From an uncultured delta proteobacterium (lineage in GTDB: Bacteria; Desulfobacterota; Binatia; UBA9968): DNA of 64,000 nucleotides. Of the stretch, positions 1-64,000 are shown piece after piece; positions within the stretch are counted from its first letter, which is position 1, and each line of letters opens with the position of its first letter. The notes beneath the pieces were generated by a model, which did not search any database, was not told the origin of the DNA, and saw only the letters and a list, made by a program, of their open reading frames with translations. The position numbers were made by a program, and so were the translations under genes. The DNA is taken from contig CAVTUQ010000015.1 in NCBI GenBank assembly GCA_963737905.1, forward strand, positions 1-64,000. Reading direction: 5' to 3'.

Positions 1-54
1 TTATGGTCAGGCCGCAAAGGACTCCGTATCGATAACTGCGGCGAATTGGAAAAC

Positions 55-738
55 TCAAGCGCAGAGTTTTTGCAGCAAAGACAGGTCGACTTCCTCCAGG
101 CTCTTTACAACCGCGTTAGCTTCCTGCAATAGCTCCGGCGGGTGAGAATTGCTTACCGCGAGGCATTTCATTCCGGCCCGGAGGGCACCGCGGATTCCTT
201 CCTTCGAATCCTCAATGACGACGACAATCAGCGGCATCGATAGGGCCGCGATTGCCAACTTGCGTATTGAGACGTCCGAGAGTCTTAAGAAAGATTTCCG
301 GTTCGGGTTTCCGTGATTTACGTCTTCGGCGCTTATGATCACCGTGAAATGGTTTAATAAACCGGCGGTGGAGAGAATCGTGTCAATCTCTTGTCTTAAA
401 GCCCCAGAAGCGACCGCCAGCGGGAGCACCGGCACAAGCGTGGTGACCAATTTTTCGACGCCCGGGAAAATCCTCACCTTGTTTCGAATCTCGCTCTGAT
501 AATAAGCTGCTTTACGATCAATTAGCCCAGCCAGCAGTTTTTCATCGAGTGATCGCCCGTGTTCTCCATAGGCGGCGGTGAAGGCCCCCCGGTCATCGAA
601 ACCGAGGTAGCGGGCATAGTAGTCTGCCTCGGTCAAATCGATTCCCTCCTCGCCGAGCACGCGCCGAAATAGCTCAAAATGGATGGGCTCGTCGTCGACA
701 ATGATGCCGTTGAAGTCGAAAATAATCGCTCGAAGCAT
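55..738 (-). CDS. HAD-superfamily phosphatase (beta-phosphoglucomutase-like)
   Basis: IIFDFNG motif I, VAS motif II, IEDS..GI motif IV. The expected GKPEPEIF segment is in another frame between compensating indels at ~310 and ~225. Confidence 0.85.
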   Translation of the reverse strand: MLRAIIFDFNGIIVDDEPIHFELFRRVLGEEGIDLTEADYYARYLGFDDRGAFTAAYGEHGRSLDEKLLAGLIDRKAAYYQSEIRNKVRIFPGVEKLVTTLVPVLPLAVASGALRQEIDTILSTAGLLNHFTVIISAEDVNHGNPNRKSFLRLSDVSIRKLAIAALSMPLIVVVIEDSKEGIRGALRAGMKCLAVSNSHPPELLQEANAVVKSLEEVDLSLLQKLCA

Positions 739-797
739 GCTTCACGATTACAGAAATCATCTTTCGTTTCAACGGAAGATGCGGTAGAAGAAGAGGC

Positions 798-1337
798 ATG
801 GCAGCAGAAGAACCTCATCACCACACTCATGGCCATATCGAATATCGCTTTTGCCCGCGCTGCGGGGGCGATCTGGAAAAGCGTGTTGTAAAAGCGACGG
901 AGCCCAGGCGGCTTGTCTGCTTAAACTGTTCGTTTATCTTCTATCAGGATCCTAAGGTGGTGGCCGGAACTATATTCGCTTTAGATGGAGGAATAGTCCT
1001 GTTGAAGCGAGACGTAGAGCCCGCAATGGGGAAGTGGGTCTTTCCGGGAGGGTATGTAGACCGTGGCGAAAGCGTTCAGGAAGCCGCGATTCGTGAGACA
1101 AAGGAAGAATCTCGTCTGGACGTAAAGCTAGGGCCGCTCCTCAACGTTTATTCGTACCCGGGCTCTCCTAATATAATCGTCGTTTACGCCGCGCAGGTGG
1201 TAGGCGGGGATTTGGCAGCGGGCGATGAATCCATCGAAGCGAAGGTTTTTACACCGACGGAAATTCCCTGGAACGATCTCGCATTCGATAGCACGAAAGA
1301 TGCCCTGAACGATTACATCAGGCTTTACCTGAAGTAG
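798..1337 (+). CDS. NUDIX hydrolase with N-terminal zinc ribbon
   Basis: FCPRCG...CLNC plus Nudix box GGYVDRGESVQEAAIRETKEE. Confidence 0.9.
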   Translation: MAAEEPHHHTHGHIEYRFCPRCGGDLEKRVVKATEPRRLVCLNCSFIFYQDPKVVAGTIFALDGGIVLLKRDVEPAMGKWVFPGGYVDRGESVQEAAIRETKEESRLDVKLGPLLNVYSYPGSPNIIVVYAAQVVGGDLAAGDESIEAKVFTPTEIPWNDLAFDSTKDALNDYIRLYLK

Positions 1338-1361
1338 AGAATGGGGTAATAGAGTGCTGAT

Positions 1362-1395
1362 TGATGGAGTACGGCTTCAACCCAATACTCCATCA
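1362..1395. repeat. Intergenic palindrome TGATGGAGTA/TACTCCATCA
   Basis: Perfect 10-bp inverted repeat 1362-1371 / 1386-1395 with degenerate related flanks. Confidence 0.6.
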
Positions 1396-1420
1396 CTCCA
1401 ATCTTGTTTAGGAGGTTTTT

Positions 1421-1888
1421 ATGACGATGCCAACTGTGGGGACGAAAGCTCCGGAGTTTACCCTACCCGTTTCGCGCGAGCAAAATGTTTCCTTGAAGGA
1501 TTACCACGGCAAGAAGAACGTTGTCCTGGCATTTTATCCGCTCGACTTCACTGGCGGCTGAGAGAGGGAGCTGAGCGGCCTCGAAAAAGATCGGAAAGAA
1601 TTCGAGGCCCGCAATGCTCAGGTCTTGAGCATCAGTGTTGACTCGCCATTTTCACACAAAGCTTTTGCCGAAAAGATGGGTGGTATCAATTTTCCGATGC
1701 TGTCGGATTTTTGGCCCCACGGGGCCGTTTGCCAGCTTTACGATTGCCTCCGGCCCCAAGGGATGCCAAAGCGAGCCGTCTTCATCATCGACCAGCAAGG
1801 CATGATTCGCTTTGCGAAAGAATACGATAAGGGCATCCCAGAAAACGCCGAGCTATTGGCGGAACTCGACAAGATCAAGCAAGGCTAA
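1421..1888 (+). CDS. Selenocysteine-containing peroxiredoxin (AhpE/AhpC-TSA family), 155 aa
   Basis: RBS GGAGG, ATG 1421, [15 protein letters not shown]...[16 protein letters not shown](1559-1561)-ERELSG...[12 protein letters not shown]. The TGA is at the peroxidatic Cys of PxxxTxxC and in frame with ORF 1625-1888. Confidence 0.9.
1571..1621 (+). promoter_or_regulatory. Putative bacterial SECIS hairpin
   Basis: CTGAGC/GCTCAG and GGCCTCGAA/TTCGAGGCC stems starting 10 nt after the TGA, with GG in the apical loop. Confidence 0.7.
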
Positions 1889-1915
1889 TCAGAACACTGC
1901 TGAAGAAAATATATA

Positions 1916-1949
1916 AAAGGCCCGCTACCGGATCCGATAGCGAGCCTTT
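1916..1949. terminator. Probable bidirectional intrinsic terminator
   Basis: AAAGGC-C-CGCTA ... TAGCG-A-GCCTTT hairpin between convergent genes. Confidence 0.55.
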
Positions 1950-1969
1950 AAATCTTGAAAACGACGCTT

Positions 1970-2275
1970 CTAGACGTCGACCAGTACGTCGTCTTCTTCG
2001 ACTTTGACCTCGTATTTTTGTGTTGGTAAGTCGGGAACAAGTTCGTTGGCGCCAGTAGTCACGTCGTAACGCCAACCGTGCCATGGGCAGATTACGGTCT
2101 TGCCGTCCAGCTCGCCTTCGCCCAAAGGGCCGCCGCGATGGGCGCAGGTATCGTTGATCGCGTAAAAGCTGCCGTCCACGTTAAAAACCGCAACGAATTT
2201 GCCGTCAATATCGATGCTCTTGCCGCAGCCCGCCTTCACGTCGCTGGTCTTACAAACTTTTACGAAGTTAGCCAT
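1970..2275 (-). CDS. Rieske [2Fe-2S] ferredoxin
   Basis: CAHRGGPL...CPWHG Rieske motifs. Confidence 0.9.
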   Translation of the reverse strand: MANFVKVCKTSDVKAGCGKSIDIDGKFVAVFNVDGSFYAINDTCAHRGGPLGEGELDGKTVICPWHGWRYDVTTGANELVPDLPTQKYEVKVEEDDVLVDV

Positions 2276-2338
2276 TCTCTGGGTTCCTTTCTTAGCCGTT
2301 ACAAATTTCTGATTACTATACGTACTTGAGGGTGGGAT

Positions 2339-3452
2339 TCAAGAGGAAGAAACCGTCTCCTCTTGGATACACACAAACGGCAGGCTGGTGACCTTTGCAC
2401 CGACCAAGATTCCGTTGTGGTTGACGGTAAGACTCGTATCCGGGTTCCAATAGTCTTTGTTCACATAACCGAGTGCGATGGGTTTGCCCAGAGCTAGCGA
2501 ATGGACGGAGCTAGTAATCGTCCCAACCGGTTTGTCGGCAAATACGATCACGTCTCTCGGACTCGCCAAGTCTTGACCTTCGAGGGATAAGCCCACGAGC
2601 TTCTTATTGACATGTCCTCGCGAGCGTATGCGCTCGACGACCTCTTGACCCAGGTAACAGCCTTTCGTAAAGCTCACGGCGTCATCGAGCCCCACTTCCA
2701 GAAGTAAATTGTCCTCTGTAAAGTCGACGCCATAACGCGGGATGCCGGCTTCGATGCGCAGGATATCTTGTGCTTCCTCCCCGACCCAAGCTGCGGAAAA
2801 CTGTTTGCCCGTTTCGGTCAGCCGCTGAGCGATGTTTGGAAAGTTCGCTATCGGCGCGATCAGATCAAACCCCGTTTCCCCTGTGTGGCTTGCGTAGACA
2901 ACACAAATAGCCGTCGCATCGATGTTGACCATGGCGTGCTGTAAAGAATGCCCCGGTAATTCAGCTTGGCCGACAAGTTTGCGGAGCAGAGCTTCAGATT
3001 GGGGACCCTGGACGGAAAGCGTCGCATACTCATTGGAGCGGTCGGCGATCTCGACTTCGTCCGCGACCAGATAATGATTGAGATGAGTCAGAATCTTTTC
3101 TTTCAAGGTGCTCGAAAAAATCCAAATAAAACGAGTTCATCGCGCAGAGAACCCGAACGTCAGCTATGACTTTCCCTTGCTGGGTCAAAAGGGTCGCGTA
3201 CTGTCCGGTGAATGGTTCTAGAGCCCGGAGGTCGTTGGACAGCATACCCTGGAGAAACGACAGACGGTCTGGCCCCGTTACCTGCAACAATCCGCGGTGG
3301 GAAAGATCCATCAAGCCGACAGCCGAGCGAACCGCTCCATATTCCGCAGCGGAGTTGCCAAAGTGAGCGGGTAGGAGCCAACCGTCCCGCTCTACAAACT
3401 CCGCGCCATTGGATTTGTGAAATGTCGACAAAATAGATTGCTTCACCATCAA
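2339..3452 (-). CDS. ygfZ: Folate-binding YgfZ/GcvT-family protein (frameshift ~3110)
   Basis: KGCYLGQE signature in ORF 2339-3106; GcvT-like N-terminus in ORF 3030-3452; shift near a T6 run. Confidence 0.8.
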
Positions 3453-3544
3453 ACAAATATACCGTCAACCGCGCCGGTTGACAATGTGATCTACCATCGC
3501 CTTAAATGGCTTTAACCATCTCCACGTTGGTCTTCAGGGTCACT

Positions 3545-4456
3545 ATGGCTAAACTAAAAGGCGATCTGGATCTGCACAAGCTCGAGGTGTTTTACTGGGT
3601 TGCGGAATTAAAAAGCTTCTCCGAAGCCGCGGATCGACTGGCATTGAAACAGCCAACGGTGAGTGCTCACATCCAAGAGCTGGAAAAAACACTCTCGGGT
3701 AAGCTGTTTTATCGGATTCCCGGCAAAGTTAGCCTGACTCCTTTGGGGCTACTTCTGCAGGCGAAAGCCAAAAACCTGTTGGCCTTCAAGAGGGAAACGG
3801 TGGCCGCGGTTGAACAATTTCACGGCACCCTCAGCGGTGAACTCTGGATCGGCGGAAGTAATATCCCCGGCGAATATCTTTTGCCACCCAAGCTCGGCAG
3901 ATTTATTAAGAAGTATCCTCGGGTAAAGCCGATACTTCGCATCGGCGATTCGGCGAGCATCGTTGAAGAGGTACTCGATGGCAAGGTAGAGATCGGATTT
4001 GTCGGCTTCAAGAATGCAGACGCCCGACTCTTTTTCGACAAGATTTGGCAAGACGAAATGGTGCTCACGGTTTCCAAGCACCACCCTTGGAGTCGTCGCA
4101 AGTTCGTTCAGTTGACCGACTTGCGCTCGCAAAACTTTATTTCCCGCGAACCGGGTTCGGGTACCCTGGATTCGTTTCGCCACCTGATGACAAGGAAGCA
4201 TCGATCCAAAGAGGATCTGCTTCATGTGGCCATGGAACTTGGCAGTACTGAAGCGGTGAAAGAAGCGCTGATTTCGGGATGTGGCGTTTCCATTTTGTCC
4301 CGCACCTCGATTAGCCGCGAATTGGCCGATGGCGTACTCGTAACTGTTGGCATTCACGGATTGAAGATGAAACGGAACTTCTACGAGGTTTGCTATAAGC
4401 AGCGACCCTTATCCCCGGTTGCGCAGGTTTTCCGCCGTTTCTTGAGAAACAAATAG
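3545..4456 (+). CDS. LysR-family regulator (CysL-like / selenium-metabolism-associated type)
   Basis: HTH SFSEAADRLALKQPTVSAHIQELE; GGSNIPGEYLLP, SREPGSGT, ELGSTEAVK motifs. Confidence 0.88.
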   Translation: MAKLKGDLDLHKLEVFYWVAELKSFSEAADRLALKQPTVSAHIQELEKTLSGKLFYRIPGKVSLTPLGLLLQAKAKNLLAFKRETVAAVEQFHGTLSGELWIGGSNIPGEYLLPPKLGRFIKKYPRVKPILRIGDSASIVEEVLDGKVEIGFVGFKNADARLFFDKIWQDEMVLTVSKHHPWSRRKFVQLTDLRSQNFISREPGSGTLDSFRHLMTRKHRSKEDLLHVAMELGSTEAVKEALISGCGVSILSRTSISRELADGVLVTVGIHGLKMKRNFYEVCYKQRPLSPVAQVFRRFLRNK

Positions 4457-4492
4457 CTCCTGTTTTGCCTAGTGAAACGGCCGCCTTCCCTC

Positions 4493-4529
4493 ATAGAAAA
4501 TAACTATTTTGTGAATAGTTAATAGAAAT
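4493..4529. promoter_or_regulatory. LysR-type operator ATAG-N7-CTAT-N7-ATAG-N7-AAAT
   Basis: ATAG 4493, CTAT 4504, ATAG 4515 with exact 7-nt spacers upstream of bcp-egtB. Confidence 0.7.
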
Positions 4530-4613
4530 ATTCGCCGAATCCTATTGATCGATTCTCCTAGGATGGTAGAAAAGAAGAGGACGAATGAATTAATAATCCA
4601 CGGAGGTGATGTT

Positions 4614-5081
4614 ATGAGTAATCTGGAAGGACAGAAGGCCCCGGCTTTTAATTTGGAAGGTAGTGACGGCAAAAAACATGCTCTCGCCGATTACGCTGGC
4701 AAAAACGTAGTGCTCTATTTTTATCCCAAAGACGATACCCCCGGCTGCACAAAAGAAGCCTGCGGATTTCGTGATTCCATCGAAACGGTAACCCAGGCCA
4801 ATGCCGTGGTTCTAGGAGTGAGCAGGGATAATATCGACTCGCACAATCAGTTTATTTCAAAGTTCAATTTGCCGTTTACCCTTCTATCTGACCCTCAAGT
4901 AGAGGTCATGAAGGCCTATGGCGCCTGGGGACCGCGGCAAAATGCCCAGGGCGAAACCGTTGAGGGTCCGATTCGCTCCACGGCGCTTATTGGACCCGAT
5001 GGCACCGTCAAGCGCCATTGGATTCCCGTGGCCAACGCCGAAGCTCATCCCGCGGAAGTTTTGGAGTCCTTGAAGAAATAA
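4614..5081 (+). CDS. bcp: Peroxiredoxin BCP/PrxQ
   Basis: YFYPKDDTPGCTKEAC; RBS GGAGGTG before ATG 4614. Confidence 0.92.
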   Translation: MSNLEGQKAPAFNLEGSDGKKHALADYAGKNVVLYFYPKDDTPGCTKEACGFRDSIETVTQANAVVLGVSRDNIDSHNQFISKFNLPFTLLSDPQVEVMKAYGAWGPRQNAQGETVEGPIRSTALIGPDGTVKRHWIPVANAEAHPAEVLESLKK

Positions 5082-5097
5082 CCAGGGCGGAGCACCA

Positions 5098-6456
5098 ATG
5101 AAGAGCGCGGCATCACGAGAATTCGACGAAATCAGAGCGCAATACGAAGCGCGTTACCTTTCGGCTTGGGCCAGAAGCGATGAGTTGTTCGGTCTGATTC
5201 GCGATGACCGGCTGTTGGCCAAGCCGATAGTGTGGCGCCATCCGTTCCTTTTCTACGTGGGTCACCTGCCAGCGTTTTCTTGGAATCAGATTTGCGGCAG
5301 CATCCTCAAATGGCCGTCGCCTGATCCACATTTCGACGACCTCTTTTGCCGAGGTATTGATCCGGATGTCGATACCGGTGAGTGTCACTGGCATCCGGAA
5401 GTTCCCGACGAATGGCCTACCTTGAAGCAAACGAAGGCCTATCGCGACCGAGTGCGCGGAGCAATTTTGGAATCCCTTGATGTGGTGCCGCGCGAATTCT
5501 CCAACGATGTCATGGCGCAGGGTGGAAGAGTGTTCGACATGGTGCTCGAGCACGAATATATGCACCAGGAGACGCTCCTGTATATGATGCAGGAGCTGCC
5601 GCTTGAGAAAAAGAAACGCCCGTCCCGGGCGCCGCATTATTTGTTTCAGGGGGCACCGATTTCACGGCCGATTCATATCCCGCGAGGGAACGCGTCGTTG
5701 GGCGCCCGATTCAACGAAATCGATTTCGGATGGGACAACGAATTCTCCGCAATCACCGTTGATGTGCCCGCCTTTACCATCGACTCATTACCGGTGACAA
5801 ACGGCGAGTTCTTCGAGTTCTTCGAGTCCGGCGGTTACGATAATGAGCGCTTTTGGAAGCCCGAGGATTGGAAGTGGAAGCAACTTGAAAACAAGCGACA
5901 TCCGAATTGTTGGGTGAAGCAGGATGACGAGTGGGTCTATCGGGCAATGTTCGATCATTTGCCGCTGTCGAAGGCGGTTAGTTGGCCGGTATATGTTAGC
6001 CTTGCCGAGGCTCGAGCCTTCGCGCGTTGGCGGGGCAAAAGACTACCGTCGGAAGCGGAGTTTCACCGTGCTGCTTTCTATGGCCCTGACGGAAGGGAGA
6101 GCTCTTATCCTTGGGGCGAAGCAGAACCGACGGCGCGCCACGGCAATTTCGATTTTGCTTCTTGGTCTCCGGTTCCGGTGGGATCGCATCCTGCAGGAGC
6201 CAGCCGGTGGGGAGTGGCGGAACTTATCGGCAACGGATGGGAGCTGACGGATACCCCATTTGCACCTTTCCCCGGCTTCGGCCCGTACATCACCAGCTAT
6301 CCGGACTACTCCAAAGATTTTTTCGACGGCAAGCATTTTGTCGTCAAAGGCGCCTCCTGGGCCACAGCTGCGGAATTGATTCGTCCGAGCTTTCGCAATT
6401 GGTATCAGGTTCATTATTCTTATGTGTTCGCGAAGTTTCGCTGCGTATCGAGTTAG
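5098..6456 (+). CDS. egtB: EgtB/Egt1-family non-heme iron sulfoxide synthase (DinB + FGE-sulfatase domains)
   Basis: RHPFLFYVGH, RGIDPDVD, HEYMHQETLLYM iron motif, RLPSEAE, DFFDGKH, SFRNWYQ. Confidence 0.85.
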   Translation: MKSAASREFDEIRAQYEARYLSAWARSDELFGLIRDDRLLAKPIVWRHPFLFYVGHLPAFSWNQICGSILKWPSPDPHFDDLFCRGIDPDVDTGECHWHPEVPDEWPTLKQTKAYRDRVRGAILESLDVVPREFSNDVMAQGGRVFDMVLEHEYMHQETLLYMMQELPLEKKKRPSRAPHYLFQGAPISRPIHIPRGNASLGARFNEIDFGWDNEFSAITVDVPAFTIDSLPVTNGEFFEFFESGGYDNERFWKPEDWKWKQLENKRHPNCWVKQDDEWVYRAMFDHLPLSKAVSWPVYVSLAEARAFARWRGKRLPSEAEFHRAAFYGPDGRESSYPWGEAEPTARHGNFDFASWSPVPVGSHPAGASRWGVAELIGNGWELTDTPFAPFPGFGPYITSYPDYSKDFFDGKHFVVKGASWATAAELIRPSFRNWYQVHYSYVFAKFRCVSS

Positions 6457-6483
6457 GCGTTCCTAATCGAAAGAGGGGATCTC

Positions 6484-6765
6484 ATGAAGGCGACCTGGGA
6501 AGATACGATCGTTGCCGAGTCCGATAAAACCGTTGTCGTAGAGGGCAATCACTATTTCCCGCCAGATTCGATCAAACGGGAATATTTTTCTCCGAGCAAC
6601 ACTCATACCACTTGTCCTTGGAAGGGCGTCGCAAGCTACTACCACGTCCAGATCGGCGATAGATCTAATCAGGATGCCGCCTGGTATTACCCCGAGCCGA
6701 AGGAAGCGGCTAAATCGATCAAAGATCATGTCGCCTTTTGGCGCGGCGTGAAAGTCTCCGAATAG
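6484..6765 (+). CDS. DUF427 family protein
   Basis: VVEGNHYFPP, TTCPWKGVASYY, AAWYYPEP. Confidence 0.9.
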   Translation: MKATWEDTIVAESDKTVVVEGNHYFPPDSIKREYFSPSNTHTTCPWKGVASYYHVQIGDRSNQDAAWYYPEPKEAAKSIKDHVAFWRGVKVSE

Positions 6766-6785
6766 CTCTCCCACCATCCAATACC

Positions 6786-7580
6786 GTGTTGAAGCTCGCC
6801 TCGTGCATGGCGGAAAACGGCGAGGCTTTTTGCCAAAACGTCGCCGCTTACATTCACACCCGACTGGGAATCGAAACCGTCTACGTTAACGATATTCCTT
6901 GGCAAGAGCGCGAACGGCTTTTCGACGAAGGCGATATTCAAATCCTTTGGCTCTGCGGACTTCCATACGTTCACAAAGCCGATCTGCGAGAGAGCGCCCC
7001 GGAGCTACTCGCTGTTCCGGTTCCGGCGGGCCCTCGGTATTGCGGGAAGCCGGTATATTTCTCCGACGTCATCGTAAGAGAAGAGAGTCCCTTTCGAAGT
7101 TTTGAGGAACTGCGTGGAGCGGTGTGGGCTTACAACGAACCTCGGTCGCACTCTGGCTACAACGTCGTTCGAGCCTATCTATCCGGACTGGGTGAAATTC
7201 GAGGCTTCTTTGGAGAGGTCGTGGAGTCGGGTGCTCATGCGTTGTCTTTGAGGATGATTCTCGCTTCTCAAGTCGACGGCGCTGCCATCGACAGTACGGT
7301 CTTGGAGTGGGCCATTGCGAAAAGACCAGAGGTAAGTGAACAGATCCGTGTCATCGCAACATTGGGCCCCAGCCCGATTCCTCCCTGGGTGATATCGAGA
7401 AGAGTTTCGGTTAGCTTGCGCAGTGCGTTGCGCGCGTTGCTCCTTTCGATGCAGTCTGACCCGCGCGGCAGGGGTATACTCGCCCAGGCCAACCTCGACC
7501 GCTTCGTGGAAGCGCAAGACCACGACTACGACCCGATTCGCATTATGGCCAGAAAAGCCGAGCAAGTTTCGCTTGCCTAG
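6786..7580 (+). CDS. PhnD/SsuA-family substrate-binding-fold protein
   Basis: LCGLPY, YNEPRSHSGY, DGAAIDS, GPSPIPP motifs; start uncertain. Confidence 0.8.
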   Translation: MLKLASCMAENGEAFCQNVAAYIHTRLGIETVYVNDIPWQERERLFDEGDIQILWLCGLPYVHKADLRESAPELLAVPVPAGPRYCGKPVYFSDVIVREESPFRSFEELRGAVWAYNEPRSHSGYNVVRAYLSGLGEIRGFFGEVVESGAHALSLRMILASQVDGAAIDSTVLEWAIAKRPEVSEQIRVIATLGPSPIPPWVISRRVSVSLRSALRALLLSMQSDPRGRGILAQANLDRFVEAQDHDYDPIRIMARKAEQVSLA

Positions 7581-7649
7581 CTTGTTGTGCTACATCATTG
7601 ACATTAGGCAAGTCATGTACGGCTGAACAACTAAAGGAGGAATCGCTCG

Positions 7650-8123
7650 ATGGCAAATCTGGAGGGAAAGAAAGCCCCAGCCTTCAACCTTGAGGGCAAT
7701 GACGGCAAGAAGCATTCGCTGGAGGATTACCAAGGAAAAACGGTGGTGCTATATTTTTATCCGAGGGACGATACACCGGGATGCACGAAGGAAGCCTGCG
7801 GCTTTCGCGACCTGGGGGCGGCCTTGAAAAAAAGCAATGCGGTTGTATTAGGCGTAAGCAAGGACGGCATCGAGTCGCACAAGAAATTTGCGGCCAAATA
7901 CAAATTACCGTTTACTCTCTTGTCCGATCCGAATATCGAGGTGATGAAGAAATATGGGGCGTTTGGCAAGAAACTGATGTACGGCAAGACCGTGGAAGGT
8001 ACGATCCGTTCCACGGTGGTCATCGGCCCCAAAGGGGATATCATCAAACACTGGCCGACCGTAAAGAAAGCTGAAGCCCATCCGGAAGAAGTCTTAAGCT
8101 TCCTAAAAACCAAATCAGAGTAA
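7650..8123 (+). CDS. bcp: Peroxiredoxin BCP/PrxQ (second paralog)
   Basis: YFYPRDDTPGCTKEAC; RBS AGGAGG. Confidence 0.92.
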   Translation: MANLEGKKAPAFNLEGNDGKKHSLEDYQGKTVVLYFYPRDDTPGCTKEACGFRDLGAALKKSNAVVLGVSKDGIESHKKFAAKYKLPFTLLSDPNIEVMKKYGAFGKKLMYGKTVEGTIRSTVVIGPKGDIIKHWPTVKKAEAHPEEVLSFLKTKSE

Positions 8124-8250
8124 TTGTTCCACGCTAGAGCTGAGAGAAGCGACCGGCCGCTCGCTGGTTCTTTATGGTATGAAATTGACTCGCAACGTGA
8201 GTTGTTATAAGCATCATTGAGGAATCCTATAAGCTGAAGAGGGAGGGGCT

Positions 8251-9345
8251 ATGAAACGAAGAGATTTTCTAAAGCAGGGGCTAACGATTTCTGCCGGGTT
8301 GGCTCTTGGTGGCATCCCAAAATTAACCCGTTTGGCAAACGCCGATGACCCGACGAAATGGCGTACCTTTGAAGTCACCACCAAAGTCGAAGTCATCAAT
8401 GCGGTGGGTGCGCCGCGGGCTTGGGTTCCGTTACCGGTTCTTAATAACACGGATTATTTTAAACGCGACGGCGACAAATGGACCGGGAACTACAAGAATG
8501 TACGCTCTGTGCAATACGATAAATACGGTACGGGTTTACTATTCGCCGAGTGGTCGCCATCGGAGAAAGCCCCTGTGTTGGAAGTCACGAGCCGTTTTAT
8601 GACTCGCGACCGCCACGTGGATTTAAGCAAGAAGCCTGATTCGGCGGTTAACGAAGACAAGGCCACTTTGGATTATTTTCGAAGACCGACCAAGCTTATT
8701 CGCACCGATGGCATCGTGGCGGAAACATCCCGTCAGATCACCACCGGATATAAGAACGACGTTGACAAAGCTCGGGCGATTTACGAATGGATCGTAGACA
8801 ACACTTTTCGTGATGCTAACGTTCGTGGCTGCGGCATCGGTGATATCTCGACCATGCTCCGGACCGGCTATCTCGGCGGCAAGTGTGCTGATTTAAATGC
8901 GCTCTACGTTGGCCTTGCGCGGGCGGCGGGCTTGCCGGCGCGTGACGCCTATGGAGTGCGCTGCGCCACATCGTCAGAATTCAAGAGTCTCGGCGCTGCG
9001 GATAACATTACCAAGGCCCAACACTGCCGAGCTGAGGTCTATCTCGCGGGTTTCGGTTGGGTGCCGGTAGACCCGGCCGACGTGCGCAAGGTGGTGTTGG
9101 AAGAGAACAAGCCGGACAAGCTTCCACTTGACGATCCCAAAGTTAAAAAGGCGCGTGCCAAACTGTTCGGCGCTTGGGAGATGAACTGGCTGCTCTATAA
9201 CTATTCTCATGATGTGAAGTTGCCCAACTCCAACGGGCCGGAAGTCGGGTTTCTCATGTATCCGCAGGCCGAGGAAGCTAACGGACGGCGCGATAGTCTC
9301 GATCCGGATAACTTCAAATACACGATCAAGGCAAAGGAAATTTAG
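8251..9345 (+). CDS. Tat-exported transglutaminase-like cysteine protease domain protein
   Basis: MKRRDFLK twin-arginine signal; triad motifs GKCADLN, QHCRAE, VDPAD. Confidence 0.85.
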   Translation: MKRRDFLKQGLTISAGLALGGIPKLTRLANADDPTKWRTFEVTTKVEVINAVGAPRAWVPLPVLNNTDYFKRDGDKWTGNYKNVRSVQYDKYGTGLLFAEWSPSEKAPVLEVTSRFMTRDRHVDLSKKPDSAVNEDKATLDYFRRPTKLIRTDGIVAETSRQITTGYKNDVDKARAIYEWIVDNTFRDANVRGCGIGDISTMLRTGYLGGKCADLNALYVGLARAAGLPARDAYGVRCATSSEFKSLGAADNITKAQHCRAEVYLAGFGWVPVDPADVRKVVLEENKPDKLPLDDPKVKKARAKLFGAWEMNWLLYNYSHDVKLPNSNGPEVGFLMYPQAEEANGRRDSLDPDNFKYTIKAKEI

Positions 9346-9430
9346 CGCAAACCTAATTCTTTAGAGTTTGGAAATTGTGAGGCCTCCACTGCGTTGGGGG
9401 CCTTGCTGCATTTAAGGAAAGGAAAAAGAC

Positions 9431-9727
9431 ATGAAAACTTTGACACTGGTTGGTTTAATTTGGTCCGTGTTGTCGTTCGCCCCGGCACATGCGCTCACCG
9501 TGGATGAAATCATCAAGCTCAAGAAAGCCGGAGTGAGCGATACGACCATCGACTTGCTGATCGAGAGAGAGGGCAGCGCCAGGGCTGCAGGGACCTGGCG
9601 CACGAAAGACGGTTGGATCATTCATACAACCGAAGTGCGTGCACCCCGTCCCGCCACCGAGTACGACAACAGAGGGTCCTATCCGATTTCCGTCTCTCCG
9701 GAAATTTATTCGGGTCGCAGGTGGTAG
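9431..9727 (+). CDS. Small secreted hypothetical protein
   Basis: Signal peptide ending AHA; LTVDEIIKLKKAGVSD motif; purine-rich RBS. Confidence 0.7.
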   Translation: MKTLTLVGLIWSVLSFAPAHALTVDEIIKLKKAGVSDTTIDLLIEREGSARAAGTWRTKDGWIIHTTEVRAPRPATEYDNRGSYPISVSPEIYSGRRW

Positions 9728-9739
9728 TAGATTGGGCGA

Positions 9740-10597
9740 TCAACTCTGGATCGCCGTCTCGATGGCCCGCGCCACGTAGACATGAGTCAAATGAGCGCGG
9801 TACTCGCTGGAACCGTTAATGTCCTCGATGACATCCACGTTGCGGGTCGATTCCGCGGAGGCAACTTCAATCAGCTTCGAGTCAAGTTTCTGCCCGGTGA
9901 GCATTCGCTCGACCCGGTCGGCTCGATAAGCTTTATCCGTGACGCCTGTGATCCCCAGGGCGATTCGGTTGCACAGGCCCGATGGATCCAGCGCGATGCG
10001 CACGGCGACGCCGACCACGGCAAATCCCGACGATCGCGGCGCCGCTTTTAAATAGGCGGTCTTATCGTCGCCCGTGACGGGTACTTTGAGTGCCGTCACG
10101 ACTTCGTCTGGTTCTAGAACACTCATCAGAAGGCCCAGAAAAAAATCCTCGCACTTGACCCAACGCTCGCCACTGGGGCCGGCAATTCCAATCTCCGCAT
10201 CCAGCGCCATAATCGAAGGGGGCCAATCTCCGGCCGGGTCAGCGTGAGCGATACTGCCGCCGATGGTGCCGCGATTGCGCACTTGCACGTCGGCGATCGT
10301 GGTCGCGGTTTGCGGCAGCAGTGGACATTTCTTTTTGAGCAGTTCGGAATCTTCGATCTGAGCATGGGTGACAAGGGCGCCGATGATCAGGTGATTACCT
10401 TCTTCGGTAATCGAATCGAGGCCGGGTATGCGCCCGATGTCGAGGATGTATCCCGGTTTCGATAGCCGCATCTTCATCAGCGGCAGCAAGCTCTGGCCGC
10501 CGGAAAGAATTTTTACATCGTCTTTGTGCGCGGACAGATATTTTACCGCGTCGCTGAGCGAGCGCGGAGCGTAGTACTCAAACGAACCGGGGATCAT
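9740..10597 (-). CDS. Xanthine dehydrogenase family FAD-binding subunit (CoxM-like)
   Basis: LSGGQSLLP, RNRGTIGGS, HADPAGD. Confidence 0.9.
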   Translation of the reverse strand: MIPGSFEYYAPRSLSDAVKYLSAHKDDVKILSGGQSLLPLMKMRLSKPGYILDIGRIPGLDSITEEGNHLIIGALVTHAQIEDSELLKKKCPLLPQTATTIADVQVRNRGTIGGSIAHADPAGDWPPSIMALDAEIGIAGPSGERWVKCEDFFLGLLMSVLEPDEVVTALKVPVTGDDKTAYLKAAPRSSGFAVVGVAVRIALDPSGLCNRIALGITGVTDKAYRADRVERMLTGQKLDSKLIEVASAESTRNVDVIEDINGSSEYRAHLTHVYVARAIETAIQS

Positions 10598-10599
10598 GA

Positions 10600-13033
10600 C
10601 TAAAAAGACCTCCGCTCTTTTTCAGGATTATGATTCGCCAGCCGCCAGACCAATTCGGGAGTAAGGGGAAGGTCGCAGACCTTTACGCCGAATGGTTTGA
10701 GCGCGTCCTCCACCGCGCTGGCGATGGCCGCGGGTGAGGGGATCGCCGCTCCTTCGCCGGCAGCTTTTTGTCCCAGGGATGTGAAGGGAGAAGGGGAGGG
10801 CCGGTGAATGACTTCCACCCGCGGGGTTTCTGCGGTGGAGCACTTGCCATAGTCAAGATAGGTAATCGTCAATGGCTGTCCCTCTGCGCTGTATATAAAA
10901 CCTTCGCCGAGAGCGACCGCAATCCCATGGGCGGCGGAGCCATAGACTTGCCCGTTGACCACATCCGGGTTGATCACCGTGCCATTGTCTCCGACGATGA
11001 GATAGCGCAGCACTTCGACTTTGCCCGTGGCTTTGTCGACTTCGACGACGGCGGCGTGGGCGCCGGCTGAGAAGGTAAACTGCGCGCGCACCAGGCGATC
11101 GGCGTCGGGGATGATATTCGGCTTGGCGTGGGGAAACATGTAGTAGAATGTCGACTCCAGTCCCGGTTCCATATCGTCGGGAATGAGATGCTGATTGTTG
11201 TAGGCGATGCGGCCAAGTTCGGCGAAGGTGATTTGTTTCGCCGCGGCGCCGGGTACCTTTACGACACTGTCTTCGATGGTCAATTCGGACGGGTCCACCT
11301 TGAGATTGAACGCCGAGAGCTTGAGAATCTTTTCCCGCAGGCGGGTGGCGGCGCCGTGGATCGCGCCGATGTCGTAGAGATGAAAGTTATTACCGCTATT
11401 CGCCGCGGCCACGCCCCATGCAGACAAGTCACTATCGAAGGGAATGGCGGTGCTGATCTTATCTGGCGTGGAACCGAGAATCTCCGCCGCTACTTGGGCC
11501 GTGGTGGTCTCATGAGCTTGGCCGCAGTTGGGCGATCCGAGGTGAAGCGACAGGCTGCCGTTCTTCTCCAATTTGATCTTAGCGCCGTTAATGCCGCCGG
11601 AACCGGGCGGTTCTTTCATCTCTGGGAAGATCGCCATATCGCGGGCGGCGTTTCGCCCGCCGGGTTCGACGCCGATGACGATACCAATGCCCATGAGCTT
11701 TCCTTGCTCGCGTGCATTTTTTTGCTGATCGCGCAGCTTGTCGTAATCAATCTTTTCCAGCAGGGTAGAAAGCAATCCCGGATAGTCGCCGCTGTCGTAC
11801 ACATTACCGCTGATCGTGCGGTAGGGCATTTGGTTGGGTTGGATAAAGTTCTTACGACGCACTTCGATAGGGCTCAGCTCCAGCGCTTGAGCCACCCGAT
11901 CCATCATGCGTTCCCAGATATAGCACATGCCGGGCTTGCCGATGCCGCGGTTGGGAATGACCGGGCATTTATTCGTCACCACCGCATGGCCGATCATGTG
12001 AATGGCCGGTGTCCGATAGGTGTTGGAAAGATTGTTGAGCTTGTTGGTGAAATGGATCGTCAAGGTGCTGATCGAGCCGCCGACATCGTCATATTCCTTG
12101 AAGCGAAGACCGAGGACGGTGCCATCATTCTTGACTGCGGCCTCGGCTTCGAACTCCTGAGCGCAGGCATGGCCGCCGGCCATCATATGCTCGCTCCGAT
12201 CTTCGATCCATTTGACCGGCCGGCCGGTTTTCATCGCCAGCAAGCGACACCAAGACAACGTATTTGCGAATCAAATGAATCTTTTGACCGAAGCCGCCGC
12301 CGACATCCGGAATGATCACGCGAATATCTTGCAGGCCTAAGGCTTCGCGCAAACCGTCGTAAATGACTTCCGGCACTTGCGCTGTCACCCAAACGATCAA
12401 CCGTTTGCTCGCTGCGTCGTAGGAAGCAATGACGTTGAACGGTTCCAGCGGCGTCGAGCTGTAGCGATGAATCTTTAAGTTTTCCTTGACCACACGGTCG
12501 GCGGATTTAAACGCGGCCTCGATGTCACCGTATTGAAGCGATCCTTGCCAGGCGAGGTTGGTACCCAATTCATCAAATAATGTTGCCGACGACGGCTTGA
12601 TCGCTTCGCGCACGTCGACCACGGCTCGGAGCGGCTCGTAGTCGACTTGAATCAGCTCTAGCGCGTCTTCCGCCGTGCCACGGTCGCGCGCCGCCACCGC
12701 GCCGAGGGGCTCGCCGACGTAACGGACTTTTTCGACGGCGCTGGCATATTCGTCGACGGGACGCTTAAGACCGGCGGCATACCTTCCCGGTTTAAAGGGT
12801 TTGGTAAGTTGCTTCACATCCTCCGGCGTGATCACCGCCATCACATTCGGGTTTTTGAGCGCTTCGGAGGGATCGACGGAATTAATCTTCGCGTGGGCGT
12901 GGGGGCTCCGCAAAATCATCGCCTGGAGCATACCGGGTAGGCGGAAATCATCCGTATAGAGACCCCGGCCCGTAACGTGACGGGGACCTTCCTTGCTCCG
13001 GGTGCGCGCACCGATGTATTTTGTGTCAGCCAT
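10600..13033 (-). CDS. Xanthine dehydrogenase family molybdopterin subunit (frameshift ~12242)
   Basis: LRSPHAHA and DVGGGFGQK in ORF 12125-13033; RPVKWIEDRSE and KAAGEG in ORF 10600-12258; one extra base at TCGCTTGCTG. Confidence 0.85.
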
Positions 13034-13056
13034 AAATCGTTACCTTTTAAGGGGAT

Positions 13057-13199
13057 AAATCCGAAATTCCAATATCGAAATCCGAAACAAACGGAAAAGC
13101 CAAATCCGAATAACAAAATTCAAAACACGGCAGGTTTCAGATATTTGGATTTTGAGCATTTAGGATTGTTTCGAATTTAGGATTTCGAATTTCGGATTT
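13057..13199. repeat. Periodic 7-mer (AAATCCG-like) imperfect inverted repeat element
   Basis: AAATCCGAAATTCCAATATCGAAATCCGAAACAA ... TTGTTTCGAATTTAGGATTTCGAATTTCGGATTT. Confidence 0.75.
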
Positions 13200-13659
13200 G
13201 CGCCTTTGCTGCTTCCTTTACGGCTTCAACGATCTGCACGTAGCCGGTGCACATACAAAGATTGCCAGCCAATGCTTTGCGAATCTCTTCTTCGGATGGA
13301 TTTGGATTACGCTGCAGGAGGGCATGGCTGGTCATTACCATGCCCGGCGTGCAGTAGCCGCATTGAAAAGCATAATGCTTGACGAACGCTTCCTGGATCG
13401 AATTCAGCTCACCGTCTTTTGCCAGACCTTCGACCGTGGTGACTTCGCGGTCATCCGCTTGCACGGCGAAATGAAGACAGGATTTGACGACTCTGCCATC
13501 GAGCAGCACGGAGCAGGCGCCGCACTCGCCGACGACACAGCCGACGTGGGTGCCGGTGAGCCCGATATTCTCGCGCAGAAAGTGCGAGAGCAGGAGACGC
13601 GGCTCGACGTCTTCCTCGTACAGACGCCTGTTAATCGTAACGCGAATAGTCTGTTTCAT
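13177..13659 (-). CDS. (2Fe-2S) subunit, CoxS-like
   Basis: GCVVGECGACSV, QCGYCTPG, GNLCMCTGY. Confidence 0.92.
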   Translation of the reverse strand: MKQTIRVTINRRLYEEDVEPRLLLSHFLRENIGLTGTHVGCVVGECGACSVLLDGRVVKSCLHFAVQADDREVTTVEGLAKDGELNSIQEAFVKHYAFQCGYCTPGMVMTSHALLQRNPNPSEEEIRKALAGNLCMCTGYVQIVEAVKEAAKAQIRNSKS

Positions 13660-13850
13660 AGCCGGTTAAAGTAAACCGAGTAAACCCTCAGGTCAACTGA
13701 ACACCCTTCTCCTGCAAAAGGCGAAGCCTCAGTCTCTTGTCCGCTCCGAGATGATCTATTTCCTGCCATTTCTGAGATCGTGTCGCAATCCGCTCCGGAG
13801 GTGCAGAGATTGCTGAGCGATTGTACGTTGAGCCTGGACGGGAGGCCGAC

Positions 13851-14217
13851 CTACTCTTCCACCTGCGTGGTCGTGCTCCCTTTCGCGGTTAAAGCAATGT
13901 GAGAGAATGAGGAATCAGGCGTGGCCCCGTGCCAATGTTTCTCTTCCGCCGGAATGTGCACGACATCTCCCACGCTGATGACTTCCTGGTCGCGTTTCCG
14001 TGGCGATGATACCCTTGCCAGCGGTGACAAACAGCACCTGGTCGCTGCTATGGATGTGCATTTTGTTCCGTGCACCGGCGCTGAAATTGACGACGGCAAG
14101 ATTAAAGTCGTTGCTCATCTCAGGCGTTAGCAGCGTTTGTCGGGTCACGGGCCCGCCCGTGAACAAGGGACTATTCGCTGGTTCCGCGGGAATCGCGTCG
14201 GGTTTGAGTACCTTCAT
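13851..14217 (-). CDS. Cupin domain protein (frameshift ~13996)
   Basis: MHIHSSDQ in one frame, GDVVHIPAEEKHWHGA in the other. Confidence 0.8.
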
Positions 14218-14323
14218 TGGACTATCCTCCTTTGAGACTCTGGCTTTTCATGCAACTCTCAGTTTTGACTCTACTATTCTCATTTTAGCTTCTCCACAGC
14301 CCGAGGGGCCAGCCAGCATCTGA

Positions 14324-15214
14324 TCACCTTCGCCGCGCTTCTCTGGCCAATGCTTCAATGTAGTGTTGATCCGTCCCACAACAGCCGCCCAGAATGGTGA
14401 GATCGAATTCGCGTGCGCACGCGAATTCGTCTCGTGCCCAGGTCTGACAATCGGTTGCAGCCAGATGATTCAGTTTATCGAGTTCTTCGGGAGAGAGAGG
14501 TGATGCGTTCGCCTTCAATCCGCGAACGCGCGCAACGATACCCGGTCGTGCGGCACGCAAGGCTCGCAGTGCCGATTGCGCGTGCGTGGGGTAAAGACAG
14601 CCGATCATGTAGTGTTGCGGTGCCGGGGAAACGCCAGCATCGATAGACGCGATCGCTTCTGCGAGCGCAGTGCCGTCAAGCATCGTGCCGTCCGGGTGCA
14701 GCATCGGCGCCAGCGCATACGGCCGTCCGGTTTGTGCCATGGCGCGGGCGACGCCATATAGCTCCGAAAATGCCGGAAACGTCGGCGCGTAAAGCAGATC
14801 GACATTCCGTTCCGCATGCGTTTCCGCCTGCTCGCAATGATAAGCGAAGGCATCTTCCGCGTTCAGCGCTTCGCCAGGCGCATAACCATCCGAAGCCGGG
14901 CCGATTACCCCCGCAACAATAATCCGTGCGCCAGACGCTTGCTGTGCCACCTCGCGTACGAGTTCGACGGCCGCCGCATTGACCTTAACAACATCGTTTG
15001 TCCATTTGCGACTGGCGCGCCATGTCGGAGTGCCAAGCTGGATCGGTAATCCATATCGAACGCCCACGTCTGCGTAACTCTGATAGATCTGCCGAAGGAT
15101 GTCGCGTCCCGATTCATCTTCGAGCAATTCGAATGATTCGAAGTCGTCGATGGCGTACTTGAATTCATAGATGATTCGCGTCTCGATGCCGCCGTCAGTG
15201 AGTGTAATTGTCAT
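14324..15214 (-). CDS. Homocysteine S-methyltransferase family protein
   Basis: LTDGGIET N-terminus; IGC and GGCCGT zinc ligands. Confidence 0.85.
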   Translation of the reverse strand: MTITLTDGGIETRIIYEFKYAIDDFESFELLEDESGRDILRQIYQSYADVGVRYGLPIQLGTPTWRASRKWTNDVVKVNAAAVELVREVAQQASGARIIVAGVIGPASDGYAPGEALNAEDAFAYHCEQAETHAERNVDLLYAPTFPAFSELYGVARAMAQTGRPYALAPMLHPDGTMLDGTALAEAIASIDAGVSPAPQHYMIGCLYPTHAQSALRALRAARPGIVARVRGLKANASPLSPEELDKLNHLAATDCQTWARDEFACAREFDLTILGGCCGTDQHYIEALAREARRR

Positions 15215-15247
15215 CGCGACCCTTGGCCGTTTTTACTCCCGTGCTGT

Positions 15248-16111
15248 TTAATGATCCACCATGGTCCGCCGCTCGATTTCCAAGAGACGCTCCAGGCCAC
15301 TGGTCCTGTGCGCGGCTTTCATCTCCCTGTCGGCGCCGCCCGGTCCCAGGAAAGGGTCTATTTTTCCTTGCGCCAAACAGTCATAGGACTGGCGCACGGC
15401 TTTGACCATAGCTGCGAAAGCCGTGCCGGAGGAGGCGGCAAGGCGGTAGCCAAGACCGGCCAGATCCCGGGGTGAGTAGAGAAATCCGGAAAAACCGTCA
15501 GCCGGCGCGAAGGTCATGAGCGGCGGTGGCAGGCGCTCGCCGACGATGCGCATCTCTTCGGCATTGCGCGTGTGGACGAACAGCATGTCAGCGCCCCCTC
15601 TGTGAAAGGCTTCCGCACGGCGCAAGGCCTCGTCGAGATCATGGACCCGCCTTGCGTTTGTCCGAGCGATGATCACGAAATCGGGATCGGTGCGTGCCGC
15701 GATCGCCTCGGCGATTTTCTTCAGCATTAGCTCAGTTGGGATCAGATGATCGACACCGACATGATGCTCGACACGGCGAGGCAGCAGCTGGTCCTCGATC
15801 TCGATTGCGGCGAAGCCCGCCGCTTCAGCAAGAGCGATCGTGCGGTGCACGTGCACAGGATCGCCCCACCCGCCGCCCGCATCCAGGACGATCGGTAGTT
15901 GGCACACGGAGCGCATGTCGAGCCCCACCGCGGCCAGTTCCGGCAGCGTGAGATTGGCTTCGGTGACGCATTTCAGCCAGCCGAGCGATCCGCCGCTGAG
16001 ATAGAGCGCTTTGAACCCGGCCTCCTCGGCAAGCCGCGCCATGATCGGATTGAGCGCTACCGGAGCGACGATAAGTTCATTCCCCCGTATCAGTTCACTG
16101 AACTTTTGCAT
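15248..16111 (-). CDS. Isocitrate lyase / PEP mutase family protein
   Basis: LYLSGG, VLDAGGGWG, IEIEDQ, IIARTNA; RBS GGAGG. Confidence 0.85.
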   Translation of the reverse strand: MQKFSELIRGNELIVAPVALNPIMARLAEEAGFKALYLSGGSLGWLKCVTEANLTLPELAAVGLDMRSVCQLPIVLDAGGGWGDPVHVHRTIALAEAAGFAAIEIEDQLLPRRVEHHVGVDHLIPTELMLKKIAEAIAARTDPDFVIIARTNARRVHDLDEALRRAEAFHRGGADMLFVHTRNAEEMRIVGERLPPPLMTFAPADGFSGFLYSPRDLAGLGYRLAASSGTAFAAMVKAVRQSYDCLAQGKIDPFLGPGGADREMKAAHRTSGLERLLEIERRTMVDH

Positions 16112-16146
16112 GTTGCCTCCTACGCCGCGGCTCTCTGATCTCTCAT

Positions 16147-17007
16147 TCAAGGCAGGCGCTGAACGGCCTCCTGGGCGGCGCGACAGACTAAGACCTTGAC
16201 CATCTCACGTTTGTACTGCGCCGAGCCCCGGTTGTCGTCCATGGGATCGCATTCCGTCGCGGCAACGTCGCCCATTTTTCGGAGAGCGGTATCGTCGATC
16301 GATTTCCCACGCAGGACTTCTTCGGCTTTTTTGGCGCGCACGATGGTTGGCGCGACGGAGTTAAGGCCTAGCCGGACATCCTCGCAGGTGCCGTTCTTGG
16401 CTTGCAATGTAATCGCGACGCCGACCGTTGCGAAGTCCTCGACGCTGCGCGGGGTGAATTTAATATGGGACCAGCCCGGTCTTTGCGGTGGCGGGACATG
16501 GATCTCCGTTAGCAATTCACCCGGTTCTAGAGCGGTTTGATAATAGTCGATGAAAAACTCGTCCAAGCGGAGTCTTCGTTGACCCTTGCTGCTGGAAAGG
16601 ATCACTTCCGCATCGAGGGCAATCAAACTTGCGCCGGGATCGGTCAATGGGTCGCCGCCGGCAAGATTGCCGCCCACCGTGCCCATGTTACGGATGCGTG
16701 GCTGGGCAACCTTACGAAAAGTTTCATGGAGCAAGGGATAGTGCTTCTGTATGACAGTGGAAAGCTCAATGTCACGATGCCGCGCACCCGCACCGATGCG
16801 GAGGCCGTCGTTGCTGTTGTAAGTGATTCGGTCGAGCTTCGGGATACGCGCCAAGCTGATGACGATCTTGGGCATGAGCAAGCGCTGGCGCATCATGATG
16901 ATCAAAGACGTGCCGCCGGCGATGACGCGTGCGTCTTCGCCGTGCCTCTCCATCAAACTGAAGGCTTTTTTAAGAGTTGTCGGCTCGTGGTAGTCAAATT
17001 TGATCAT
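16147..17007 (-). CDS. Xanthine dehydrogenase family FAD-binding subunit
   Basis: IAGGTSL, RIRNMGTVGGN. Confidence 0.9.
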   Translation of the reverse strand: MIKFDYHEPTTLKKAFSLMERHGEDARVIAGGTSLIIMMRQRLLMPKIVISLARIPKLDRITYNSNDGLRIGAGARHRDIELSTVIQKHYPLLHETFRKVAQPRIRNMGTVGGNLAGGDPLTDPGASLIALDAEVILSSSKGQRRLRLDEFFIDYYQTALEPGELLTEIHVPPPQRPGWSHIKFTPRSVEDFATVGVAITLQAKNGTCEDVRLGLNSVAPTIVRAKKAEEVLRGKSIDDTALRKMGDVAATECDPMDDNRGSAQYKREMVKVLVCRAAQEAVQRLP

Positions 17008-19289
17008 GATTTGTTCTTTTCTCTGAGGGCCCGAAGAATCTTTTCCGGCGTGATCGGCAAGGTCTTGATTCGCACGCCTACGGCGTCGAAGATCGCGTTG
17101 TTGATCACCGCTGCCGTGGGGTCCATGTTGAGCTCGCCCAATCCCTTGGCGCCGAATGGACCCGTCGGCTCGTAGGAATCGGCAAAGGCATGCTGCAGCG
17201 GCGGCATATCCCGCATGGACGGGATGCGGTAATCGGAAAAATTCGGGTTTATCGGCCTTCCTTCGTCGATCTGCAATCCTTCCGTGAGCGCGTATCCAAT
17301 GCCCTGAGCCAGCCCGCCTTCGACCTGGCCTTCGGCGCCGATGGGATAGATGACGGTGCCGCAGTCCGACGCGACGACAAAGTTGAGGACTTTCACTTGT
17401 CCTGTTTCAGGATCGACGTGAACCTGGGCGGCTTGGGCACCGTAATTATAGGCGCCGGACTCGTTGCCAAAGCGCGTGCTATCGGGCAATACGGAATCGG
17501 CATCGAAACTACCCGAGCCGACAATAGGTGCGCCGTTGTGACGGAACAGTCGCGCGCGCGCCACGTCGGCAACAGTTACAGACTTGCCGCCTTCCGCGCC
17601 TTTGACGAAAATTTTACCGTCGCGGGACATGAGATCCTGAGGATTGGCTTCCAGCATCTCGCCTGCCTGCTCGAAAAGTTGCTGCTTGACATTCGAAGCC
17701 GCATTCTTCACGGCATTGCCGCTCACATAGGTAAGCCGGCTGGCGAAGGCGCCCAAACAAAAAGTCGTGAGGTCAGTGTCTGCGCGGGAAATCTCGACAT
17801 CTTCGACCCGCACGCCAAGCTCTTCGGCAGCGATTTGGCACATCGCGGTGTGAGCGCCCTGGCCGCATTCACCCTCGCCACTTAGAATTAAAGCCTTGCC
17901 ATCTTCATTGATTTTTATCGTGGCGGAGCTGCCGTCGTAGTCGCCGAAATGACGTTTGCCGCTGACATGAACAGTGCACGCCAGGCCCAATCCGGTATTC
18001 GGCTGTTTATTAGCGCGCCTGGCTTTCCAGTCGATCATTTTATCGACCATGTCGAGACATTGCTTCAGCTCGCAGCTCGTGACTCGGTTGCCGTGAGGGG
18101 AGACATAGCCGACTTCAGCGGCGTTTATTCGGGCAATCTCGATGGGGTCGATGCCGAGTTCGTGGGCACCGAGATCGATGGCTTGCTCGACCGCCCATTC
18201 CGCCGACGGATTGCCGAAACCGCGAAACGCGCCGGTGGGAATCTTGTTTGTATAAACCAATAACGCTTCGGTCTTAACGTCCGAATATTTGTAGCAAGTA
18301 TCGTGGCGCATCGCGGCGACTCCGGTGATCGCGGGAGCTTTAGCTGAGTATGCGCCATTGTCGGCGATCGCTTTGATATGCTTGGCGCGGATACGGCCAT
18401 CCTTCTTGAAACCCACCTTGACGTTAATCTTCATAAACACACGCGGCCGGCAGCCGGCGAGAAACTCCTCCTCGCGACTATTGATCAGTTTTACCGGCTT
18501 GCCGGCTTTTTTTGCGAGAACGGCTGCAACCAGGGCGTTGTTGTCGTCGCAGGATTTGCCGCCGAATCCGCCGCCTACGGCGCTTTGGATGACACGCACA
18601 TCCGATTCCGGCACACCCAACGCCGCGGCGATTCGCAGGCGCGCGCTAAACAGCGTCTGCGTGTTCATGTAGATCGTGTATTTCCCGTTGGCGCCGTATT
18701 CGGCGACGCTGCCGATGGTTTCGATCGAGCAGTGCCACTGGGGCATGCTCGTAAAGGTGTCTTCGACGATCACGTCGGACTCGGCGAACGCTTGGGCGAT
18801 GTTGCCGCGTTCGATGTTCATGGTCATCGCGATATTATTTGGCTTGTCATCATGCACGAGTGGTGCGGTGTCTTTCATTGCCTCCTCGGCGTCAAAGACC
18901 CCGGGAAGAGGTTCCCAATCCACTTCAATGAGATCGATGGCCTCCTCGGCGATATCGGGATCGATGGCCGCCACGGCGGCGACTTCTTCGCCGACATAGC
19001 GGGCTTTGCCGACGGAAAGTATGTACTGATCGGCGAAGAAAGCTCCCCAGGGGCGCTTGATGGTGTCTTCCGCCGTGACCACGGCGCGCACGCCGCGAAG
19101 CTTTGCCGCTTTACTAATATCGATATGGCGGATGCGCGCGTGCGGATAGGGGCTTCTCAAAACTCGCCCGATGAGCGTGCCGGGTAGCTGGATATCGGCG
19201 ATAAACTTCGATTCGCCGGTAACTTTGTCGAAACCTTCGACTCGCTGGACGCGCTGTCCGACGATGGAGAATTTTTCGGGTTTTGCCAT
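17004..19289 (-). CDS. Xanthine dehydrogenase family molybdopterin subunit (HcrA/nicotinate-dehydrogenase-like)
   Basis: GGGFGGK, AFRGFGNP, GAFASR, GPFGAKGLGE. Confidence 0.9.
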   Translation of the reverse strand: MAKPEKFSIVGQRVQRVEGFDKVTGESKFIADIQLPGTLIGRVLRSPYPHARIRHIDISKAAKLRGVRAVVTAEDTIKRPWGAFFADQYILSVGKARYVGEEVAAVAAIDPDIAEEAIDLIEVDWEPLPGVFDAEEAMKDTAPLVHDDKPNNIAMTMNIERGNIAQAFAESDVIVEDTFTSMPQWHCSIETIGSVAEYGANGKYTIYMNTQTLFSARLRIAAALGVPESDVRVIQSAVGGGFGGKSCDDNNALVAAVLAKKAGKPVKLINSREEEFLAGCRPRVFMKINVKVGFKKDGRIRAKHIKAIADNGAYSAKAPAITGVAAMRHDTCYKYSDVKTEALLVYTNKIPTGAFRGFGNPSAEWAVEQAIDLGAHELGIDPIEIARINAAEVGYVSPHGNRVTSCELKQCLDMVDKMIDWKARRANKQPNTGLGLACTVHVSGKRHFGDYDGSSATIKINEDGKALILSGEGECGQGAHTAMCQIAAEELGVRVEDVEISRADTDLTTFCLGAFASRLTYVSGNAVKNAASNVKQQLFEQAGEMLEANPQDLMSRDGKIFVKGAEGGKSVTVADVARARLFRHNGAPIVGSGSFDADSVLPDSTRFGNESGAYNYGAQAAQVHVDPETGQVKVLNFVVASDCGTVIYPIGAEGQVEGGLAQGIGYALTEGLQIDEGRPINPNFSDYRIPSMRDMPPLQHAFADSYEPTGPFGAKGLGELNMDPTAAVINNAIFDAVGVRIKTLPITPEKILRALREKNKS

Positions 19290-19299
19290 ATGAATTGCG

Positions 19300-19372
19300 G
19301 GCAAGGAGATTGGGAGAGGAGGATGAGGGGAGGCAATCTTCCAATCTCCAAGTCTCCTTGTCTCTCTTGCCT
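19300..19372. repeat. Purine/pyrimidine periodic palindrome
   Basis: GGCAAGGAGATTGGGAG ... CTTCCAATCTCCAAGTCTCCTTGTC between subunit genes. Confidence 0.5.
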
Positions 19373-19378
19373 GCTCTC

Positions 19379-19930
19379 CTAGTCTGTCTTGGCTACCGGC
19401 TTATAAACGTCCAGACTTTGGATCTTAGCTTTTTGCTCGCGCTTTCTAAATTGAAAATCAGGGCTGATCTTGTTGTTGACCACCGCCATTACCGATTCGA
19501 GGATCTTGTAATACCCCGTGCAGCGGCAAAGGTTTCCGGACATCCATTCTTTGACCTCTTCCTCGGTGGGTTTGGCGTTCTCGTCGAGGAGCGCTTTGGC
19601 CGCCATGATCTGTCCCGGCGTGCAGATTCCGCACTGAAATCCACCGTACTCGATAAACGCTTGCTGCAACGGATGGAGCTGACCATTCTTTGCGAGCCCC
19701 TCGATGGTTTCGATATTCTTGCCCTGGCAGGCGACGGCAAGGGTCAAACAGGAACTCACGACACGCCCGTCGATAATCACGCTGCAAGCGCCACAAACGC
19801 CGATGCTGCAACCTTCCTTGGTGCCGGTGAGCCCGATGTCATCCCGAAGAACTTGCAGAAGCAACCGATTGGCTTCCAGCTGCAGGTCATGCTCTTCACC
19901 ATTTACAAACAGCCGAATCTGTTTTTTCAT
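19379..19930 (-). CDS. (2Fe-2S) subunit, CoxS-like
   Basis: GTKEGCSIGVCGAC, QCGICTPG, GNLCRCTGY. Confidence 0.92.
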   Translation of the reverse strand: MKKQIRLFVNGEEHDLQLEANRLLLQVLRDDIGLTGTKEGCSIGVCGACSVIIDGRVVSSCLTLAVACQGKNIETIEGLAKNGQLHPLQQAFIEYGGFQCGICTPGQIMAAKALLDENAKPTEEEVKEWMSGNLCRCTGYYKILESVMAVVNNKISPDFQFRKREQKAKIQSLDVYKPVAKTD

Positions 19931-20260
19931 AAGTTCGGAGCATATCTTTTGCGTCCATAAGATTCAACTTATTGAACGTGATCGGGGCAGTCTTTCGGGT
20001 CCGCTCGTCTGATGTATGAAACTTAACGAACATGATGAGGATCTGCCTGCGATCTAAGCAGTACGCCTTAAAATTTGGCATTGAAGATCGTCGTGCGCAT
20101 CGTCTCTGAAAAGCTCAGGGGTGTGAATCCCGACATATTGTGCATGCACCCACGATCCGGCAGCAACGGCGCGGTGGCGTACACTTTGCTTAATCCCTGC
20201 TGAAAACCTGCCAGCTCGGGTGGAACGATGCGCAGAATCTGGAAAAGGGAGACATAAACA

Positions 20261-21328
20261 ATGCTGAAAACAATATTACTGACTGGTGTAACGTTCGTTA
20301 TGTGGGTAGCGCTAACAAGCAATAATCTTTCTCTGGCTCAAACGGGCTCGGAAACCGACCCGCGTTTTGAAAAGCTGGCAAAGGATCTTTATCCTAAAGC
20401 GAAACAAGAAGGCGCCTTGGTCGTATATACCATTTGGGATGTCGAGCATATTCGGTCGATCTTGGCGCTTTTCAATAAGCGATTCCCAGGAATCAACACT
20501 ACCTACTGGCAGGGGACGCGGTCTGAGATTGTCACGCGTACACTGACCGAGTTTCAGGGCGATCAGAAAACGGCTGATGTTATTCTCAGCGAAGGAGTCC
20601 CCGTTGTCTTGCGTGCTGCGGGTGCGATCGAACCCTATGATACCGTGCAGGCGAGCGCTCTCCTGCTGCATGATCCGACGCTGCCGACGGTAAGCCTGCA
20701 GATTATGGCTCTCTCCTACAACACCAAAAAGCTCAAAAGCGAAGATCTGCCGAAAGGCTGGGAGGATGTGGTGAACTCCAAATACAAAGGAGGCGTCGCT
20801 CTGGACGATCCCCTAAGAGCCGGCCCGTTGAGCGGCTTGCTGGCGGGTTTTAAAGAATACTGGAAAGACGATGCGAAGTGGACACGATATATCAAAGGAT
20901 TGAAGGACCTCAATGTAACAGTGCACAAGAGTACCAGTGCCATGTTCCGGCTTCTCATAGCCGGAGAATACACCATCGCGATGCCGTCGTTGTTGCACGA
21001 TGTGATCGAAGAAAAAGAGAAAGGCAGTCCGGTGGACTTCATAAAGAGCGCCCCGCCGGTAATTTCGGCGCAGCAATTGGGAATTTACGGCAAGGCGCCC
21101 CATCTGAACAGCGCCAAGCTTTTCGCCGAATGGATAATTACACCGGAAGGACAGGCTTCGGTGGCCGCTGTGGGAAGGGAGACTTCAAGAAAGGGTGTTA
21201 AGTCCAAGGCTTCGGTGGAATACGCCTGGGGCGACAGAGTCAAACCGATTCCGATCGTGAACAAGTCCTACTCCGAAGATCCCCGAAAATGGCTGAACGC
21301 CAATGTCAAACCGGTTTGGGAGAATTGA
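20261..21328 (+). CDS. ABC transporter extracellular solute-binding protein (Fe3+/polyamine-like)
   Basis: Signal peptide, AKQEGALVVY, YNTK...LPKGWED, APHLNSAKLFAEW. Confidence 0.85.
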   Translation: MLKTILLTGVTFVMWVALTSNNLSLAQTGSETDPRFEKLAKDLYPKAKQEGALVVYTIWDVEHIRSILALFNKRFPGINTTYWQGTRSEIVTRTLTEFQGDQKTADVILSEGVPVVLRAAGAIEPYDTVQASALLLHDPTLPTVSLQIMALSYNTKKLKSEDLPKGWEDVVNSKYKGGVALDDPLRAGPLSGLLAGFKEYWKDDAKWTRYIKGLKDLNVTVHKSTSAMFRLLIAGEYTIAMPSLLHDVIEEKEKGSPVDFIKSAPPVISAQQLGIYGKAPHLNSAKLFAEWIITPEGQASVAAVGRETSRKGVKSKASVEYAWGDRVKPIPIVNKSYSEDPRKWLNANVKPVWEN

Positions 21329-21551
21329 CAGCCTTCCTCCGCAATCTAAAAGACTTTCCCTTCCAAGTTTAGGTTTTGCCGAGGAGTGGTCCCTCGGTTC
21401 ACCCGAGCACGCTTTGTTAACACGTTATCGGAACGACTCCGCTGCAATTCGGCGTCGAGGAGCGAAATCAAACGGTAACCATTAATTTCGCTTGGCGTCG
21501 GGCTGTGATACGCTCTTAAAACGTAGAATAAGAATTCGCGACAGAGGAGAA

Positions 21552-22850
21552 ATGCGCATGGTCAGTGAGAAAGACAAGAAGATTGTTATCGATCGCATTC
21601 AGCGCGACGAGCTGGCTGAACTGACGAAAGCGCTGGTCGATATTCCAAGCCCCACCGGCTCCGAGAAAGTCATCGGCGAATTCATCCTGGATTGGTATTC
21701 GGGACATGGCATTAAGGCCGTGCGCCAGGAAATCGACTCCAATCGCGTCAATGCCGTCGGAATCGTCAAAGGCCGCGGTGACGGGGTGGCGCTCATGATC
21801 AACGGTCATATGGATACGAGTTATACTGGAACCGAAGAGGATAGAATGTTTTGCCGTGAACTCGAACCGGACAGTGAGCTTAAGGGAGCGATCAGGGATG
21901 GGAAAGTATTCGGTTTAGGGGCATCCAACATGAAGTCAGGACTCGCCGCTTTCATGGTCGCGGGAAAGGCCATACGCGAAAGCGGCCTTGCCCTTAAGGG
22001 AGACCTGATCCTTGCTGCGGTGGCCGGCGAAATCTCCCGGACTCCAGTGGGTCCTTATCAGTCCGGAGCGTACCGTGGCGAAGGAACGGGGACGCATCAT
22101 CTCTTGTCCCACGGCATTCAATCCGACTGCGCCATCGTGGCCGATCGGTCGGCTCATTCGATAGTTTGGGCACAGACGGGGGTGGCACAGATCAAGGTTA
22201 CTACTTTCGGCGATCCCCATGCTGCCTGGGGGGTTACTCGAGAAGAAAAGCCGCCAGAGGTTTCCAGCGCGATTTTGAAAATGATGAAAGTCGTGGAAGC
22301 CATCGACGCCTGGGCCGCAAAATTCGAACGGGCCCACATCTACGCTTCGGCCCATGGCCCCATCGTCCCTAAGGTCAATATCGGCGCAATTCAGGGAGGC
22401 GCTCCATTCCGACCGAATTACTATCCGGGGCTTTGCTCTGTCTATATCGATGTGCGAACTCCACCAGCGTTGCGACCGTTGCAGGTTCAGCGTGAATTGC
22501 AATGCGCCCTATCAGAACTCGGCTTTGAATATGAACTTGAAATGTACGCCTCCAAGATGGGGTACGAGGCCCAAGATATCCAGCCTGTGGTACAGGTCCT
22601 CGAGGAGAGCTATCAGTCGTTGTTCGGCAAGAAGACCCCTGTTCCCACGGGGCTTCATGCCAGTATCTGGACGGACACCAATATCTATAACGAAATGGGA
22701 ATACGAGCGTGCAAGTTCGGCCTTGGCGGCGGGCGGTGGAAGTTTCGCTCCGAACAAATCGACGTCGAAGATATCTTTCGCGGCGCCCAGGTTTATGCGC
22801 TGGCAGCGTTGGAGATCTGTAACTGGGAAAATTACCGGAGTAAACTTTGA
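21552..22850 (+). CDS. M20-family metallo-hydrolase (ArgE/DapE-like)
   Basis: INGHMDT, GLGASNMKSG, VAGEI; RBS GAGGAG. Confidence 0.85.
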   Translation: MRMVSEKDKKIVIDRIQRDELAELTKALVDIPSPTGSEKVIGEFILDWYSGHGIKAVRQEIDSNRVNAVGIVKGRGDGVALMINGHMDTSYTGTEEDRMFCRELEPDSELKGAIRDGKVFGLGASNMKSGLAAFMVAGKAIRESGLALKGDLILAAVAGEISRTPVGPYQSGAYRGEGTGTHHLLSHGIQSDCAIVADRSAHSIVWAQTGVAQIKVTTFGDPHAAWGVTREEKPPEVSSAILKMMKVVEAIDAWAAKFERAHIYASAHGPIVPKVNIGAIQGGAPFRPNYYPGLCSVYIDVRTPPALRPLQVQRELQCALSELGFEYELEMYASKMGYEAQDIQPVVQVLEESYQSLFGKKTPVPTGLHASIWTDTNIYNEMGIRACKFGLGGGRWKFRSEQIDVEDIFRGAQVYALAALEICNWENYRSKL

Positions 22851-22912
22851 CGCGCCAATATTCCGCAGCGGGTCGCAAGCTTCACCGACAGCGGACCGGA
22901 AGGAACCCAAAA

Positions 22913-24568
22913 TCATTCGGAGCGGCCGGAGTGCGACTTGCCCCATTTGGCGCGCATGGTTTTCATGGTCTCGCCTTCGCCCACCTGGACGCGAGTCTGG
23001 CGGAGTTTTTCCCAGACCTTTTCGTGTTCGCTTTGCGCTGCTAACTCGGCTTCTTGAGCGAGATCTTCCGGCCAGAGTCCCATGAGGTACCCATGCCACG
23101 GCTCCTGAGGCTCGAGTTTGGGAAAGCCGAGTTCTTCCCAAATTTCCCGGGCGCGGACCATATATTCTTTTTTAGGCAACGAAAGAGGAGGGAAGTCGGC
23201 CTTCCGCGTTGCGTCGATCAAAAGCGATGACTCGCAGTTGTCATATCGGCTCGATGGATGGGTTGCCACCATACCGATGGGGGTCGCGCCAAAAGGCCGA
23301 TCGCCGACCACTTTGATATCTTTGTGCGGTTGCGAGCGGTGGGTAATCGCCCAAGTCACGGCGATGGGGTCGCGGGGATTGATGTCTTCATCTACCGCGA
23401 CAATCAGTTTGCCCACGCGATCGCCATAATCAAGAACACCCTGCATGACGTCCCATGGTTCTTGATCGTTGCGCTTCTTCAAACTGACAACGACGTAGGG
23501 CCGAAGATTGACCAGCGGTTCCATCAAATAGACCTCGCGCACGGAATCCAACCCGCGCTTGACGAGAAACCGTTTAACCAAGGTGGCCATGCCCATCGCT
23601 TTGATTTTGGAGCTTTCACTGGGCGTAACCTGGCTGATAATGGAAACCCAGATGGGATTTTTTCTGTGCGTGACGCAGGTTAATTCGAAAACAGTGCTCA
23701 AAGTGCGAGGATCGACATAGCCCATAGACTCGCCGAAGGGGCCTTCCTCTTCCATGTAGTTGGTCGGGATGACTCCTTCTAAGACAATCTCAGCGGTCGC
23801 GGGCACTTCGAGATCAATGGTCTGACATTTGACGAGTTTCACTGGTTCGCCCATCAGGCCACCCGCAAGAGCCAACTCGTCCACTTCCGGCGGAACTTTC
23901 TGCGTGGCGGCATAGGAAACGGCGGGAACGGTGCCCACGACGACCGCAACCTCCAACGGAATGCCTCTCTTGCGGCACTTCTCCCAGTGTGTCGAAAGGT
24001 CCTGCGGTGTGCCGGACATAAGGCCGCTGAGCGCGGGTCCCTTGATCAAACCGCGATAATTGCCGACATTTCTCTTGCCGGTTTCAGGGTCTTTAGTGAT
24101 CCAGTGGCCAGCGGTTATGTAGGGGCCATTGTCAAAGCCAGGCGTCGAAATGGGTATGGCAAACTCGTTGAGACCCCCTTGGGCGAGCAACTCATTGCCT
24201 TTATGGATTTCCTCTTGGCATGGGCCGTCGTTCACAATGATGGGCGCGATAGGGTGATCCATCGCGTAGAGCCAGCAATCGGCCACTTCGTCGGGTTGGC
24301 ATTTTAGGCCGAGACAATAAATCGCCTCTGAGCCGGCCAATCCGCCGACGAGCACTGAGCAATTATATTTGCGTTTCTTGGTGTCGGTGACGTTGTCGAA
24401 GAGAAATCCCCTGCGGGCCTCTTCCGGCAATCCTCTGAATTGCCAGCGAACCAGCGGCTGCAATTCAGTATCTTTGTTGATCACTCTATGGACGCGGTAG
24501 AGTTTACCGTGCTCCTCGAGAGCCGCAATAAACTCTCGTAAGTCGTTATAAGGTTTAGCGAATTTCAT
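22913..24568 (-). CDS. UbiD-family prFMN-dependent (de)carboxylase
   Basis: YNDLREFI, NVGNYR, EEGPFGESMGY, IDATRK. Confidence 0.9.
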   Translation of the reverse strand: MKFAKPYNDLREFIAALEEHGKLYRVHRVINKDTELQPLVRWQFRGLPEEARRGFLFDNVTDTKKRKYNCSVLVGGLAGSEAIYCLGLKCQPDEVADCWLYAMDHPIAPIIVNDGPCQEEIHKGNELLAQGGLNEFAIPISTPGFDNGPYITAGHWITKDPETGKRNVGNYRGLIKGPALSGLMSGTPQDLSTHWEKCRKRGIPLEVAVVVGTVPAVSYAATQKVPPEVDELALAGGLMGEPVKLVKCQTIDLEVPATAEIVLEGVIPTNYMEEEGPFGESMGYVDPRTLSTVFELTCVTHRKNPIWVSIISQVTPSESSKIKAMGMATLVKRFLVKRGLDSVREVYLMEPLVNLRPYVVVSLKKRNDQEPWDVMQGVLDYGDRVGKLIVAVDEDINPRDPIAVTWAITHRSQPHKDIKVVGDRPFGATPIGMVATHPSSRYDNCESSLLIDATRKADFPPLSLPKKEYMVRAREIWEELGFPKLEPQEPWHGYLMGLWPEDLAQEAELAAQSEHEKVWEKLRQTRVQVGEGETMKTMRAKWGKSHSGRSE

Positions 24569-24667
24569 AGGGTTTTGTGTATGCCGTTTTGCCTTTTTTG
24601 GCAAGCGGTGAACCAAAATTAGCTTGCAAAACACCGAGTGATCCCTAAAATTGAAAAGTAAGAAAAC

Positions 24668-24811
24668 ATGTGGCTCAAGATCTTCAACACGCGTAGTGGT
24701 GAAAAAAAGAACTTCTTTCCGCTAATGGTAGCCGAACCGGGGATAAATGCCTCAGGTGCTACGGTGTACGGCTCGTCCCCCATAGCGCAAGGAGACGAAA
24801 AAGAATTTTAA
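24668..24811 (+). pseudogene. cysS: Degenerate N-terminal fragment of cysteinyl-tRNA synthetase (47 aa)
   Basis: MWLKIFNTRSGEKKNFFPLMVAEPGINASGATVYGSSPI resembles the CysRS start MLKIFNTL..K..F.P.....GMYVCG.TVY...HIGH. Confidence 0.55.
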
Positions 24812-24836
24812 TCGAGGACCGTCCCGGAGGAACCGA

Positions 24837-26660
24837 ATGAAGGGTAAAAAGAAAATCTTGGGGTTCGTCAGGATCGCTCCAATAATAGTATTACTTTTGT
24901 CCCTGGTGGTCGTGATGAAAATTCGTGCGCAAGAGTCTTCCCCCGGCCATAGTCAGAGTGAGACGGGTGAATTGACGCTCAAAAAAACAGCCCAGTCCCG
25001 GGAGTATCAGGGGCGCGATGTGGAAGGCGAGGAGAAGCGGGTCGCGCCTGGCGATACACTTTGGCGTATGCTCGTGAAAGAAAAAGGACTGCCGGAAAAG
25101 CGCTTTAGCCAATATTTGGTAATCATCCGCGGACTTAATCCGCAAATTAAGAAAATCGATGTGCTCAGAGTCGGTGACACCGTCTTTGTTCCTCTGCGAC
25201 CCGATGATTTACTTGGGGCGCTGCCTGTGTCAGCTAAAGCAGAGGTCGAGGGATCGCCCAGAGGGGCGATTAAGGAATACCACGTAAAACAAGGCGAACA
25301 TCTTTATCAGATTTTAAGGGAGCAGTTGGGTATTTCGAATGATCGTGAGGTCGCATTGTATTACGCGCTAGTAAAAGATTTAAATCCGGAGAGAAAGAAC
25401 TGGGATGCATTACTGGGAGGTGATGTTATCCGGCTGCCTTTCTCTGGCAAATCCACCGACCTCACGATAGCTCAACCCAAAGGCCCTGCAGTAAGCGAGT
25501 TAAAACCCGAGACCCGGCTAATCAAAGAAATTAATCCACTGTCGGGCGGAGGACAAATCAAACAGGATAAATCCCCGATACCAACCGTTTTGAGCCTGGA
25601 TTATGCAAAGCAATTGCCCGCTAAGGAGAACCTCACGCTACTGGGACAGGTGGTCGAAATTTTGGGGAATGAGATTAGACGGAACGGTCAGGAGACGTTG
25701 ACTCTTAAGGAAGGAACTGTGCGAGTGGATAGAACATCTTATCCAGTTGTGTACAACCCCAAGCTTAACCAAAGGATCATTCTAGACCCGGATGAGAAGA
25801 TTCCCGCCTCCCTAAAATCAAAACTCACCGATCCGAGTGTTCACGCGTCGGTTTTCCCGGTCACTGGAACCGCGTCTCTCCAGGAGTCCGTCAGCCAACT
25901 ACTTTCTCGTCTAGGGTATCAATCTTTGCCCACAGATCGCCCCGTGGTTATCCAAGAGGGCGGAGTTTCTATCGAGGCCAAGGGTAACTGGATGGCGTTG
26001 GCCCCCGAAGAGAACCACAAGGCTCAAGAGATTTTTGTGATTGCCCTCACCGATAATCCGCAAGATATTCCTGACTATTTGCGAACGGAGCTGTCGACGA
26101 GGGGATTACACTTCAAAGACATTCTGCTGGCGGCTTCCTCCAGCAGCTCCGCTGCCTCCGTTGAGTCGAATGAGTTCACTCCGGGGGTAAAAAACTGGCC
26201 GCGGGAAAAGAGAGAATTTGTCGATGCGATGTTGTTGGCCCTGAGCGTGCCCTTCGGTGTTTCGGAAATGATTTCCCTTGAGTTGGGACAAGGGCTTCGA
26301 GTCGACGTACGTTGCGACAGAATCTTTGAGAGAAATGGCAAGCGTACAGGATTGTTCTTTCAGCCTCTGGAACCCGAAATAAAGAAGAAACTCCAGGAAA
26401 AAGAGAAAATTAAAGTCATCGAGCTGGATCTGCCTGTCTTGGAACACAAGGAAATCATGGCGCGTCTGTTGAGCGAACTGGGAGAGCCGGCGTCCTATCG
26501 GGAACATCGGTTTTCCGCGAGCGCGAGCAAGGATAGGCTAAATATTGCAGCGTGGGGTTTCTTGCTGGCCAAACGAGGATTGTTCGTTACGGACCGCGAG
26601 ATCCCGCAATCACTTCACCGCTTCTTCTTCGAAAAGGGGTTGGAGATAGTTTATTTTTAG
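24837..26660 (+). CDS. Secreted LysM-domain protein
   Basis: Signal anchor; two LysM-like repeats (VAPGDTLW..LNP..LRVGD; VKQGEHLY..LNP..GDVIRLP). Confidence 0.8.
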   Translation: MKGKKKILGFVRIAPIIVLLLSLVVVMKIRAQESSPGHSQSETGELTLKKTAQSREYQGRDVEGEEKRVAPGDTLWRMLVKEKGLPEKRFSQYLVIIRGLNPQIKKIDVLRVGDTVFVPLRPDDLLGALPVSAKAEVEGSPRGAIKEYHVKQGEHLYQILREQLGISNDREVALYYALVKDLNPERKNWDALLGGDVIRLPFSGKSTDLTIAQPKGPAVSELKPETRLIKEINPLSGGGQIKQDKSPIPTVLSLDYAKQLPAKENLTLLGQVVEILGNEIRRNGQETLTLKEGTVRVDRTSYPVVYNPKLNQRIILDPDEKIPASLKSKLTDPSVHASVFPVTGTASLQESVSQLLSRLGYQSLPTDRPVVIQEGGVSIEAKGNWMALAPEENHKAQEIFVIALTDNPQDIPDYLRTELSTRGLHFKDILLAASSSSSAASVESNEFTPGVKNWPREKREFVDAMLLALSVPFGVSEMISLELGQGLRVDVRCDRIFERNGKRTGLFFQPLEPEIKKKLQEKEKIKVIELDLPVLEHKEIMARLLSELGEPASYREHRFSASASKDRLNIAAWGFLLAKRGLFVTDREIPQSLHRFFFEKGLEIVYF

Positions 26661-26688
26661 GAGCTCGGATTGTAGACTGCTGCAAAGA

Positions 26689-26765
26689 GCGCCCGTAGCT
26701 CAACTGGACAGAGCATCAGACTTCGGATCTGAGGGTTGGGGGTTCAAATCCCTCCGGGCGCGCCA
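26689..26765 (+). tRNA. tRNA-Arg (anticodon TCG)
   Basis: 77 nt; GCGCCCG acceptor stem, TCAGA-CTTCGGA-TCTGA anticodon arm, GGTTCAAATCC T-arm, CCA end. Confidence 0.95.
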
Positions 26766-26799
26766 TTTTTCAATTACTTAGCGGATGGCGGCTGGGGTC

Positions 26800-26821
26800 A
26801 TGTGTCCAAAATGTGTCCAAA
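26800..26821 (+). repeat. Tandem 11-bp repeat ATGTGTCCAAA x2 (possible integrase arm sites)
   Basis: Perfect tandem 35 bp inside attL. Confidence 0.55.
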
Positions 26822-26868
26822 AAAGCCTGGCACCGCACTAGAAATATGAAAAACGAATCGGAGGAAAT

Positions 26869-27366
26869 ATGGACATTACGTCTATCAGCGCCGCAATCGC
26901 CTCCGGGAAGGCTCTCAAAGATATCATTCAAGGTCTGATTGGGCTGAAAGTCGACACCGAAGTCCTATACCGAATCAACGAAGCCCAAACTCAAGTTAGC
27001 AATCTGCTCAGTGCACTCCTTGAAACGCAGGGAAATCTCTTCACGCTTCTGAACGAAACCCAGGATCTCCGCCGGCACATTCAGATTCAGGAAGCTTGGG
27101 ATAAGAGAAAGGCATGTTATCGGCTCACAGAGACAGATGGTGGTGCTGTGGTATACGTGTCTGTAGCTTACGACCATGAGAATGAACCGGAGCACTACGC
27201 GTGTCCGAGGTGCATGGAGAAATGCGCAATTCAAATCCTTCAAGTCATGGGAGATAAAAATTCCGGCTTATTTGAGTGCCCCGACTGTAGGAAAACATAC
27301 GCGATAAGAATGAGAAAGGAAGATCCGCAGTCAGGGCATTTAAAGGATTATGATCCGTTAAGATAA
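26869..27366 (+). CDS. Hypothetical protein, coiled coil plus C-terminal zinc ribbon
   Basis: RBS GGAGG; ACPRC...ECPDC. Confidence 0.75.
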   Translation: MDITSISAAIASGKALKDIIQGLIGLKVDTEVLYRINEAQTQVSNLLSALLETQGNLFTLLNETQDLRRHIQIQEAWDKRKACYRLTETDGGAVVYVSVAYDHENEPEHYACPRCMEKCAIQILQVMGDKNSGLFECPDCRKTYAIRMRKEDPQSGHLKDYDPLR

Positions 27367-27500
27367 ATCCTCGTCCGCTCCCTACCTGACCTAGCCAAAA
27401 CTCCCCTGGGTCTTGATTCCAAATCAAGATTCAACTCGGCGCCAACTGAAACGCATATGGATCGTCCCACAGCGGCACCACCGTCAACGCGCCGTGGACA

Positions 27501-27632
27501 TCATCGTGGCCAAACAGTAGCCGCCAAGGCCAACAGCGCGCACGTATCGCAAACTATTTGATCGAGAATGTTGCTTGAGACTCTGGCAACCAAGACGCGG
27601 ACTTTACCGTAATGCTGGCAGGTTGCGACCAT
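27501..27632 (-). CDS. Possible small hypothetical protein (43 aa)
   Basis: RBS GAGGTG; MVATCQHY...VCDTC; follows the HTH gene on the same strand. Confidence 0.3.
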   Translation of the reverse strand: MVATCQHYGKVRVLVARVSSNILDQIVCDTCALLALAATVWPR

Positions 27633-27691
27633 GGGGCACCTCTTTAATTTCAGGAGATGCCCTAAAGACTATCTTGTTTGCAGGGATGCTA

Positions 27692-27928
27692 TCAAACGCT
27701 ACTCATGTTTTTTCCAGCTGCTTGATGCTGCTCACTCAGCCGAAAAGCCTTCAGGTCTGACTCATCGATCACCCAGCCTTTGATCTTGGTCCTGACGATT
27801 CGCTCAACCTCGAACATGCCATGCTTGGCTTTGAGTCGCCTCTGGCGAATAGCGGCATGGACACCGGCGCGAGTCATGCCAAGCTCTTTGGCGGCCTCGG
27901 CGATGGAATAGCGCTTGTTTGACACCAT
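27692..27928 (-). CDS. Small helix-turn-helix DNA-binding protein (excisionase-like)
   Basis: YSIAEAAKELGMTRAGVHAAIRQRRLKA. Confidence 0.7.
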   Translation of the reverse strand: MVSNKRYSIAEAAKELGMTRAGVHAAIRQRRLKAKHGMFEVERIVRTKIKGWVIDESDLKAFRLSEQHQAAGKNMSSV

Positions 27929-27990
27929 GGCGTCTTATATACCACAGCTAAACCGGGTTTGCTCCTAAAAGTTAAGGAGGTATGGGTTAA

Positions 27991-28836
27991 ATGAGCTGGT
28001 TGACTGAATGGAAAGCTATTTCGGCTCAGATCCAAGGCCTTTTGGAGGCTGGCAGTTTCTATGCTGCGTCTGCCCCCGCCGCCTACGAGCGAAGAGATCA
28101 ATTTGCTGTGGCAAATCGACAGCTGATCCCTCACATCAAACAAATATGTGCAATCCTTTCAGATTTTAAAGACAACTACAAAGATTCCATTCCTCCAGAT
28201 GCAGCGAAGTCACTTGCGGACCTGTTGAATAAATACCCGGACTGGCCAGTTGGTGACGATTTCGGATACGTACATATCGGGGTGAGTTTCCTGGTCTCTT
28301 TCCGCGCACAGTTTGATTATTACATATCGGATACTAGTGTAGTCGCAAAGCGTTTATCAGAGCGAGCGTTTATTCATTTGCAGAGAAGCATCGTCGTCGA
28401 CAGCGAATTCCGTCGAAAATGGAATGAAGCATTCGACATAGACGAGCCCGCATGTGAAAAACTTGGGGCCGCTCATCTTTTGCTCCATGGAATATGGGCC
28501 TTTAAAATAAACACGGCAGGCGAGCGCACCGACCTCATCTTCAATGAGCGTATCAACGAGTCTTCTTCTATTGAAGGAGCTGCAGAGGCTTTGGTGCTCA
28601 CGGAGTGGAAGCGCGTTCTTTCTCCAAGTAAAACTGAAGCAATGGCTGCAGACGCCATAAAACAGGCGGCAAGATATACAGTCGGCGCGTTGGGCGGCGT
28701 TGTGCTGGCAGGCTACCGATTCATAGTATTAGTTTCTAAAGAGACTTTGACGTTGCCTGAGGATTATTCAGAGAACGGTGTAAAATACCGCCACATAAAT
28801 ATCGTTGTTGATCCAAAATCACCCTCAAAAAGTTAA
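27991..28836 (+). CDS. Hypothetical protein with PD-(D/E)xK-like C-terminal region
   Basis: AAGGAGG upstream; ERTDLIF...ALVLTEWK...QAARY. Confidence 0.7.
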   Translation: MSWLTEWKAISAQIQGLLEAGSFYAASAPAAYERRDQFAVANRQLIPHIKQICAILSDFKDNYKDSIPPDAAKSLADLLNKYPDWPVGDDFGYVHIGVSFLVSFRAQFDYYISDTSVVAKRLSERAFIHLQRSIVVDSEFRRKWNEAFDIDEPACEKLGAAHLLLHGIWAFKINTAGERTDLIFNERINESSSIEGAAEALVLTEWKRVLSPSKTEAMAADAIKQAARYTVGALGGVVLAGYRFIVLVSKETLTLPEDYSENGVKYRHINIVVDPKSPSKS

Positions 28837-28866
28837 GCCCGCTTTTTATCAAGGGTTTTGTTTTAT

Positions 28867-29842
28867 ATGCATAGACATTCTACCGACACGGCTTGGTTTT
28901 TCTCCGTCCTTATTGCTGCACTCATTTTGTCGCTCTGTTTGGCGGGGGTTGCTGCGGCACAGGGCAACACCAGTTTTGGGACAGGAGCGCTTCAGAACAA
29001 CACCACGGGGAGTTTCAACACCGCCATCGGGCTCGATGCGCTCTTTAGCAACAGCACGGGCAGCCTTAACACCGCCACCGGAGTCAATGCGTTGCTTAAC
29101 AACACCACGGGCGACTTCAATACCGCCAGTGGAGCCAATGCGCTCTTTAACAACACCACGGGCAGCCAAAACACCGCCGTCGGGGTCCAGGCGCTCCAGA
29201 GCAACACCACGGGCTTCAACAACACCGCCAGCGGGGTCCAGGCGCTCTAGCACCCCCGCATGCGCTCCTTAGCAACACCACGGGCAGCAACAACACCGCC
29301 GTCGGGTCCACAGCCGATGTGTCTGCTGGGAATCTGACCAACGCTACTGCTATGGCTTTGGAGCCATCGTCGATGCCAACAATAAAATTCGCCTGGGAAA
29401 CCCTGCGGTCACGGTGATCCAAGGGCAGGTGGATTTTACTTTTAGCTCGGACAAGACCAAGAAGGAAAACTTCCAGCCGGTGGATGGAGAAGAAGTACTG
29501 GGAAAGATTCGTGGCGTTGAGCTGTCGAGCTGGAACTTCATTGGCCACGATCCTAAAGAGTTTCGCCACTATGGCCCCATGGCGCAGGACTTCTTTGCGG
29601 CCTTCGGCCACGACGAAGTCGGACAGATCGGCACGGAGACGACGATCAACTCAGGCGACCTGGCGGGGATTCTGATGATCGCCGTGCAGGCATTGGAGAA
29701 GCGCACGGCGGAGCTAAAACAGAAGGAGGCGCAGATTGCAGCGCTGGCGGCGCGGCTGGAAGCGCTGGAGTTGCGAATCGCTCCCATCCAGATAACAGCC
29801 GAGAAAAACTTCGGCGAGAAGATGGTCGACGTTATGCAGTAA
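28867..29842 (+). pseudogene. Secreted trimeric beta-helix adhesin/tail-fibre-like protein with S74 intramolecular chaperone, disrupted
   Basis: Signal peptide; 14-aa repeats AL.NNTTG..NTA.G; SSDKTKKEN...HYGPMAQDF; stop at 29248 and frameshifts to ~29355. Confidence 0.75.
28987..29310 (+). repeat. 42-bp coding tandem repeat
   Basis: About 7 units of GCGCTC...AACACCACGGGC...AACACCGCC. Confidence 0.8.
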
Positions 29843-29948
29843 ACTTAATAGTGCCCGCATCGTAGCGGTAAGGAAGTGAGGGAAGGGAGACGCTGGCATC
29901 GATCGGAACAATAGCGTGCCATTTGGCGATTTGATCTCTACCACCATT

Positions 29949-30293
29949 TCACAGAACGGTTTCCACAGCGCTGAGAATGCTCCAGGACTGCGTTAACGCT
30001 TTGCTGTCGCAGTGCCCATTGGTATGGGTTTCTGGTTCGTCTTTGGCAGGGATCTCAGTAAGGCTTAGGGTTTTCGCCACGCGCTTTAAGCCGAGGGTCT
30101 TCAAGTTCTCTCGTAGATGCGCTGATAGTTGGGTACGGATTGCAAGCACGGGATGCGGCCGGCCTTTGCGGACAAGTGAGCTCAGGTCCATCAAGTAGTT
30201 ATCCAGGCTGGCAATATAGAGCATGTTTTTAACTGAATCGCCGATGATCGCTTGCTCCTTCGGTGAGGGATCGCCACCTAATGCCCTGACTAG
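29949..30293 (-). pseudogene. Phage/island hypothetical protein, N-terminus cut by IS1380
   Basis: Frame stays open upstream of ATG 30224 (LVRALGGDPSPKEQAIIGDSVKNMLYI) up to the probable IS end at 30294. Confidence 0.55.
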
Positions 30294-31659
30294 CCTGAAT
30301 TTTTCACCGATAGAGAAGAATAAGGCCGCACTTCATGGCATAAAGGTTGTGTCATCAAACAGTTACGCCAAGGGAGAAGAGCGGCCTTATGAGAACAGAG
30401 TGTACAACAGAACAAATGGAATTTCAGCAGCTGGGGCGGCGGCGAGTGGTCGGGAGATTTGACGGGGGCAAGATCAGCTCGGACGCAGGAGGTTTGTTAC
30501 TGCGGGAGGTGGAGAGTCGGTTTCAAATACTGAAGCGGCTAGCGAGAGAGTGTTTTCGAGACTATCGCGACAAGGATCGGATCGAGCACACGGTGGGGTC
30601 GCTGATTCGCCAGCGAGTTTACGGGATTGCGCTGGGGTACGAAGATCTCAACGACCATGACCGTTTACGCCACGATGTGGTGATGGGGCTGCTCAGTGAG
30701 AAGCGCGATCCGAGTGGAAAGGATCGAGTAAGGGAGCAAGACCAGGGCAAGGCGATAGCGGGCAAGAGCACGCTCAATCGACTGGAGTTAACGCCTGAAG
30801 ATGCCAACGAGAAGAGTCGCTACAAGAAGATTGTGGCCGACGGCGGGAAAATCGATGAGCTGATGGTGGCGCTGTTTATAGAATCGCATCAGAGTGCGCC
30901 GTCGGAGGTGGTGCTCGACGTGGATGCCACCGATGATCCACTGCATGGGAATCAGGAGGGCCGGTATTTCCACGGGTATTATGCAGAATATTGCTATTTG
31001 CCGTTGTATATCTTCAGTGGCGAGCACTTGCTGTGTGCGCGATTGCGCCAGGCCAATGAGGATCCGGCCAGTGGAGTGCGCCAAGAGCTGGAACGGATAG
31101 TTAAAAAACTTAAGGAGGCGTGGCCTACGGTACGGATCATTTTACGCGGGGACTCAGGGTTTTGTCGGGAAGAGATCATGAGCTATTGCGAAGGGGAAAG
31201 CCAGCTCGACTATGTGTTGGGATTGGCCAAGAATAGTCGTCTGATCAAAGCGATCGGCCCTGAGATGGGGCAGGCCCAAGAGGTCTATCAGTCGACGCAA
31301 AAGCCGGCTCGGGTGTTTAAGGATTTTCGGTATCGAACCCGCAAGAGCTGGTCCAGGCAACGACGTGTCGTGGGAAAGGCCGAGTACTTGGCCAAAGGAG
31401 AAAACCCACGCTTTATTGTCACCTCGATTGCTAGTGAGGAGAAACAAGCACGGGAGTTGTACGAGGACTTCTACTGTGCCCGTGGGGATATGGAGAATCG
31501 GATCAAAGAACAGCAACTGGGTTTGTTTGCCGATCGGACCTCCACATCGTGGATGCGTTCCAATCAGCTGAGGCTTTACTTCTCATCGTTCGCTTATATC
31601 TTGATGCACACGCTACGTCGGTTGGGGTTAGAAGGGACCGAGTTGGCCAAGGCCCAGTG
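30294..31659 (+). mobile_element. IS1380-family element, 3'-truncated; transposase from 30389
   Basis: SSDAGGLLL, GYEDLNDH, LDVDATDD, RGDSGF, YCARGDMENRIKE; transposase-like sequence ends at ELAKAQ; probable left end CCTGAAT. Confidence 0.88.
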
Positions 31660-31676
31660 GTTGTGGATTGGAGAGA

Positions 31677-31722
31677 ACTTCGGATCTGAGGGTTGGGGGT
31701 TCAAATCCCTCCGGGCGCGCCA
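31677..31722 (+). repeat. attR: duplicated tRNA-Arg 3' half
   Basis: Identical to 26720-26765. Confidence 0.93.
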
Positions 31723-31833
31723 ACCGATTCAAGTGTAACTCCGTCACCTCGCCGGCGGGTGTAAACATCTTACGATCTATCATTGACAGCGCTACACCCG
31801 AGCGTTAAAACAGGTGTTGTAATAATAGGATAA

Positions 31834-32046
31834 ATGCCTCCTATGGAAATCGCCGAAAGGATATTGCTTATTATCGGCGCTATTCTTTATTTCGTGCCAA
31901 CCGGTTTGGCGTGGTGGATGCATGTGAAAAGCGCCCGGACTATATTTTACGTCAACCTGGTCTTTGGTTGGACGATTGTCGGTTGGGTCGTCGCAGTAAT
32001 GTGGGCAATGGCGGAACGGAATGAACTTCCGACAAATTCTATTTGA
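31834..32046 (+). CDS. Superinfection immunity (T4 Imm-like) membrane protein
   Basis: LYFVPT..A.......IFYVNLVFGWTIVGWVVAVMWA; TTGACA-17-TAAAAC upstream. Confidence 0.82.
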   Translation: MPPMEIAERILLIIGAILYFVPTGLAWWMHVKSARTIFYVNLVFGWTIVGWVVAVMWAMAERNELPTNSI

Positions 32047-32290
32047 GTTGCGCCAGGAAAAAACCGGTTACCGGTGTGCAAGTCTACAAGCAGCGCCATC
32101 AGCGACTCTCCTAATCGCTCATTTCTGTTTTAGCTGAACCAATGTGAAGTTTCACTTTATCTGGGATAAGAAAAACCTTGGCTGAAGGCGCCGCTCCGAC
32201 CGATTTCGGTCGTATTTTGCCCGTCCCATGCTCGCGTTTGCAGCACCTGTGGGTGCCGCTAACGAATCGCGCCAGACGAATACTTGTCTG

Positions 32291-32467
32291 ATGCCTCCTA
32301 AATTCATTAACAAGCGCCAGGTTGCCCAGCTCTTCGGTGTGTCAAAGAGTACGATCGAGCGTTGGTTGCGGGACGGGAAGCTGCCCAAGCCCACAAGAAG
32401 ATTCGGCTGGGCGAGATGGCACTATGAGGAACTGGCAGCCTTAGTCAAAAGCAAGACGAAAATCTGA
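32291..32467 (+). CDS. AlpA/excisionase-like HTH protein
   Basis: INKRQVAQLFGVSKSTIERWLRDGKLPKP...ARW. Confidence 0.75.
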   Translation: MPPKFINKRQVAQLFGVSKSTIERWLRDGKLPKPTRRFGWARWHYEELAALVKSKTKI

Positions 32468-32523
32468 CGACTTGGCTCATGATCTGGCGGTCATTTAACG
32501 GTTCCGAGCGCACGAGCCGACGA

Positions 32524-32850
32524 TTAGGTTGTGCGTCCCTTGTCCTGTGAGTCAGCCAGTGCATTTTTTTGTTCACCAGCGAAAAGGTTAGAGTCCAACG
32601 ATGGGTTGTTTACTTTTGCCTGACTTTCTTCGGAAAGCCTACCGTCGACCCATCTTTTAGCTTCTTTCATCATTTGTTTTTCGGCGTTTCTCTTTGTCTT
32701 AAAGCCAACAGTGGGCCTCGGTAGCCAAACGTCGCGAAACGTTCGGGGGTCTTCATTAAATTGTATGTGGGTGCCCGCCTTCCACAGAGCGGTCTCTTTA
32801 TCTTGGTCAGCTTTTACAAAAATTAGATGATTACGATACCGTTCGACCAT
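32524..32850 (-). CDS. Hypothetical protein
   Basis: RBS GAGG before MVERYRNH. Confidence 0.55.
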   Translation of the reverse strand: MVERYRNHLIFVKADQDKETALWKAGTHIQFNEDPRTFRDVWLPRPTVGFKTKRNAEKQMMKEAKRWVDGRLSEESQAKVNNPSLDSNLFAGEQKNALADSQDKGRTT

Positions 32851-33107
32851 CTTTTTCCTCGTCTCCGAAAGATGATTTGCGTTTCCCGGCTTTCTCAAAT
32901 ACCGAGACTCTGGGCCTGATTCTTGTTTCCAGACTTTTTTCTTAATGCTATAGAAATTGACTGGAAACAAAGCCAGAGATAGCACAAGACGCTTTCTCTC
33001 ACAATCGGATTGTTTTACAAATTAACATTGTTTTCCGATCCCAGGGCTAAAGCTCCTTCGCTGTCAGATTCGAACGTCCTTTTGCTCCGAGCGAATCTAG
33101 AAATCGA

Positions 33108-33521
33108 ATGACCTCGCCTAAATTGAAGAGCATTGAGGTCGTTGCCGGCCTGATTTTCGACCAAGACCGCTTGCTGGTCTGTCAGAGGAATTCCCGAGGG
33201 TTCTTCGCCTTGAAGTGGGAGTTCCCGGGAGGAAAGTTGGAGCGGGGCGAAGAATATGAATGTGCTCTTCGGAGGGAGCTGAAAGAAGAGTTGGGCATCG
33301 AAGCGGGCCGTTTACGCGAGATCTTTCGGCATGAACATCTTTACCCCAAAATTGCGAGGGTAAACCTCAGGTTTTTCCGCGTCGAGGATTATTCTGGGGA
33401 GGTGAAAAACCTTGTCTTTCAGCAGATAAAATGGGTCCCCGTTAGAGATCTTGTGCAGATGGATTTTCTGGATGGCGATCTCCCTATAGTCCAAAAACTC
33501 GTGTCGTCCTACGGAGAGTGA
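33108..33521 (+). CDS. mutT: MutT/NudG-like nucleoside triphosphate pyrophosphohydrolase
   Basis: WEFPGGKLERGE...ALRRELKEELGI. Confidence 0.85.
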   Translation: MTSPKLKSIEVVAGLIFDQDRLLVCQRNSRGFFALKWEFPGGKLERGEEYECALRRELKEELGIEAGRLREIFRHEHLYPKIARVNLRFFRVEDYSGEVKNLVFQQIKWVPVRDLVQMDFLDGDLPIVQKLVSSYGE

Positions 33522-33648
33522 CTCTCATTCCCCCGCTAGTCTGTGGATTTTCGCGTGTGGCGAAACAAGTATAGCAAACTGATTCCTCTGTTTGACAGCG
33601 GGGGTCGCGGACGATATCCTAAGGAAAATTTTTTCCGTAAGTCGATCC

Positions 33649-34245
33649 ATGAAGCGCCTAAGTCCTCTTTTTCTCTTGCTTTTTTCAGGGTTTTGGCTGG
33701 TACCTCCCTGCGCGGCTGACGTGTATGTTTACAAGGACAAACAGGGCGTACTGACGTTCACTAACGTTCCGACGCACCAGGGTTTTCGGCGGGTAATCCG
33801 TGAGGGTAACGCAAGGCTCTCGAGTCCAGGGCTAACGGCCAATTCGTATGAGGGTCTTATTCGTTCGGCGTCCAACCGTTATAATGTCGATGCTGACTTA
33901 ATCCGGGCAGTTATCAAAGTCGAGTCAGATTTTGATTCGAGCGCCCGATCGAATAAAGGAGCGACGGGACTCATGCAACTAATGCCCGAAACCGCTCGCT
34001 TGCACAATGTCGCGGACCTGTATGATCCAAGTGCCAATATTGAAGGAGGGGTGCGCCACTTAAAACTGTTATTGGGGAGGTATCAGGGGGATCTTGAGTT
34101 GTCGCTTGCTGCATACAACGCAGGTATCAAGGCCGTCGAAAAGCACGGCGGTATTCCGCCATTTGCGGAGACTCGCGATTATGTCCGCCGGGTGCTAAGT
34201 TATTATCAAACTTATCGTGGCGACTCCTTGCAAGTGATGCAATAA
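33649..34245 (+). CDS. Lytic transglycosylase (SLT) with DUF4124-like N-terminus
   Basis: IKVESDF, GATGLMQLMP, LAAYNAG, ETRDYV. Confidence 0.92.
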   Translation: MKRLSPLFLLLFSGFWLVPPCAADVYVYKDKQGVLTFTNVPTHQGFRRVIREGNARLSSPGLTANSYEGLIRSASNRYNVDADLIRAVIKVESDFDSSARSNKGATGLMQLMPETARLHNVADLYDPSANIEGGVRHLKLLLGRYQGDLELSLAAYNAGIKAVEKHGGIPPFAETRDYVRRVLSYYQTYRGDSLQVMQ

Positions 34246-34294
34246 TTTCGGTATTGAGACGGCCGTCCGTTTCGACGTTCCCTCAGAGCTATCC

Positions 34295-34873
34295 GTGGTT
34301 TGGACGCTTCCAAATCTACTCAGTCTTTTTCGCATCGGTATCATCCCAGTCCTTGTCTATCTACTGACATTTACTGATCGATTATCGGCAATTTTGGCTG
34401 CCTCGTTATTTCTTATTGCTTCGATAACAGACTATTTCGACGGCTATTTTGCCCGCCGCAACCGAAGCGTTTCTGATCTCGGCAAAATTCTCGATCCGTT
34501 GGCCGACAAGCTGATGGTGATAGCGGTTCTCATCATGTTGGCAGCTCTGGATCGGCCAGGAGAACCAAGTGTGCCGGCATGGCTTGTGGTCGTCATCATT
34601 ACGCGTGAAAGCGCCGTAACCGTTATACGCGGGATCGCCTTATCTGAAGGCATCGTCATGCACTCGGAGATCCTCGGTAAATATAAGTTTATCCTGCAAG
34701 CGTTCGCGGTGGTCGGGCTGCTCATCCACTATACGTATTGGGGCGTGGATTTCTTCGTAGCGGGAATCTATTTCCTGGCTTTGTCGGCCGTCATCGCCGT
34801 ATGGTCGGGAATAAGTTACCACATTCAGTTTTTCCGATTGCGGCAGGCTAGGGTAACGCAGCGTCAGGTCTGA
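34295..34873 (+). CDS. pgsA: CDP-diacylglycerol--glycerol-3-phosphate 3-phosphatidyltransferase
   Basis: LPNLLS, TDYFDGYFAR...GKILDPLADK; followed by tRNA-Gly. Confidence 0.93.
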   Translation: MVWTLPNLLSLFRIGIIPVLVYLLTFTDRLSAILAASLFLIASITDYFDGYFARRNRSVSDLGKILDPLADKLMVIAVLIMLAALDRPGEPSVPAWLVVVIITRESAVTVIRGIALSEGIVMHSEILGKYKFILQAFAVVGLLIHYTYWGVDFFVAGIYFLALSAVIAVWSGISYHIQFFRLRQARVTQRQV

Positions 34874-34914
34874 AATTGACAACGCTTGTCGGTTGCTGTA
34901 GTTGATATAGGCAT

Positions 34915-34991
34915 GCGGGTGTAGCTCAGTTGGCTAGAGCGTATGCTTGCCAAGCATAAGGTCGGGAGTTCGACCCTCCTCACCCGCTCCA
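34915..34991 (+). tRNA. tRNA-Gly (anticodon GCC)
   Basis: GCGGGTG acceptor, TATGC-TTGCCAA-GCATA arm, GTTCGA, CCA end. Confidence 0.95.
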
Positions 34992-35255
34992 TCTTTCTCA
35001 TCTCTCTCGTCACCAGGGCGCTAACACTCCTCACTAATAGCTCGATCCATCCAGAGGTTACATTTAATGCTGCATCGAACCGTCAATCCTTTTCATTTCA
35101 TTGATCCGAGTGGCCGCCTCTAGTCAGCGATTCTAAATATTGCACGCTCCGACATCGAGGGCGTTGGCGGTTGTATTCCCATCGGCGTCCCTGTTTCACT
35201 TCGCCCGTCGCAAAACGGATGCTTTCCGAGATTCCAAAAAGCCGGCCAAAATTCC

Positions 35256-35286
35256 TTGACATATGAAATATTAGTATATAGATAAT
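35256..35286 (+). promoter_or_regulatory. Putative sigma70 promoter of the catabolic cluster
   Basis: TTGACA followed by AT-rich TAGATA/GATAAT at 17-19 nt. Confidence 0.4.
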
Positions 35287-35488
35287 CAATATCGACAATG
35301 TGATCCTCGCTGGCCGATGCTAGGTTTGTCCAATTCAAAAATCATTAGCCTGTTTTGTTGTTTGCGCCTTGGGCATTTGCCGGTCCGATAATTCATTTTC
35401 GCAAGAAACTTCAAACCACATGACAGTGAAAATATAACTCTAAGCAGAAGCTGTGGCCGTGGGGGACAAGTTAACTCAGGGAGAGAAA

Positions 35489-37072
35489 ATGAATGTAGGA
35501 AGCGATAATTATTTTACCGATTTCAGGGCATTTCTAAATGACCTGGAAAGGCGAGGCAAATTGTATCGATGGCGGCAACGCATAAATAAAGATACCGAAT
35601 TGATGCCGTTGATGCGTTTGCAGTATCGCGGTCTGCCTGATGACAAGCGACAGGTCCTGTTATTCGAAAAGATTTGCGACGGTAACGGAAAAGAATTCGA
35701 CGTCAAGGTTGCCACCGGAATGTATGGATCGTCCAGGCAGATTCTGGGCCTGGGTATGGGCTGCGAAGATCCTGGTGACATTTATGAAAAGTGGCACCGA
35801 GCGCTTGCCAAACCTCTCCCGCCCCGCCTGGTTGATTTTAGTCCATTGCATGAAGAGGTCTACAGTGGCTCCAGGTTAAGGCAATTCGGTCTAACGGATT
35901 TGCCGGCGCCAGTGGAAGAGCCAGGGTACAGTTGTGGCATTCGCTTTACGGCCCCGTTTATTACCAAAGATCCCGAAACCGGAATGCGAAATGTCGGGAT
36001 GTACAGCGGTCATTTCCGAGGTCGGCATAAACTTATTGCCGGCATTGCGCGCACGCATCACGCGATGCTCTATCATCATCCGGCTGCGGTAAAACGCGGC
36101 GAGCCGCTCCCGGTGGCCATTGTGTTGGGAGCGTTGCCCGATATCAATTACGTCGCCGCGGCCAATCTACCCTATGGGCTGGATGAATTGGAAGTCGCCG
36201 GCGCGATCCGGGGACGGCCCGTAGATCTCGTCCCCTGCAAAACGATTCCTCTAGAAGTTCCGGCAGAAGCGGAAATCGTTATAGAAGGAGAAATTTCTGT
36301 TGATGCCATGGAGCGGGGTGAGCCATTCAGCGATTATCCCGGCTATCTCATGGCGGAACGTGGATTGCGGCCCGTGATCGATGTGAAAGCTATCACCCAC
36401 CGGCGCGACCCGATTTTTACTGCCATCCTTGTCGGGCTTCCGCCGAGTGAGTCCAATGGCATCTCGCGCACCTGCCGGGAGATGATGCTCTATAACTTTC
36501 TCAAATACAGCTGCAATTTGCCGGAAGTTCTGGAGGTCTGCTGCCCGGAAATGGGTGGAGGATGGAACTGGTGGGTGATCCGTATGGCGAAAAGTCATCC
36601 GAGCAAGCCCAAGCAGGCCCTCCAGGCGTCTTCCGGCATGGACACGACAAACAAAGTCATCATCGTGGTGGACGAAGATATAGATCCCAAGGACCCCGAT
36701 ATGGTGATGTGGGCGATCAGCTTTGCGATGCAACCTCACCGCGACGTGCAGGTGATTACCGGCCGTTCTCCTTTGTTGGACCCTTCCGCCTATGCGCTGA
36801 TGAACCATCCGGAAGAGCGCTTTTATCCACCCCCCGTGGGATGCGGCGGGTTGTTGATCGACGCCACGCGCAAAGGCAAATACCCACCCGTAGGCTTGCC
36901 TAAGAAGAAGTATATGGAGCGGGCTTTGGAAATCTGGCGCGAGGCAAAGATGCCAGACCTTCAGCTCAAAACGCCATGGTATGGGTACTCGCTCGATCTC
37001 TGGACAGCTCAAGATGATCTGCTCGCGGAGGCTGTGGCCAACGGCGATTACTTTGCATCGGTAAAAAAATAG
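35489..37072 (+). CDS. UbiD-family protein, non-canonical active site
   Basis: UbiD motifs LEVPAEAEIVIEG, VDEDID, IDATRK; but NVGMYSG and GEPFSD. Confidence 0.88.
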   Translation: MNVGSDNYFTDFRAFLNDLERRGKLYRWRQRINKDTELMPLMRLQYRGLPDDKRQVLLFEKICDGNGKEFDVKVATGMYGSSRQILGLGMGCEDPGDIYEKWHRALAKPLPPRLVDFSPLHEEVYSGSRLRQFGLTDLPAPVEEPGYSCGIRFTAPFITKDPETGMRNVGMYSGHFRGRHKLIAGIARTHHAMLYHHPAAVKRGEPLPVAIVLGALPDINYVAAANLPYGLDELEVAGAIRGRPVDLVPCKTIPLEVPAEAEIVIEGEISVDAMERGEPFSDYPGYLMAERGLRPVIDVKAITHRRDPIFTAILVGLPPSESNGISRTCREMMLYNFLKYSCNLPEVLEVCCPEMGGGWNWWVIRMAKSHPSKPKQALQASSGMDTTNKVIIVVDEDIDPKDPDMVMWAISFAMQPHRDVQVITGRSPLLDPSAYALMNHPEERFYPPPVGCGGLLIDATRKGKYPPVGLPKKKYMERALEIWREAKMPDLQLKTPWYGYSLDLWTAQDDLLAEAVANGDYFASVKK

Positions 37073-37087
37073 GGAGACAAAACGAGT

Positions 37088-38203
37088 ATGGTAAAGCGAG
37101 ATACCAGTTACGAAGCCTGGCTCCGCGAAGAGGGCATTCCAGTCATTGAGGGATACGGGGTGGAAGACGTTACTGAATTGCCACGAAAGCCATGGGCGCG
37201 AACCGGCGGGCAAGGCGCTTATATTCAGCTCAAAGGCATGGAAGGCTTCACGGGTATGTACGTTGGGGAAATCCCCGCCGGCGGGGCCCTGAATATCGAA
37301 CGGCATCTCTACGAAAAAATCATTTACATTCTTCATGGCTTTGGGGCAACCGAAGTCTGGTCCGGCAACCATGAAAAAAAGAAGGTCCAATTCGAGTGGC
37401 AGCAAGGGAGCTTGTTTGCGGTTCCTCTCAACTGTTCGCACCGTTTAATCAATGGCAGCCGCGAGCCGGCTATTTTTTTGGCGGTGACCAGCGCGCCTTT
37501 GATGATCGACCTGCTCCATGACATCCCATTTGTGTTTGGCTGCGATTATGCCTTCGGCGAGCGCTTTGACGGGCGGGCTGATTACTTCGTGCCGACATCG
37601 AATCGGCAATTCCAAGGGGGTTTTTTTAACTGGGAGTCGAACTTTATCGCCGATGCCCGCGGGGCGCTCGTGGATCCCTCCGAGGCGAAGGGATACGGCG
37701 TACGCATAACCTCTTTCGATATGGGCGGCAGTACCTTGGTGGGTCACCTCGCGGAGTGGCCGGTGGGGCGTTATCACAAAGCCCACTTCCATACGGGGGG
37801 CGCGATTCTTTTAATACTTCGCTCCGAAGGGTACACCCTCATGTGGCCGCAGGAAGCAGGGATACGTCCATACAAATCGGGCAACGGCGATCAGGTTGTC
37901 AAAGTGAATTGGCGCGAAGCCAGCGTTTTCAGTCCACCCACGGGTTGGTTTCATCAACACTTCAACACGGGGAAAGAAAAGGCACGCCAGCTAGCGTTCC
38001 GCTACAGCAGCCAGTCCGGTAAGTATCTTTTCGGAGTCTGGAAAGCGATCAACAAAGAAGGCGTGCGCACGAGCATTCGCGAAGGCGGAACTCTCATCGA
38101 ATATGAGGACGAGGATCCGCAGATTCGGCAAGACTTCGAAGCCGCCATCGACAAAGTTGCCGTTCCAATGGAAATGCCGGTTTTTCAGTACGCCGAGCTG
38201 TGA
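37088..38203 (+). CDS. Bicupin (gentisate-dioxygenase-like fold)
   Basis: ERHLYE, YHKAHFH, FHQHFN cupin motifs. Confidence 0.82.
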   Translation: MVKRDTSYEAWLREEGIPVIEGYGVEDVTELPRKPWARTGGQGAYIQLKGMEGFTGMYVGEIPAGGALNIERHLYEKIIYILHGFGATEVWSGNHEKKKVQFEWQQGSLFAVPLNCSHRLINGSREPAIFLAVTSAPLMIDLLHDIPFVFGCDYAFGERFDGRADYFVPTSNRQFQGGFFNWESNFIADARGALVDPSEAKGYGVRITSFDMGGSTLVGHLAEWPVGRYHKAHFHTGGAILLILRSEGYTLMWPQEAGIRPYKSGNGDQVVKVNWREASVFSPPTGWFHQHFNTGKEKARQLAFRYSSQSGKYLFGVWKAINKEGVRTSIREGGTLIEYEDEDPQIRQDFEAAIDKVAVPMEMPVFQYAEL

Positions 38204-38219
38204 GAAACAGACACTTTTG

Positions 38220-39344
38220 ATGAATAGAATCGGCAAGAGATTGGTTCTCTGGTTGGGTTTCGGCTCCATTGTATGGTCGTTGAGCTCAATGGCCGAGAGT
38301 TCACAGCTTTACGGGCAAGGGGAGTGGGACAGGACAATCGATCTCGCGAAGAAGGAAGGCAGGGTCGTGGTTTCCGTTCCGACCAGCGCAGAGTTGCGGA
38401 AGGAATTCGAGGCCGGCTTTCAGAAAAAATTTTCCGGTATCGAGCTTGAGTTGAGCGTGGCGCGAGGCGCCAGTAACATCAACAAGATCGCCGAGGAACA
38501 GAACGCCGGCGTGCGCAACGTCGATCTCCATATCGGCGGGACGACGTCGATTGTAACCGGGCTCCTCGCGCCGAATTTACTGGCACCGATTCTGCCGTCG
38601 ATGTTGCTCCCCGAAGTCAGTGATCCAAAGAATTGGTGGGGCGGCCATATCTGGATCGACAACTCAAAGAAATACATCTACAGCTTCACGGCCTACATGA
38701 CAGAAACCGTTTGGTACAACTCAACGTTGGTCAAGCCTGAAGAGATCGTTTCTTGGGATAGCCTTTTGGATCCGAAGTGGAAAGGGAAGATTGCTATCTT
38801 GGATCCCCGCTCTCCCGGCTCGGGCGAATCCACGTGGGCCTTCTTGTTAAAGATCAAAGGAGAACAATTCCTTACCAAGCTCGCGGCTCAGGAGATGATG
38901 GTGGGCCGCAATCTTCGTCAATTGGGGGAGGCGGTGGCGCGGGGTAAGTCGGTGATTTCCATCGGGCTCTCCTATTACACGTATGTGCCTTTCATCAAGG
39001 CTGGACTGCCAGTCAGGCCGCTATCGGTCATTAGAGAAGGCTATTACGCGGCCAGCGGCAGCGGCAATCTCGCGATCCTCAAGAACGTCCCGCATCCCAA
39101 CGCTTCGAAGGTGTTCGTCAACTGGTTGCTGTCGAGGGAAGGACAGAGTGCTTTTACGAAAGCGATGGGGCAACCTACACGACGCTTCGACGTGGACACC
39201 CACTGGACGAGGGAGTTTGGCCACGTCGCAGCCAAGGAGGCCTTGACTCCTGAAAAATTCGATGAACTGGAGAACGGTTCCGAAGAGGTTGTGAACAAGT
39301 TCCGTAGGCCCGCAATGGCGTTGGCGGAAAAGCTTTTCCAATGA
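38220..39344 (+). CDS. ABC solute-binding protein (paralog 1 of 3)
   Basis: AKKEGRVVV, WWGGHIW, PHPNASKVFVNWLLSREGQ. Confidence 0.88.
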   Translation: MNRIGKRLVLWLGFGSIVWSLSSMAESSQLYGQGEWDRTIDLAKKEGRVVVSVPTSAELRKEFEAGFQKKFSGIELELSVARGASNINKIAEEQNAGVRNVDLHIGGTTSIVTGLLAPNLLAPILPSMLLPEVSDPKNWWGGHIWIDNSKKYIYSFTAYMTETVWYNSTLVKPEEIVSWDSLLDPKWKGKIAILDPRSPGSGESTWAFLLKIKGEQFLTKLAAQEMMVGRNLRQLGEAVARGKSVISIGLSYYTYVPFIKAGLPVRPLSVIREGYYAASGSGNLAILKNVPHPNASKVFVNWLLSREGQSAFTKAMGQPTRRFDVDTHWTREFGHVAAKEALTPEKFDELENGSEEVVNKFRRPAMALAEKLFQ

Positions 39345-39363
39345 ATATCGCTAAAGGTGCAAG

Positions 39364-40482
39364 ATGAAAGTTACGAGTTTGTTCTCACTTATGGTGGCCC
39401 TCTTACTGCAAGGTGCCATCGCTTCTGGGCAGTCATCCCAATCGCCACGGCCCGCTGACTGGGACAAGATTGTCGAAGCGGGTCGGAAAGAAGGGAAGGT
39501 GGTGGCGTCCATTCCTCCAAGCGCCGAATTGCGCAAGCTGATGGAGCTGACTTTCCCCAAACGCTACGGCATCCGGGTGGAGTTCGTGCCGGCCCGCGGT
39601 GGTAATATTATCCGTCGAATGGTGGATGAGGCCAAAGCGGGGGTTCAGTATTTCGATATTCACATCGGCGGCACGGAGTCCGCCATCACCGGGCTTTTGC
39701 CGGAGAACGTGCTCGAGCCGGTGGAACCTTTCTTTGTTCTTCCGGAAGTCAGAGATCCCAAACAGTGGTGGGGTGGGCATATCTGGGTCGACAACGCCAA
39801 GCGATTTATCTATGCGTTCGTTGCTTATCAAACGGTGAGTCTGTGGAGCAATGCCGATGTGTATAAGCCCACGGAGTTCAAATCGTTCGATGATCTTCTG
39901 AATCCCAAGCTACTGGGCAAGATCGGCATCAGCGATCCGCGCACGCCGGGCTCCGGTTCTTCCATGTGGTCTTACATGAATTACATCAAAGGCGAAGAAT
40001 TCCTGAAGCGTTTTGCGGCCCAGGACCTATTCGTTACCCGCGATCTTCGCCTCCTCGCCGAGAGTCTGGCCCGGGGTAAGATCGCGGTCACTTCGGGTAT
40101 CGGCTATTCCGAGTTCTTGCCTTTTATCAAAGCGAATCTCCCGGTGACACCGCTTCCCGTTCCGAAGGAAGGGCTCTACGTCAGCGGCGGTTATGGCCAT
40201 CTCATGGTGTTCAAAAATCAGCCCCATCCCAACGCGACCAAGGTTTTCGTGAACTGGTTACTAGGCCGGGACGGGCAGGAGATTTTCTCTCGTGGCATGG
40301 GTGTCGGTTCGCGGCGTTTCGATGTCAATACCAAGTGGCTGAAAGAGTTTGGAGTCATCGCGGCGAAGGATGTTCCTTTGACCCTGGAACAGTTTCACAA
40401 ATTAGAAAACCAATCGGAAGAAAAGATTTATAAGGTCAGAGAGCCGGGAGCCGCGGTGGCACGGAAGCTTTTGGGCGAATAA
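39364..40482 (+). CDS. ABC solute-binding protein (paralog 2 of 3)
   Basis: Signal peptide; same motifs. Confidence 0.88.
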   Translation: MKVTSLFSLMVALLLQGAIASGQSSQSPRPADWDKIVEAGRKEGKVVASIPPSAELRKLMELTFPKRYGIRVEFVPARGGNIIRRMVDEAKAGVQYFDIHIGGTESAITGLLPENVLEPVEPFFVLPEVRDPKQWWGGHIWVDNAKRFIYAFVAYQTVSLWSNADVYKPTEFKSFDDLLNPKLLGKIGISDPRTPGSGSSMWSYMNYIKGEEFLKRFAAQDLFVTRDLRLLAESLARGKIAVTSGIGYSEFLPFIKANLPVTPLPVPKEGLYVSGGYGHLMVFKNQPHPNATKVFVNWLLGRDGQEIFSRGMGVGSRRFDVNTKWLKEFGVIAAKDVPLTLEQFHKLENQSEEKIYKVREPGAAVARKLLGE

Positions 40483-40501
40483 AATATTTTTTGCGCGACA
40501 C

Positions 40502-41611
40502 ATGAAATTGCTATTTCTTCTCGTTTTCATCGGGGGATGGATTTTGGAAACCAACGTTGCACGCGGGCAAACGGCGCAGCCTCCGCAGAACGAATGGACC
40601 AAAACCCTTGAAGCCGCCAAGAAGGAAGGAAAGGTCGTTGTTTCCGTTCCCGCCAGCGCCGAGCTGAGAAAGGACGTCGAGAGACGTGTCAAACAGCGCT
40701 TCGGGATCGAGGCCGAGTTGATCGCCGGCAGAGCCGCCTCCATCGTGGGAAAAATCCAGCAGGAGGTCAAGGCCGGCGTTAATAATTTCGATGTCCACAT
40801 GGGAGGTAGCGAATCGATGGTCACGGGACTCCTCTTTGAAAGTCTCCTGGAGTCCTTCGAGCCGGCGATGGTCCTGCCCGAGGTCAAAGACCCCAAAAAC
40901 TGGTGGGGCGGTCACATCTGGGTAGACAACGCAAAGCGCTACATCTATTCATCGCAAGCCTATCAAACCGAGAACGTGTGGTACAACGCAGATCAGGTAA
41001 AGCCGGAGGAGATCCGCTCCTTTAATGATCTGCTGAATCCCAAATGGTCCGGCAAGATCGGCTACCTCGATCCGCGTACCGCTGGCTCGGGCACGTCGAT
41101 CTGGTCTTTTCTTTGGCAACTCAAAGGTGAAGCCTATCTAAAAAAGTTGGCGGAGCAAAAAATGTTCTTGAGCCGCGATCAGCGGGTATTGGCGGAAAGT
41201 CTCGCCAAGGGCAAGATCGCGCTCGTAGTTGGCCTTACCTATTATTCATTTGTTCCTTATCTCAAGGCCGGGCTTCCCGTGAAGCCACTTCCCAATCCGC
41301 GCGACGAGGTCTATGTCAGCGGCGGCAGCGGCCATTTGACTATTATCAAAGGCGCGCCCCATCCGAATGCGACTAAAGTGTTCATTAACTGGTTCCTCGG
41401 CAAAGAAGGACAGGAGATATTCGGGAAGGCCATGGGGCAGGGTACCCGCCGCCTCGATGTCGATACTCAATGGCTGAAAGAGTTCGGCGTCGTCGCGGCC
41501 AAAGATAGTCTGACACCGGATCAATATCCGAAGCTTGAGAATCAATCCGAGGAAAAGGTTGTCAAGGTGCGGGAACCGGCGGCAGAGTTCGCGCGCAAGC
41601 TGCTCCACTGA
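40502..41611 (+). CDS. ABC solute-binding protein (paralog 3 of 3)
   Basis: Signal peptide; same motifs. Confidence 0.88.
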   Translation: MKLLFLLVFIGGWILETNVARGQTAQPPQNEWTKTLEAAKKEGKVVVSVPASAELRKDVERRVKQRFGIEAELIAGRAASIVGKIQQEVKAGVNNFDVHMGGSESMVTGLLFESLLESFEPAMVLPEVKDPKNWWGGHIWVDNAKRYIYSSQAYQTENVWYNADQVKPEEIRSFNDLLNPKWSGKIGYLDPRTAGSGTSIWSFLWQLKGEAYLKKLAEQKMFLSRDQRVLAESLAKGKIALVVGLTYYSFVPYLKAGLPVKPLPNPRDEVYVSGGSGHLTIIKGAPHPNATKVFINWFLGKEGQEIFGKAMGQGTRRLDVDTQWLKEFGVVAAKDSLTPDQYPKLENQSEEKVVKVREPAAEFARKLLH

Positions 41612-41624
41612 AAGGAAAACATCG

Positions 41625-43208
41625 ATGGCCGAAAAGTATTACAACGATCTGCGCGAGTTTATCGAGGTCCTGGATCATCAAGGACTACTCTACCGCTGGC
41701 AGCGTTCGGTCAATAAAGACAGCGAGCTGATGCCGCTCATGCGGCTGCAGTATCGTGGTCGTCCGGACGCAGAGCGCCAAGCCTTTCTGTATGAAAACGT
41801 CACCGACGGGCGGGGGCGCCGTTACGGAATCAGAGTGTTGACCGGGGTCTATGCCGCGTCACGAAGGATCGTGGGGTTAGGCATGGGCTGTAAAGATCCG
41901 GGAGAAATCTACGAGCGCTGGCGCCATGCGGTAGATAAACCCATCGACCCGGTGGTCGTCGAAAACGGTCCCGTGCACGAAGAAGTGCACGCCGGTGCGG
42001 AACTTGAAAAGATCGGCTTGTCGATGCTGCCTGCTCCGGTGGAAGAGCCGGGATTCAGTGGTGATACCCGCGTGACCGGTCCCTTCATCACTGAGGACTC
42101 CGAGAATGGCGTGCGCAATGTTGGAATGTATAGCGGCCACTTCCGGCCGCCCAATCGTTTGCTTGCCGGCATAGGCCCCTCGCATCACGCCATGCTCTAT
42201 CACTATCCGGGCGCGAAGCGCCGGCGCGAGACTCTTCCGGTGGCGATTGTTTTGGGAGCGCTTCCCGACATCAACTACGTGGCGGCGGCCAATCTTCCTT
42301 ATGGGCTGGACGAGCTTTCGGTGGCGGGGGGAATAAGGCAGAGACCGGTGGAGCTGGTTCGTTGCAAAACCGTGCCGCTCGAAGTCCCGGCGGAAGCGGA
42401 AATCGTAATTGAAGGAGAAATTTCCACCGAGGAACTGGAGGCAGAACAGCCGTTCAGCGACTTTCCCGGTTACCTGATGGTGGAGCGCCATCGCCGGCCG
42501 GTAGTGAAGCTCACGGCGATCACGCACCGGCGCAGTGCGATGTTGACGTCGATCCTGGTCGGTTTGCCGCCCAGCGAATCCAACGGCATCTCACGCAGCT
42601 GCCGGGAAATGATTCTCTACAGCTTTCTCAGATACAGCTGCAATTTGCCTGAGGTATTGGAAGTGTGTTGCCCTGAGATGGGCGGGGGCTGGAATTGGTG
42701 GGTCATCCGCATGCGTAAAAGCCACCCGAGCAAGCCTTGGCAGGCACTCCAGGCCGCCTCGGGCCGAGATCCGGCCAACAAAGTGATCATCGTCGTCGAT
42801 GAGGATATCGATCCCAAAGATCCCGACATGGTGATTTGGGCCATGAGCTTCGCCATGCAGCCTCATCGCGACACGCGCGTCATTACCGGGCGAGTGCCAC
42901 TGCTTGACCCGTCGGCCTATTCTCTGATCAGCAAGCCGGAAGAGCGAAGTTATCCGCCGCCTCACGGCTGCTCCGGTATTCTTATCGATGCGACGCGCAA
43001 GGGACCTTACCCACCGGTGGGATTGCCAAAGCAAGAATACATGGAACGGGCGCTAGAGATTTGGAAGCAAGAGGAGCTACCGCCCTTAACGCTCAAAAAT
43101 CCCTGGTACGGCTACGCATTGGGCTTGTGGAATGCGGAAGACGACGCGATGGCGGAGGCGATTGCCAGAGGGGAGCCGGTCAATGGCGAGCGGCCAACAA
43201 AGGGATGA
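41625..43208 (+). CDS. UbiD-family protein, non-canonical active site (paralog of 35489)
   Basis: YYNDLREF, NVGMYSG, EQPFSDFPGY, IDATRK. Confidence 0.88.
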   Translation: MAEKYYNDLREFIEVLDHQGLLYRWQRSVNKDSELMPLMRLQYRGRPDAERQAFLYENVTDGRGRRYGIRVLTGVYAASRRIVGLGMGCKDPGEIYERWRHAVDKPIDPVVVENGPVHEEVHAGAELEKIGLSMLPAPVEEPGFSGDTRVTGPFITEDSENGVRNVGMYSGHFRPPNRLLAGIGPSHHAMLYHYPGAKRRRETLPVAIVLGALPDINYVAAANLPYGLDELSVAGGIRQRPVELVRCKTVPLEVPAEAEIVIEGEISTEELEAEQPFSDFPGYLMVERHRRPVVKLTAITHRRSAMLTSILVGLPPSESNGISRSCREMILYSFLRYSCNLPEVLEVCCPEMGGGWNWWVIRMRKSHPSKPWQALQAASGRDPANKVIIVVDEDIDPKDPDMVIWAMSFAMQPHRDTRVITGRVPLLDPSAYSLISKPEERSYPPPHGCSGILIDATRKGPYPPVGLPKQEYMERALEIWKQEELPPLTLKNPWYGYALGLWNAEDDAMAEAIARGEPVNGERPTKG

Positions 43209-43273
43209 AGCCTCAAGTCAGAAACCCAAGGGAAGCCGGCACGCAACTTTTGGATTAGAAACACGAGCACAAG

Positions 43274-43762
43274 ATGGAGCCCCAGGAGTCTCACAAGATC
43301 GCGCTGAAGATCAATGGCGACGTTCACAACGTCGAAATTGATTCGAACTGGACGCTCAACGACGTTCTCAGAAATCGTCTCGATCTTACCGGCACGAAGA
43401 GAGCCTGCGATTACGGTGGTTGCGGCTCTTGCACAGTGCTGATGGACGGAGTGGACGTTTACTCCTGCTCCATCTTGGCCGTCGAGGCTCAGGAAAAAGA
43501 GATCATGACCATCGAAGGACTAGGAAGCAGCGAGAGCCTTCACCCTTTGCAGAAAACCTTCGCACTCTCCTATGCCGCCCAGTGCGGTTGGTGCACGCCG
43601 GGAATGATCCTGTCGGCGAAGGCTCTGCTCGATCGCAATCTCAATCCCACGGAAGCAGAAGTGCGGATGGCTCTATCCGGCGTGTTGTGCCGCTGCACCG
43701 GCTATACCTCTATTATCCAGGCGGTGCTCGACGCGGGACGCGTGATGCGAGGAGAACGATGA
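43274..43762 (+). CDS. (2Fe-2S) subunit, CoxS-like
   Basis: ACDYGGCGSC, QCGWCTPG, LCRCTGY. Confidence 0.92.
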   Translation: MEPQESHKIALKINGDVHNVEIDSNWTLNDVLRNRLDLTGTKRACDYGGCGSCTVLMDGVDVYSCSILAVEAQEKEIMTIEGLGSSESLHPLQKTFALSYAAQCGWCTPGMILSAKALLDRNLNPTEAEVRMALSGVLCRCTGYTSIIQAVLDAGRVMRGER

Positions 43763-46095
43763 GCGCGGAATTCTTAACCGTTGGACAATCCGTGCCACCG
43801 ATTTATGGCGTTGAAAAAGCGACCGGCCAATTGCGCTTTGCCGCCGACATCAACTTGCCGAACATGCTGTGGATGAAGATCCTCCGAAGTCCCCACGCCC
43901 ACGCAAAAATTGTCGATGTGGACGCGACTGCCGCAGAAAAGATGCCGGGAGTGGCGGCTGTCATTACCCACAAGGACGTTCCCCATGTTCTCTTCGGCCC
44001 CTATCAAAATGAAATCTACCCGCTTGATGAAGAGATCCGTTTTGTGGGCGACACTGTGGCGGCTGTGGCGGCGAGAGATTGGAATGTCGCCGAAGAGGCC
44101 ATCCGGGCGATCCGCGTCACCTACGAGGTCTTGCCTGCAGTCCATGATCCCGAATCCGCGTTGCAGTTGGGAGCGCCTGATGCGGTGCTCCACTATCCCG
44201 AAAGCCATGAGCTCAAGCCCGGCGACATCCGGCCCGATCAGCTTGGAACTTTCGGCAACGTCATCGGTCTGAAAGAAGGCGGGCCGACGGTAATAAACGC
44301 GCGCGGAGATGTGGAGCAGGGCTTCGCCGAGAGCGATGTTGTGATCGAAAGGTTCTTCCGCCAGTCGGAGGTCAATGCCGTCTCTCATGAGCCGCGTGCT
44401 TGCGTTGCGGTCTATGAAAACGGCGCCTGCACGCTCTGGTGTTCGGTGCAGGATCCTTATCGCCTCCAGGACAGTACAGCTCGGGTTCTGGGCTTGCCCA
44501 TGGAGGCCGTTCGCGTCGTGTCAACGAATCTAGGCGGCGCTTTTGGTGTCAAAGTCACGGGACGGTTTGCTGTACTCTGCGCGCTAATGGCCCGCAAGAC
44601 CGGGCTGCCGGTAAAGATCTGGTTCACGCGGGAAGAGGAGAGCCTTGACTCGCACAACCGTTCGGCGCTGACCCATTATGTCAAAGCAGGAGCTAAGAAG
44701 GATGGCTCGCTGGCGGCAATCAAGGTTCGAACTTTCCTTGACAACGGCTATTGGCCCTACGGCGGTTTGGGGCAAAATATCGCTTTTGCGATTAGCACAC
44801 GGCCCATCGATCTCTATCACCGCTGTCCCAATGTGAAGTGGGAAGTCTTCGCCGTGCGGACCAACCGTCCCAGCACCGGACCCTACAGGGGTCGGGCCGA
44901 CGCCGAGAGCCATTTTCCTATCGAGTCGGTGATAGACGAGCTGGCTCATGAGATCCGTTGGGACCCCATCGAATTTCGACTCAAGAACCGGATCCGCGAA
45001 GGGGACGATCTATGCTCCGCGCCAAATAAAATCATGTCCACGGTGTGGCTCGAAGAAGCCGCACGCGCCGGAGCCCAGAAGATCGGCTGGAACCGCCGGT
45101 CGTCTTTGGTTGCTTTAACTAAAGGCCCCCGCAAAAGGGGAATCGGCATGGCGATGGTGATTCACAGCTGCGGCAGCAATCCCGCCGGGATCTCGGAGGC
45201 CGAAGTGACAATCGACGCCGCTGGGCGAATTTCTTTTTTCTCTGGAACCGCGGATCAGGGCTCGGAGCAGCAAACAACTCTCCGCCAGATGGTCGCTGAA
45301 GTTCTCGGAGTTTCGCTCGACGACGTGGGTGGCGCCAACGCGGACACCTCAACCTGTCCGTTCGATTCCGGTCCTTTTTCCAGCAGGACCGTTTACGCGA
45401 CCGGCATTGCTGCCAGTCGAGCGGCGGAAGAGGTGAAGAAAAAGCTGCTAGACCAGGCGGCAGCTTTCTTGGAGGAGACAGCAACTGGCCTCGACATTGG
45501 AAAGAAGTTTGTCTGGGTGCGAACGAATGCGTCCACACGAGTCGATTTAAGTCAACTCGCGCGTCTCGCCGGCGGCTCCATCAGCGGCAAGGGAATTCAT
45601 AACGCCAAGGAAGATCGGCTGTTCGCCTACGGCTTCGCAGCCGCCTTCGCGGAAGTCGAAGTCGATGTCGAAACGGGCGAGGTCAAGATCCTCAGACTGG
45701 TGTCATCCCACGACGTGGGTCGCGCTATTAATCCGATGATCGTCGAAGGCCAAATCCTTGGCGGCGCTGCGCAAGGTCTCGGGTATGCTCTAAGCGAAGG
45801 GTTCTATTTCGACCAGAGAACCGGCACGGCGCTCAATCAATGGTTTCTCGATTTGCACACGCCGTCGATCCTCGATCTACCCGATATCGAACCGGTGATG
45901 GTTGAGTTGGGCGAGCCGACGCACCCGTTCGGAGCCAAAGGATGTTCGGAGATCTCCTACATTGGCGTCGCTCCCGCGATCGCCAACGCGATCTACAACG
46001 CCACCGGAGCCCGCGTGACCGAGCTGCCAATGACTCCCGATGTAATTCTTAGGGCGCTACACGGCGCGCAGAGGAACGGGCTTGGTCAACTTTAA
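43759..46095 (+). CDS. Xanthine dehydrogenase family molybdopterin subunit
   Basis: ATGA overlap with upstream gene; LRSPHAHA, LGGAFGVK, PYRGRAD, GAKGCSE. Confidence 0.9.
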   Translation: MSAEFLTVGQSVPPIYGVEKATGQLRFAADINLPNMLWMKILRSPHAHAKIVDVDATAAEKMPGVAAVITHKDVPHVLFGPYQNEIYPLDEEIRFVGDTVAAVAARDWNVAEEAIRAIRVTYEVLPAVHDPESALQLGAPDAVLHYPESHELKPGDIRPDQLGTFGNVIGLKEGGPTVINARGDVEQGFAESDVVIERFFRQSEVNAVSHEPRACVAVYENGACTLWCSVQDPYRLQDSTARVLGLPMEAVRVVSTNLGGAFGVKVTGRFAVLCALMARKTGLPVKIWFTREEESLDSHNRSALTHYVKAGAKKDGSLAAIKVRTFLDNGYWPYGGLGQNIAFAISTRPIDLYHRCPNVKWEVFAVRTNRPSTGPYRGRADAESHFPIESVIDELAHEIRWDPIEFRLKNRIREGDDLCSAPNKIMSTVWLEEAARAGAQKIGWNRRSSLVALTKGPRKRGIGMAMVIHSCGSNPAGISEAEVTIDAAGRISFFSGTADQGSEQQTTLRQMVAEVLGVSLDDVGGANADTSTCPFDSGPFSSRTVYATGIAASRAAEEVKKKLLDQAAAFLEETATGLDIGKKFVWVRTNASTRVDLSQLARLAGGSISGKGIHNAKEDRLFAYGFAAAFAEVEVDVETGEVKILRLVSSHDVGRAINPMIVEGQILGGAAQGLGYALSEGFYFDQRTGTALNQWFLDLHTPSILDLPDIEPVMVELGEPTHPFGAKGCSEISYIGVAPAIANAIYNATGARVTELPMTPDVILRALHGAQRNGLGQL

Positions 46096-47062
46096 ACACA
46101 TCGATGCTTCGTCGACGGAGCATGCCTTGTCGCTCCTGGCGGAATACGGGGAAGGGGCGCGGGTGTTAGCCGGCGGGCAGGATCTCCTGTTTCGCATCAA
46201 GAAATATATCGTAAAGCCGGAGTGTGTGGTGAATATAAAGAGCATTCCGGGATTGAGTTACGTCCGCTCCAGGCCGCAGGAGAATCTCAAAATCGGGGCC
46301 CTCACAACGCTGTCGCAGATCGCTCATTCATCAGAGTTGCAGCAGCATTACTGTGTCTTGGCTCAGGCGGCGGGTGTAGTCGCTTCACCGCAGATCCGCA
46401 ATATGGGTACCTTGGCTGGAAACATCTGTCAGGATGTCTGGTGTTGGTATCTGCAGGACGGATTTTCCTGTTGGAAATCAGGTGGCAAGTTTTGTGATCT
46501 GGCGGGCGGCGACAGCCGTTATTACGGCAGTGTGATGGGCGGCCACCTTTGCCTCTCCAATCATCCGTCGGATACGGCCGTTGCGTTGGCAGCTCTGGAT
46601 GCTCGTATCCACATAGCCTCGCCGCGTGGAAAACAGACAAGCGCGATCACTGATTTTCTACCCGGCCACACCTGGGTCGGCGGGCGGCTGCAGTCCCATG
46701 TTCTCCGAGCCGATGAGATCGTGACGGCAATCGAAATCCCATTTCGGCCGACGCACAGCGCTTACGTCAAATTCGCCCTGAGAAAGTCCTGGGATTTTGC
46801 CATTGCCAGCGCGGCGGTGAGCGCGGTGATTCAGGACGGCGTCTGGAACGACGTGAGAATAGTATTGGGCGGTATTGCGACGTTCCCCTATAGAAGCCGA
46901 GAAGCTGAAGATTTGCTGCGGACCAAGTCAATCAGCGAATCCGTGGCGGCCGAATCCGCCGAAGCCGCTCTACAATCAGCGAAGCCGCTCAAAATGAACG
47001 GCTATAAGGTCGAGTTGAGCAAAACCCTTGTGCGACGCGCCCTGTTGTCGCTGGCCGGTTAA
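46082..47062 (+). CDS. FAD-binding subunit (YagS/HcrB-like with Cys insert)
   Basis: LAGGQDL, IRNMGTLAGNICQ, CWY...C...C...C insert, NGYKV. Confidence 0.88.
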   Translation: MVNFKHIDASSTEHALSLLAEYGEGARVLAGGQDLLFRIKKYIVKPECVVNIKSIPGLSYVRSRPQENLKIGALTTLSQIAHSSELQQHYCVLAQAAGVVASPQIRNMGTLAGNICQDVWCWYLQDGFSCWKSGGKFCDLAGGDSRYYGSVMGGHLCLSNHPSDTAVALAALDARIHIASPRGKQTSAITDFLPGHTWVGGRLQSHVLRADEIVTAIEIPFRPTHSAYVKFALRKSWDFAIASAAVSAVIQDGVWNDVRIVLGGIATFPYRSREAEDLLRTKSISESVAAESAEAALQSAKPLKMNGYKVELSKTLVRRALLSLAG

Positions 47063-47092
47063 GAAAAAGATGCAAACTGATCAGATTCCGGC

Positions 47093-47128
47093 GTTTGGAA
47101 CGGTTTGAACTTTTTGAACGATTGGAAC
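47093..47128 (+). repeat. 4 x 9-bp degenerate tandem repeat (..TTGAAC-like)
   Basis: GTTTGGAAC GGTTTGAAC TTTTTGAAC GATTGGAAC. Confidence 0.7.
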
Positions 47129-47158
47129 CAGTAATAGAGGACCTATTGGAGTTGATGA

Positions 47159-48628
47159 ATGCCAGCAAAAGACCTGCGCGAATGGATTGACGACCTAGAG
47201 GAAAGAAACGACTTAAAGCGCATCACGGCGGAAGTGCATTGGGACGAAGAGATCGGCGCGATCACGAGAGAGATATCGAGCCAGTTTGGGCCGGCATTGA
47301 TGTTCGAGAACATCAAAGAGCATCGCCAGACCTTGTGCCGCCGGTTATTCACGAACGGCACAGGGACTAGAGAGCGAGTGTGTCGCCTGGTCGGCGTTTC
47401 TGAGAAGACTTCCTATCGCGAGCTGGTGTCCATCTTCAAAGATCGCTTCTCGAAACCGGTTAAGCCCCTCACCGTGGGCAGCGGTCCCGTTAAAGAGAAT
47501 ATCGTCAAAGACGATGCGGTGGATCTATTTCAATTTCCGGTTCCCAAGTGGAATCCCCACGACGGCGGCCGTTTCATCATGACCTCCGCGAGCATCGTTA
47601 CCAGGGATCCCGACACGGGTATCCTCAACGCTGGGACCTACCGGGGCATGATCGCCAAGAAAAACACCATCGGCGTGTTACTCGCGATGACCCAGGGATG
47701 GGGCAAGCACTTCAGTAAGTATAAAAATCGCGGCCAGGAGATGCCGGTGGCCGTCGTCATCGGCTGGGACCAGACGTTGTTCGTGGCGGCTTCCACGCCG
47801 GTCAATCATCCCGAATACGAATTGGCCGGCTCTCTCAGAGGCGCGCCGGTGGAGCTGGTCAAGTGTGAAACCAGCGATCTGTTGGTTCCCGCGTCAGCAG
47901 AGATCGTTCTTGAAGGATTCGTTTCTCCCGACCCGAAGACCTTCGAGCCGGAAGGCCCATTCAGCGAGTATCCCGGCTACTACGCCGGACGCAAGACGCC
48001 GAAGCACGCCATTCGGGTCGAGTGCATTACGCATCGCAATGATCCGATCTTTCATGGCTGTCTCACGGGCTCCAGCCCTGGGAGAACCAATGAAGGTACG
48101 ACCTGGACGCCGGCTACCTTTTCTGCGATGGCTTGGCAGTACCTGGAAGAAGCGGGGGTGCCGAATATCACCGGTGTTTGGCGCGGCAAATGGCCAGAGC
48201 TGCTGCGCATCCAGATTCGTAAAAGCCATCGCGGCCACGCGCAGCAAGTAGCGTCGGCGCTGTGGGGATGCCATCTCGCCAATTACGCGGGCAAGCATCT
48301 TATCGTCGTCGACGACGATATTGATATCCACGATTGGGAAGCCATCGAGTGGGCACTCTGCTACCGGGTAAACGCCGGGCTCGGCGATATCACGACGTTC
48401 CCGGGAACCTCGGGGTCGATGCTCGACCCCAGCGTGCCGTCAGAGGAGAGGGATTCGGTCAAATACGGCCACGGTAAATGGACCCGGGTGTTGATCGACG
48501 CCACGATTAATTGGGAGCTTGAACCGCAGGAGCAATACGGCGGCAACCGTTATCCTCCGTTGGGCACCGCGATTTCGCCGGAGATGACGGAGACCTTGAA
48601 GCGCAGGTGGAAAGAATACGGTTTCTGA
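47159..48628 (+). CDS. UbiD-family (de)carboxylase
   Basis: NAGTYR, PEGPFSEYPGYY, VDDDID, IDAT. Confidence 0.9.
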   Translation: MPAKDLREWIDDLEERNDLKRITAEVHWDEEIGAITREISSQFGPALMFENIKEHRQTLCRRLFTNGTGTRERVCRLVGVSEKTSYRELVSIFKDRFSKPVKPLTVGSGPVKENIVKDDAVDLFQFPVPKWNPHDGGRFIMTSASIVTRDPDTGILNAGTYRGMIAKKNTIGVLLAMTQGWGKHFSKYKNRGQEMPVAVVIGWDQTLFVAASTPVNHPEYELAGSLRGAPVELVKCETSDLLVPASAEIVLEGFVSPDPKTFEPEGPFSEYPGYYAGRKTPKHAIRVECITHRNDPIFHGCLTGSSPGRTNEGTTWTPATFSAMAWQYLEEAGVPNITGVWRGKWPELLRIQIRKSHRGHAQQVASALWGCHLANYAGKHLIVVDDDIDIHDWEAIEWALCYRVNAGLGDITTFPGTSGSMLDPSVPSEERDSVKYGHGKWTRVLIDATINWELEPQEQYGGNRYPPLGTAISPEMTETLKRRWKEYGF

Positions 48629-48651
48629 GGCGAGTGAGGCGAGGAAAAATC

Positions 48652-49060
48652 ATGGCGAAGCCGGCGTTCAAAGCGAAGACACGATCCTACTTTCGCGATC
48701 TCAGAGACTTTATTTCTCTTTTGGAGGAGACCGGGAATCTTCACCGTATCTCCGCAAGGATCGAGAAAAAAGGACATGCCTTTGGTCAGGTGGCAATACC
48801 AAGGTCTGCCGGATAGCCAGAGAAAAACGTTTCTCTTCGAGAGCGTAACCGATCCCCAAGGAAAGAATTACGAGTGCCGCGTTGCAGTTGGGGTGCTCGG
48901 CGCTTCACGCGGGATCTACAAGATGGCCCTTGGCTTGGAAGAAGACAGCGGGCCGGGTGACGTGGCGGAGCGTTGGAATCGAGCCCTGAGCCATCCTATC
49001 GCATCCCGCATTGTGAAGACCGGGCCGGTCAAAGAGGTTATGCTCAAAGGGCGAGAATAG
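48652..49060 (+). pseudogene. UbiD-family N-terminal fragment (frameshifted and truncated)
   Basis: YFRDLRDFI...; MPLVRWQYQGLP...GPVKEV then stop; about 135 of ~530 aa. Confidence 0.82.
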
Positions 49061-49104
49061 GGGCGAGAGACAAAACGGCTGAGATCGATAGAAGGAGATG
49101 AAAA

Positions 49105-50250
49105 ATGGATCTTAATGTGAGACGTGTCGGGATCGCGGTTGCCAGGGCTAAGACCTATTACGAACGCTGGATGGAGAAGGAAGGCATTCCGATCGTCGAG
49201 GGTTTCGGTGTAACTGACGTGCGACGGATCTCCTTACGGCCTTGGGGCCGGCTTGGCTGTGAAGGGGCTTATATTCAGCTCCGAGGTTTAGAGGGTATCA
49301 CCGGGGTTTACCTCGGTAGAGTAGCGCCCGGGACGATGACCGAACCCGAGAAGCATCTGTACGAAAAAGTCATTTACATCATTCAAGGTGACGGCGTTGC
49401 AGAATTTCAGCAGCGCGGTCGCGTACCGCAGTCGATTAAGTGGAAGACCGGGAGTCTTTTTTCTCCGCCTTTAAACAGTACGCATCGCCTTATCAACTAC
49501 TCCCAAAGCCCCGCCCTTTTTGTCGCGGTGACGACGGCGCCGATGGTCTTGGACCATTTTCACAACGAACACTTTGTCTTCAATAGCGATTTTGCATTCT
49601 CCGATCGCTATGACGGTGAAGGCGATTATTTCAACGTTGGGGATCACCGCTATCTTGCGGCCAATAACCGGCAATGGGTCTGGGAGACCAATTTCATTCC
49701 CGACGCTCGCAACGCCGCCATCGACGCGCAGGAACAAAAGGGGGAAGGGGTCAACCTTACGCAATTCGAAATTGCCGATAATACTCTGATCGGCCATCTG
49801 GCTGAATGGCCGGTGGGGCGCTATCACAAAGCGCATTACCACGGTGGCGGGGCAGTCCTCGTGATCCTGCGTTCGGAAGGCTACTCGCTCATGTGGCCCA
49901 ACGAATGGGGAACTCGACCCTACGAAAGCGGCTACGGCGATCGCGTCGTGAAAATCGATTGGGCCGCCGGGAGCGTGTTCAGCCCGCCGACGAATTGGTT
50001 TCACCAACATTTCAATACGGGCTCTGAACCGGCGCTGCAGTTGGCGCTTCGCTGCGGTAGTCAGAAATTTCCGTTAGGAATCCGAGTTGCGGCGATTCGA
50101 GCGGGCGTATATACCTCAGTCAAACAAGGCGGAACCCTCATCGAGTACGCAGACGAAGACCCGGAAATTCGGCGTGCCTATCAGGCCGAGCTCGCAAACA
50201 AAGGCATCGAACCGGATATGAATTATGCGGCGGCAGCGAACGACGACTGA
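49105..50250 (+). CDS. Bicupin (paralog of 37088)
   Basis: EKHLYE, YHKAHYH, FHQHFN. Confidence 0.82.
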   Translation: MDLNVRRVGIAVARAKTYYERWMEKEGIPIVEGFGVTDVRRISLRPWGRLGCEGAYIQLRGLEGITGVYLGRVAPGTMTEPEKHLYEKVIYIIQGDGVAEFQQRGRVPQSIKWKTGSLFSPPLNSTHRLINYSQSPALFVAVTTAPMVLDHFHNEHFVFNSDFAFSDRYDGEGDYFNVGDHRYLAANNRQWVWETNFIPDARNAAIDAQEQKGEGVNLTQFEIADNTLIGHLAEWPVGRYHKAHYHGGGAVLVILRSEGYSLMWPNEWGTRPYESGYGDRVVKIDWAAGSVFSPPTNWFHQHFNTGSEPALQLALRCGSQKFPLGIRVAAIRAGVYTSVKQGGTLIEYADEDPEIRRAYQAELANKGIEPDMNYAAAANDD

Positions 50251-50294
50251 GAGATCGCCTTTGCCGTGTATCGCCCAGGAGTTGAGGTCGAGAA

Positions 50295-52043
50295 ATGAGC
50301 GAAAAGTCGCAAATCATGGATCAGACCGTAACCTTTGACAGAAGCGTGCTACCGTCGGTGCGTTATTTCCGGCTGCCGTCGCTGCCGATGAGCCTCCTCC
50401 TGCTGGTCGTCGGGTTTCTTGTGCTGACGCCGCTAGTCTTGATGATCCTCAATAGTTTTCAAATCGCCCGCCCCGGACAGCCTATCGTTTGGGGTTTGGA
50501 AGGATGGGTCAAAGCCTTCAGCACTCCGGGTATCCTAAAGGCAATAACCAATACCTTTACATTAGCGATTGCAAGACAGGTGATCGCGCTTTTTATCGGC
50601 TCCTTCTTCGCCTGGCTCATCGCTCGGACCGACCTGCCGATGAAAGGATTCTTAGAATTTTTCTTTTGGTTATCTTTCTTTCTGCCGGCATTGCCGGAGA
50701 CCATGGGTTGGATCCTTCTACTCGACCCGAAATATGGGCTGCTCAATCAAGGATTGATTGGGCTTGGGGTGGTGAGTCAACCGTTGTTCAATATCTACTC
50801 ATTCTGGGGCATTGTCTGGGCGCATCTGGGCGGTACGGTGAGTATCAAAGTCATGTTGCTTGCGCCGGCCTTTCGTAATCTCGACGCGGCGCTGGAGGAA
50901 TCCTCCCGTATTTCAGGTGCGAGTGGTTGGCATACTTTCTTTCATATCCTTATTCCGGTGATGATGCCGGCGATACTCGTGACTACGATTCTCGGCATCA
51001 TTCGTGCCCTCGAGTCCTTCGAGATCGAACTTTTGCTTGGCACGCCTATCGGTCTTCAAGTCTATTCTACAAAGATCCATGAACTCGTTACCTGGGAACC
51101 GCCGCAATTTGCGCCCGCCATGGCGTTAAGTACGGTTTTCCTCGGGCTTCTACTGGTGATGGTCGCGTTTCAACGCCATTATATTGCCAACCGAATCTAC
51201 ACCACGATCACGGGACGAGGTTTTAGTATCCGGCGCACGCAGTTAGGCCGTTGGCGCTATCCGGCGTTTGCCTTGGTCTTATCGTTTGCGCTGGTGATCA
51301 CGGTGCTCCCAACCATCCTGCTTGTCACCGGCACGTTCATGAAACTATTTGGCTTCTTCAATATTGCCGAGCCATGGACGCTCGACAATTGGCGGGCGAC
51401 ATTGAACGATCCAGTGTTGTTGCGCTCCCTGTGGAACACGGTGGCCATCGGTCTTGGCTCCGGAGTTATCGGCGTGCTTTTCTTTTCTGCCATTGCGTAC
51501 GTTATCGTGAAGACTCGCTATCGCGGTCGCTGGCTGCTCGATTTCCTGTCGTGGCTTCCGTGGTCAATCCCCGGAATTCTTCTGGGTATGGCGCTACTGT
51601 GGACCTTTTTGCAGACCAAAATTTTTCTTCCGATATACGGCACGATCTATCTATTGATGGTCGCCATGGTGATAAAGAGTATGCCCTTCGGTACCCAGAT
51701 GATCAAAAGTGTGCTGATGCAACTCGGCAATGATCTTGAGGAAGCGTCGAAGGTCTGCGGTGGAACTTGGGTCGATACCTTCAGGCGGGTCATTTTCCCA
51801 TTGACCATGCCCGCGCTCATCACCGTCGCTCTGGTCGGCTTTATTTCGGCGGCGAGGGACATCAGTACGGTGGTCCTGCTGGGTTCGGGAAAATCGCGGA
51901 CGTTGTCTCTGTTGATGTTGGATTTCGCCGCCGGTGCGGAATTCGAAAAAGCCACTGTTGTCGCGGTTATGGTAGTGGGATTGGTCGTTATCGCAGCACT
52001 CGTCGCTCGCGCGCTCGGCGGACAAGTGGGCGTGAGAGAGTGA
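50295..52043 (+). CDS. Fe3+-type ABC transporter permease (fused double domain)
   Basis: Many TM segments; two EAA loops LEESSRISGA and LEEASKVCGG. Confidence 0.9.
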   Translation: MSEKSQIMDQTVTFDRSVLPSVRYFRLPSLPMSLLLLVVGFLVLTPLVLMILNSFQIARPGQPIVWGLEGWVKAFSTPGILKAITNTFTLAIARQVIALFIGSFFAWLIARTDLPMKGFLEFFFWLSFFLPALPETMGWILLLDPKYGLLNQGLIGLGVVSQPLFNIYSFWGIVWAHLGGTVSIKVMLLAPAFRNLDAALEESSRISGASGWHTFFHILIPVMMPAILVTTILGIIRALESFEIELLLGTPIGLQVYSTKIHELVTWEPPQFAPAMALSTVFLGLLLVMVAFQRHYIANRIYTTITGRGFSIRRTQLGRWRYPAFALVLSFALVITVLPTILLVTGTFMKLFGFFNIAEPWTLDNWRATLNDPVLLRSLWNTVAIGLGSGVIGVLFFSAIAYVIVKTRYRGRWLLDFLSWLPWSIPGILLGMALLWTFLQTKIFLPIYGTIYLLMVAMVIKSMPFGTQMIKSVLMQLGNDLEEASKVCGGTWVDTFRRVIFPLTMPALITVALVGFISAARDISTVVLLGSGKSRTLSLLMLDFAAGAEFEKATVVAVMVVGLVVIAALVARALGGQVGVRE

Positions 52044-52122
52044 GAGATTAAGAAGGAAGGCGTCGCGTTTCGCATGAAACCTAGCGTACGGACCACCGAA
52101 AGCGCCAAGGAAGGATGACCGC

Positions 52123-53106
52123 ATGCTTGAGAGAGACGAGTATGGCTATGTGCTAAAGATAGTTTCTAATTTTCCGTACCACCCATGGTGGCGCTTGACG
52201 TCGCAATTGGTGGAAGGATTTCGCGACAAGAAGAAGACCGGTCTGGTCTCTTCCGTGGGAGTCTACTCGCCGAAATTTGGCCTCGGCTCATTTGAGAATC
52301 CCAAAATGATCGGCAGAGGAGAAGTGGACGCCGGGATCATCAACCCTCCGGTAACAGCGAAAATGGCGATGGAGGGAAGGGGGCCCTATAAAGAGCGAGT
52401 CGGCGAGCTCAGGGCTATCGCCCGTTTTCCCGAGCCCGATTATATCTTCTGGCTCGTTGCGGAAGACCTCGGCGTCGACTCTTTCGAAGATCTTGCGAAG
52501 CGAAAGCCGCCATTAACCCTGGTCTCCGGCAGGATCGGTCCCACCGGCCCCGATACGCTCACCTGGACGGTGGAGCAAGTAATGAAACAGTACGGTTTCA
52601 GTTACCAGGACATAGAATCATGGGGAGGAAAAGTCTTGTTTCCCGGTCCCGCCGTTGTGGGAGTTCCGCTGGTGCGCAATGGTCAAGCGAACGCCATTTT
52701 TCAGGAGGGCCAGCATCATCCCATGTGGGAGCAGTTGGCTGAGGTGCGGCCACTGCGCTGTCTGCCCGTGAGCCGAAGAGTGGTCGATTATATGAAAGAA
52801 ACCTACGGCTTCAGCGAGGCGGTCATCGCCAAGGGCCGGCTAAAGGGAGTTGACGAGGATCTTCTCACCCTTGACTATGGAGGGTGGCTGCTCACTTGCC
52901 GTGAAGATCTTCCTGAAGATGTTGCGTATCTGTTGGCGAGGGTGTGCGCTGATCAGAGAGATGCTGTCGCCGCGCCGTATAAGGATCAGCCCAAGCATCT
53001 GCAGAGTTTCGAGATACCGATCACGACAGAGCACCTGTGCACCCAATGTGTGATTCCGTTGCATAAAGGCGCTGAAAAATATTATCGAGAGATCGGTTCT
53101 CTGTAA
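52123..53106 (+). CDS. TAXI-type TRAP solute-binding-like protein
   Basis: LPEDVAY, IPLHKGAEKYYREIG C-terminus. Confidence 0.75.
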   Translation: MLERDEYGYVLKIVSNFPYHPWWRLTSQLVEGFRDKKKTGLVSSVGVYSPKFGLGSFENPKMIGRGEVDAGIINPPVTAKMAMEGRGPYKERVGELRAIARFPEPDYIFWLVAEDLGVDSFEDLAKRKPPLTLVSGRIGPTGPDTLTWTVEQVMKQYGFSYQDIESWGGKVLFPGPAVVGVPLVRNGQANAIFQEGQHHPMWEQLAEVRPLRCLPVSRRVVDYMKETYGFSEAVIAKGRLKGVDEDLLTLDYGGWLLTCREDLPEDVAYLLARVCADQRDAVAAPYKDQPKHLQSFEIPITTEHLCTQCVIPLHKGAEKYYREIGSL

Positions 53107-53130
53107 ATTGTCGATACGAAAGATAATTTC

Positions 53131-54150
53131 ATGACCGTCAAGAGATACAACTCGGGGATCCAGCGCGCCAAGGGCTTGTTGGAATTGGCCTCTGCTTTAT
53201 ACGACAGCTCACTCTCGTCGGAATCGTGGAAAGCTGCGGAGGGTGTTCTCCAAACCGATTCGGGCCTGGGTAACGCGCTCAGACTCTCGCTGACCGCCAA
53301 GTCAAACGACAAAAACGGACTTTCCCTCTCTTTCACTACCGGCAGCTTTCGCGAGATCAAAGCGGTGGCCGAAGGCAAAATTTCTCTCGCTTGGGTCAAT
53401 CCTTCGGTGCTGTTAACGATGGCGTACCGCGGTAAAGGTCCGTTTCGCAAACGGCTTCCCTTGCGAACGCTCGCGGTATTTCCCTCTTACGATGTGATGG
53501 GCTTTGCCATCCATGAATCCACTCGGATCAGTTCCTTTTTGCAGATCAAAAAAGAGCGCTTTCCGCTCAAGCTTTCGACCCGGCTGGTGACCCCAAGCGC
53601 CCTTAGGGAAAACTCCACGATGTTTACCGTGGCGGCTGTGATGAAGGCCGCCGGGTTTACGTTTGCAGATCTTCGCAAGTGGGGAGGAAAAATTCATTTA
53701 GCATCCAGGCCCAGTGATCCAGCGCGGCGGGAAAGCATCGAGAATGGCACGGTCAATGCGATCTTTGATGAGGGGATCAAGAGCTGGTCCCGGACTGCGC
53801 TGGAAAATGGGTTTCGTTTCCTGCCGATTGAGGGAGCGATGCTTAACAGATTGGTTGCGATGGGCTATCGCCCAGCAGACATGTCCAAGTCCCGGTTCCC
53901 CGGGATGGTGAAAGATATCACGACCCTCGACTTCAGCGGCTGGCCCATGATCGTGCGCAGAGACATGCCGGATGATTCGGCTTATGCGATTTGCGAAGCG
54001 ATCGAAAAGCGCAAAGAGGTGATCCCCACCGATAACTACAAGCCGCTTGAAGTGGCGGAGCTGTGCGCCAATGACGAAGAAGCGCCTTACGATGTACCCC
54101 TCCATCCGGGCGCCGCGCGGTTTTACCGCGAGAGAGGCTACCTCAAATAG
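53131..54150 (+). CDS. TAXI-type TRAP solute-binding-like protein
   Basis: MPDDSAY, VPLHPGAARFYRERG C-terminus. Confidence 0.75.
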   Translation: MTVKRYNSGIQRAKGLLELASALYDSSLSSESWKAAEGVLQTDSGLGNALRLSLTAKSNDKNGLSLSFTTGSFREIKAVAEGKISLAWVNPSVLLTMAYRGKGPFRKRLPLRTLAVFPSYDVMGFAIHESTRISSFLQIKKERFPLKLSTRLVTPSALRENSTMFTVAAVMKAAGFTFADLRKWGGKIHLASRPSDPARRESIENGTVNAIFDEGIKSWSRTALENGFRFLPIEGAMLNRLVAMGYRPADMSKSRFPGMVKDITTLDFSGWPMIVRRDMPDDSAYAICEAIEKRKEVIPTDNYKPLEVAELCANDEEAPYDVPLHPGAARFYRERGYLK

Positions 54151-54202
54151 AAAACTGCCGATCGCGATTTGCGGGTTAGAAAGCTGAAATTAGAAGATGC
54201 GT

Positions 54203-55336
54203 CTACGGCGCTCCGTAAAACCTTACTGCATTGTCATAGAGGATTTTCCCTTTTTGCGCGTCAGAGAGTTCGGCTCGCTCTAGAAGTTCACTGGCCGCAT
54301 CATCTCGACCTTCGCCGTGCGGGAAGTCGGAGGAAAAGAGAATATGCTCTTCGCCGACCAATTCCATTTCTTGCGGCAGCCATGGATCGTGGGCTTCAGG
54401 GGCGACAAAAAATCTGCCAGAGCTCAAATATTCCTCGATGGCTTTGGCAGGTAAACGCCCCATTGCGCGTACTGTCGGATCCTGGTGGTAACTGGGCAGA
54501 TAGTGCCCCAGCCGTCCGACCACGTAGAAAAGCCATTCTGCGCCAAATTCGAGGAAGGCAACTTTCAAATCAGTATAGCGGTCGAGCATCCCCTGGGCGA
54601 CGACAGCTACGAAGCCAAGCTGAGCGGGAATGCCCATGGCAATCACATGGGCTTCGAGCCGCGTTTCCACCAGCTGATCAAAGGGCGGATAGCTTCTTCC
54701 CATATGGACGCAAAGCGGCAGGCGGGTGCGCGTGAACTCGTCCCAGATGGGCGCGAAGCTTTTGTGAGACAGAAGACGTTCACCCGCCGTTCCGAAGACG
54801 ACAGCAGCCGTGGCGCCTAATTCCTGCATTTCTCGGATGGCATCGATCCCTTCCCGGGGATCGCGGAGCGGCAGCAACCCCGCCCATTTCAAGCGCCTCG
54901 GACTGGCTTTGCACTGCCGGCCAACGTAACGGTTGTAAGCACGGAACATGGCAGCTTCGAAAAACGGATCAGATCCCATGCAGGCGTACAAGCTCGATGG
55001 GAAAAGCATTTGAATGTCGATTCCGGTGCCGTCGAGGTCACGGAGCCGCGCCGCTGGGTCGGAGAGATCAGCCGAGCCGAGACTCTCCTTGGGAGCGCCA
55101 AAGTCCGCCATTACGGATGATGGCGTGTTGGCTCCTTGAGCGCCCGGGCCGTAGGGGTGGGGCTCCATGCGCCCTTCGATGAGCCATCCGGTTCCGCGAA
55201 TGCCCGCCCCGGCAGTATCTGCGATGCGAAGAGGCCGTGGCCGCCTAGCGTTGACTTCTTCCGGCAGATCGGCCCACATTTTCGGGCTCATCATCACATG
55301 GGCATCCGCGTCGTAGATTTTGTAGCTGTGTATCAT
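54203..55336 (-). CDS. Amidohydrolase_2 family protein
   Basis: YDADAHV, LCVH, FLEFG, FSSDFPH, ILYDNA. Confidence 0.87.
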   Translation of the reverse strand: MIHSYKIYDADAHVMMSPKMWADLPEEVNARRPRPLRIADTAGAGIRGTGWLIEGRMEPHPYGPGAQGANTPSSVMADFGAPKESLGSADLSDPAARLRDLDGTGIDIQMLFPSSLYACMGSDPFFEAAMFRAYNRYVGRQCKASPRRLKWAGLLPLRDPREGIDAIREMQELGATAAVVFGTAGERLLSHKSFAPIWDEFTRTRLPLCVHMGRSYPPFDQLVETRLEAHVIAMGIPAQLGFVAVVAQGMLDRYTDLKVAFLEFGAEWLFYVVGRLGHYLPSYHQDPTVRAMGRLPAKAIEEYLSSGRFFVAPEAHDPWLPQEMELVGEEHILFSSDFPHGEGRDDAASELLERAELSDAQKGKILYDNAVRFYGAP

Positions 55337-55370
55337 CTGGTTACTTCTTATGCGGAGTGCGAAGAAAACT

Positions 55371-56819
55371 TTACGCCAACTCTTTTTTCCACTTCTCTTC
55401 GACTTTTTTCTTTAGCTCTGCGCTCAGCGCATTCACAGGCGGGAAGCGGTCTCGCCACGCGTAAGGTCGGCAGGCGTTCAGGATCGCGCGGCTATTGATG
55501 AAGTTTCCAGCGTCCCGCTGGTCCGGGTGCATGGCGGGATCCAGAGGCGTACTCCAACAGCCGTCGATAATGCTGATAGCGGTTTTGGGATCACATCTCG
55601 TGGAAACCGCCCAGATGACTTCTTTCATGTCCGAGGGATCGATATCATCATCGACCACGATGACGAACCGGCCATGGTAGTTTCCTGCGCGGGAGCCGAG
55701 GGCAGCGATTCCTGCCTGCTGCGCGTGGCCATGGTAGCGTTGTTTCACTGATACGATGATAAACGGCGCGCCACCGGCGGCGGCCGATCCGCCCACGTAG
55801 CACCAGACGCCCTTGATGTCGGGAACATCGGCCTTCTCTAAGTAGTTCCAGATCGCGGCGGCTCCGATAGGTACGCCAAACGTGATGAACGGCGGCTTCA
55901 AGGGCGGTGCGCCGGCGAGGATCGGATCATTTCGATAATAAAGTTTTTTGACACGAATCACCGGCTCCTTGGCTGCGCCGTGCGCGTAGTAGCCGGGCCA
56001 TTCGCCGAAAGGACCTTCCGTCTGAACTTGCTCGGTGGGCGGAGGAACTTCGCCTTCAATGGCGATTTCGGCTGTGGCAGGGATGGGAAGCCCGGTGACG
56101 TCACCGCGAATGATGTCGACCGGCGCCCCGCGCAGGCCACCGCAGTAATCGAATTCGGACATGCCATAGGGAATCGATTGGCCCGCTACTAAAAAGAGGA
56201 GAGGATCTTGTCCGAAGGTAACCACCACCGGGCAACTCTTGCCCTTCTCCCAGTATTTTTCCCGCATGATGCGCGCGTGATGGCCCGGCGAGACATACAG
56301 GCCGAGTGTATTTCGATTATGAATCTGCACGCGATAGATACCGATATTGACCCAACCGCCTTCTTCCGGCTCGCCCGTGATGACGCAGTCGGCGGTGCCG
56401 ATGTAACGGCCGCCGTCCAGCTCATGCCAATGCGGCGTCGGAAAAATCGTCATGTCGATATCGGCACCGCTCTTTACGTTCTCTAGGACCGGCCCGTTGG
56501 AAACTACCCTCGGCGGAATCGGTTTTACGCCTTTCAGAAGTTCTCTCCATCTCGCCACGAGAGTAATGGGGCTCGCATCGGCCGGCATGCCGACCGTCAA
56601 GCCTGAGCGCACCGGGTTACTGATGAGATTGGAGGCAACACGGAAGTTGGGCGGGTAGCCGGGAACCTGGTCGAAGAGCACCAAAGGGGAGGGCTCTTTG
56701 AAGGCGAACATTTCCGTGAGGGCGCCGATTTCAAGATTCCAGTGAGCGCCATGAATTTCTTTCACCTGTCCCTGCTCTCGCGCAGCGGCGATAAAATCAC
56801 GTAGGTCGTTAAAAGGCAT
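55371..56819 (-). CDS. UbiD-family (de)carboxylase
   Basis: FNDLRDF, NIGIYR, TEGPFGEWPGYY, VDDDID. Confidence 0.9.
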   Translation of the reverse strand: MPFNDLRDFIAAAREQGQVKEIHGAHWNLEIGALTEMFAFKEPSPLVLFDQVPGYPPNFRVASNLISNPVRSGLTVGMPADASPITLVARWRELLKGVKPIPPRVVSNGPVLENVKSGADIDMTIFPTPHWHELDGGRYIGTADCVITGEPEEGGWVNIGIYRVQIHNRNTLGLYVSPGHHARIMREKYWEKGKSCPVVVTFGQDPLLFLVAGQSIPYGMSEFDYCGGLRGAPVDIIRGDVTGLPIPATAEIAIEGEVPPPTEQVQTEGPFGEWPGYYAHGAAKEPVIRVKKLYYRNDPILAGAPPLKPPFITFGVPIGAAAIWNYLEKADVPDIKGVWCYVGGSAAAGGAPFIIVSVKQRYHGHAQQAGIAALGSRAGNYHGRFVIVVDDDIDPSDMKEVIWAVSTRCDPKTAISIIDGCWSTPLDPAMHPDQRDAGNFINSRAILNACRPYAWRDRFPPVNALSAELKKKVEEKWKKELA

Positions 56820-56896
56820 AATCGCGCTCTTGAGTATTTCTAGTCACTGGTCGACCGTTGGCGAGGTCGTGTGACTGGGTGATCGTCAATTTTGGA

Positions 56897-56987
56897 TCAC
56901 CACGAAGCACACGAAGAGCACGAAGGAAGAAACCGTTTTTATCAGATTCAATTCCAGTCTTCGTGTCCTTCGCGATCTTCGTGGTGA
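56897..56987. repeat. 9-mer periodic palindrome (CACGAAG type), copy 1
   Basis: TCACCACGAAGCACACGAAGAGCACGAAG ... CTTCGTGTCCTTCGCGATCTTCGTGGTGA. Confidence 0.85.
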
Positions 56988-57000
56988 GCTTCCTCTTCTT

Positions 57001-57802
57001 TCAAAAATGTCCAAGTTCTCTTGAATGTCTATAGATCCCATCGTGGAACATCGCCACGAAATCAGCGTTCGTGAGGCAGCAATACTCTGGACTCCAGCCG
57101 GGACGGAACCAGGTGAGACCGTCCTGCAAAAGCGCCTCGAAAACCCTTCGAGCGACCTCCCCGTGCGCCATCAATCCGTCCTCGTGTTCATGAAGATCGG
57201 CCTCTTCGTGGACTTGAAAATAGTGGAGATCCGGTTCCTTGACATGGTATTTTTCAAGTAACGCTTGACGCCAGCGCTTCGCCCAATGGCCAAACATTTC
57301 TTCGTTCAATGATCGCGCCCACCACTCGATCATGCTGCCTTCGTACACCAAGCCGCGGCCGAATTCAGTAAGCGCCCGGCACTCAGGGAGCACTTCGCAG
57401 TTCACCATCTCGTCGAGTGTGACACCGAAAGCTTCGCCCTGTTTGATCAACACCTGGATGTGGCCAGGAATACTGGGGTTCACCAGTTCATCGCTGATTT
57501 TGCCAACGTAGGGCACCAGCAGTTCACGGTGGCGCGCAAAGAAACCTTGATGCCGCTGATAGATAATCAAGTGAAAATTATTGATCTCCACCGGATAGCT
57601 GTACCAGTGTTTCCAGAATAGCCGGATGGTTGCCATCGGCAGCTTGCCCGCTTCGAGATCGCGCATGAAGGCGCCGCCGAAAACTCTTTTCGTTCCAGCG
57701 CGCGTACATGCGGTGCTTGATCTCGTCGGTGAAGGCTTTCGCCTCGCCCGGACGAAAACTTCTTGCCGATTTCAACACTAGGGGTTGATGGGTAGCTGTC
57801 AT
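57001..57802 (-). CDS. Heme-oxygenase-like / PqqC-CADD-TenA-fold redox enzyme (frameshift ~57688)
   Basis: DE...GH, YFQVHEEAD...H acidic/His ligands; one extra A in GAAAAGAG joins ORFs 57578-57802 and 57001-57666. Confidence 0.65.
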
Positions 57803-57852
57803 TTATTTTTCCGTCGCGCGGCAGAGCCTCAACTAAAATCGAAGGAAACATT

Positions 57853-57942
57853 TCACCACGAAGGTCGCGAAGAACACGAAGTAAGAAAATTGAAATGTAA
57901 TAATTTCCGAATCCTTCGTGTCCTTCGTGCGCTTCGTGGTGA
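57853..57942. repeat. 9-mer periodic palindrome (CACGAAG type), copy 2
   Basis: TCACCACGAAGGTCGCGAAGAACACGAAG ... CTTCGTGTCCTTCGTGCGCTTCGTGGTGA. Confidence 0.85.
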
Positions 57943-57986
57943 GAAAGTCTTTCGTCGAATATGCGTCCCTGCAGGGAACAACCAGG

Positions 57987-58904
57987 TCAGAGGGCGGCGC
58001 CGGTTTTCGCTATCCCTTCTTTCAACTCCGCCCGGTCTTTCTCAGTGAACGGCGCGCACTCCCAGCGTGGGAAGCGTTCGACGGGTAAGCCGCGCATGCG
58101 CATGAGTTCGCAGAATACCCCCCGTCCATGAGTGCGCAAAAAACGACCGACGACCTGCATCAGTCTGGTTAACAGATCATGCTCCTTTTGTGCTGCTTGA
58201 AGATTGCCCGCTTTCAAGGCTTCGTACATTTTTACGCAAGTCTCCGGAAATGGAGTTGACGGCGGGTGAATGGCGCCGCGAACACCGACTGAATAACCGG
58301 TATAAAGCGAGAAGATACCGCCGGGAAAAACTCCAACGGATTTGGGCAACTGATACACGTAGCCCAGGAGCTTATCATAAGCGATGAACGACACCTTGAT
58401 GCCTGCTAAAGGGTTGGGAGCGATGGCTTCAATGATCTTGTTTGCCTTGGGCGGCGTGATTTCTACGTGAGTGGTTTCCGTATTATCGTAAATAAAAAGA
58501 GGCACGCCGGGAACGGCTTTGGCGATGGCCTTGTAATGGGCGTAGACCTCATAGTCATCGTGGGGATAATAATAGGGCGGGACGACGCCGATGGCATCAA
58601 TCCCAAGTCCGGCGGCATGCTTGGCAAGATCGATGGATGAGTAAGTATTGGCCGTGCCGATGTGCATGACCACGGGGACTCGGCCTCGGACGCGGTTGAC
58701 AATCTGCTCGGCAACCTTTTTCCGCTCGTCAATTTCCATCACCATGCCTTGACCATGAGTGCCCAAAGGAAAAAATCCATGGACTCCGGCCGCCAGGTAG
58801 AAGTCGATGATCGCATCCGTTCCTGCAGGATCGATGGCGCCGTCATTCTTGAAAGCCACTGGCATCGGCATCAAGATTCCTTCAAGTTTCCTGTCGCTTG
58901 GCAT
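57987..58904 (-). CDS. DHDPS/NAL-family class I aldolase
   Basis: PLGTHGQ, VPPYY, IYD, GIKVS Schiff-base Lys. Confidence 0.87.
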   Translation of the reverse strand: MPSDRKLEGILMPMPVAFKNDGAIDPAGTDAIIDFYLAAGVHGFFPLGTHGQGMVMEIDERKKVAEQIVNRVRGRVPVVMHIGTANTYSSIDLAKHAAGLGIDAIGVVPPYYYPHDDYEVYAHYKAIAKAVPGVPLFIYDNTETTHVEITPPKANKIIEAIAPNPLAGIKVSFIAYDKLLGYVYQLPKSVGVFPGGIFSLYTGYSVGVRGAIHPPSTPFPETCVKMYEALKAGNLQAAQKEHDLLTRLMQVVGRFLRTHGRGVFCELMRMRGLPVERFPRWECAPFTEKDRAELKEGIAKTGAAL

Positions 58905-59046
58905 AAGATCTCCTTTCCTAAATCAATCGAATTGCCCGTATCCATATCGCAACCTAAGAGATAATTCCACCCTAAGGCTAGACCAGTAGTCCTTTTCATG
59001 CCAAGGTGAACAATAGATCAATTGGCGAAGGTGTTCAGGAGGAGCA

Positions 59047-59565
59047 ATGGCAGAGAACGAAAAGAATCCAGTAGTAACCTTGTCCACGAATATGGGCGAC
59101 ATTCGCATTGAGCTCAATGCCGATAAAGCGCCTATCACGACAAGAAATTTTCTAGAATATGTAAACGACGCCTATTACGACGGTCTCATTTTTCATCGGG
59201 TAATCCCTGGTTTCATGATTCAGGGCGGTGGCTTCGATTCCGGGATGAGTCAGAAGAAAACCAAATCGCCGATTAAAAACGAAGCCGCCAATGGTCTGAA
59301 AAACATCATCGGCAGTATCGCAATGGCGCGGACCAACGTGGTTGATAGTGCCACGGCGCAGTTTTTTATCAATGTTAAGGACAACGATTTCTTGAATCAC
59401 AAGAATACCTCGCCGGATGGCTATGGCTATGCGGTCTTTGGCCAGGTCATTGAAGGCATGGATGTGGTGCAGTCGATCGAGAAGGTGAAAACCGGCAACC
59501 GCGGCATGCACCAAGACGTGCCGGCAGAGGCCGTGGTGATCAATTCTGTCAAAGTCGAATCCTAA
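59047..59565 (+). CDS. ppiB: Cyclophilin-type peptidyl-prolyl cis-trans isomerase
   Basis: [31 protein letters not shown]. Confidence 0.93.
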
Positions 59566-59654
59566 CAGACCGTTATGCGGGCCATCTGGCTGACGCGGTT
59601 CTGTTCTCTGGGGAGCGAGTTACAAACCTTTCACTGAAACCTGGAACCAAGCAC

Positions 59655-60412
59655 CTATGACGTCCAGATGCCCTTGGGGTCATATTTCCTGACAGCCGCG
59701 AGTTCGTCGTTGGTTGGAGGCGGCGTCTCGCATACGTCCGGGGAAACTTTCAAGGGCCAACCTGTTTCGTTTTTGATTTCTTCTACGGAAGCTCCCGGAT
59801 GGTTCGAGATCAATACCATTTCATGGGTTACGGGATCGAATGAAAAAATTCCCATGCTTGTGATTACCCGGCTTGGGCCGCCACCGGACAGGCCCCGTTG
59901 TTCACGCCAATCAGCTCCGTCGCCATAGCCCGGCGACGTGACGTAATAAACCCTGGGCTGAAAGCGCCGCTTCTCATGGTTCATGATGATAATACAGCGC
60001 TTGGCCATCGTCGCGATGTCCGCGGCGCCGCCGCTTCCAGGCAGCCGAATCCGTTTGCCGTTCTCTTCGACCCAGTGGGTATTCAAATTGCCGAAGCGAT
60101 CGACCTCAGCGCCTCCGATGAAGCCGAGATCGACCCGATTGCTTTGCAGAAGATACATGACGTCGTTCAAGCTGCCGCAACAGAGAGCGCGAGCGACGTT
60201 CGGCGGATCGCTCATGGTGAAGATCGATTCCAGCGCCGGCCAATCACGAATGACGCCGTTCTCGAAAATACCCAAGAGCATTGGGAGCATGAAGCTCCTT
60301 AGCCACCGCGAAGCCTAACAACGGCAAACGCATACCGACGAAATACTTTCTCGCCGTCACGAATCTCACGCGCCGCGGCCGCGACCATTAGTTCCCTTCG
60401 GGTATAGGTCAT
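59655..60412 (-). CDS. Family I CoA-transferase subunit B (GctB/PcaJ-like), two frameshifts
   Basis: MTYTRRELMVAAAAREIRDGE start at 60412; IFENG, EVDRFGNLN, LPGSGGA; extra bases near 60342 and 60273. Confidence 0.8.
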
Positions 60413-60413
60413 C

Positions 60414-60488
60414 GTTCAAAGTTCAAGGTTTAATGTTCAACGTTCGGAGTCCTGGGAATCCTTGAACCTGGAACCTTGAACGTTGAAC
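60414..60488. repeat. 7-mer periodic palindrome (GTTCAAx / xTTGAAC)
   Basis: Four GTTCAAx-like units followed by four inverted units. Confidence 0.8.
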
Positions 60489-60494
60489 TGAAGG

Positions 60495-60929
60495 TTAGGC
60501 CTTATTGAACGCGTCGATTCCGGCTTGCCCGATCTGCCGGTCCACCGCTGACGGGGCCCCACTGACGCCAACTGCGCCAATACATTGACCTTCCAGCGTG
60601 ATCGGAAGACCACCCTCGATGCTGATGAACCAACCCGGGCCCACACCGAGTGTTTGGGCGAGCACTTGATGATCGGGGATCTCCGCGCCTTCGCGGTTGG
60701 TTTTGCCGGTGGCGGCAGTGGTGAGCGCCGCTCCGCGAGCCTTGGCGAGTGCCAGGTGGGTGTTGTGCGTACGACCGTTGGTCATCCGTTTGAAGGCAAA
60801 CAGATGCCCGCCTGCATCGACAACGGCTATGCTCACGATCTGTTTAAGCTCCTTGGCTTTTTCGATCGCCGCGTTGACGATGATGTCCGAGCCCTCTTGT
60901 GTTAACTTGAAAGACGCCACGGCCTTCAT
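60495..60929 (-). CDS. GlcG/HbpS-family heme-binding protein
   Basis: SIAVVDAGG, ALAKA, GGLPI...GAVGVSG. Confidence 0.88.
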   Translation of the reverse strand: MKAVASFKLTQEGSDIIVNAAIEKAKELKQIVSIAVVDAGGHLFAFKRMTNGRTHNTHLALAKARGAALTTAATGKTNREGAEIPDHQVLAQTLGVGPGWFISIEGGLPITLEGQCIGAVGVSGAPSAVDRQIGQAGIDAFNKA

Positions 60930-60974
60930 AAGATTCCTCCTTATCAGTTTGATTCACGTTGGTGCTTAGAGAAA

Positions 60975-61040
60975 AGGTCCTTCACCGCGTTCAGAATGAC
61001 GGTAATTCTGCTATGTCATGCTGAGTGAAGCGAAGCATCT
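60975..61040. repeat. REP-like imperfect palindrome (GTCATGCTGAGTGAAGCGAAGCATCT)
   Basis: Right arm 61015-61040 pairs imperfectly with TCCTTCACCGCGTTCAGAATGAC. Confidence 0.55.
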
Positions 61041-61080
61041 AATTTCGTCTCACAGAAACTCGTGATTCTCAAGTGAGCCG

Positions 61081-62001
61081 CTAGTAGTTGAAACTCACGG
61101 CCGGTGCGAACAAATTTCCAGTCGGCTTCAGTTGCTTCACTCGTTCTTTGCCCAGGAGATCGAGAAACTCGCGATGATCCTTTAGCCCCAATACCCATGT
61201 TTGCAACCACTGCTCAAAGCCTTCGCGGGATCGCGCCGCCTTGTGGTACTCGAAATAAAAATTGTCATCCCGCCGAGCGTACCCTTGAGTCGGCGAAGGG
61301 TGAGAGCCGAAAGGTTGATGCACAACACTGGAAATCACGAAACCGGGTATGACATTTCGGTTCGGGTCACTCAAAATCACCTCGTGGTCCACGATCTCTT
61401 CGCAGCTAAGAATCACTTTCTTGGCAGCGAAAGCGGCCTCGCGCATCACTCCGAAGTTACCCCAGGCGTGGGCGTTGCCCTCCTTGTCCGCCCGTTGCAC
61501 GTGAAGAATGGTCACGTCCGGCCGGATCGCTCGCACGGCTAAGAGTTCTTCGTCGGTAAACGGACAGTGAATAGAAGCAAACTGACTACTGTGACGAAAA
61601 TCACTCCCTTTAACCGTCCTGGTCGGAAGAAAGGGCAGACCCGCGGCTCCGGCCTGCAATCCGAGGCCGATGGTAAAATTGGAGTGTTCCTCGATCTCGA
61701 TGGGTTGGGGAATTCCCGCTTCCGCGGCGCGGCGATAGTTGTGCCCCAACCCCGCGGCCACGTTACCAACCCAAGAGGCGACGATTCTCCTCACACAGCC
61801 TGCGCCGATGAGCTGATCAAACTGCATATCGGAGATCGGCCCAATGAGAGTCAGATTTCTTTTCCTCTGGCGGATGATTTCATAGCTCGCGGCAAATGGA
61901 ATCAACGATTCGAGGGCGCAGCCCATGGCCACGGACATGTCGTCCTGAACGTCCGCAGCGATAGCATCATGAAGCGAACGCATTTTGTCCATAACGGCCA
62001 T
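61081..62001 (-). CDS. Family I CoA-transferase subunit A (GctA/PcaI-like)
   Basis: DQLIGAGC, AGAAGLPFLP, LHVQRADKEGNA, PFGSHPS. Confidence 0.88.
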   Translation of the reverse strand: MAVMDKMRSLHDAIAADVQDDMSVAMGCALESLIPFAASYEIIRQRKRNLTLIGPISDMQFDQLIGAGCVRRIVASWVGNVAAGLGHNYRRAAEAGIPQPIEIEEHSNFTIGLGLQAGAAGLPFLPTRTVKGSDFRHSSQFASIHCPFTDEELLAVRAIRPDVTILHVQRADKEGNAHAWGNFGVMREAAFAAKKVILSCEEIVDHEVILSDPNRNVIPGFVISSVVHQPFGSHPSPTQGYARRDDNFYFEYHKAARSREGFEQWLQTWVLGLKDHREFLDLLGKERVKQLKPTGNLFAPAVSFNY

Positions 62002-62085
62002 CTGTATCTGGTAAAAAAATAGAGTTCAATCGAAATTGGGCTAGTAAAATTCATCCACGTGGCAGATAAAATCTCCGGCTTGCCG

Positions 62086-62847
62086 TTAAAAGTCGCGCAT
62101 GAGTCTCTGCGGCCGCCACTGGTTCGCTCGGCGCGCCTCTATGTAATCCGGGCGGGCGAATAGCTTCACAAGCACGACCCCTGCAACAAATCCGCCGGTA
62201 TGGGCCCAGAAGGCCACGCCGCCGACATCGCCGCCGAAGGCCGCCAGTCCGCTTACAAACTGAATGAGTAACCAATAACCGAGCATTATCCAGGCAGGCA
62301 GGGCTACGGAGGTAACGAAGAATCCAAGGAATATCAACGCGAAGACGCGTACCTTCGGATAAAGTACCAGGTAGGCGCCCATCACCCCGCTGATAGCTCC
62401 TGACGCGCCGACCATCGGAATCGCCGAGTTGGGATTCGTGAGGACCTGTCCCATGGCAGCCGCCAAACCACAGAGCAGATAGAAGATCAAAAAGCGCAGC
62501 CGTCCCATAGAATCCTCGACATTGTTACCAAAGAGCCACAGGAACCACATATTCCCTAACAGATGCATCCAGGAGCCATGCAGGAACATCGAGGTTACTA
62601 GGTGCGAGATCTGCGGGCCCGGGTCCGTAGCGCAGACTAACCCATCGCCAATCGGGAAGCTCGTCCCGACAGGAAGTGAACCCGTTAGCTCTCCGGGAAT
62701 GAGCCCAAGATTGCAGACGGATCGGGCCAGCGCCATCGTGCTGCCGGCTCCTTGTACCATGATCCAAACTAAGACGTTCAGCGCGATAATCACCCCCGTG
62801 ACTATGGCCGCGCGCAGCGTCTCATTTTCATCACGATAGGGAAACAT
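62086..62847 (-). CDS. Rhomboid intramembrane serine protease
   Basis: SMFLHG..HLLGNM, VGASGAI, AFWAHTGG. Confidence 0.92.
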   Translation of the reverse strand: MFPYRDENETLRAAIVTGVIIALNVLVWIMVQGAGSTMALARSVCNLGLIPGELTGSLPVGTSFPIGDGLVCATDPGPQISHLVTSMFLHGSWMHLLGNMWFLWLFGNNVEDSMGRLRFLIFYLLCGLAAAMGQVLTNPNSAIPMVGASGAISGVMGAYLVLYPKVRVFALIFLGFFVTSVALPAWIMLGYWLLIQFVSGLAAFGGDVGGVAFWAHTGGFVAGVVLVKLFARPDYIEARRANQWRPQRLMRDF

Positions 62848-63156
62848 ATTGGCTTATCCTCCTACGTCGTCGCTTCGATCAGGACGTCTGCCAGTGGAAA
62901 ATCGACAAAATCAGGCAACGTGAGCCGCCTGTTCCGCAATACTTTACATATCAGATGTCACTTGCCAAGATATAGCGCGGCAGGAGTCCCTCCGGGAGTT
63001 TCAAGCGAAACACATGGCTACGAGCAACGACTATCAAAACCAAACGCATCGCGGCGGAAATAGAAGCTTGACAAGTTTTTCGCAAATGAAGGATATTTGT
63101 ATTACTGGGTCTCAAGTTCTGAGATCCGCTCGGCATACACTATCGGAAGGCTCACC

Positions 63157-64000
63157 ATGAAGATTACACGCATTAGATCACAGATTATGAAACTGCCCGC
63201 CGAGGAGCCGCTTGCCGGTGGGCCCGGTTTTTACCGTCCGTTTTTCGAGTTCGTGACCTTGCGAATGGAAACGGACACCGGGATCGAAGGGATCGGCGTC
63301 ACTTTCTTTGGCGGGACTCTCACGACAACGCTGAAGCACGCCGTAGACCAACTCAGCGAACTGGTGATAGGCGAAGATCCAATGCGCATCGAGGCCATTG
63401 GCCGCAAGGTTCGCGCTGCGGCGGGTCGGAGCCGGCCCTGGCGGGATAGCCACTTTGGCTTTCTCTGCCATCGACATGGCGCTCTGGGATATCAAGGGCA
63501 AGGCCCTCGGCCAATCACTTGCCATGATGCTCGGCGGGCTGCGCGACCGCGTTGCCACCTATGCCAGCGGCGCATTGTCGCGGACCTCGCCACTGGAGCA
63601 CGTCGTCAAGGCGGGGCCGGTGCTCGTGGAGAAGGGTTTCAAGCAGATGAAGATGCAGCTCGCGCTCCCGGGTGATACGACGCCCGCGCGCGAAGTGGAG
63701 CGCGCCAGGCTCATTCGTGAAGCCGTCGGGCCGGATATCGATCTGATGTGCGATATCAATCAGCGCTGGAGCGTCAATCAGGCGATCGACATCGGGCGGC
63801 GGGTAGAGGAATTTCACCTGTTTTGGCTCGAAGACGTGAGCGTGCATGACGACTATGCCGGGCTCGCCCGTGTCGCTGATGCGCTGGCTACGCCGCTGGC
63901 TGGCGGCGAGTGTGTTTACGGCATCACGCCTTTCCGGCACATGATCGAGGCGCGCTCGGTGGACATCGTCATGATCGATCTCTTGCGCGTGGGCGGCATC
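63157..64000 (+). CDS. Mandelate racemase / enolase superfamily enzyme (frameshift ~63426; runs off window)
   Basis: LRMETDTGIEGIG, then in the shifted frame SAIDMALWDIKGK, MKM, CDINQRW, WLED, GGE. Confidence 0.85.

Follow-up and report, generated by a model that had tools for sequence, protein, structure and literature searches.

A predicted thiol-antioxidant operon of a Binatia-like bacterium with an EgtB-IV-type synthase beside a selenium-type LysR regulator

Background

The closest described relatives of the sulfoxide synthase reported here are EgtB type IV, the cyanobacterial OvoA-like ergothioneine sulfoxide synthase (PDB 8vih/8vig), and OvoA, the 5-histidylcysteine sulfoxide synthase. 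The composite active-site motif published for EgtB-IV reads RxYH--DxHxHYxNWFx in the accessible text of its source (Kayrouz 2024; PMC11030361). Later in the ergothioneine pathway, EgtE releases a free sulfenic acid, which has to be reduced, a step to which the available part of PMC4493562 assigns no enzyme. In AshA, an OvoA-derived C2 enzyme that uses histidine, a Tyr at +35 relative to the catalytic Tyr forms a hydrogen bond with the free amino group of this substrate.

Peroxiredoxins of the PrxQ/Bcp type are recognized by the AhpC/TSA fold and by peroxidatic and resolving Cys residues in PxxxTxxC...C, and regulators of the LysR_Se type (NF040786) are found in organisms that decode selenocysteine (Sec) and possess SelD. 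HrsM, an archaeal LysR_Se orthologue, represses Cys isoenzymes when selenium is available, according to the accessible portion of PMC5322559. Among binding proteins of the PhnD fold, AioX and ArrX are sensors of arsenic oxyanions, and a pocket Cys of AioX binds arsenite covalently. Here, we describe a locus in a 64-kb stretch of DNA (the window, meaning the whole stretch that was analysed) in which an ergothioneine-type synthase is joined, in a predicted operon, with two peroxiredoxins and two helper proteins beside a selenium-type LysR gene.

Results

A sequence-only reading of this DNA had listed a Sec-peroxiredoxin, a Rieske ferredoxin, ygfZ, a selenium-type LysR regulator with a nearby dyad, and a co-oriented run of five genes, and ORF calls, Pfam and NCBIfam found all of them at the places given (Table 1). 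The run comprises bcp, a DinB_2+FGE-sulfatase gene, DUF427, a Phosphonate-bd protein gene and a second bcp, with gaps of 17-70 bp that fit co-transcription, and bcp1, the egtB-like gene, DUF427, the aioX-like gene and bcp2 presumably form one operon. The bcp1 ORF opens at 4545, and GGAGG lies 7 nt upstream of its ATG at 4614. The two Bcp proteins are 67% identical, share the motif PGCTKEAC and score 119.9 and 134.3 (Bcp2) against PRK09437 (cut-off 140). The hairpin after bcp2 likely marks the operon end, but is weak evidence, since terminator-like sites in the region are no more numerous than in shuffled sequence. On the other side of lysR, the YgfZ-like protein (TIGR03317 79.5, cut-off 49) has its GCV_T N-terminal and C-terminal halves on two overlapping frames in this assembly, and its counterpart in locus L017 is one 364-aa ORF. 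The absence of egtD, egtC, egtE, ovoB, senB and senC from the window, as reported in the earlier reading, was reproduced by tblastn and by Pfam annotation of 65 ORFs; selD, selA and selB were likewise not found in the 64 kb.

Table 1 Positions of the features discussed, as numbered within the window
Feature	Position	Strand	Basis or remark
Sec-containing peroxiredoxin, AhpC/TSA family	1421..1888	+	Pfam AhpC-TSA 2.9e-38
SECIS-like hairpin	1579..1607	+	20 nt 3′ of UGA; RNAalifold
Rieske [2Fe-2S] ferredoxin	1970..2275	-	Pfam Rieske 6.7e-22
YgfZ/CAF17-like folate-binding GCV_T protein	2339..3452	-	frameshift split at ~3030-3106
LysR_Se-type regulator	3506..4456	+	NF040786; HTH_1 and LysR_substrate domains
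Tandem T-N11-A-type dyad ATAG-N7-CTAT-N7-ATAG, candidate LysR operator	4493..4518	.	pattern scan
Bcp/PrxQ-type peroxiredoxin 1	4614..5081	+	Pfam AhpC-TSA 4.8e-38
EgtB-IV-like non-haem-iron sulfoxide synthase, 452 aa	5098..6456	+	DinB_2 + FGE-sulfatase
DUF427, beta-tent fold, single Cys44 in CPWKG	6484..6765	+	PF04248 9.6e-35
Cytoplasmic AioX/ArrX-like PhnD-fold binding protein	6786..7580	+	Pfam Phosphonate-bd 1.7e-40
Bcp/PrxQ-type peroxiredoxin 2	7650..8123	+	Pfam AhpC-TSA 2.4e-40
Weak terminator-like hairpin after bcp2, likely operon end	8148..8169	+	consensus scan

The domains of the synthase (Pfam DinB_2, residues 22-159; FGE-sulfatase, 192-450) give it the architecture of the non-haem-iron sulfoxide/selenoxide synthases (NHISS: EgtB/OvoA/SenA), and the best solved structure, 8vih (3.8e-60), is EgtB-IV, with which it shares the two-domain fold. 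The three-His iron site (H56, H152, H156) and the catalytic Y401 align with 8vih and 4x8b and are invariant in 74 loci. Together with R47, Y53, D88, Y404, N434, W435 and Y436, these residues reproduce the EgtB-IV signature R-Y-H...D...H-x-x-x-H...Y...N-W and agree with the motif, as the accessible text gives it, at every defined position except position 16, where Phe is replaced by Y436. The motif was common to 74 of 75 readable locus ORFs, the remaining one (L067) being a wrongly chosen ORF, and only 2 columns were specific to the window clade. All scores against the curated NCBIfam models fell below cut-off, with the OvoA N-terminal model as the top match (TIGR04344, ovoA_Nterm, 270.8 vs 400), followed by SenA (NF041186, 232.2 vs 420) and EgtB (TIGR03440, 225.8 vs 360). 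By its predicted architecture and motif, the synthase is a member of the OvoA-like/EgtB-IV branch, to which OvoA itself belongs, so that the earlier label of an Egt1-like enzyme holds for a sulfoxide synthase of the bacterial EgtB-IV/OvoA-like kind and not for the fungal fused type. OvoA identity was rejected because W435 stands in place of Ala at motif position 15, giving N-W where OvoA has (Y/F)-A in the accessible text, and because the protein ends at residue 452, without a C-terminal methyltransferase; nor does the window hold ovoB. SenA/OvsA identity was rejected because the motif reads R-x-Y-H..D in place of xNEH--HR and because the window holds neither a glycosyltransferase gene nor a SelD-like one.

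As for most members of the EgtB-IV family, egtD (Methyltransf_33) lies directly beside the synthase orthologue in 67 of 80 related loci, for which reason the product is most likely of the ergothioneine type and not a new chemotype. The sequence-only reading proposed an undescribed module for a thio- or seleno-histidine-type antioxidant, and a new chemotype in this sense is not supported by an active-site signature that, as far as the accessible motif source extends, is that of a hercynine-type EgtB-IV and is the same in egtD-adjacent relatives. Unlike typical EgtB-IV genes, the window gene sits between two peroxiredoxin genes, together with DUF427 and an AioX-like protein, and searches of the window and of ±10 kb around each of the 9 loci syntenic with it turned up no egtD, so that a source of hercynine is presumed. 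The sequences of the window clade form a monophyletic group (SH-aLRT 99) whose sister is an egtD-linked clade. It is conceivable, though unlikely, that egtD was lost because the enzyme now acts on histidine, or on a less methylated form of it, and makes 2-thiohistidine or a derivative, with DUF427 and the PBP-fold protein as processing partners. Consistent with such a change, besides the missing egtD, Y436 is fixed in the clade (121/121 sequences) and recurs in the likewise egtD-less L048, while 63 of 66 egtD-linked loci carry F at this position. The Tyr also stands at the +35 spacing of the AshA residue, so histidine is a possible substrate, but this correspondence was drawn from residue spacing and not from an alignment, 9PHY not being among the solved structures matched. 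Against it, the hercynine-type N434 and W435 are unchanged, where OvoA/OvsA has Ala and AshA H-F in the accessible text; three Sorangium/Polyangiaceae loci combine Y436 with an adjacent egtD; and the clade-specific columns are as few as noted above.

The DUF427 protein scored 118.7 bits against its Pfam model (gathering threshold 22.1), and its predicted structure (pLDDT 97.7) matched 3djm at TM 0.9, with further fold matches to Mis18-Yippee, YPEL5 and RIG-I RD at TM 0.54-0.69. The model thus suggests the same fold class as the MsrB, Yippee and CULT beta-tent proteins, from which DUF427 differs by its single Cys, placed in the CPWKG loop, and by the lack of a zinc site and of significant sequence similarity. 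This Cys44 is kept in 271 of 278 related domains (97%). Outside the clade, L024 has the order egtB-egtD-DUF427, and fusions, with 1-3 members of each kind re-scanned, join DUF427 to EgtD (3 clusters; TIGR03438 400 vs cut-off 291 in the two scanned), to a cysteine-desulfurase-like TIGR01976 PLP enzyme (2 clusters) and to a flavoprotein disulfide reductase (3 clusters); a thioredoxin, glutaredoxin or AhpC-fold partner was present in 15 of 120 among the matches listed. Because its partners are EgtD, a PLP enzyme, disulfide reductases and thioredoxin-fold domains, the fusion pattern points to a thiol-redox role for DUF427 in ergothioneine metabolism. The earlier proposal that DUF427 and its Cys are partners of the synthase is credible in view of these fusions, of the L024 gene order and of the 5.7% of these synthases that have DUF427 within 5 kb (Abbott 2026, Table 1).

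The "PhnD-fold" protein of the sequence-only reading was correctly but imprecisely named, as it is specifically AioX/ArrX-like and lacks a signal peptide. Its best PDB matches were AioX (3e-26, a 26-bit-per-hundred-level similarity) and ArrX, and of the seven AioX pocket residues compared (Y88, C106, Y131, S161, S163, H192, D210) six are kept, including the equivalent of the arsenite-binding Cys106, with W in place of Tyr88; all six stay unchanged across an alignment of 18 sequences. No signal peptide was found in the AioX-like relatives, which are 252-301 aa long, and this indicates a cytoplasmic protein. The gene has alternative starts at 6738 (TTG) and 6807 (ATG), and with each candidate start no more than ~10 residues precede the first beta-strand. 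The protein thus differs from AioX and ArrX in not being periplasmic and, as judged by Pfam in the window, in having no histidine kinase or response-regulator gene nearby.

The regulator scored 260.3 bits against NF040786, the "selenium metabolism-associated LysR" model, above its curated cut-off of 250; the alignment opens at residue 21, and translation may in fact begin at the ATG at 3545. It resembles HrsM and other LysR_Se proteins in this score and in lying 1.6 kb from a selenoprotein gene whose UGA is conserved and followed by a SECIS-like hairpin. In that gene, the in-frame TGA is codon 47 (1559-1561), and reading it as U gives an open frame of 155 aa. The TGA is kept in 6/6 orthologues and aligns with the catalytic Cys, and RNAalifold on 7 sequences found a conserved 7-bp stem in the hairpin with one compensatory pair (CG<->UA in 3 sequences); the hairpin had no Rfam match. 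A conserved UGA at the catalytic Cys with a downstream hairpin is what identifies bacterial selenoproteins, and Sec insertion is predicted for this peroxiredoxin. The PrxU equivalog was rejected as its identity (81 bits vs cut-off 270).

The dyad lies just 3′ of lysR, and each of its half patterns has one match in the 64-kb window, with ~0.2 expected by chance. In L011, L023 and L039, where lysR is followed by egtB, the same tandem dyad again comes right after lysR, so that it keeps this place whether bcp or egtB follows. With at most one mismatch, it is present in 7 of 10 loci; L001-3 have the variant CTCTAT-N5-ATAGAG, and non-syntenic loci gave 2 matches in 1.27 Mb. The regulator presumably binds this dyad. 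In the classical arrangement, a LysR gene and its targets are divergent, and the divergent neighbour here is ygfZ, which counts against LysR control of the bcp-egtB run.

A selenium-containing product, in which the enzyme or the unit would make a selenoneine-like compound, the AioX-like protein would handle a selenium oxyanion and LysR_Se would switch the genes on with selenium, is highly improbable. The LysR_Se-type regulator, the nearby selenoprotein gene, the kept pocket Cys and a weak match of the AioX-like protein to a "putative selenate SBP" model (57.6 bits vs cut-off 250) would suit it. The synthase, however, does not have the SenA/OvsA motif (xNEH--HR..., in the accessible text), senB and senC are missing from the window, the Sec-peroxiredoxin is absent from syntenic loci L011, L023 and L039, and the closest relatives are sulfur enzymes beside egtD.

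Conservation was followed in one Binatia-like clade, the window and 9 loci, drawn from 80 related loci. The clade arrangement is a co-oriented series of LysR_Se, bcp, egtB, with or without DUF427, the gene of the cytoplasmic AioX-like protein and bcp. Linkage of lysR, bcp and egtB holds for the window and for all 9 syntenic loci, in each of which the Rieske ferredoxin gene also adjoins ygfZ. Where downstream sequence was present (8 loci), the PhnD-like gene and bcp2 were found in 7 and DUF427 in 4; L001-3 lack DUF427, and L017 lacks DUF427, the PhnD-like gene and bcp2, so neither accessory gene is obligatory. The conserved linkage and the dyad that stays 3′ of lysR support the earlier view that these genes form a regulated unit. 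Gene order, which that reading had offered as a check, is indeed conserved, but within one narrow clade only, whose EgtB proteins are 58-89% identical, and part of this conservation may be plain shared ancestry. Taken further, a routine EgtB with egtD elsewhere could simply adjoin housekeeping bcp, DUF427 and PhnD-like genes through close kinship, which we consider unlikely. The restriction of the full order to this clade agrees with such an ordinary neighbourhood, as do the lack of bcp next to egtB in all 71 other loci, the dispensability of DUF427 and the PhnD-like gene in some members, and the frequency of unlinked egt genes (egtD is missing from the 5 kb around 30% of these synthases; Abbott 2026). 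It sits less well with a linkage that outlasts both a swap of the lysR/bcp1 order in L011, L023 and L039, through which cluster and dyad persist, and the gain and loss of neighbours, with the ties of DUF427 to ergothioneine genes outside the clade, with the short intergenic gaps, and with a second, independent pairing of a PhnD-like gene with an egtD-less egtB in the Planctomycetota locus L048.

Discussion

Overall, the results support the regulated unit and the DUF427 partnership of the sequence-only reading, but not a new chemotype. The reading we favour, and to which we give about an even chance, sees in these genes a thiol-antioxidant operon from a Binatia-like bacterium, controlled by LysR_Se and containing an EgtB-IV-type ergothioneine enzyme with its helpers. 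In this operon, the regulator would bind the ATAG/CTAT dyad just 3′ of its own gene and control the run from bcp1 to bcp2. The EgtB-IV-type enzyme would join cysteine to C2 of hercynine, in the ergothioneine pathway, with hercynine supplied by an egtD elsewhere in the genome or by uptake, and the two PrxQ/Bcp proteins would remove peroxides. DUF427 may act as a thiol-redox helper of the pathway, most likely by reducing, with thioredoxin-fold partners, the ergothioneine sulfenic acid that the C-S lyase step produces or, alternatively, by re-reducing oxidized ergothioneine with such partners. The cytoplasmic AioX-like protein would bind a small oxyanion or thiol-reactive ligand via its conserved Cys/Ser/His/Asp pocket.

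A selenium response of this regulation is suggested by analogy with HrsM. Just as HrsM-type genes lie beside Cys-hydrogenase operons, the window LysR adjoins paralogues that are Cys-based and belong to the enzyme superfamily of the nearby selenoprotein, although its putative targets are peroxiredoxins and an ergothioneine enzyme and those of the HrsM type are hydrogenases or Sec-synthesis genes. When selenium is scarce and the Sec-peroxiredoxin cannot be made, the regulator may raise the Cys- and sulfur-based defence. The earlier suggestion of a Cys-based backup under selenium shortage has a precedent in HrsM, as described in the accessible part of its source, but fails in its simple form in L011, L023 and L039, since without a Sec-peroxiredoxin in these loci a simple selenium switch cannot hold for every member of the clade. 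The compact predicted operon offers a practical route to the function of the widespread DUF427 protein.

Gene content of the locus

Open-reading-frame calling with Pfam and NCBIfam searches recovered at the locus every gene that the sequence-only reading had named, and these are listed in the table. The accompanying statement that egtD, egtC, egtE, ovoB, senB and senC are absent was likewise borne out, as none was found in the 64-kb window by tblastn or by Pfam searches of 15 + 50 ORFs. Gaps of 17–70 bp separate the genes of the co-oriented run from bcp1 to bcp2, after which comes a weak terminator-like hairpin. The two Bcp proteins are paralogues with 67% identity and share the sequence PGCTKEAC. 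An Rfam scan of positions 1–10000 at E ≤ 1 gave no match and thus no known riboswitch or SECIS family.

Features of the antioxidant locus in the window
Feature	Position	Strand	Remarks
AhpC/TSA peroxiredoxin	1421–1888	+	frame open only with codon-47 TGA read as Sec
Rieske ferredoxin	1970–2275	−	
YgfZ/CAF17-like protein	2339–3452	−	TIGR03317, 79.5 vs cut-off 49
LysR regulator	3506–4456	+	'selenium metabolism-associated LysR' model, 260.3 vs curated cut-off 250
Tandem dyad ATAG-N7-CTAT-N7-ATAG	4493–4518		between lysR and bcp1
bcp (bcp1)	4614–5081	+	first in co-oriented run
DinB_2 + FGE-sulfatase enzyme (egtB)	5098–6456	+	co-oriented run
DUF427	6484–6765	+	co-oriented run
Phosphonate-bd protein (PhnD-like)	6786–7580	+	co-oriented run
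bcp (bcp2)	7650–8123	+	last in co-oriented run

The ygfZ-like gene lies in two overlapping frames in the window assembly (overlap 3030–3106) and its orthologue in the syntenic locus L017 is one 364-aa ORF; either a frameshift or an indel of the assembly accounts for the split. A molybdopterin large subunit of the CO-dehydrogenase/xanthine-dehydrogenase type (10600–13033, −) is split into 10600–12258 and 12125–13033, and egtB of two syntenic loci, L023 and L039, is broken in a similar way, which suggests indel errors of long-read MAG assemblies. Further along, at 22913–56816, five UbiD-family decarboxylase genes are scattered among those for solute-binding proteins, cupins, NMT1_3 proteins, an amidohydrolase and another Mo-hydroxylase set, which suggests an island for aromatic-acid (de)carboxylation. 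A DDE_Tnp_1_4 transposase is encoded at 30347–31735 (+; 5e-135), and upstream of it are ORFs that matched no family, along with a Peptidase_S74 'chaperone of endosialidase' fragment (29414–29839).

Relatives of the sulfoxide synthase

When one genome per species was scanned, 590 relatives of the window enzyme came up, of which the 80 best loci were retained. The hercynine-pathway gene egtD (Methyltransf_33) directly adjoins the orthologue in 67 of these, and an EgtU/V-like betaine-type ABC transporter is near in 25–32. Among the 13 loci without egtD, nine are syntenic with the window (L001, L002, L003, L011, L015, L017, L023, L039 and L041, from Binatia and 'delta proteobacterium' MAGs), L076 and L079 are truncated directly behind the gene, and L037 and L048 stand apart. 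In a quick maximum-likelihood tree (IQ-TREE), the window and its syntenic loci form a monophyletic clade (SH-aLRT 99), the sister of which (97) is a Methylomirabilota/Rokubacteria/Verrucomicrobia clade with egtD. An OpuAC-permease fusion of the EgtU/V-like kind and an ABC ATPase adjoin egtB-egtD in L004–L008, L014, L030, L034, L056 and others, so that this EgtB family often has a betaine-type transporter encoded alongside its biosynthetic genes. At L071:11684–13372 and in three more loci, egtB-egtD is followed by a fusion of a response-regulator receiver with a pyridine-nucleotide disulfide oxidoreductase, recalling both the Lpd-type neighbours in Table 1 of Abbott et al. 2026 (PMC13674229) and the DUF427-reductase fusions described below.

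Conservation of the unit and candidate regulatory sites

Linkage of lysR, bcp1 and egtB holds in the window and in all nine syntenic loci. Where downstream sequence is available (the window and seven loci), the PhnD-like gene and bcp2 are present in seven of eight cases and DUF427 in four of eight, DUF427 being missing from L001–L003, and L017 retaining lysR-bcp-egtB only. Conservation of gene order, which the sequence-only reading had proposed as a check, was partial: the linkage of lysR, bcp1 and egtB runs throughout the clade, DUF427 is found in half of the cases with downstream sequence, and the order is bcp1-lysR-egtB-DUF427-PBP-bcp2 in L011, L023 and L039, PBP being the PhnD-like gene. 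The literature searched contained no account of the LysR-bcp-egtB-DUF427-PBP-bcp arrangement. The interpretation as an undescribed module was supported in part: the unit places an enzyme of a known, EgtB-IV-like kind in a new operon setting, together with two uncharacterised partners.

Each half pattern of the tandem dyad occurs once in 64 kb, against ~0.2 expected. The same tandem dyad is present in L011, L023 and L039, where it lies just after lysR and before egtB, so that the site follows the regulator gene whichever gene comes next and no particular downstream gene. With at most one mismatch the dyad is found in seven of ten cases, L001–L003 having CTCTAT-N5-ATAGAG in its place, and the 71 non-syntenic loci contain two exact matches in 1.27 Mb. 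Its distribution is good evidence for a cis element, and we infer that LysR may bind it. A perfect palindrome, GTCAACCG-CG-CGGTTGAC, lies at 3461–3485 in the 54-bp divergent gap between ygfZ and lysR, where a TTGACA −35-like hexamer overlaps with it. This palindrome may be a second regulatory site, unrelated to the ATAG/CTAT dyad.

The Sec-peroxiredoxin and selenium

The in-frame TGA of the peroxiredoxin and the reading frame beyond it are kept in all six orthologues, and a 7-bp hairpin 20 nt 3′ of the TGA is conserved, with one compensatory pair (CG<->UA). The protein is not a PrxU equivalog (81 bits vs 270), and it is missing from L011, L023 and L039. In seven of the nine syntenic loci, the peroxiredoxin is adjoined by a zinc-ribbon Nudix hydrolase and a HAD hydrolase (798–1337 and 55–738 in the window). 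The LysR_Se regulators were defined by Lin et al. 2015 (PMC5322559), who describe the archaeal orthologue HrsM as a repressor of Cys-isoenzyme operons when selenium is available. Given this precedent, the earlier idea that the unit may serve as a Cys-based backup when selenium is short is reasonable by analogy, although three relatives have no Sec-peroxiredoxin.

The window enzyme is probably a type-IV EgtB

The 452-aa window enzyme scores below the curated equivalog cut-offs for OvoA-N (270.8/400), SenA (232.2/420) and EgtB (225.8/360), and its closest solved structure is EgtB-IV (8vih, 3.8e-60). Kayrouz et al. (PMC11030361) reduced NHISS-type enzymes to a 17-position motif, which is RxYH--DxHxHYxNWFx for EgtB-IV and has (Y/F)-A at the histidine/hercynine site of OvoA. 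With R47, Y53, H56, D88, H152, H156, Y401, Y404, N434, W435 and Y436, the window enzyme has the signature of a hercynine-type EgtB-IV with one change, F to Y. The motif is common to 74 of 74 readable ORFs from the 75 loci with a full-length ORF, a count that leaves out L067 (wrong ORF chosen) and five loci without a full ORF. Because the motif is common, only two columns (a gap column and Y436) separate the window clade from egtD-linked loci, and the sister clade is itself egtD-linked, the window enzyme is best predicted to be an EgtB of the type-IV kind, in a lineage where the genomic company has changed and the active site has not. The family is very large; the best 120 matches of a protein search are 68–89% identical and all N-W-Y, and this group may be among the uncharacterised motif subfamilies of Kayrouz 2024 (Supplementary Table 4, Fig. 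2).

Two other candidates were rejected: a remodelled active site, there being so few clade-specific columns, and a clade-specific GxCHxH insertion (residues 94–99), which the egtD-linked sister clade also carries.

Y436 also bears on whether the enzyme might use histidine, which we judge quite unlikely. This residue has the +35 spacing from the catalytic Tyr seen for Y528 of AshA, which uses its hydroxyl to bind histidine at the free amino group (Abbott et al. 2026, PMC13674229), and it is fixed in the window clade and found in L048, but it also occurs in three Sorangium/Polyangiaceae loci with egtD.

The PhnD-fold protein

The closest solved relatives of the PhnD-like protein are AioX (3e-26) and ArrX. 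Of the AioX pocket residues Y88, C106, Y131, S161, S163, H192 and D210 (Badilla 2018, PMC5908839), six are kept, the arsenite-binding Cys among them, and none of the six varies across an alignment of 18 family members. Family members are 252–301 aa long and start right at the first strand, which argues that the family is cytoplasmic. An independent case is L048 (Planctomycetota), where the gene is divergently paired with egtB and egtD is absent. Look-alikes in the ESM Atlas were generic 'phosphonate SBP' clusters only. Downstream of the L023 operon lies a second PhnD homologue, of the secreted type (L023:13122–14728; Phosphonate-bd 1.3e-72) and accompanied by an ABC ATPase; it is a genuine transporter paralogue and not another copy of the cytoplasmic protein.

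DUF427 as a candidate thiol-redox partner

The structure model of DUF427 is of high confidence (pLDDT 97.7) and matches 3djm (TM 0.9) and then the Yippee, YPEL5 and RIG-I-RD folds, in agreement with the beta-tent assignment by Lupas et al. (PMC4287342). The cysteine of the CPWKG motif, described earlier as conserved, is Cys44, and 271 of 278 related domains have it. Outside the window clade, L024 has the order egtB-egtD-DUF427.

A search for longer DUF427 proteins gave 168 matches, and among the best 120, which were listed, there were at least three clusters of EgtD-DUF427 fusions, one with 20 members (TIGR03438 400 vs 291 in the two scanned). The same listed matches include DUF427 fused to a TIGR01976 cysteine-desulfurase-like PLP enzyme (at least two), to flavoprotein disulfide reductases (at least three), to thioredoxin, glutaredoxin or AhpC-fold domains (at least 15), and to ThiS (at least four), MauE (at least three) and DsbD (at least one), as well as at least one FGE-sulfatase-DUF427 protein that is perhaps a read-through artefact. 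Domain orders were re-checked with Pfam and NCBIfam in one to three members of most fusion kinds, MauE and DsbD excepted. Sulfur chemistry is hinted at further by fusions of DUF427 with a fragment of an MbnB/TglH/ChrH-type domain and with ThiS-like sulfur-carrier domains (P0331, 19 members, and P0246/P0249/P0262/P0272).

In Table 1 of Abbott et al. 2026 (PMC13674229), 5.7% of these synthases have DUF427, their commonest uncharacterised neighbour, no more than 5 kb away, and EgtD, CsdA-type PLP enzymes and Lpd/PRK06370 reductases appear in the table as well; DUF427 is listed there and not studied, and in the literature searched this table was the only place linking DUF427 with ergothioneine. 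Song et al. 2015 (PMC4493562) showed that ergothioneine sulfenic acid is what the lyase sets free and that it then has to be reduced; they supplied DTT in vitro and suggested 'natural thiols' in vivo. From the domain fusions and gene neighbourhoods, we infer that DUF427 may be a thiol-redox helper of the ergothioneine pathway.

A wider proposal, tentative and on balance doubtful when its parts are taken jointly, joins DUF427 as an 'ergothioneine redoxin' to the Bcp proteins and to a selenium-sensing LysR switch. DUF427 would then fill the place of a dedicated redox partner that thio-histidine metabolism has so far been missing, binding the betaine in the aromatic-rich pocket of its modelled beta-tent and reducing the sulfenic acid or the disulfide of ergothioneine with Cys44. 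It would also link ergothioneine with both Bcp peroxiredoxins for ergothioneine-dependent peroxide removal, and the LysR would raise the system when the Sec-peroxiredoxin cannot be made. In a bolder variant, the Y436 enzyme would take histidine and have no need of EgtD.

Implications

To our knowledge, neither a C–S lyase nor a reductant of the intermediate sulfenic acid is known for most bacteria with egtB and egtD, and we know of no bacterial enzyme assigned to the recycling of oxidised ergothioneine. DUF427 now has a concrete, testable candidate role, and its fusions, together with the compact operon, bring its function within direct reach of experiment. With this unit, a LysR_Se regulator would be tied for the first time to a small-molecule antioxidant based on sulfur. 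The unit also introduces a cytoplasmic AioX-like binding protein family with a conserved Cys pocket.
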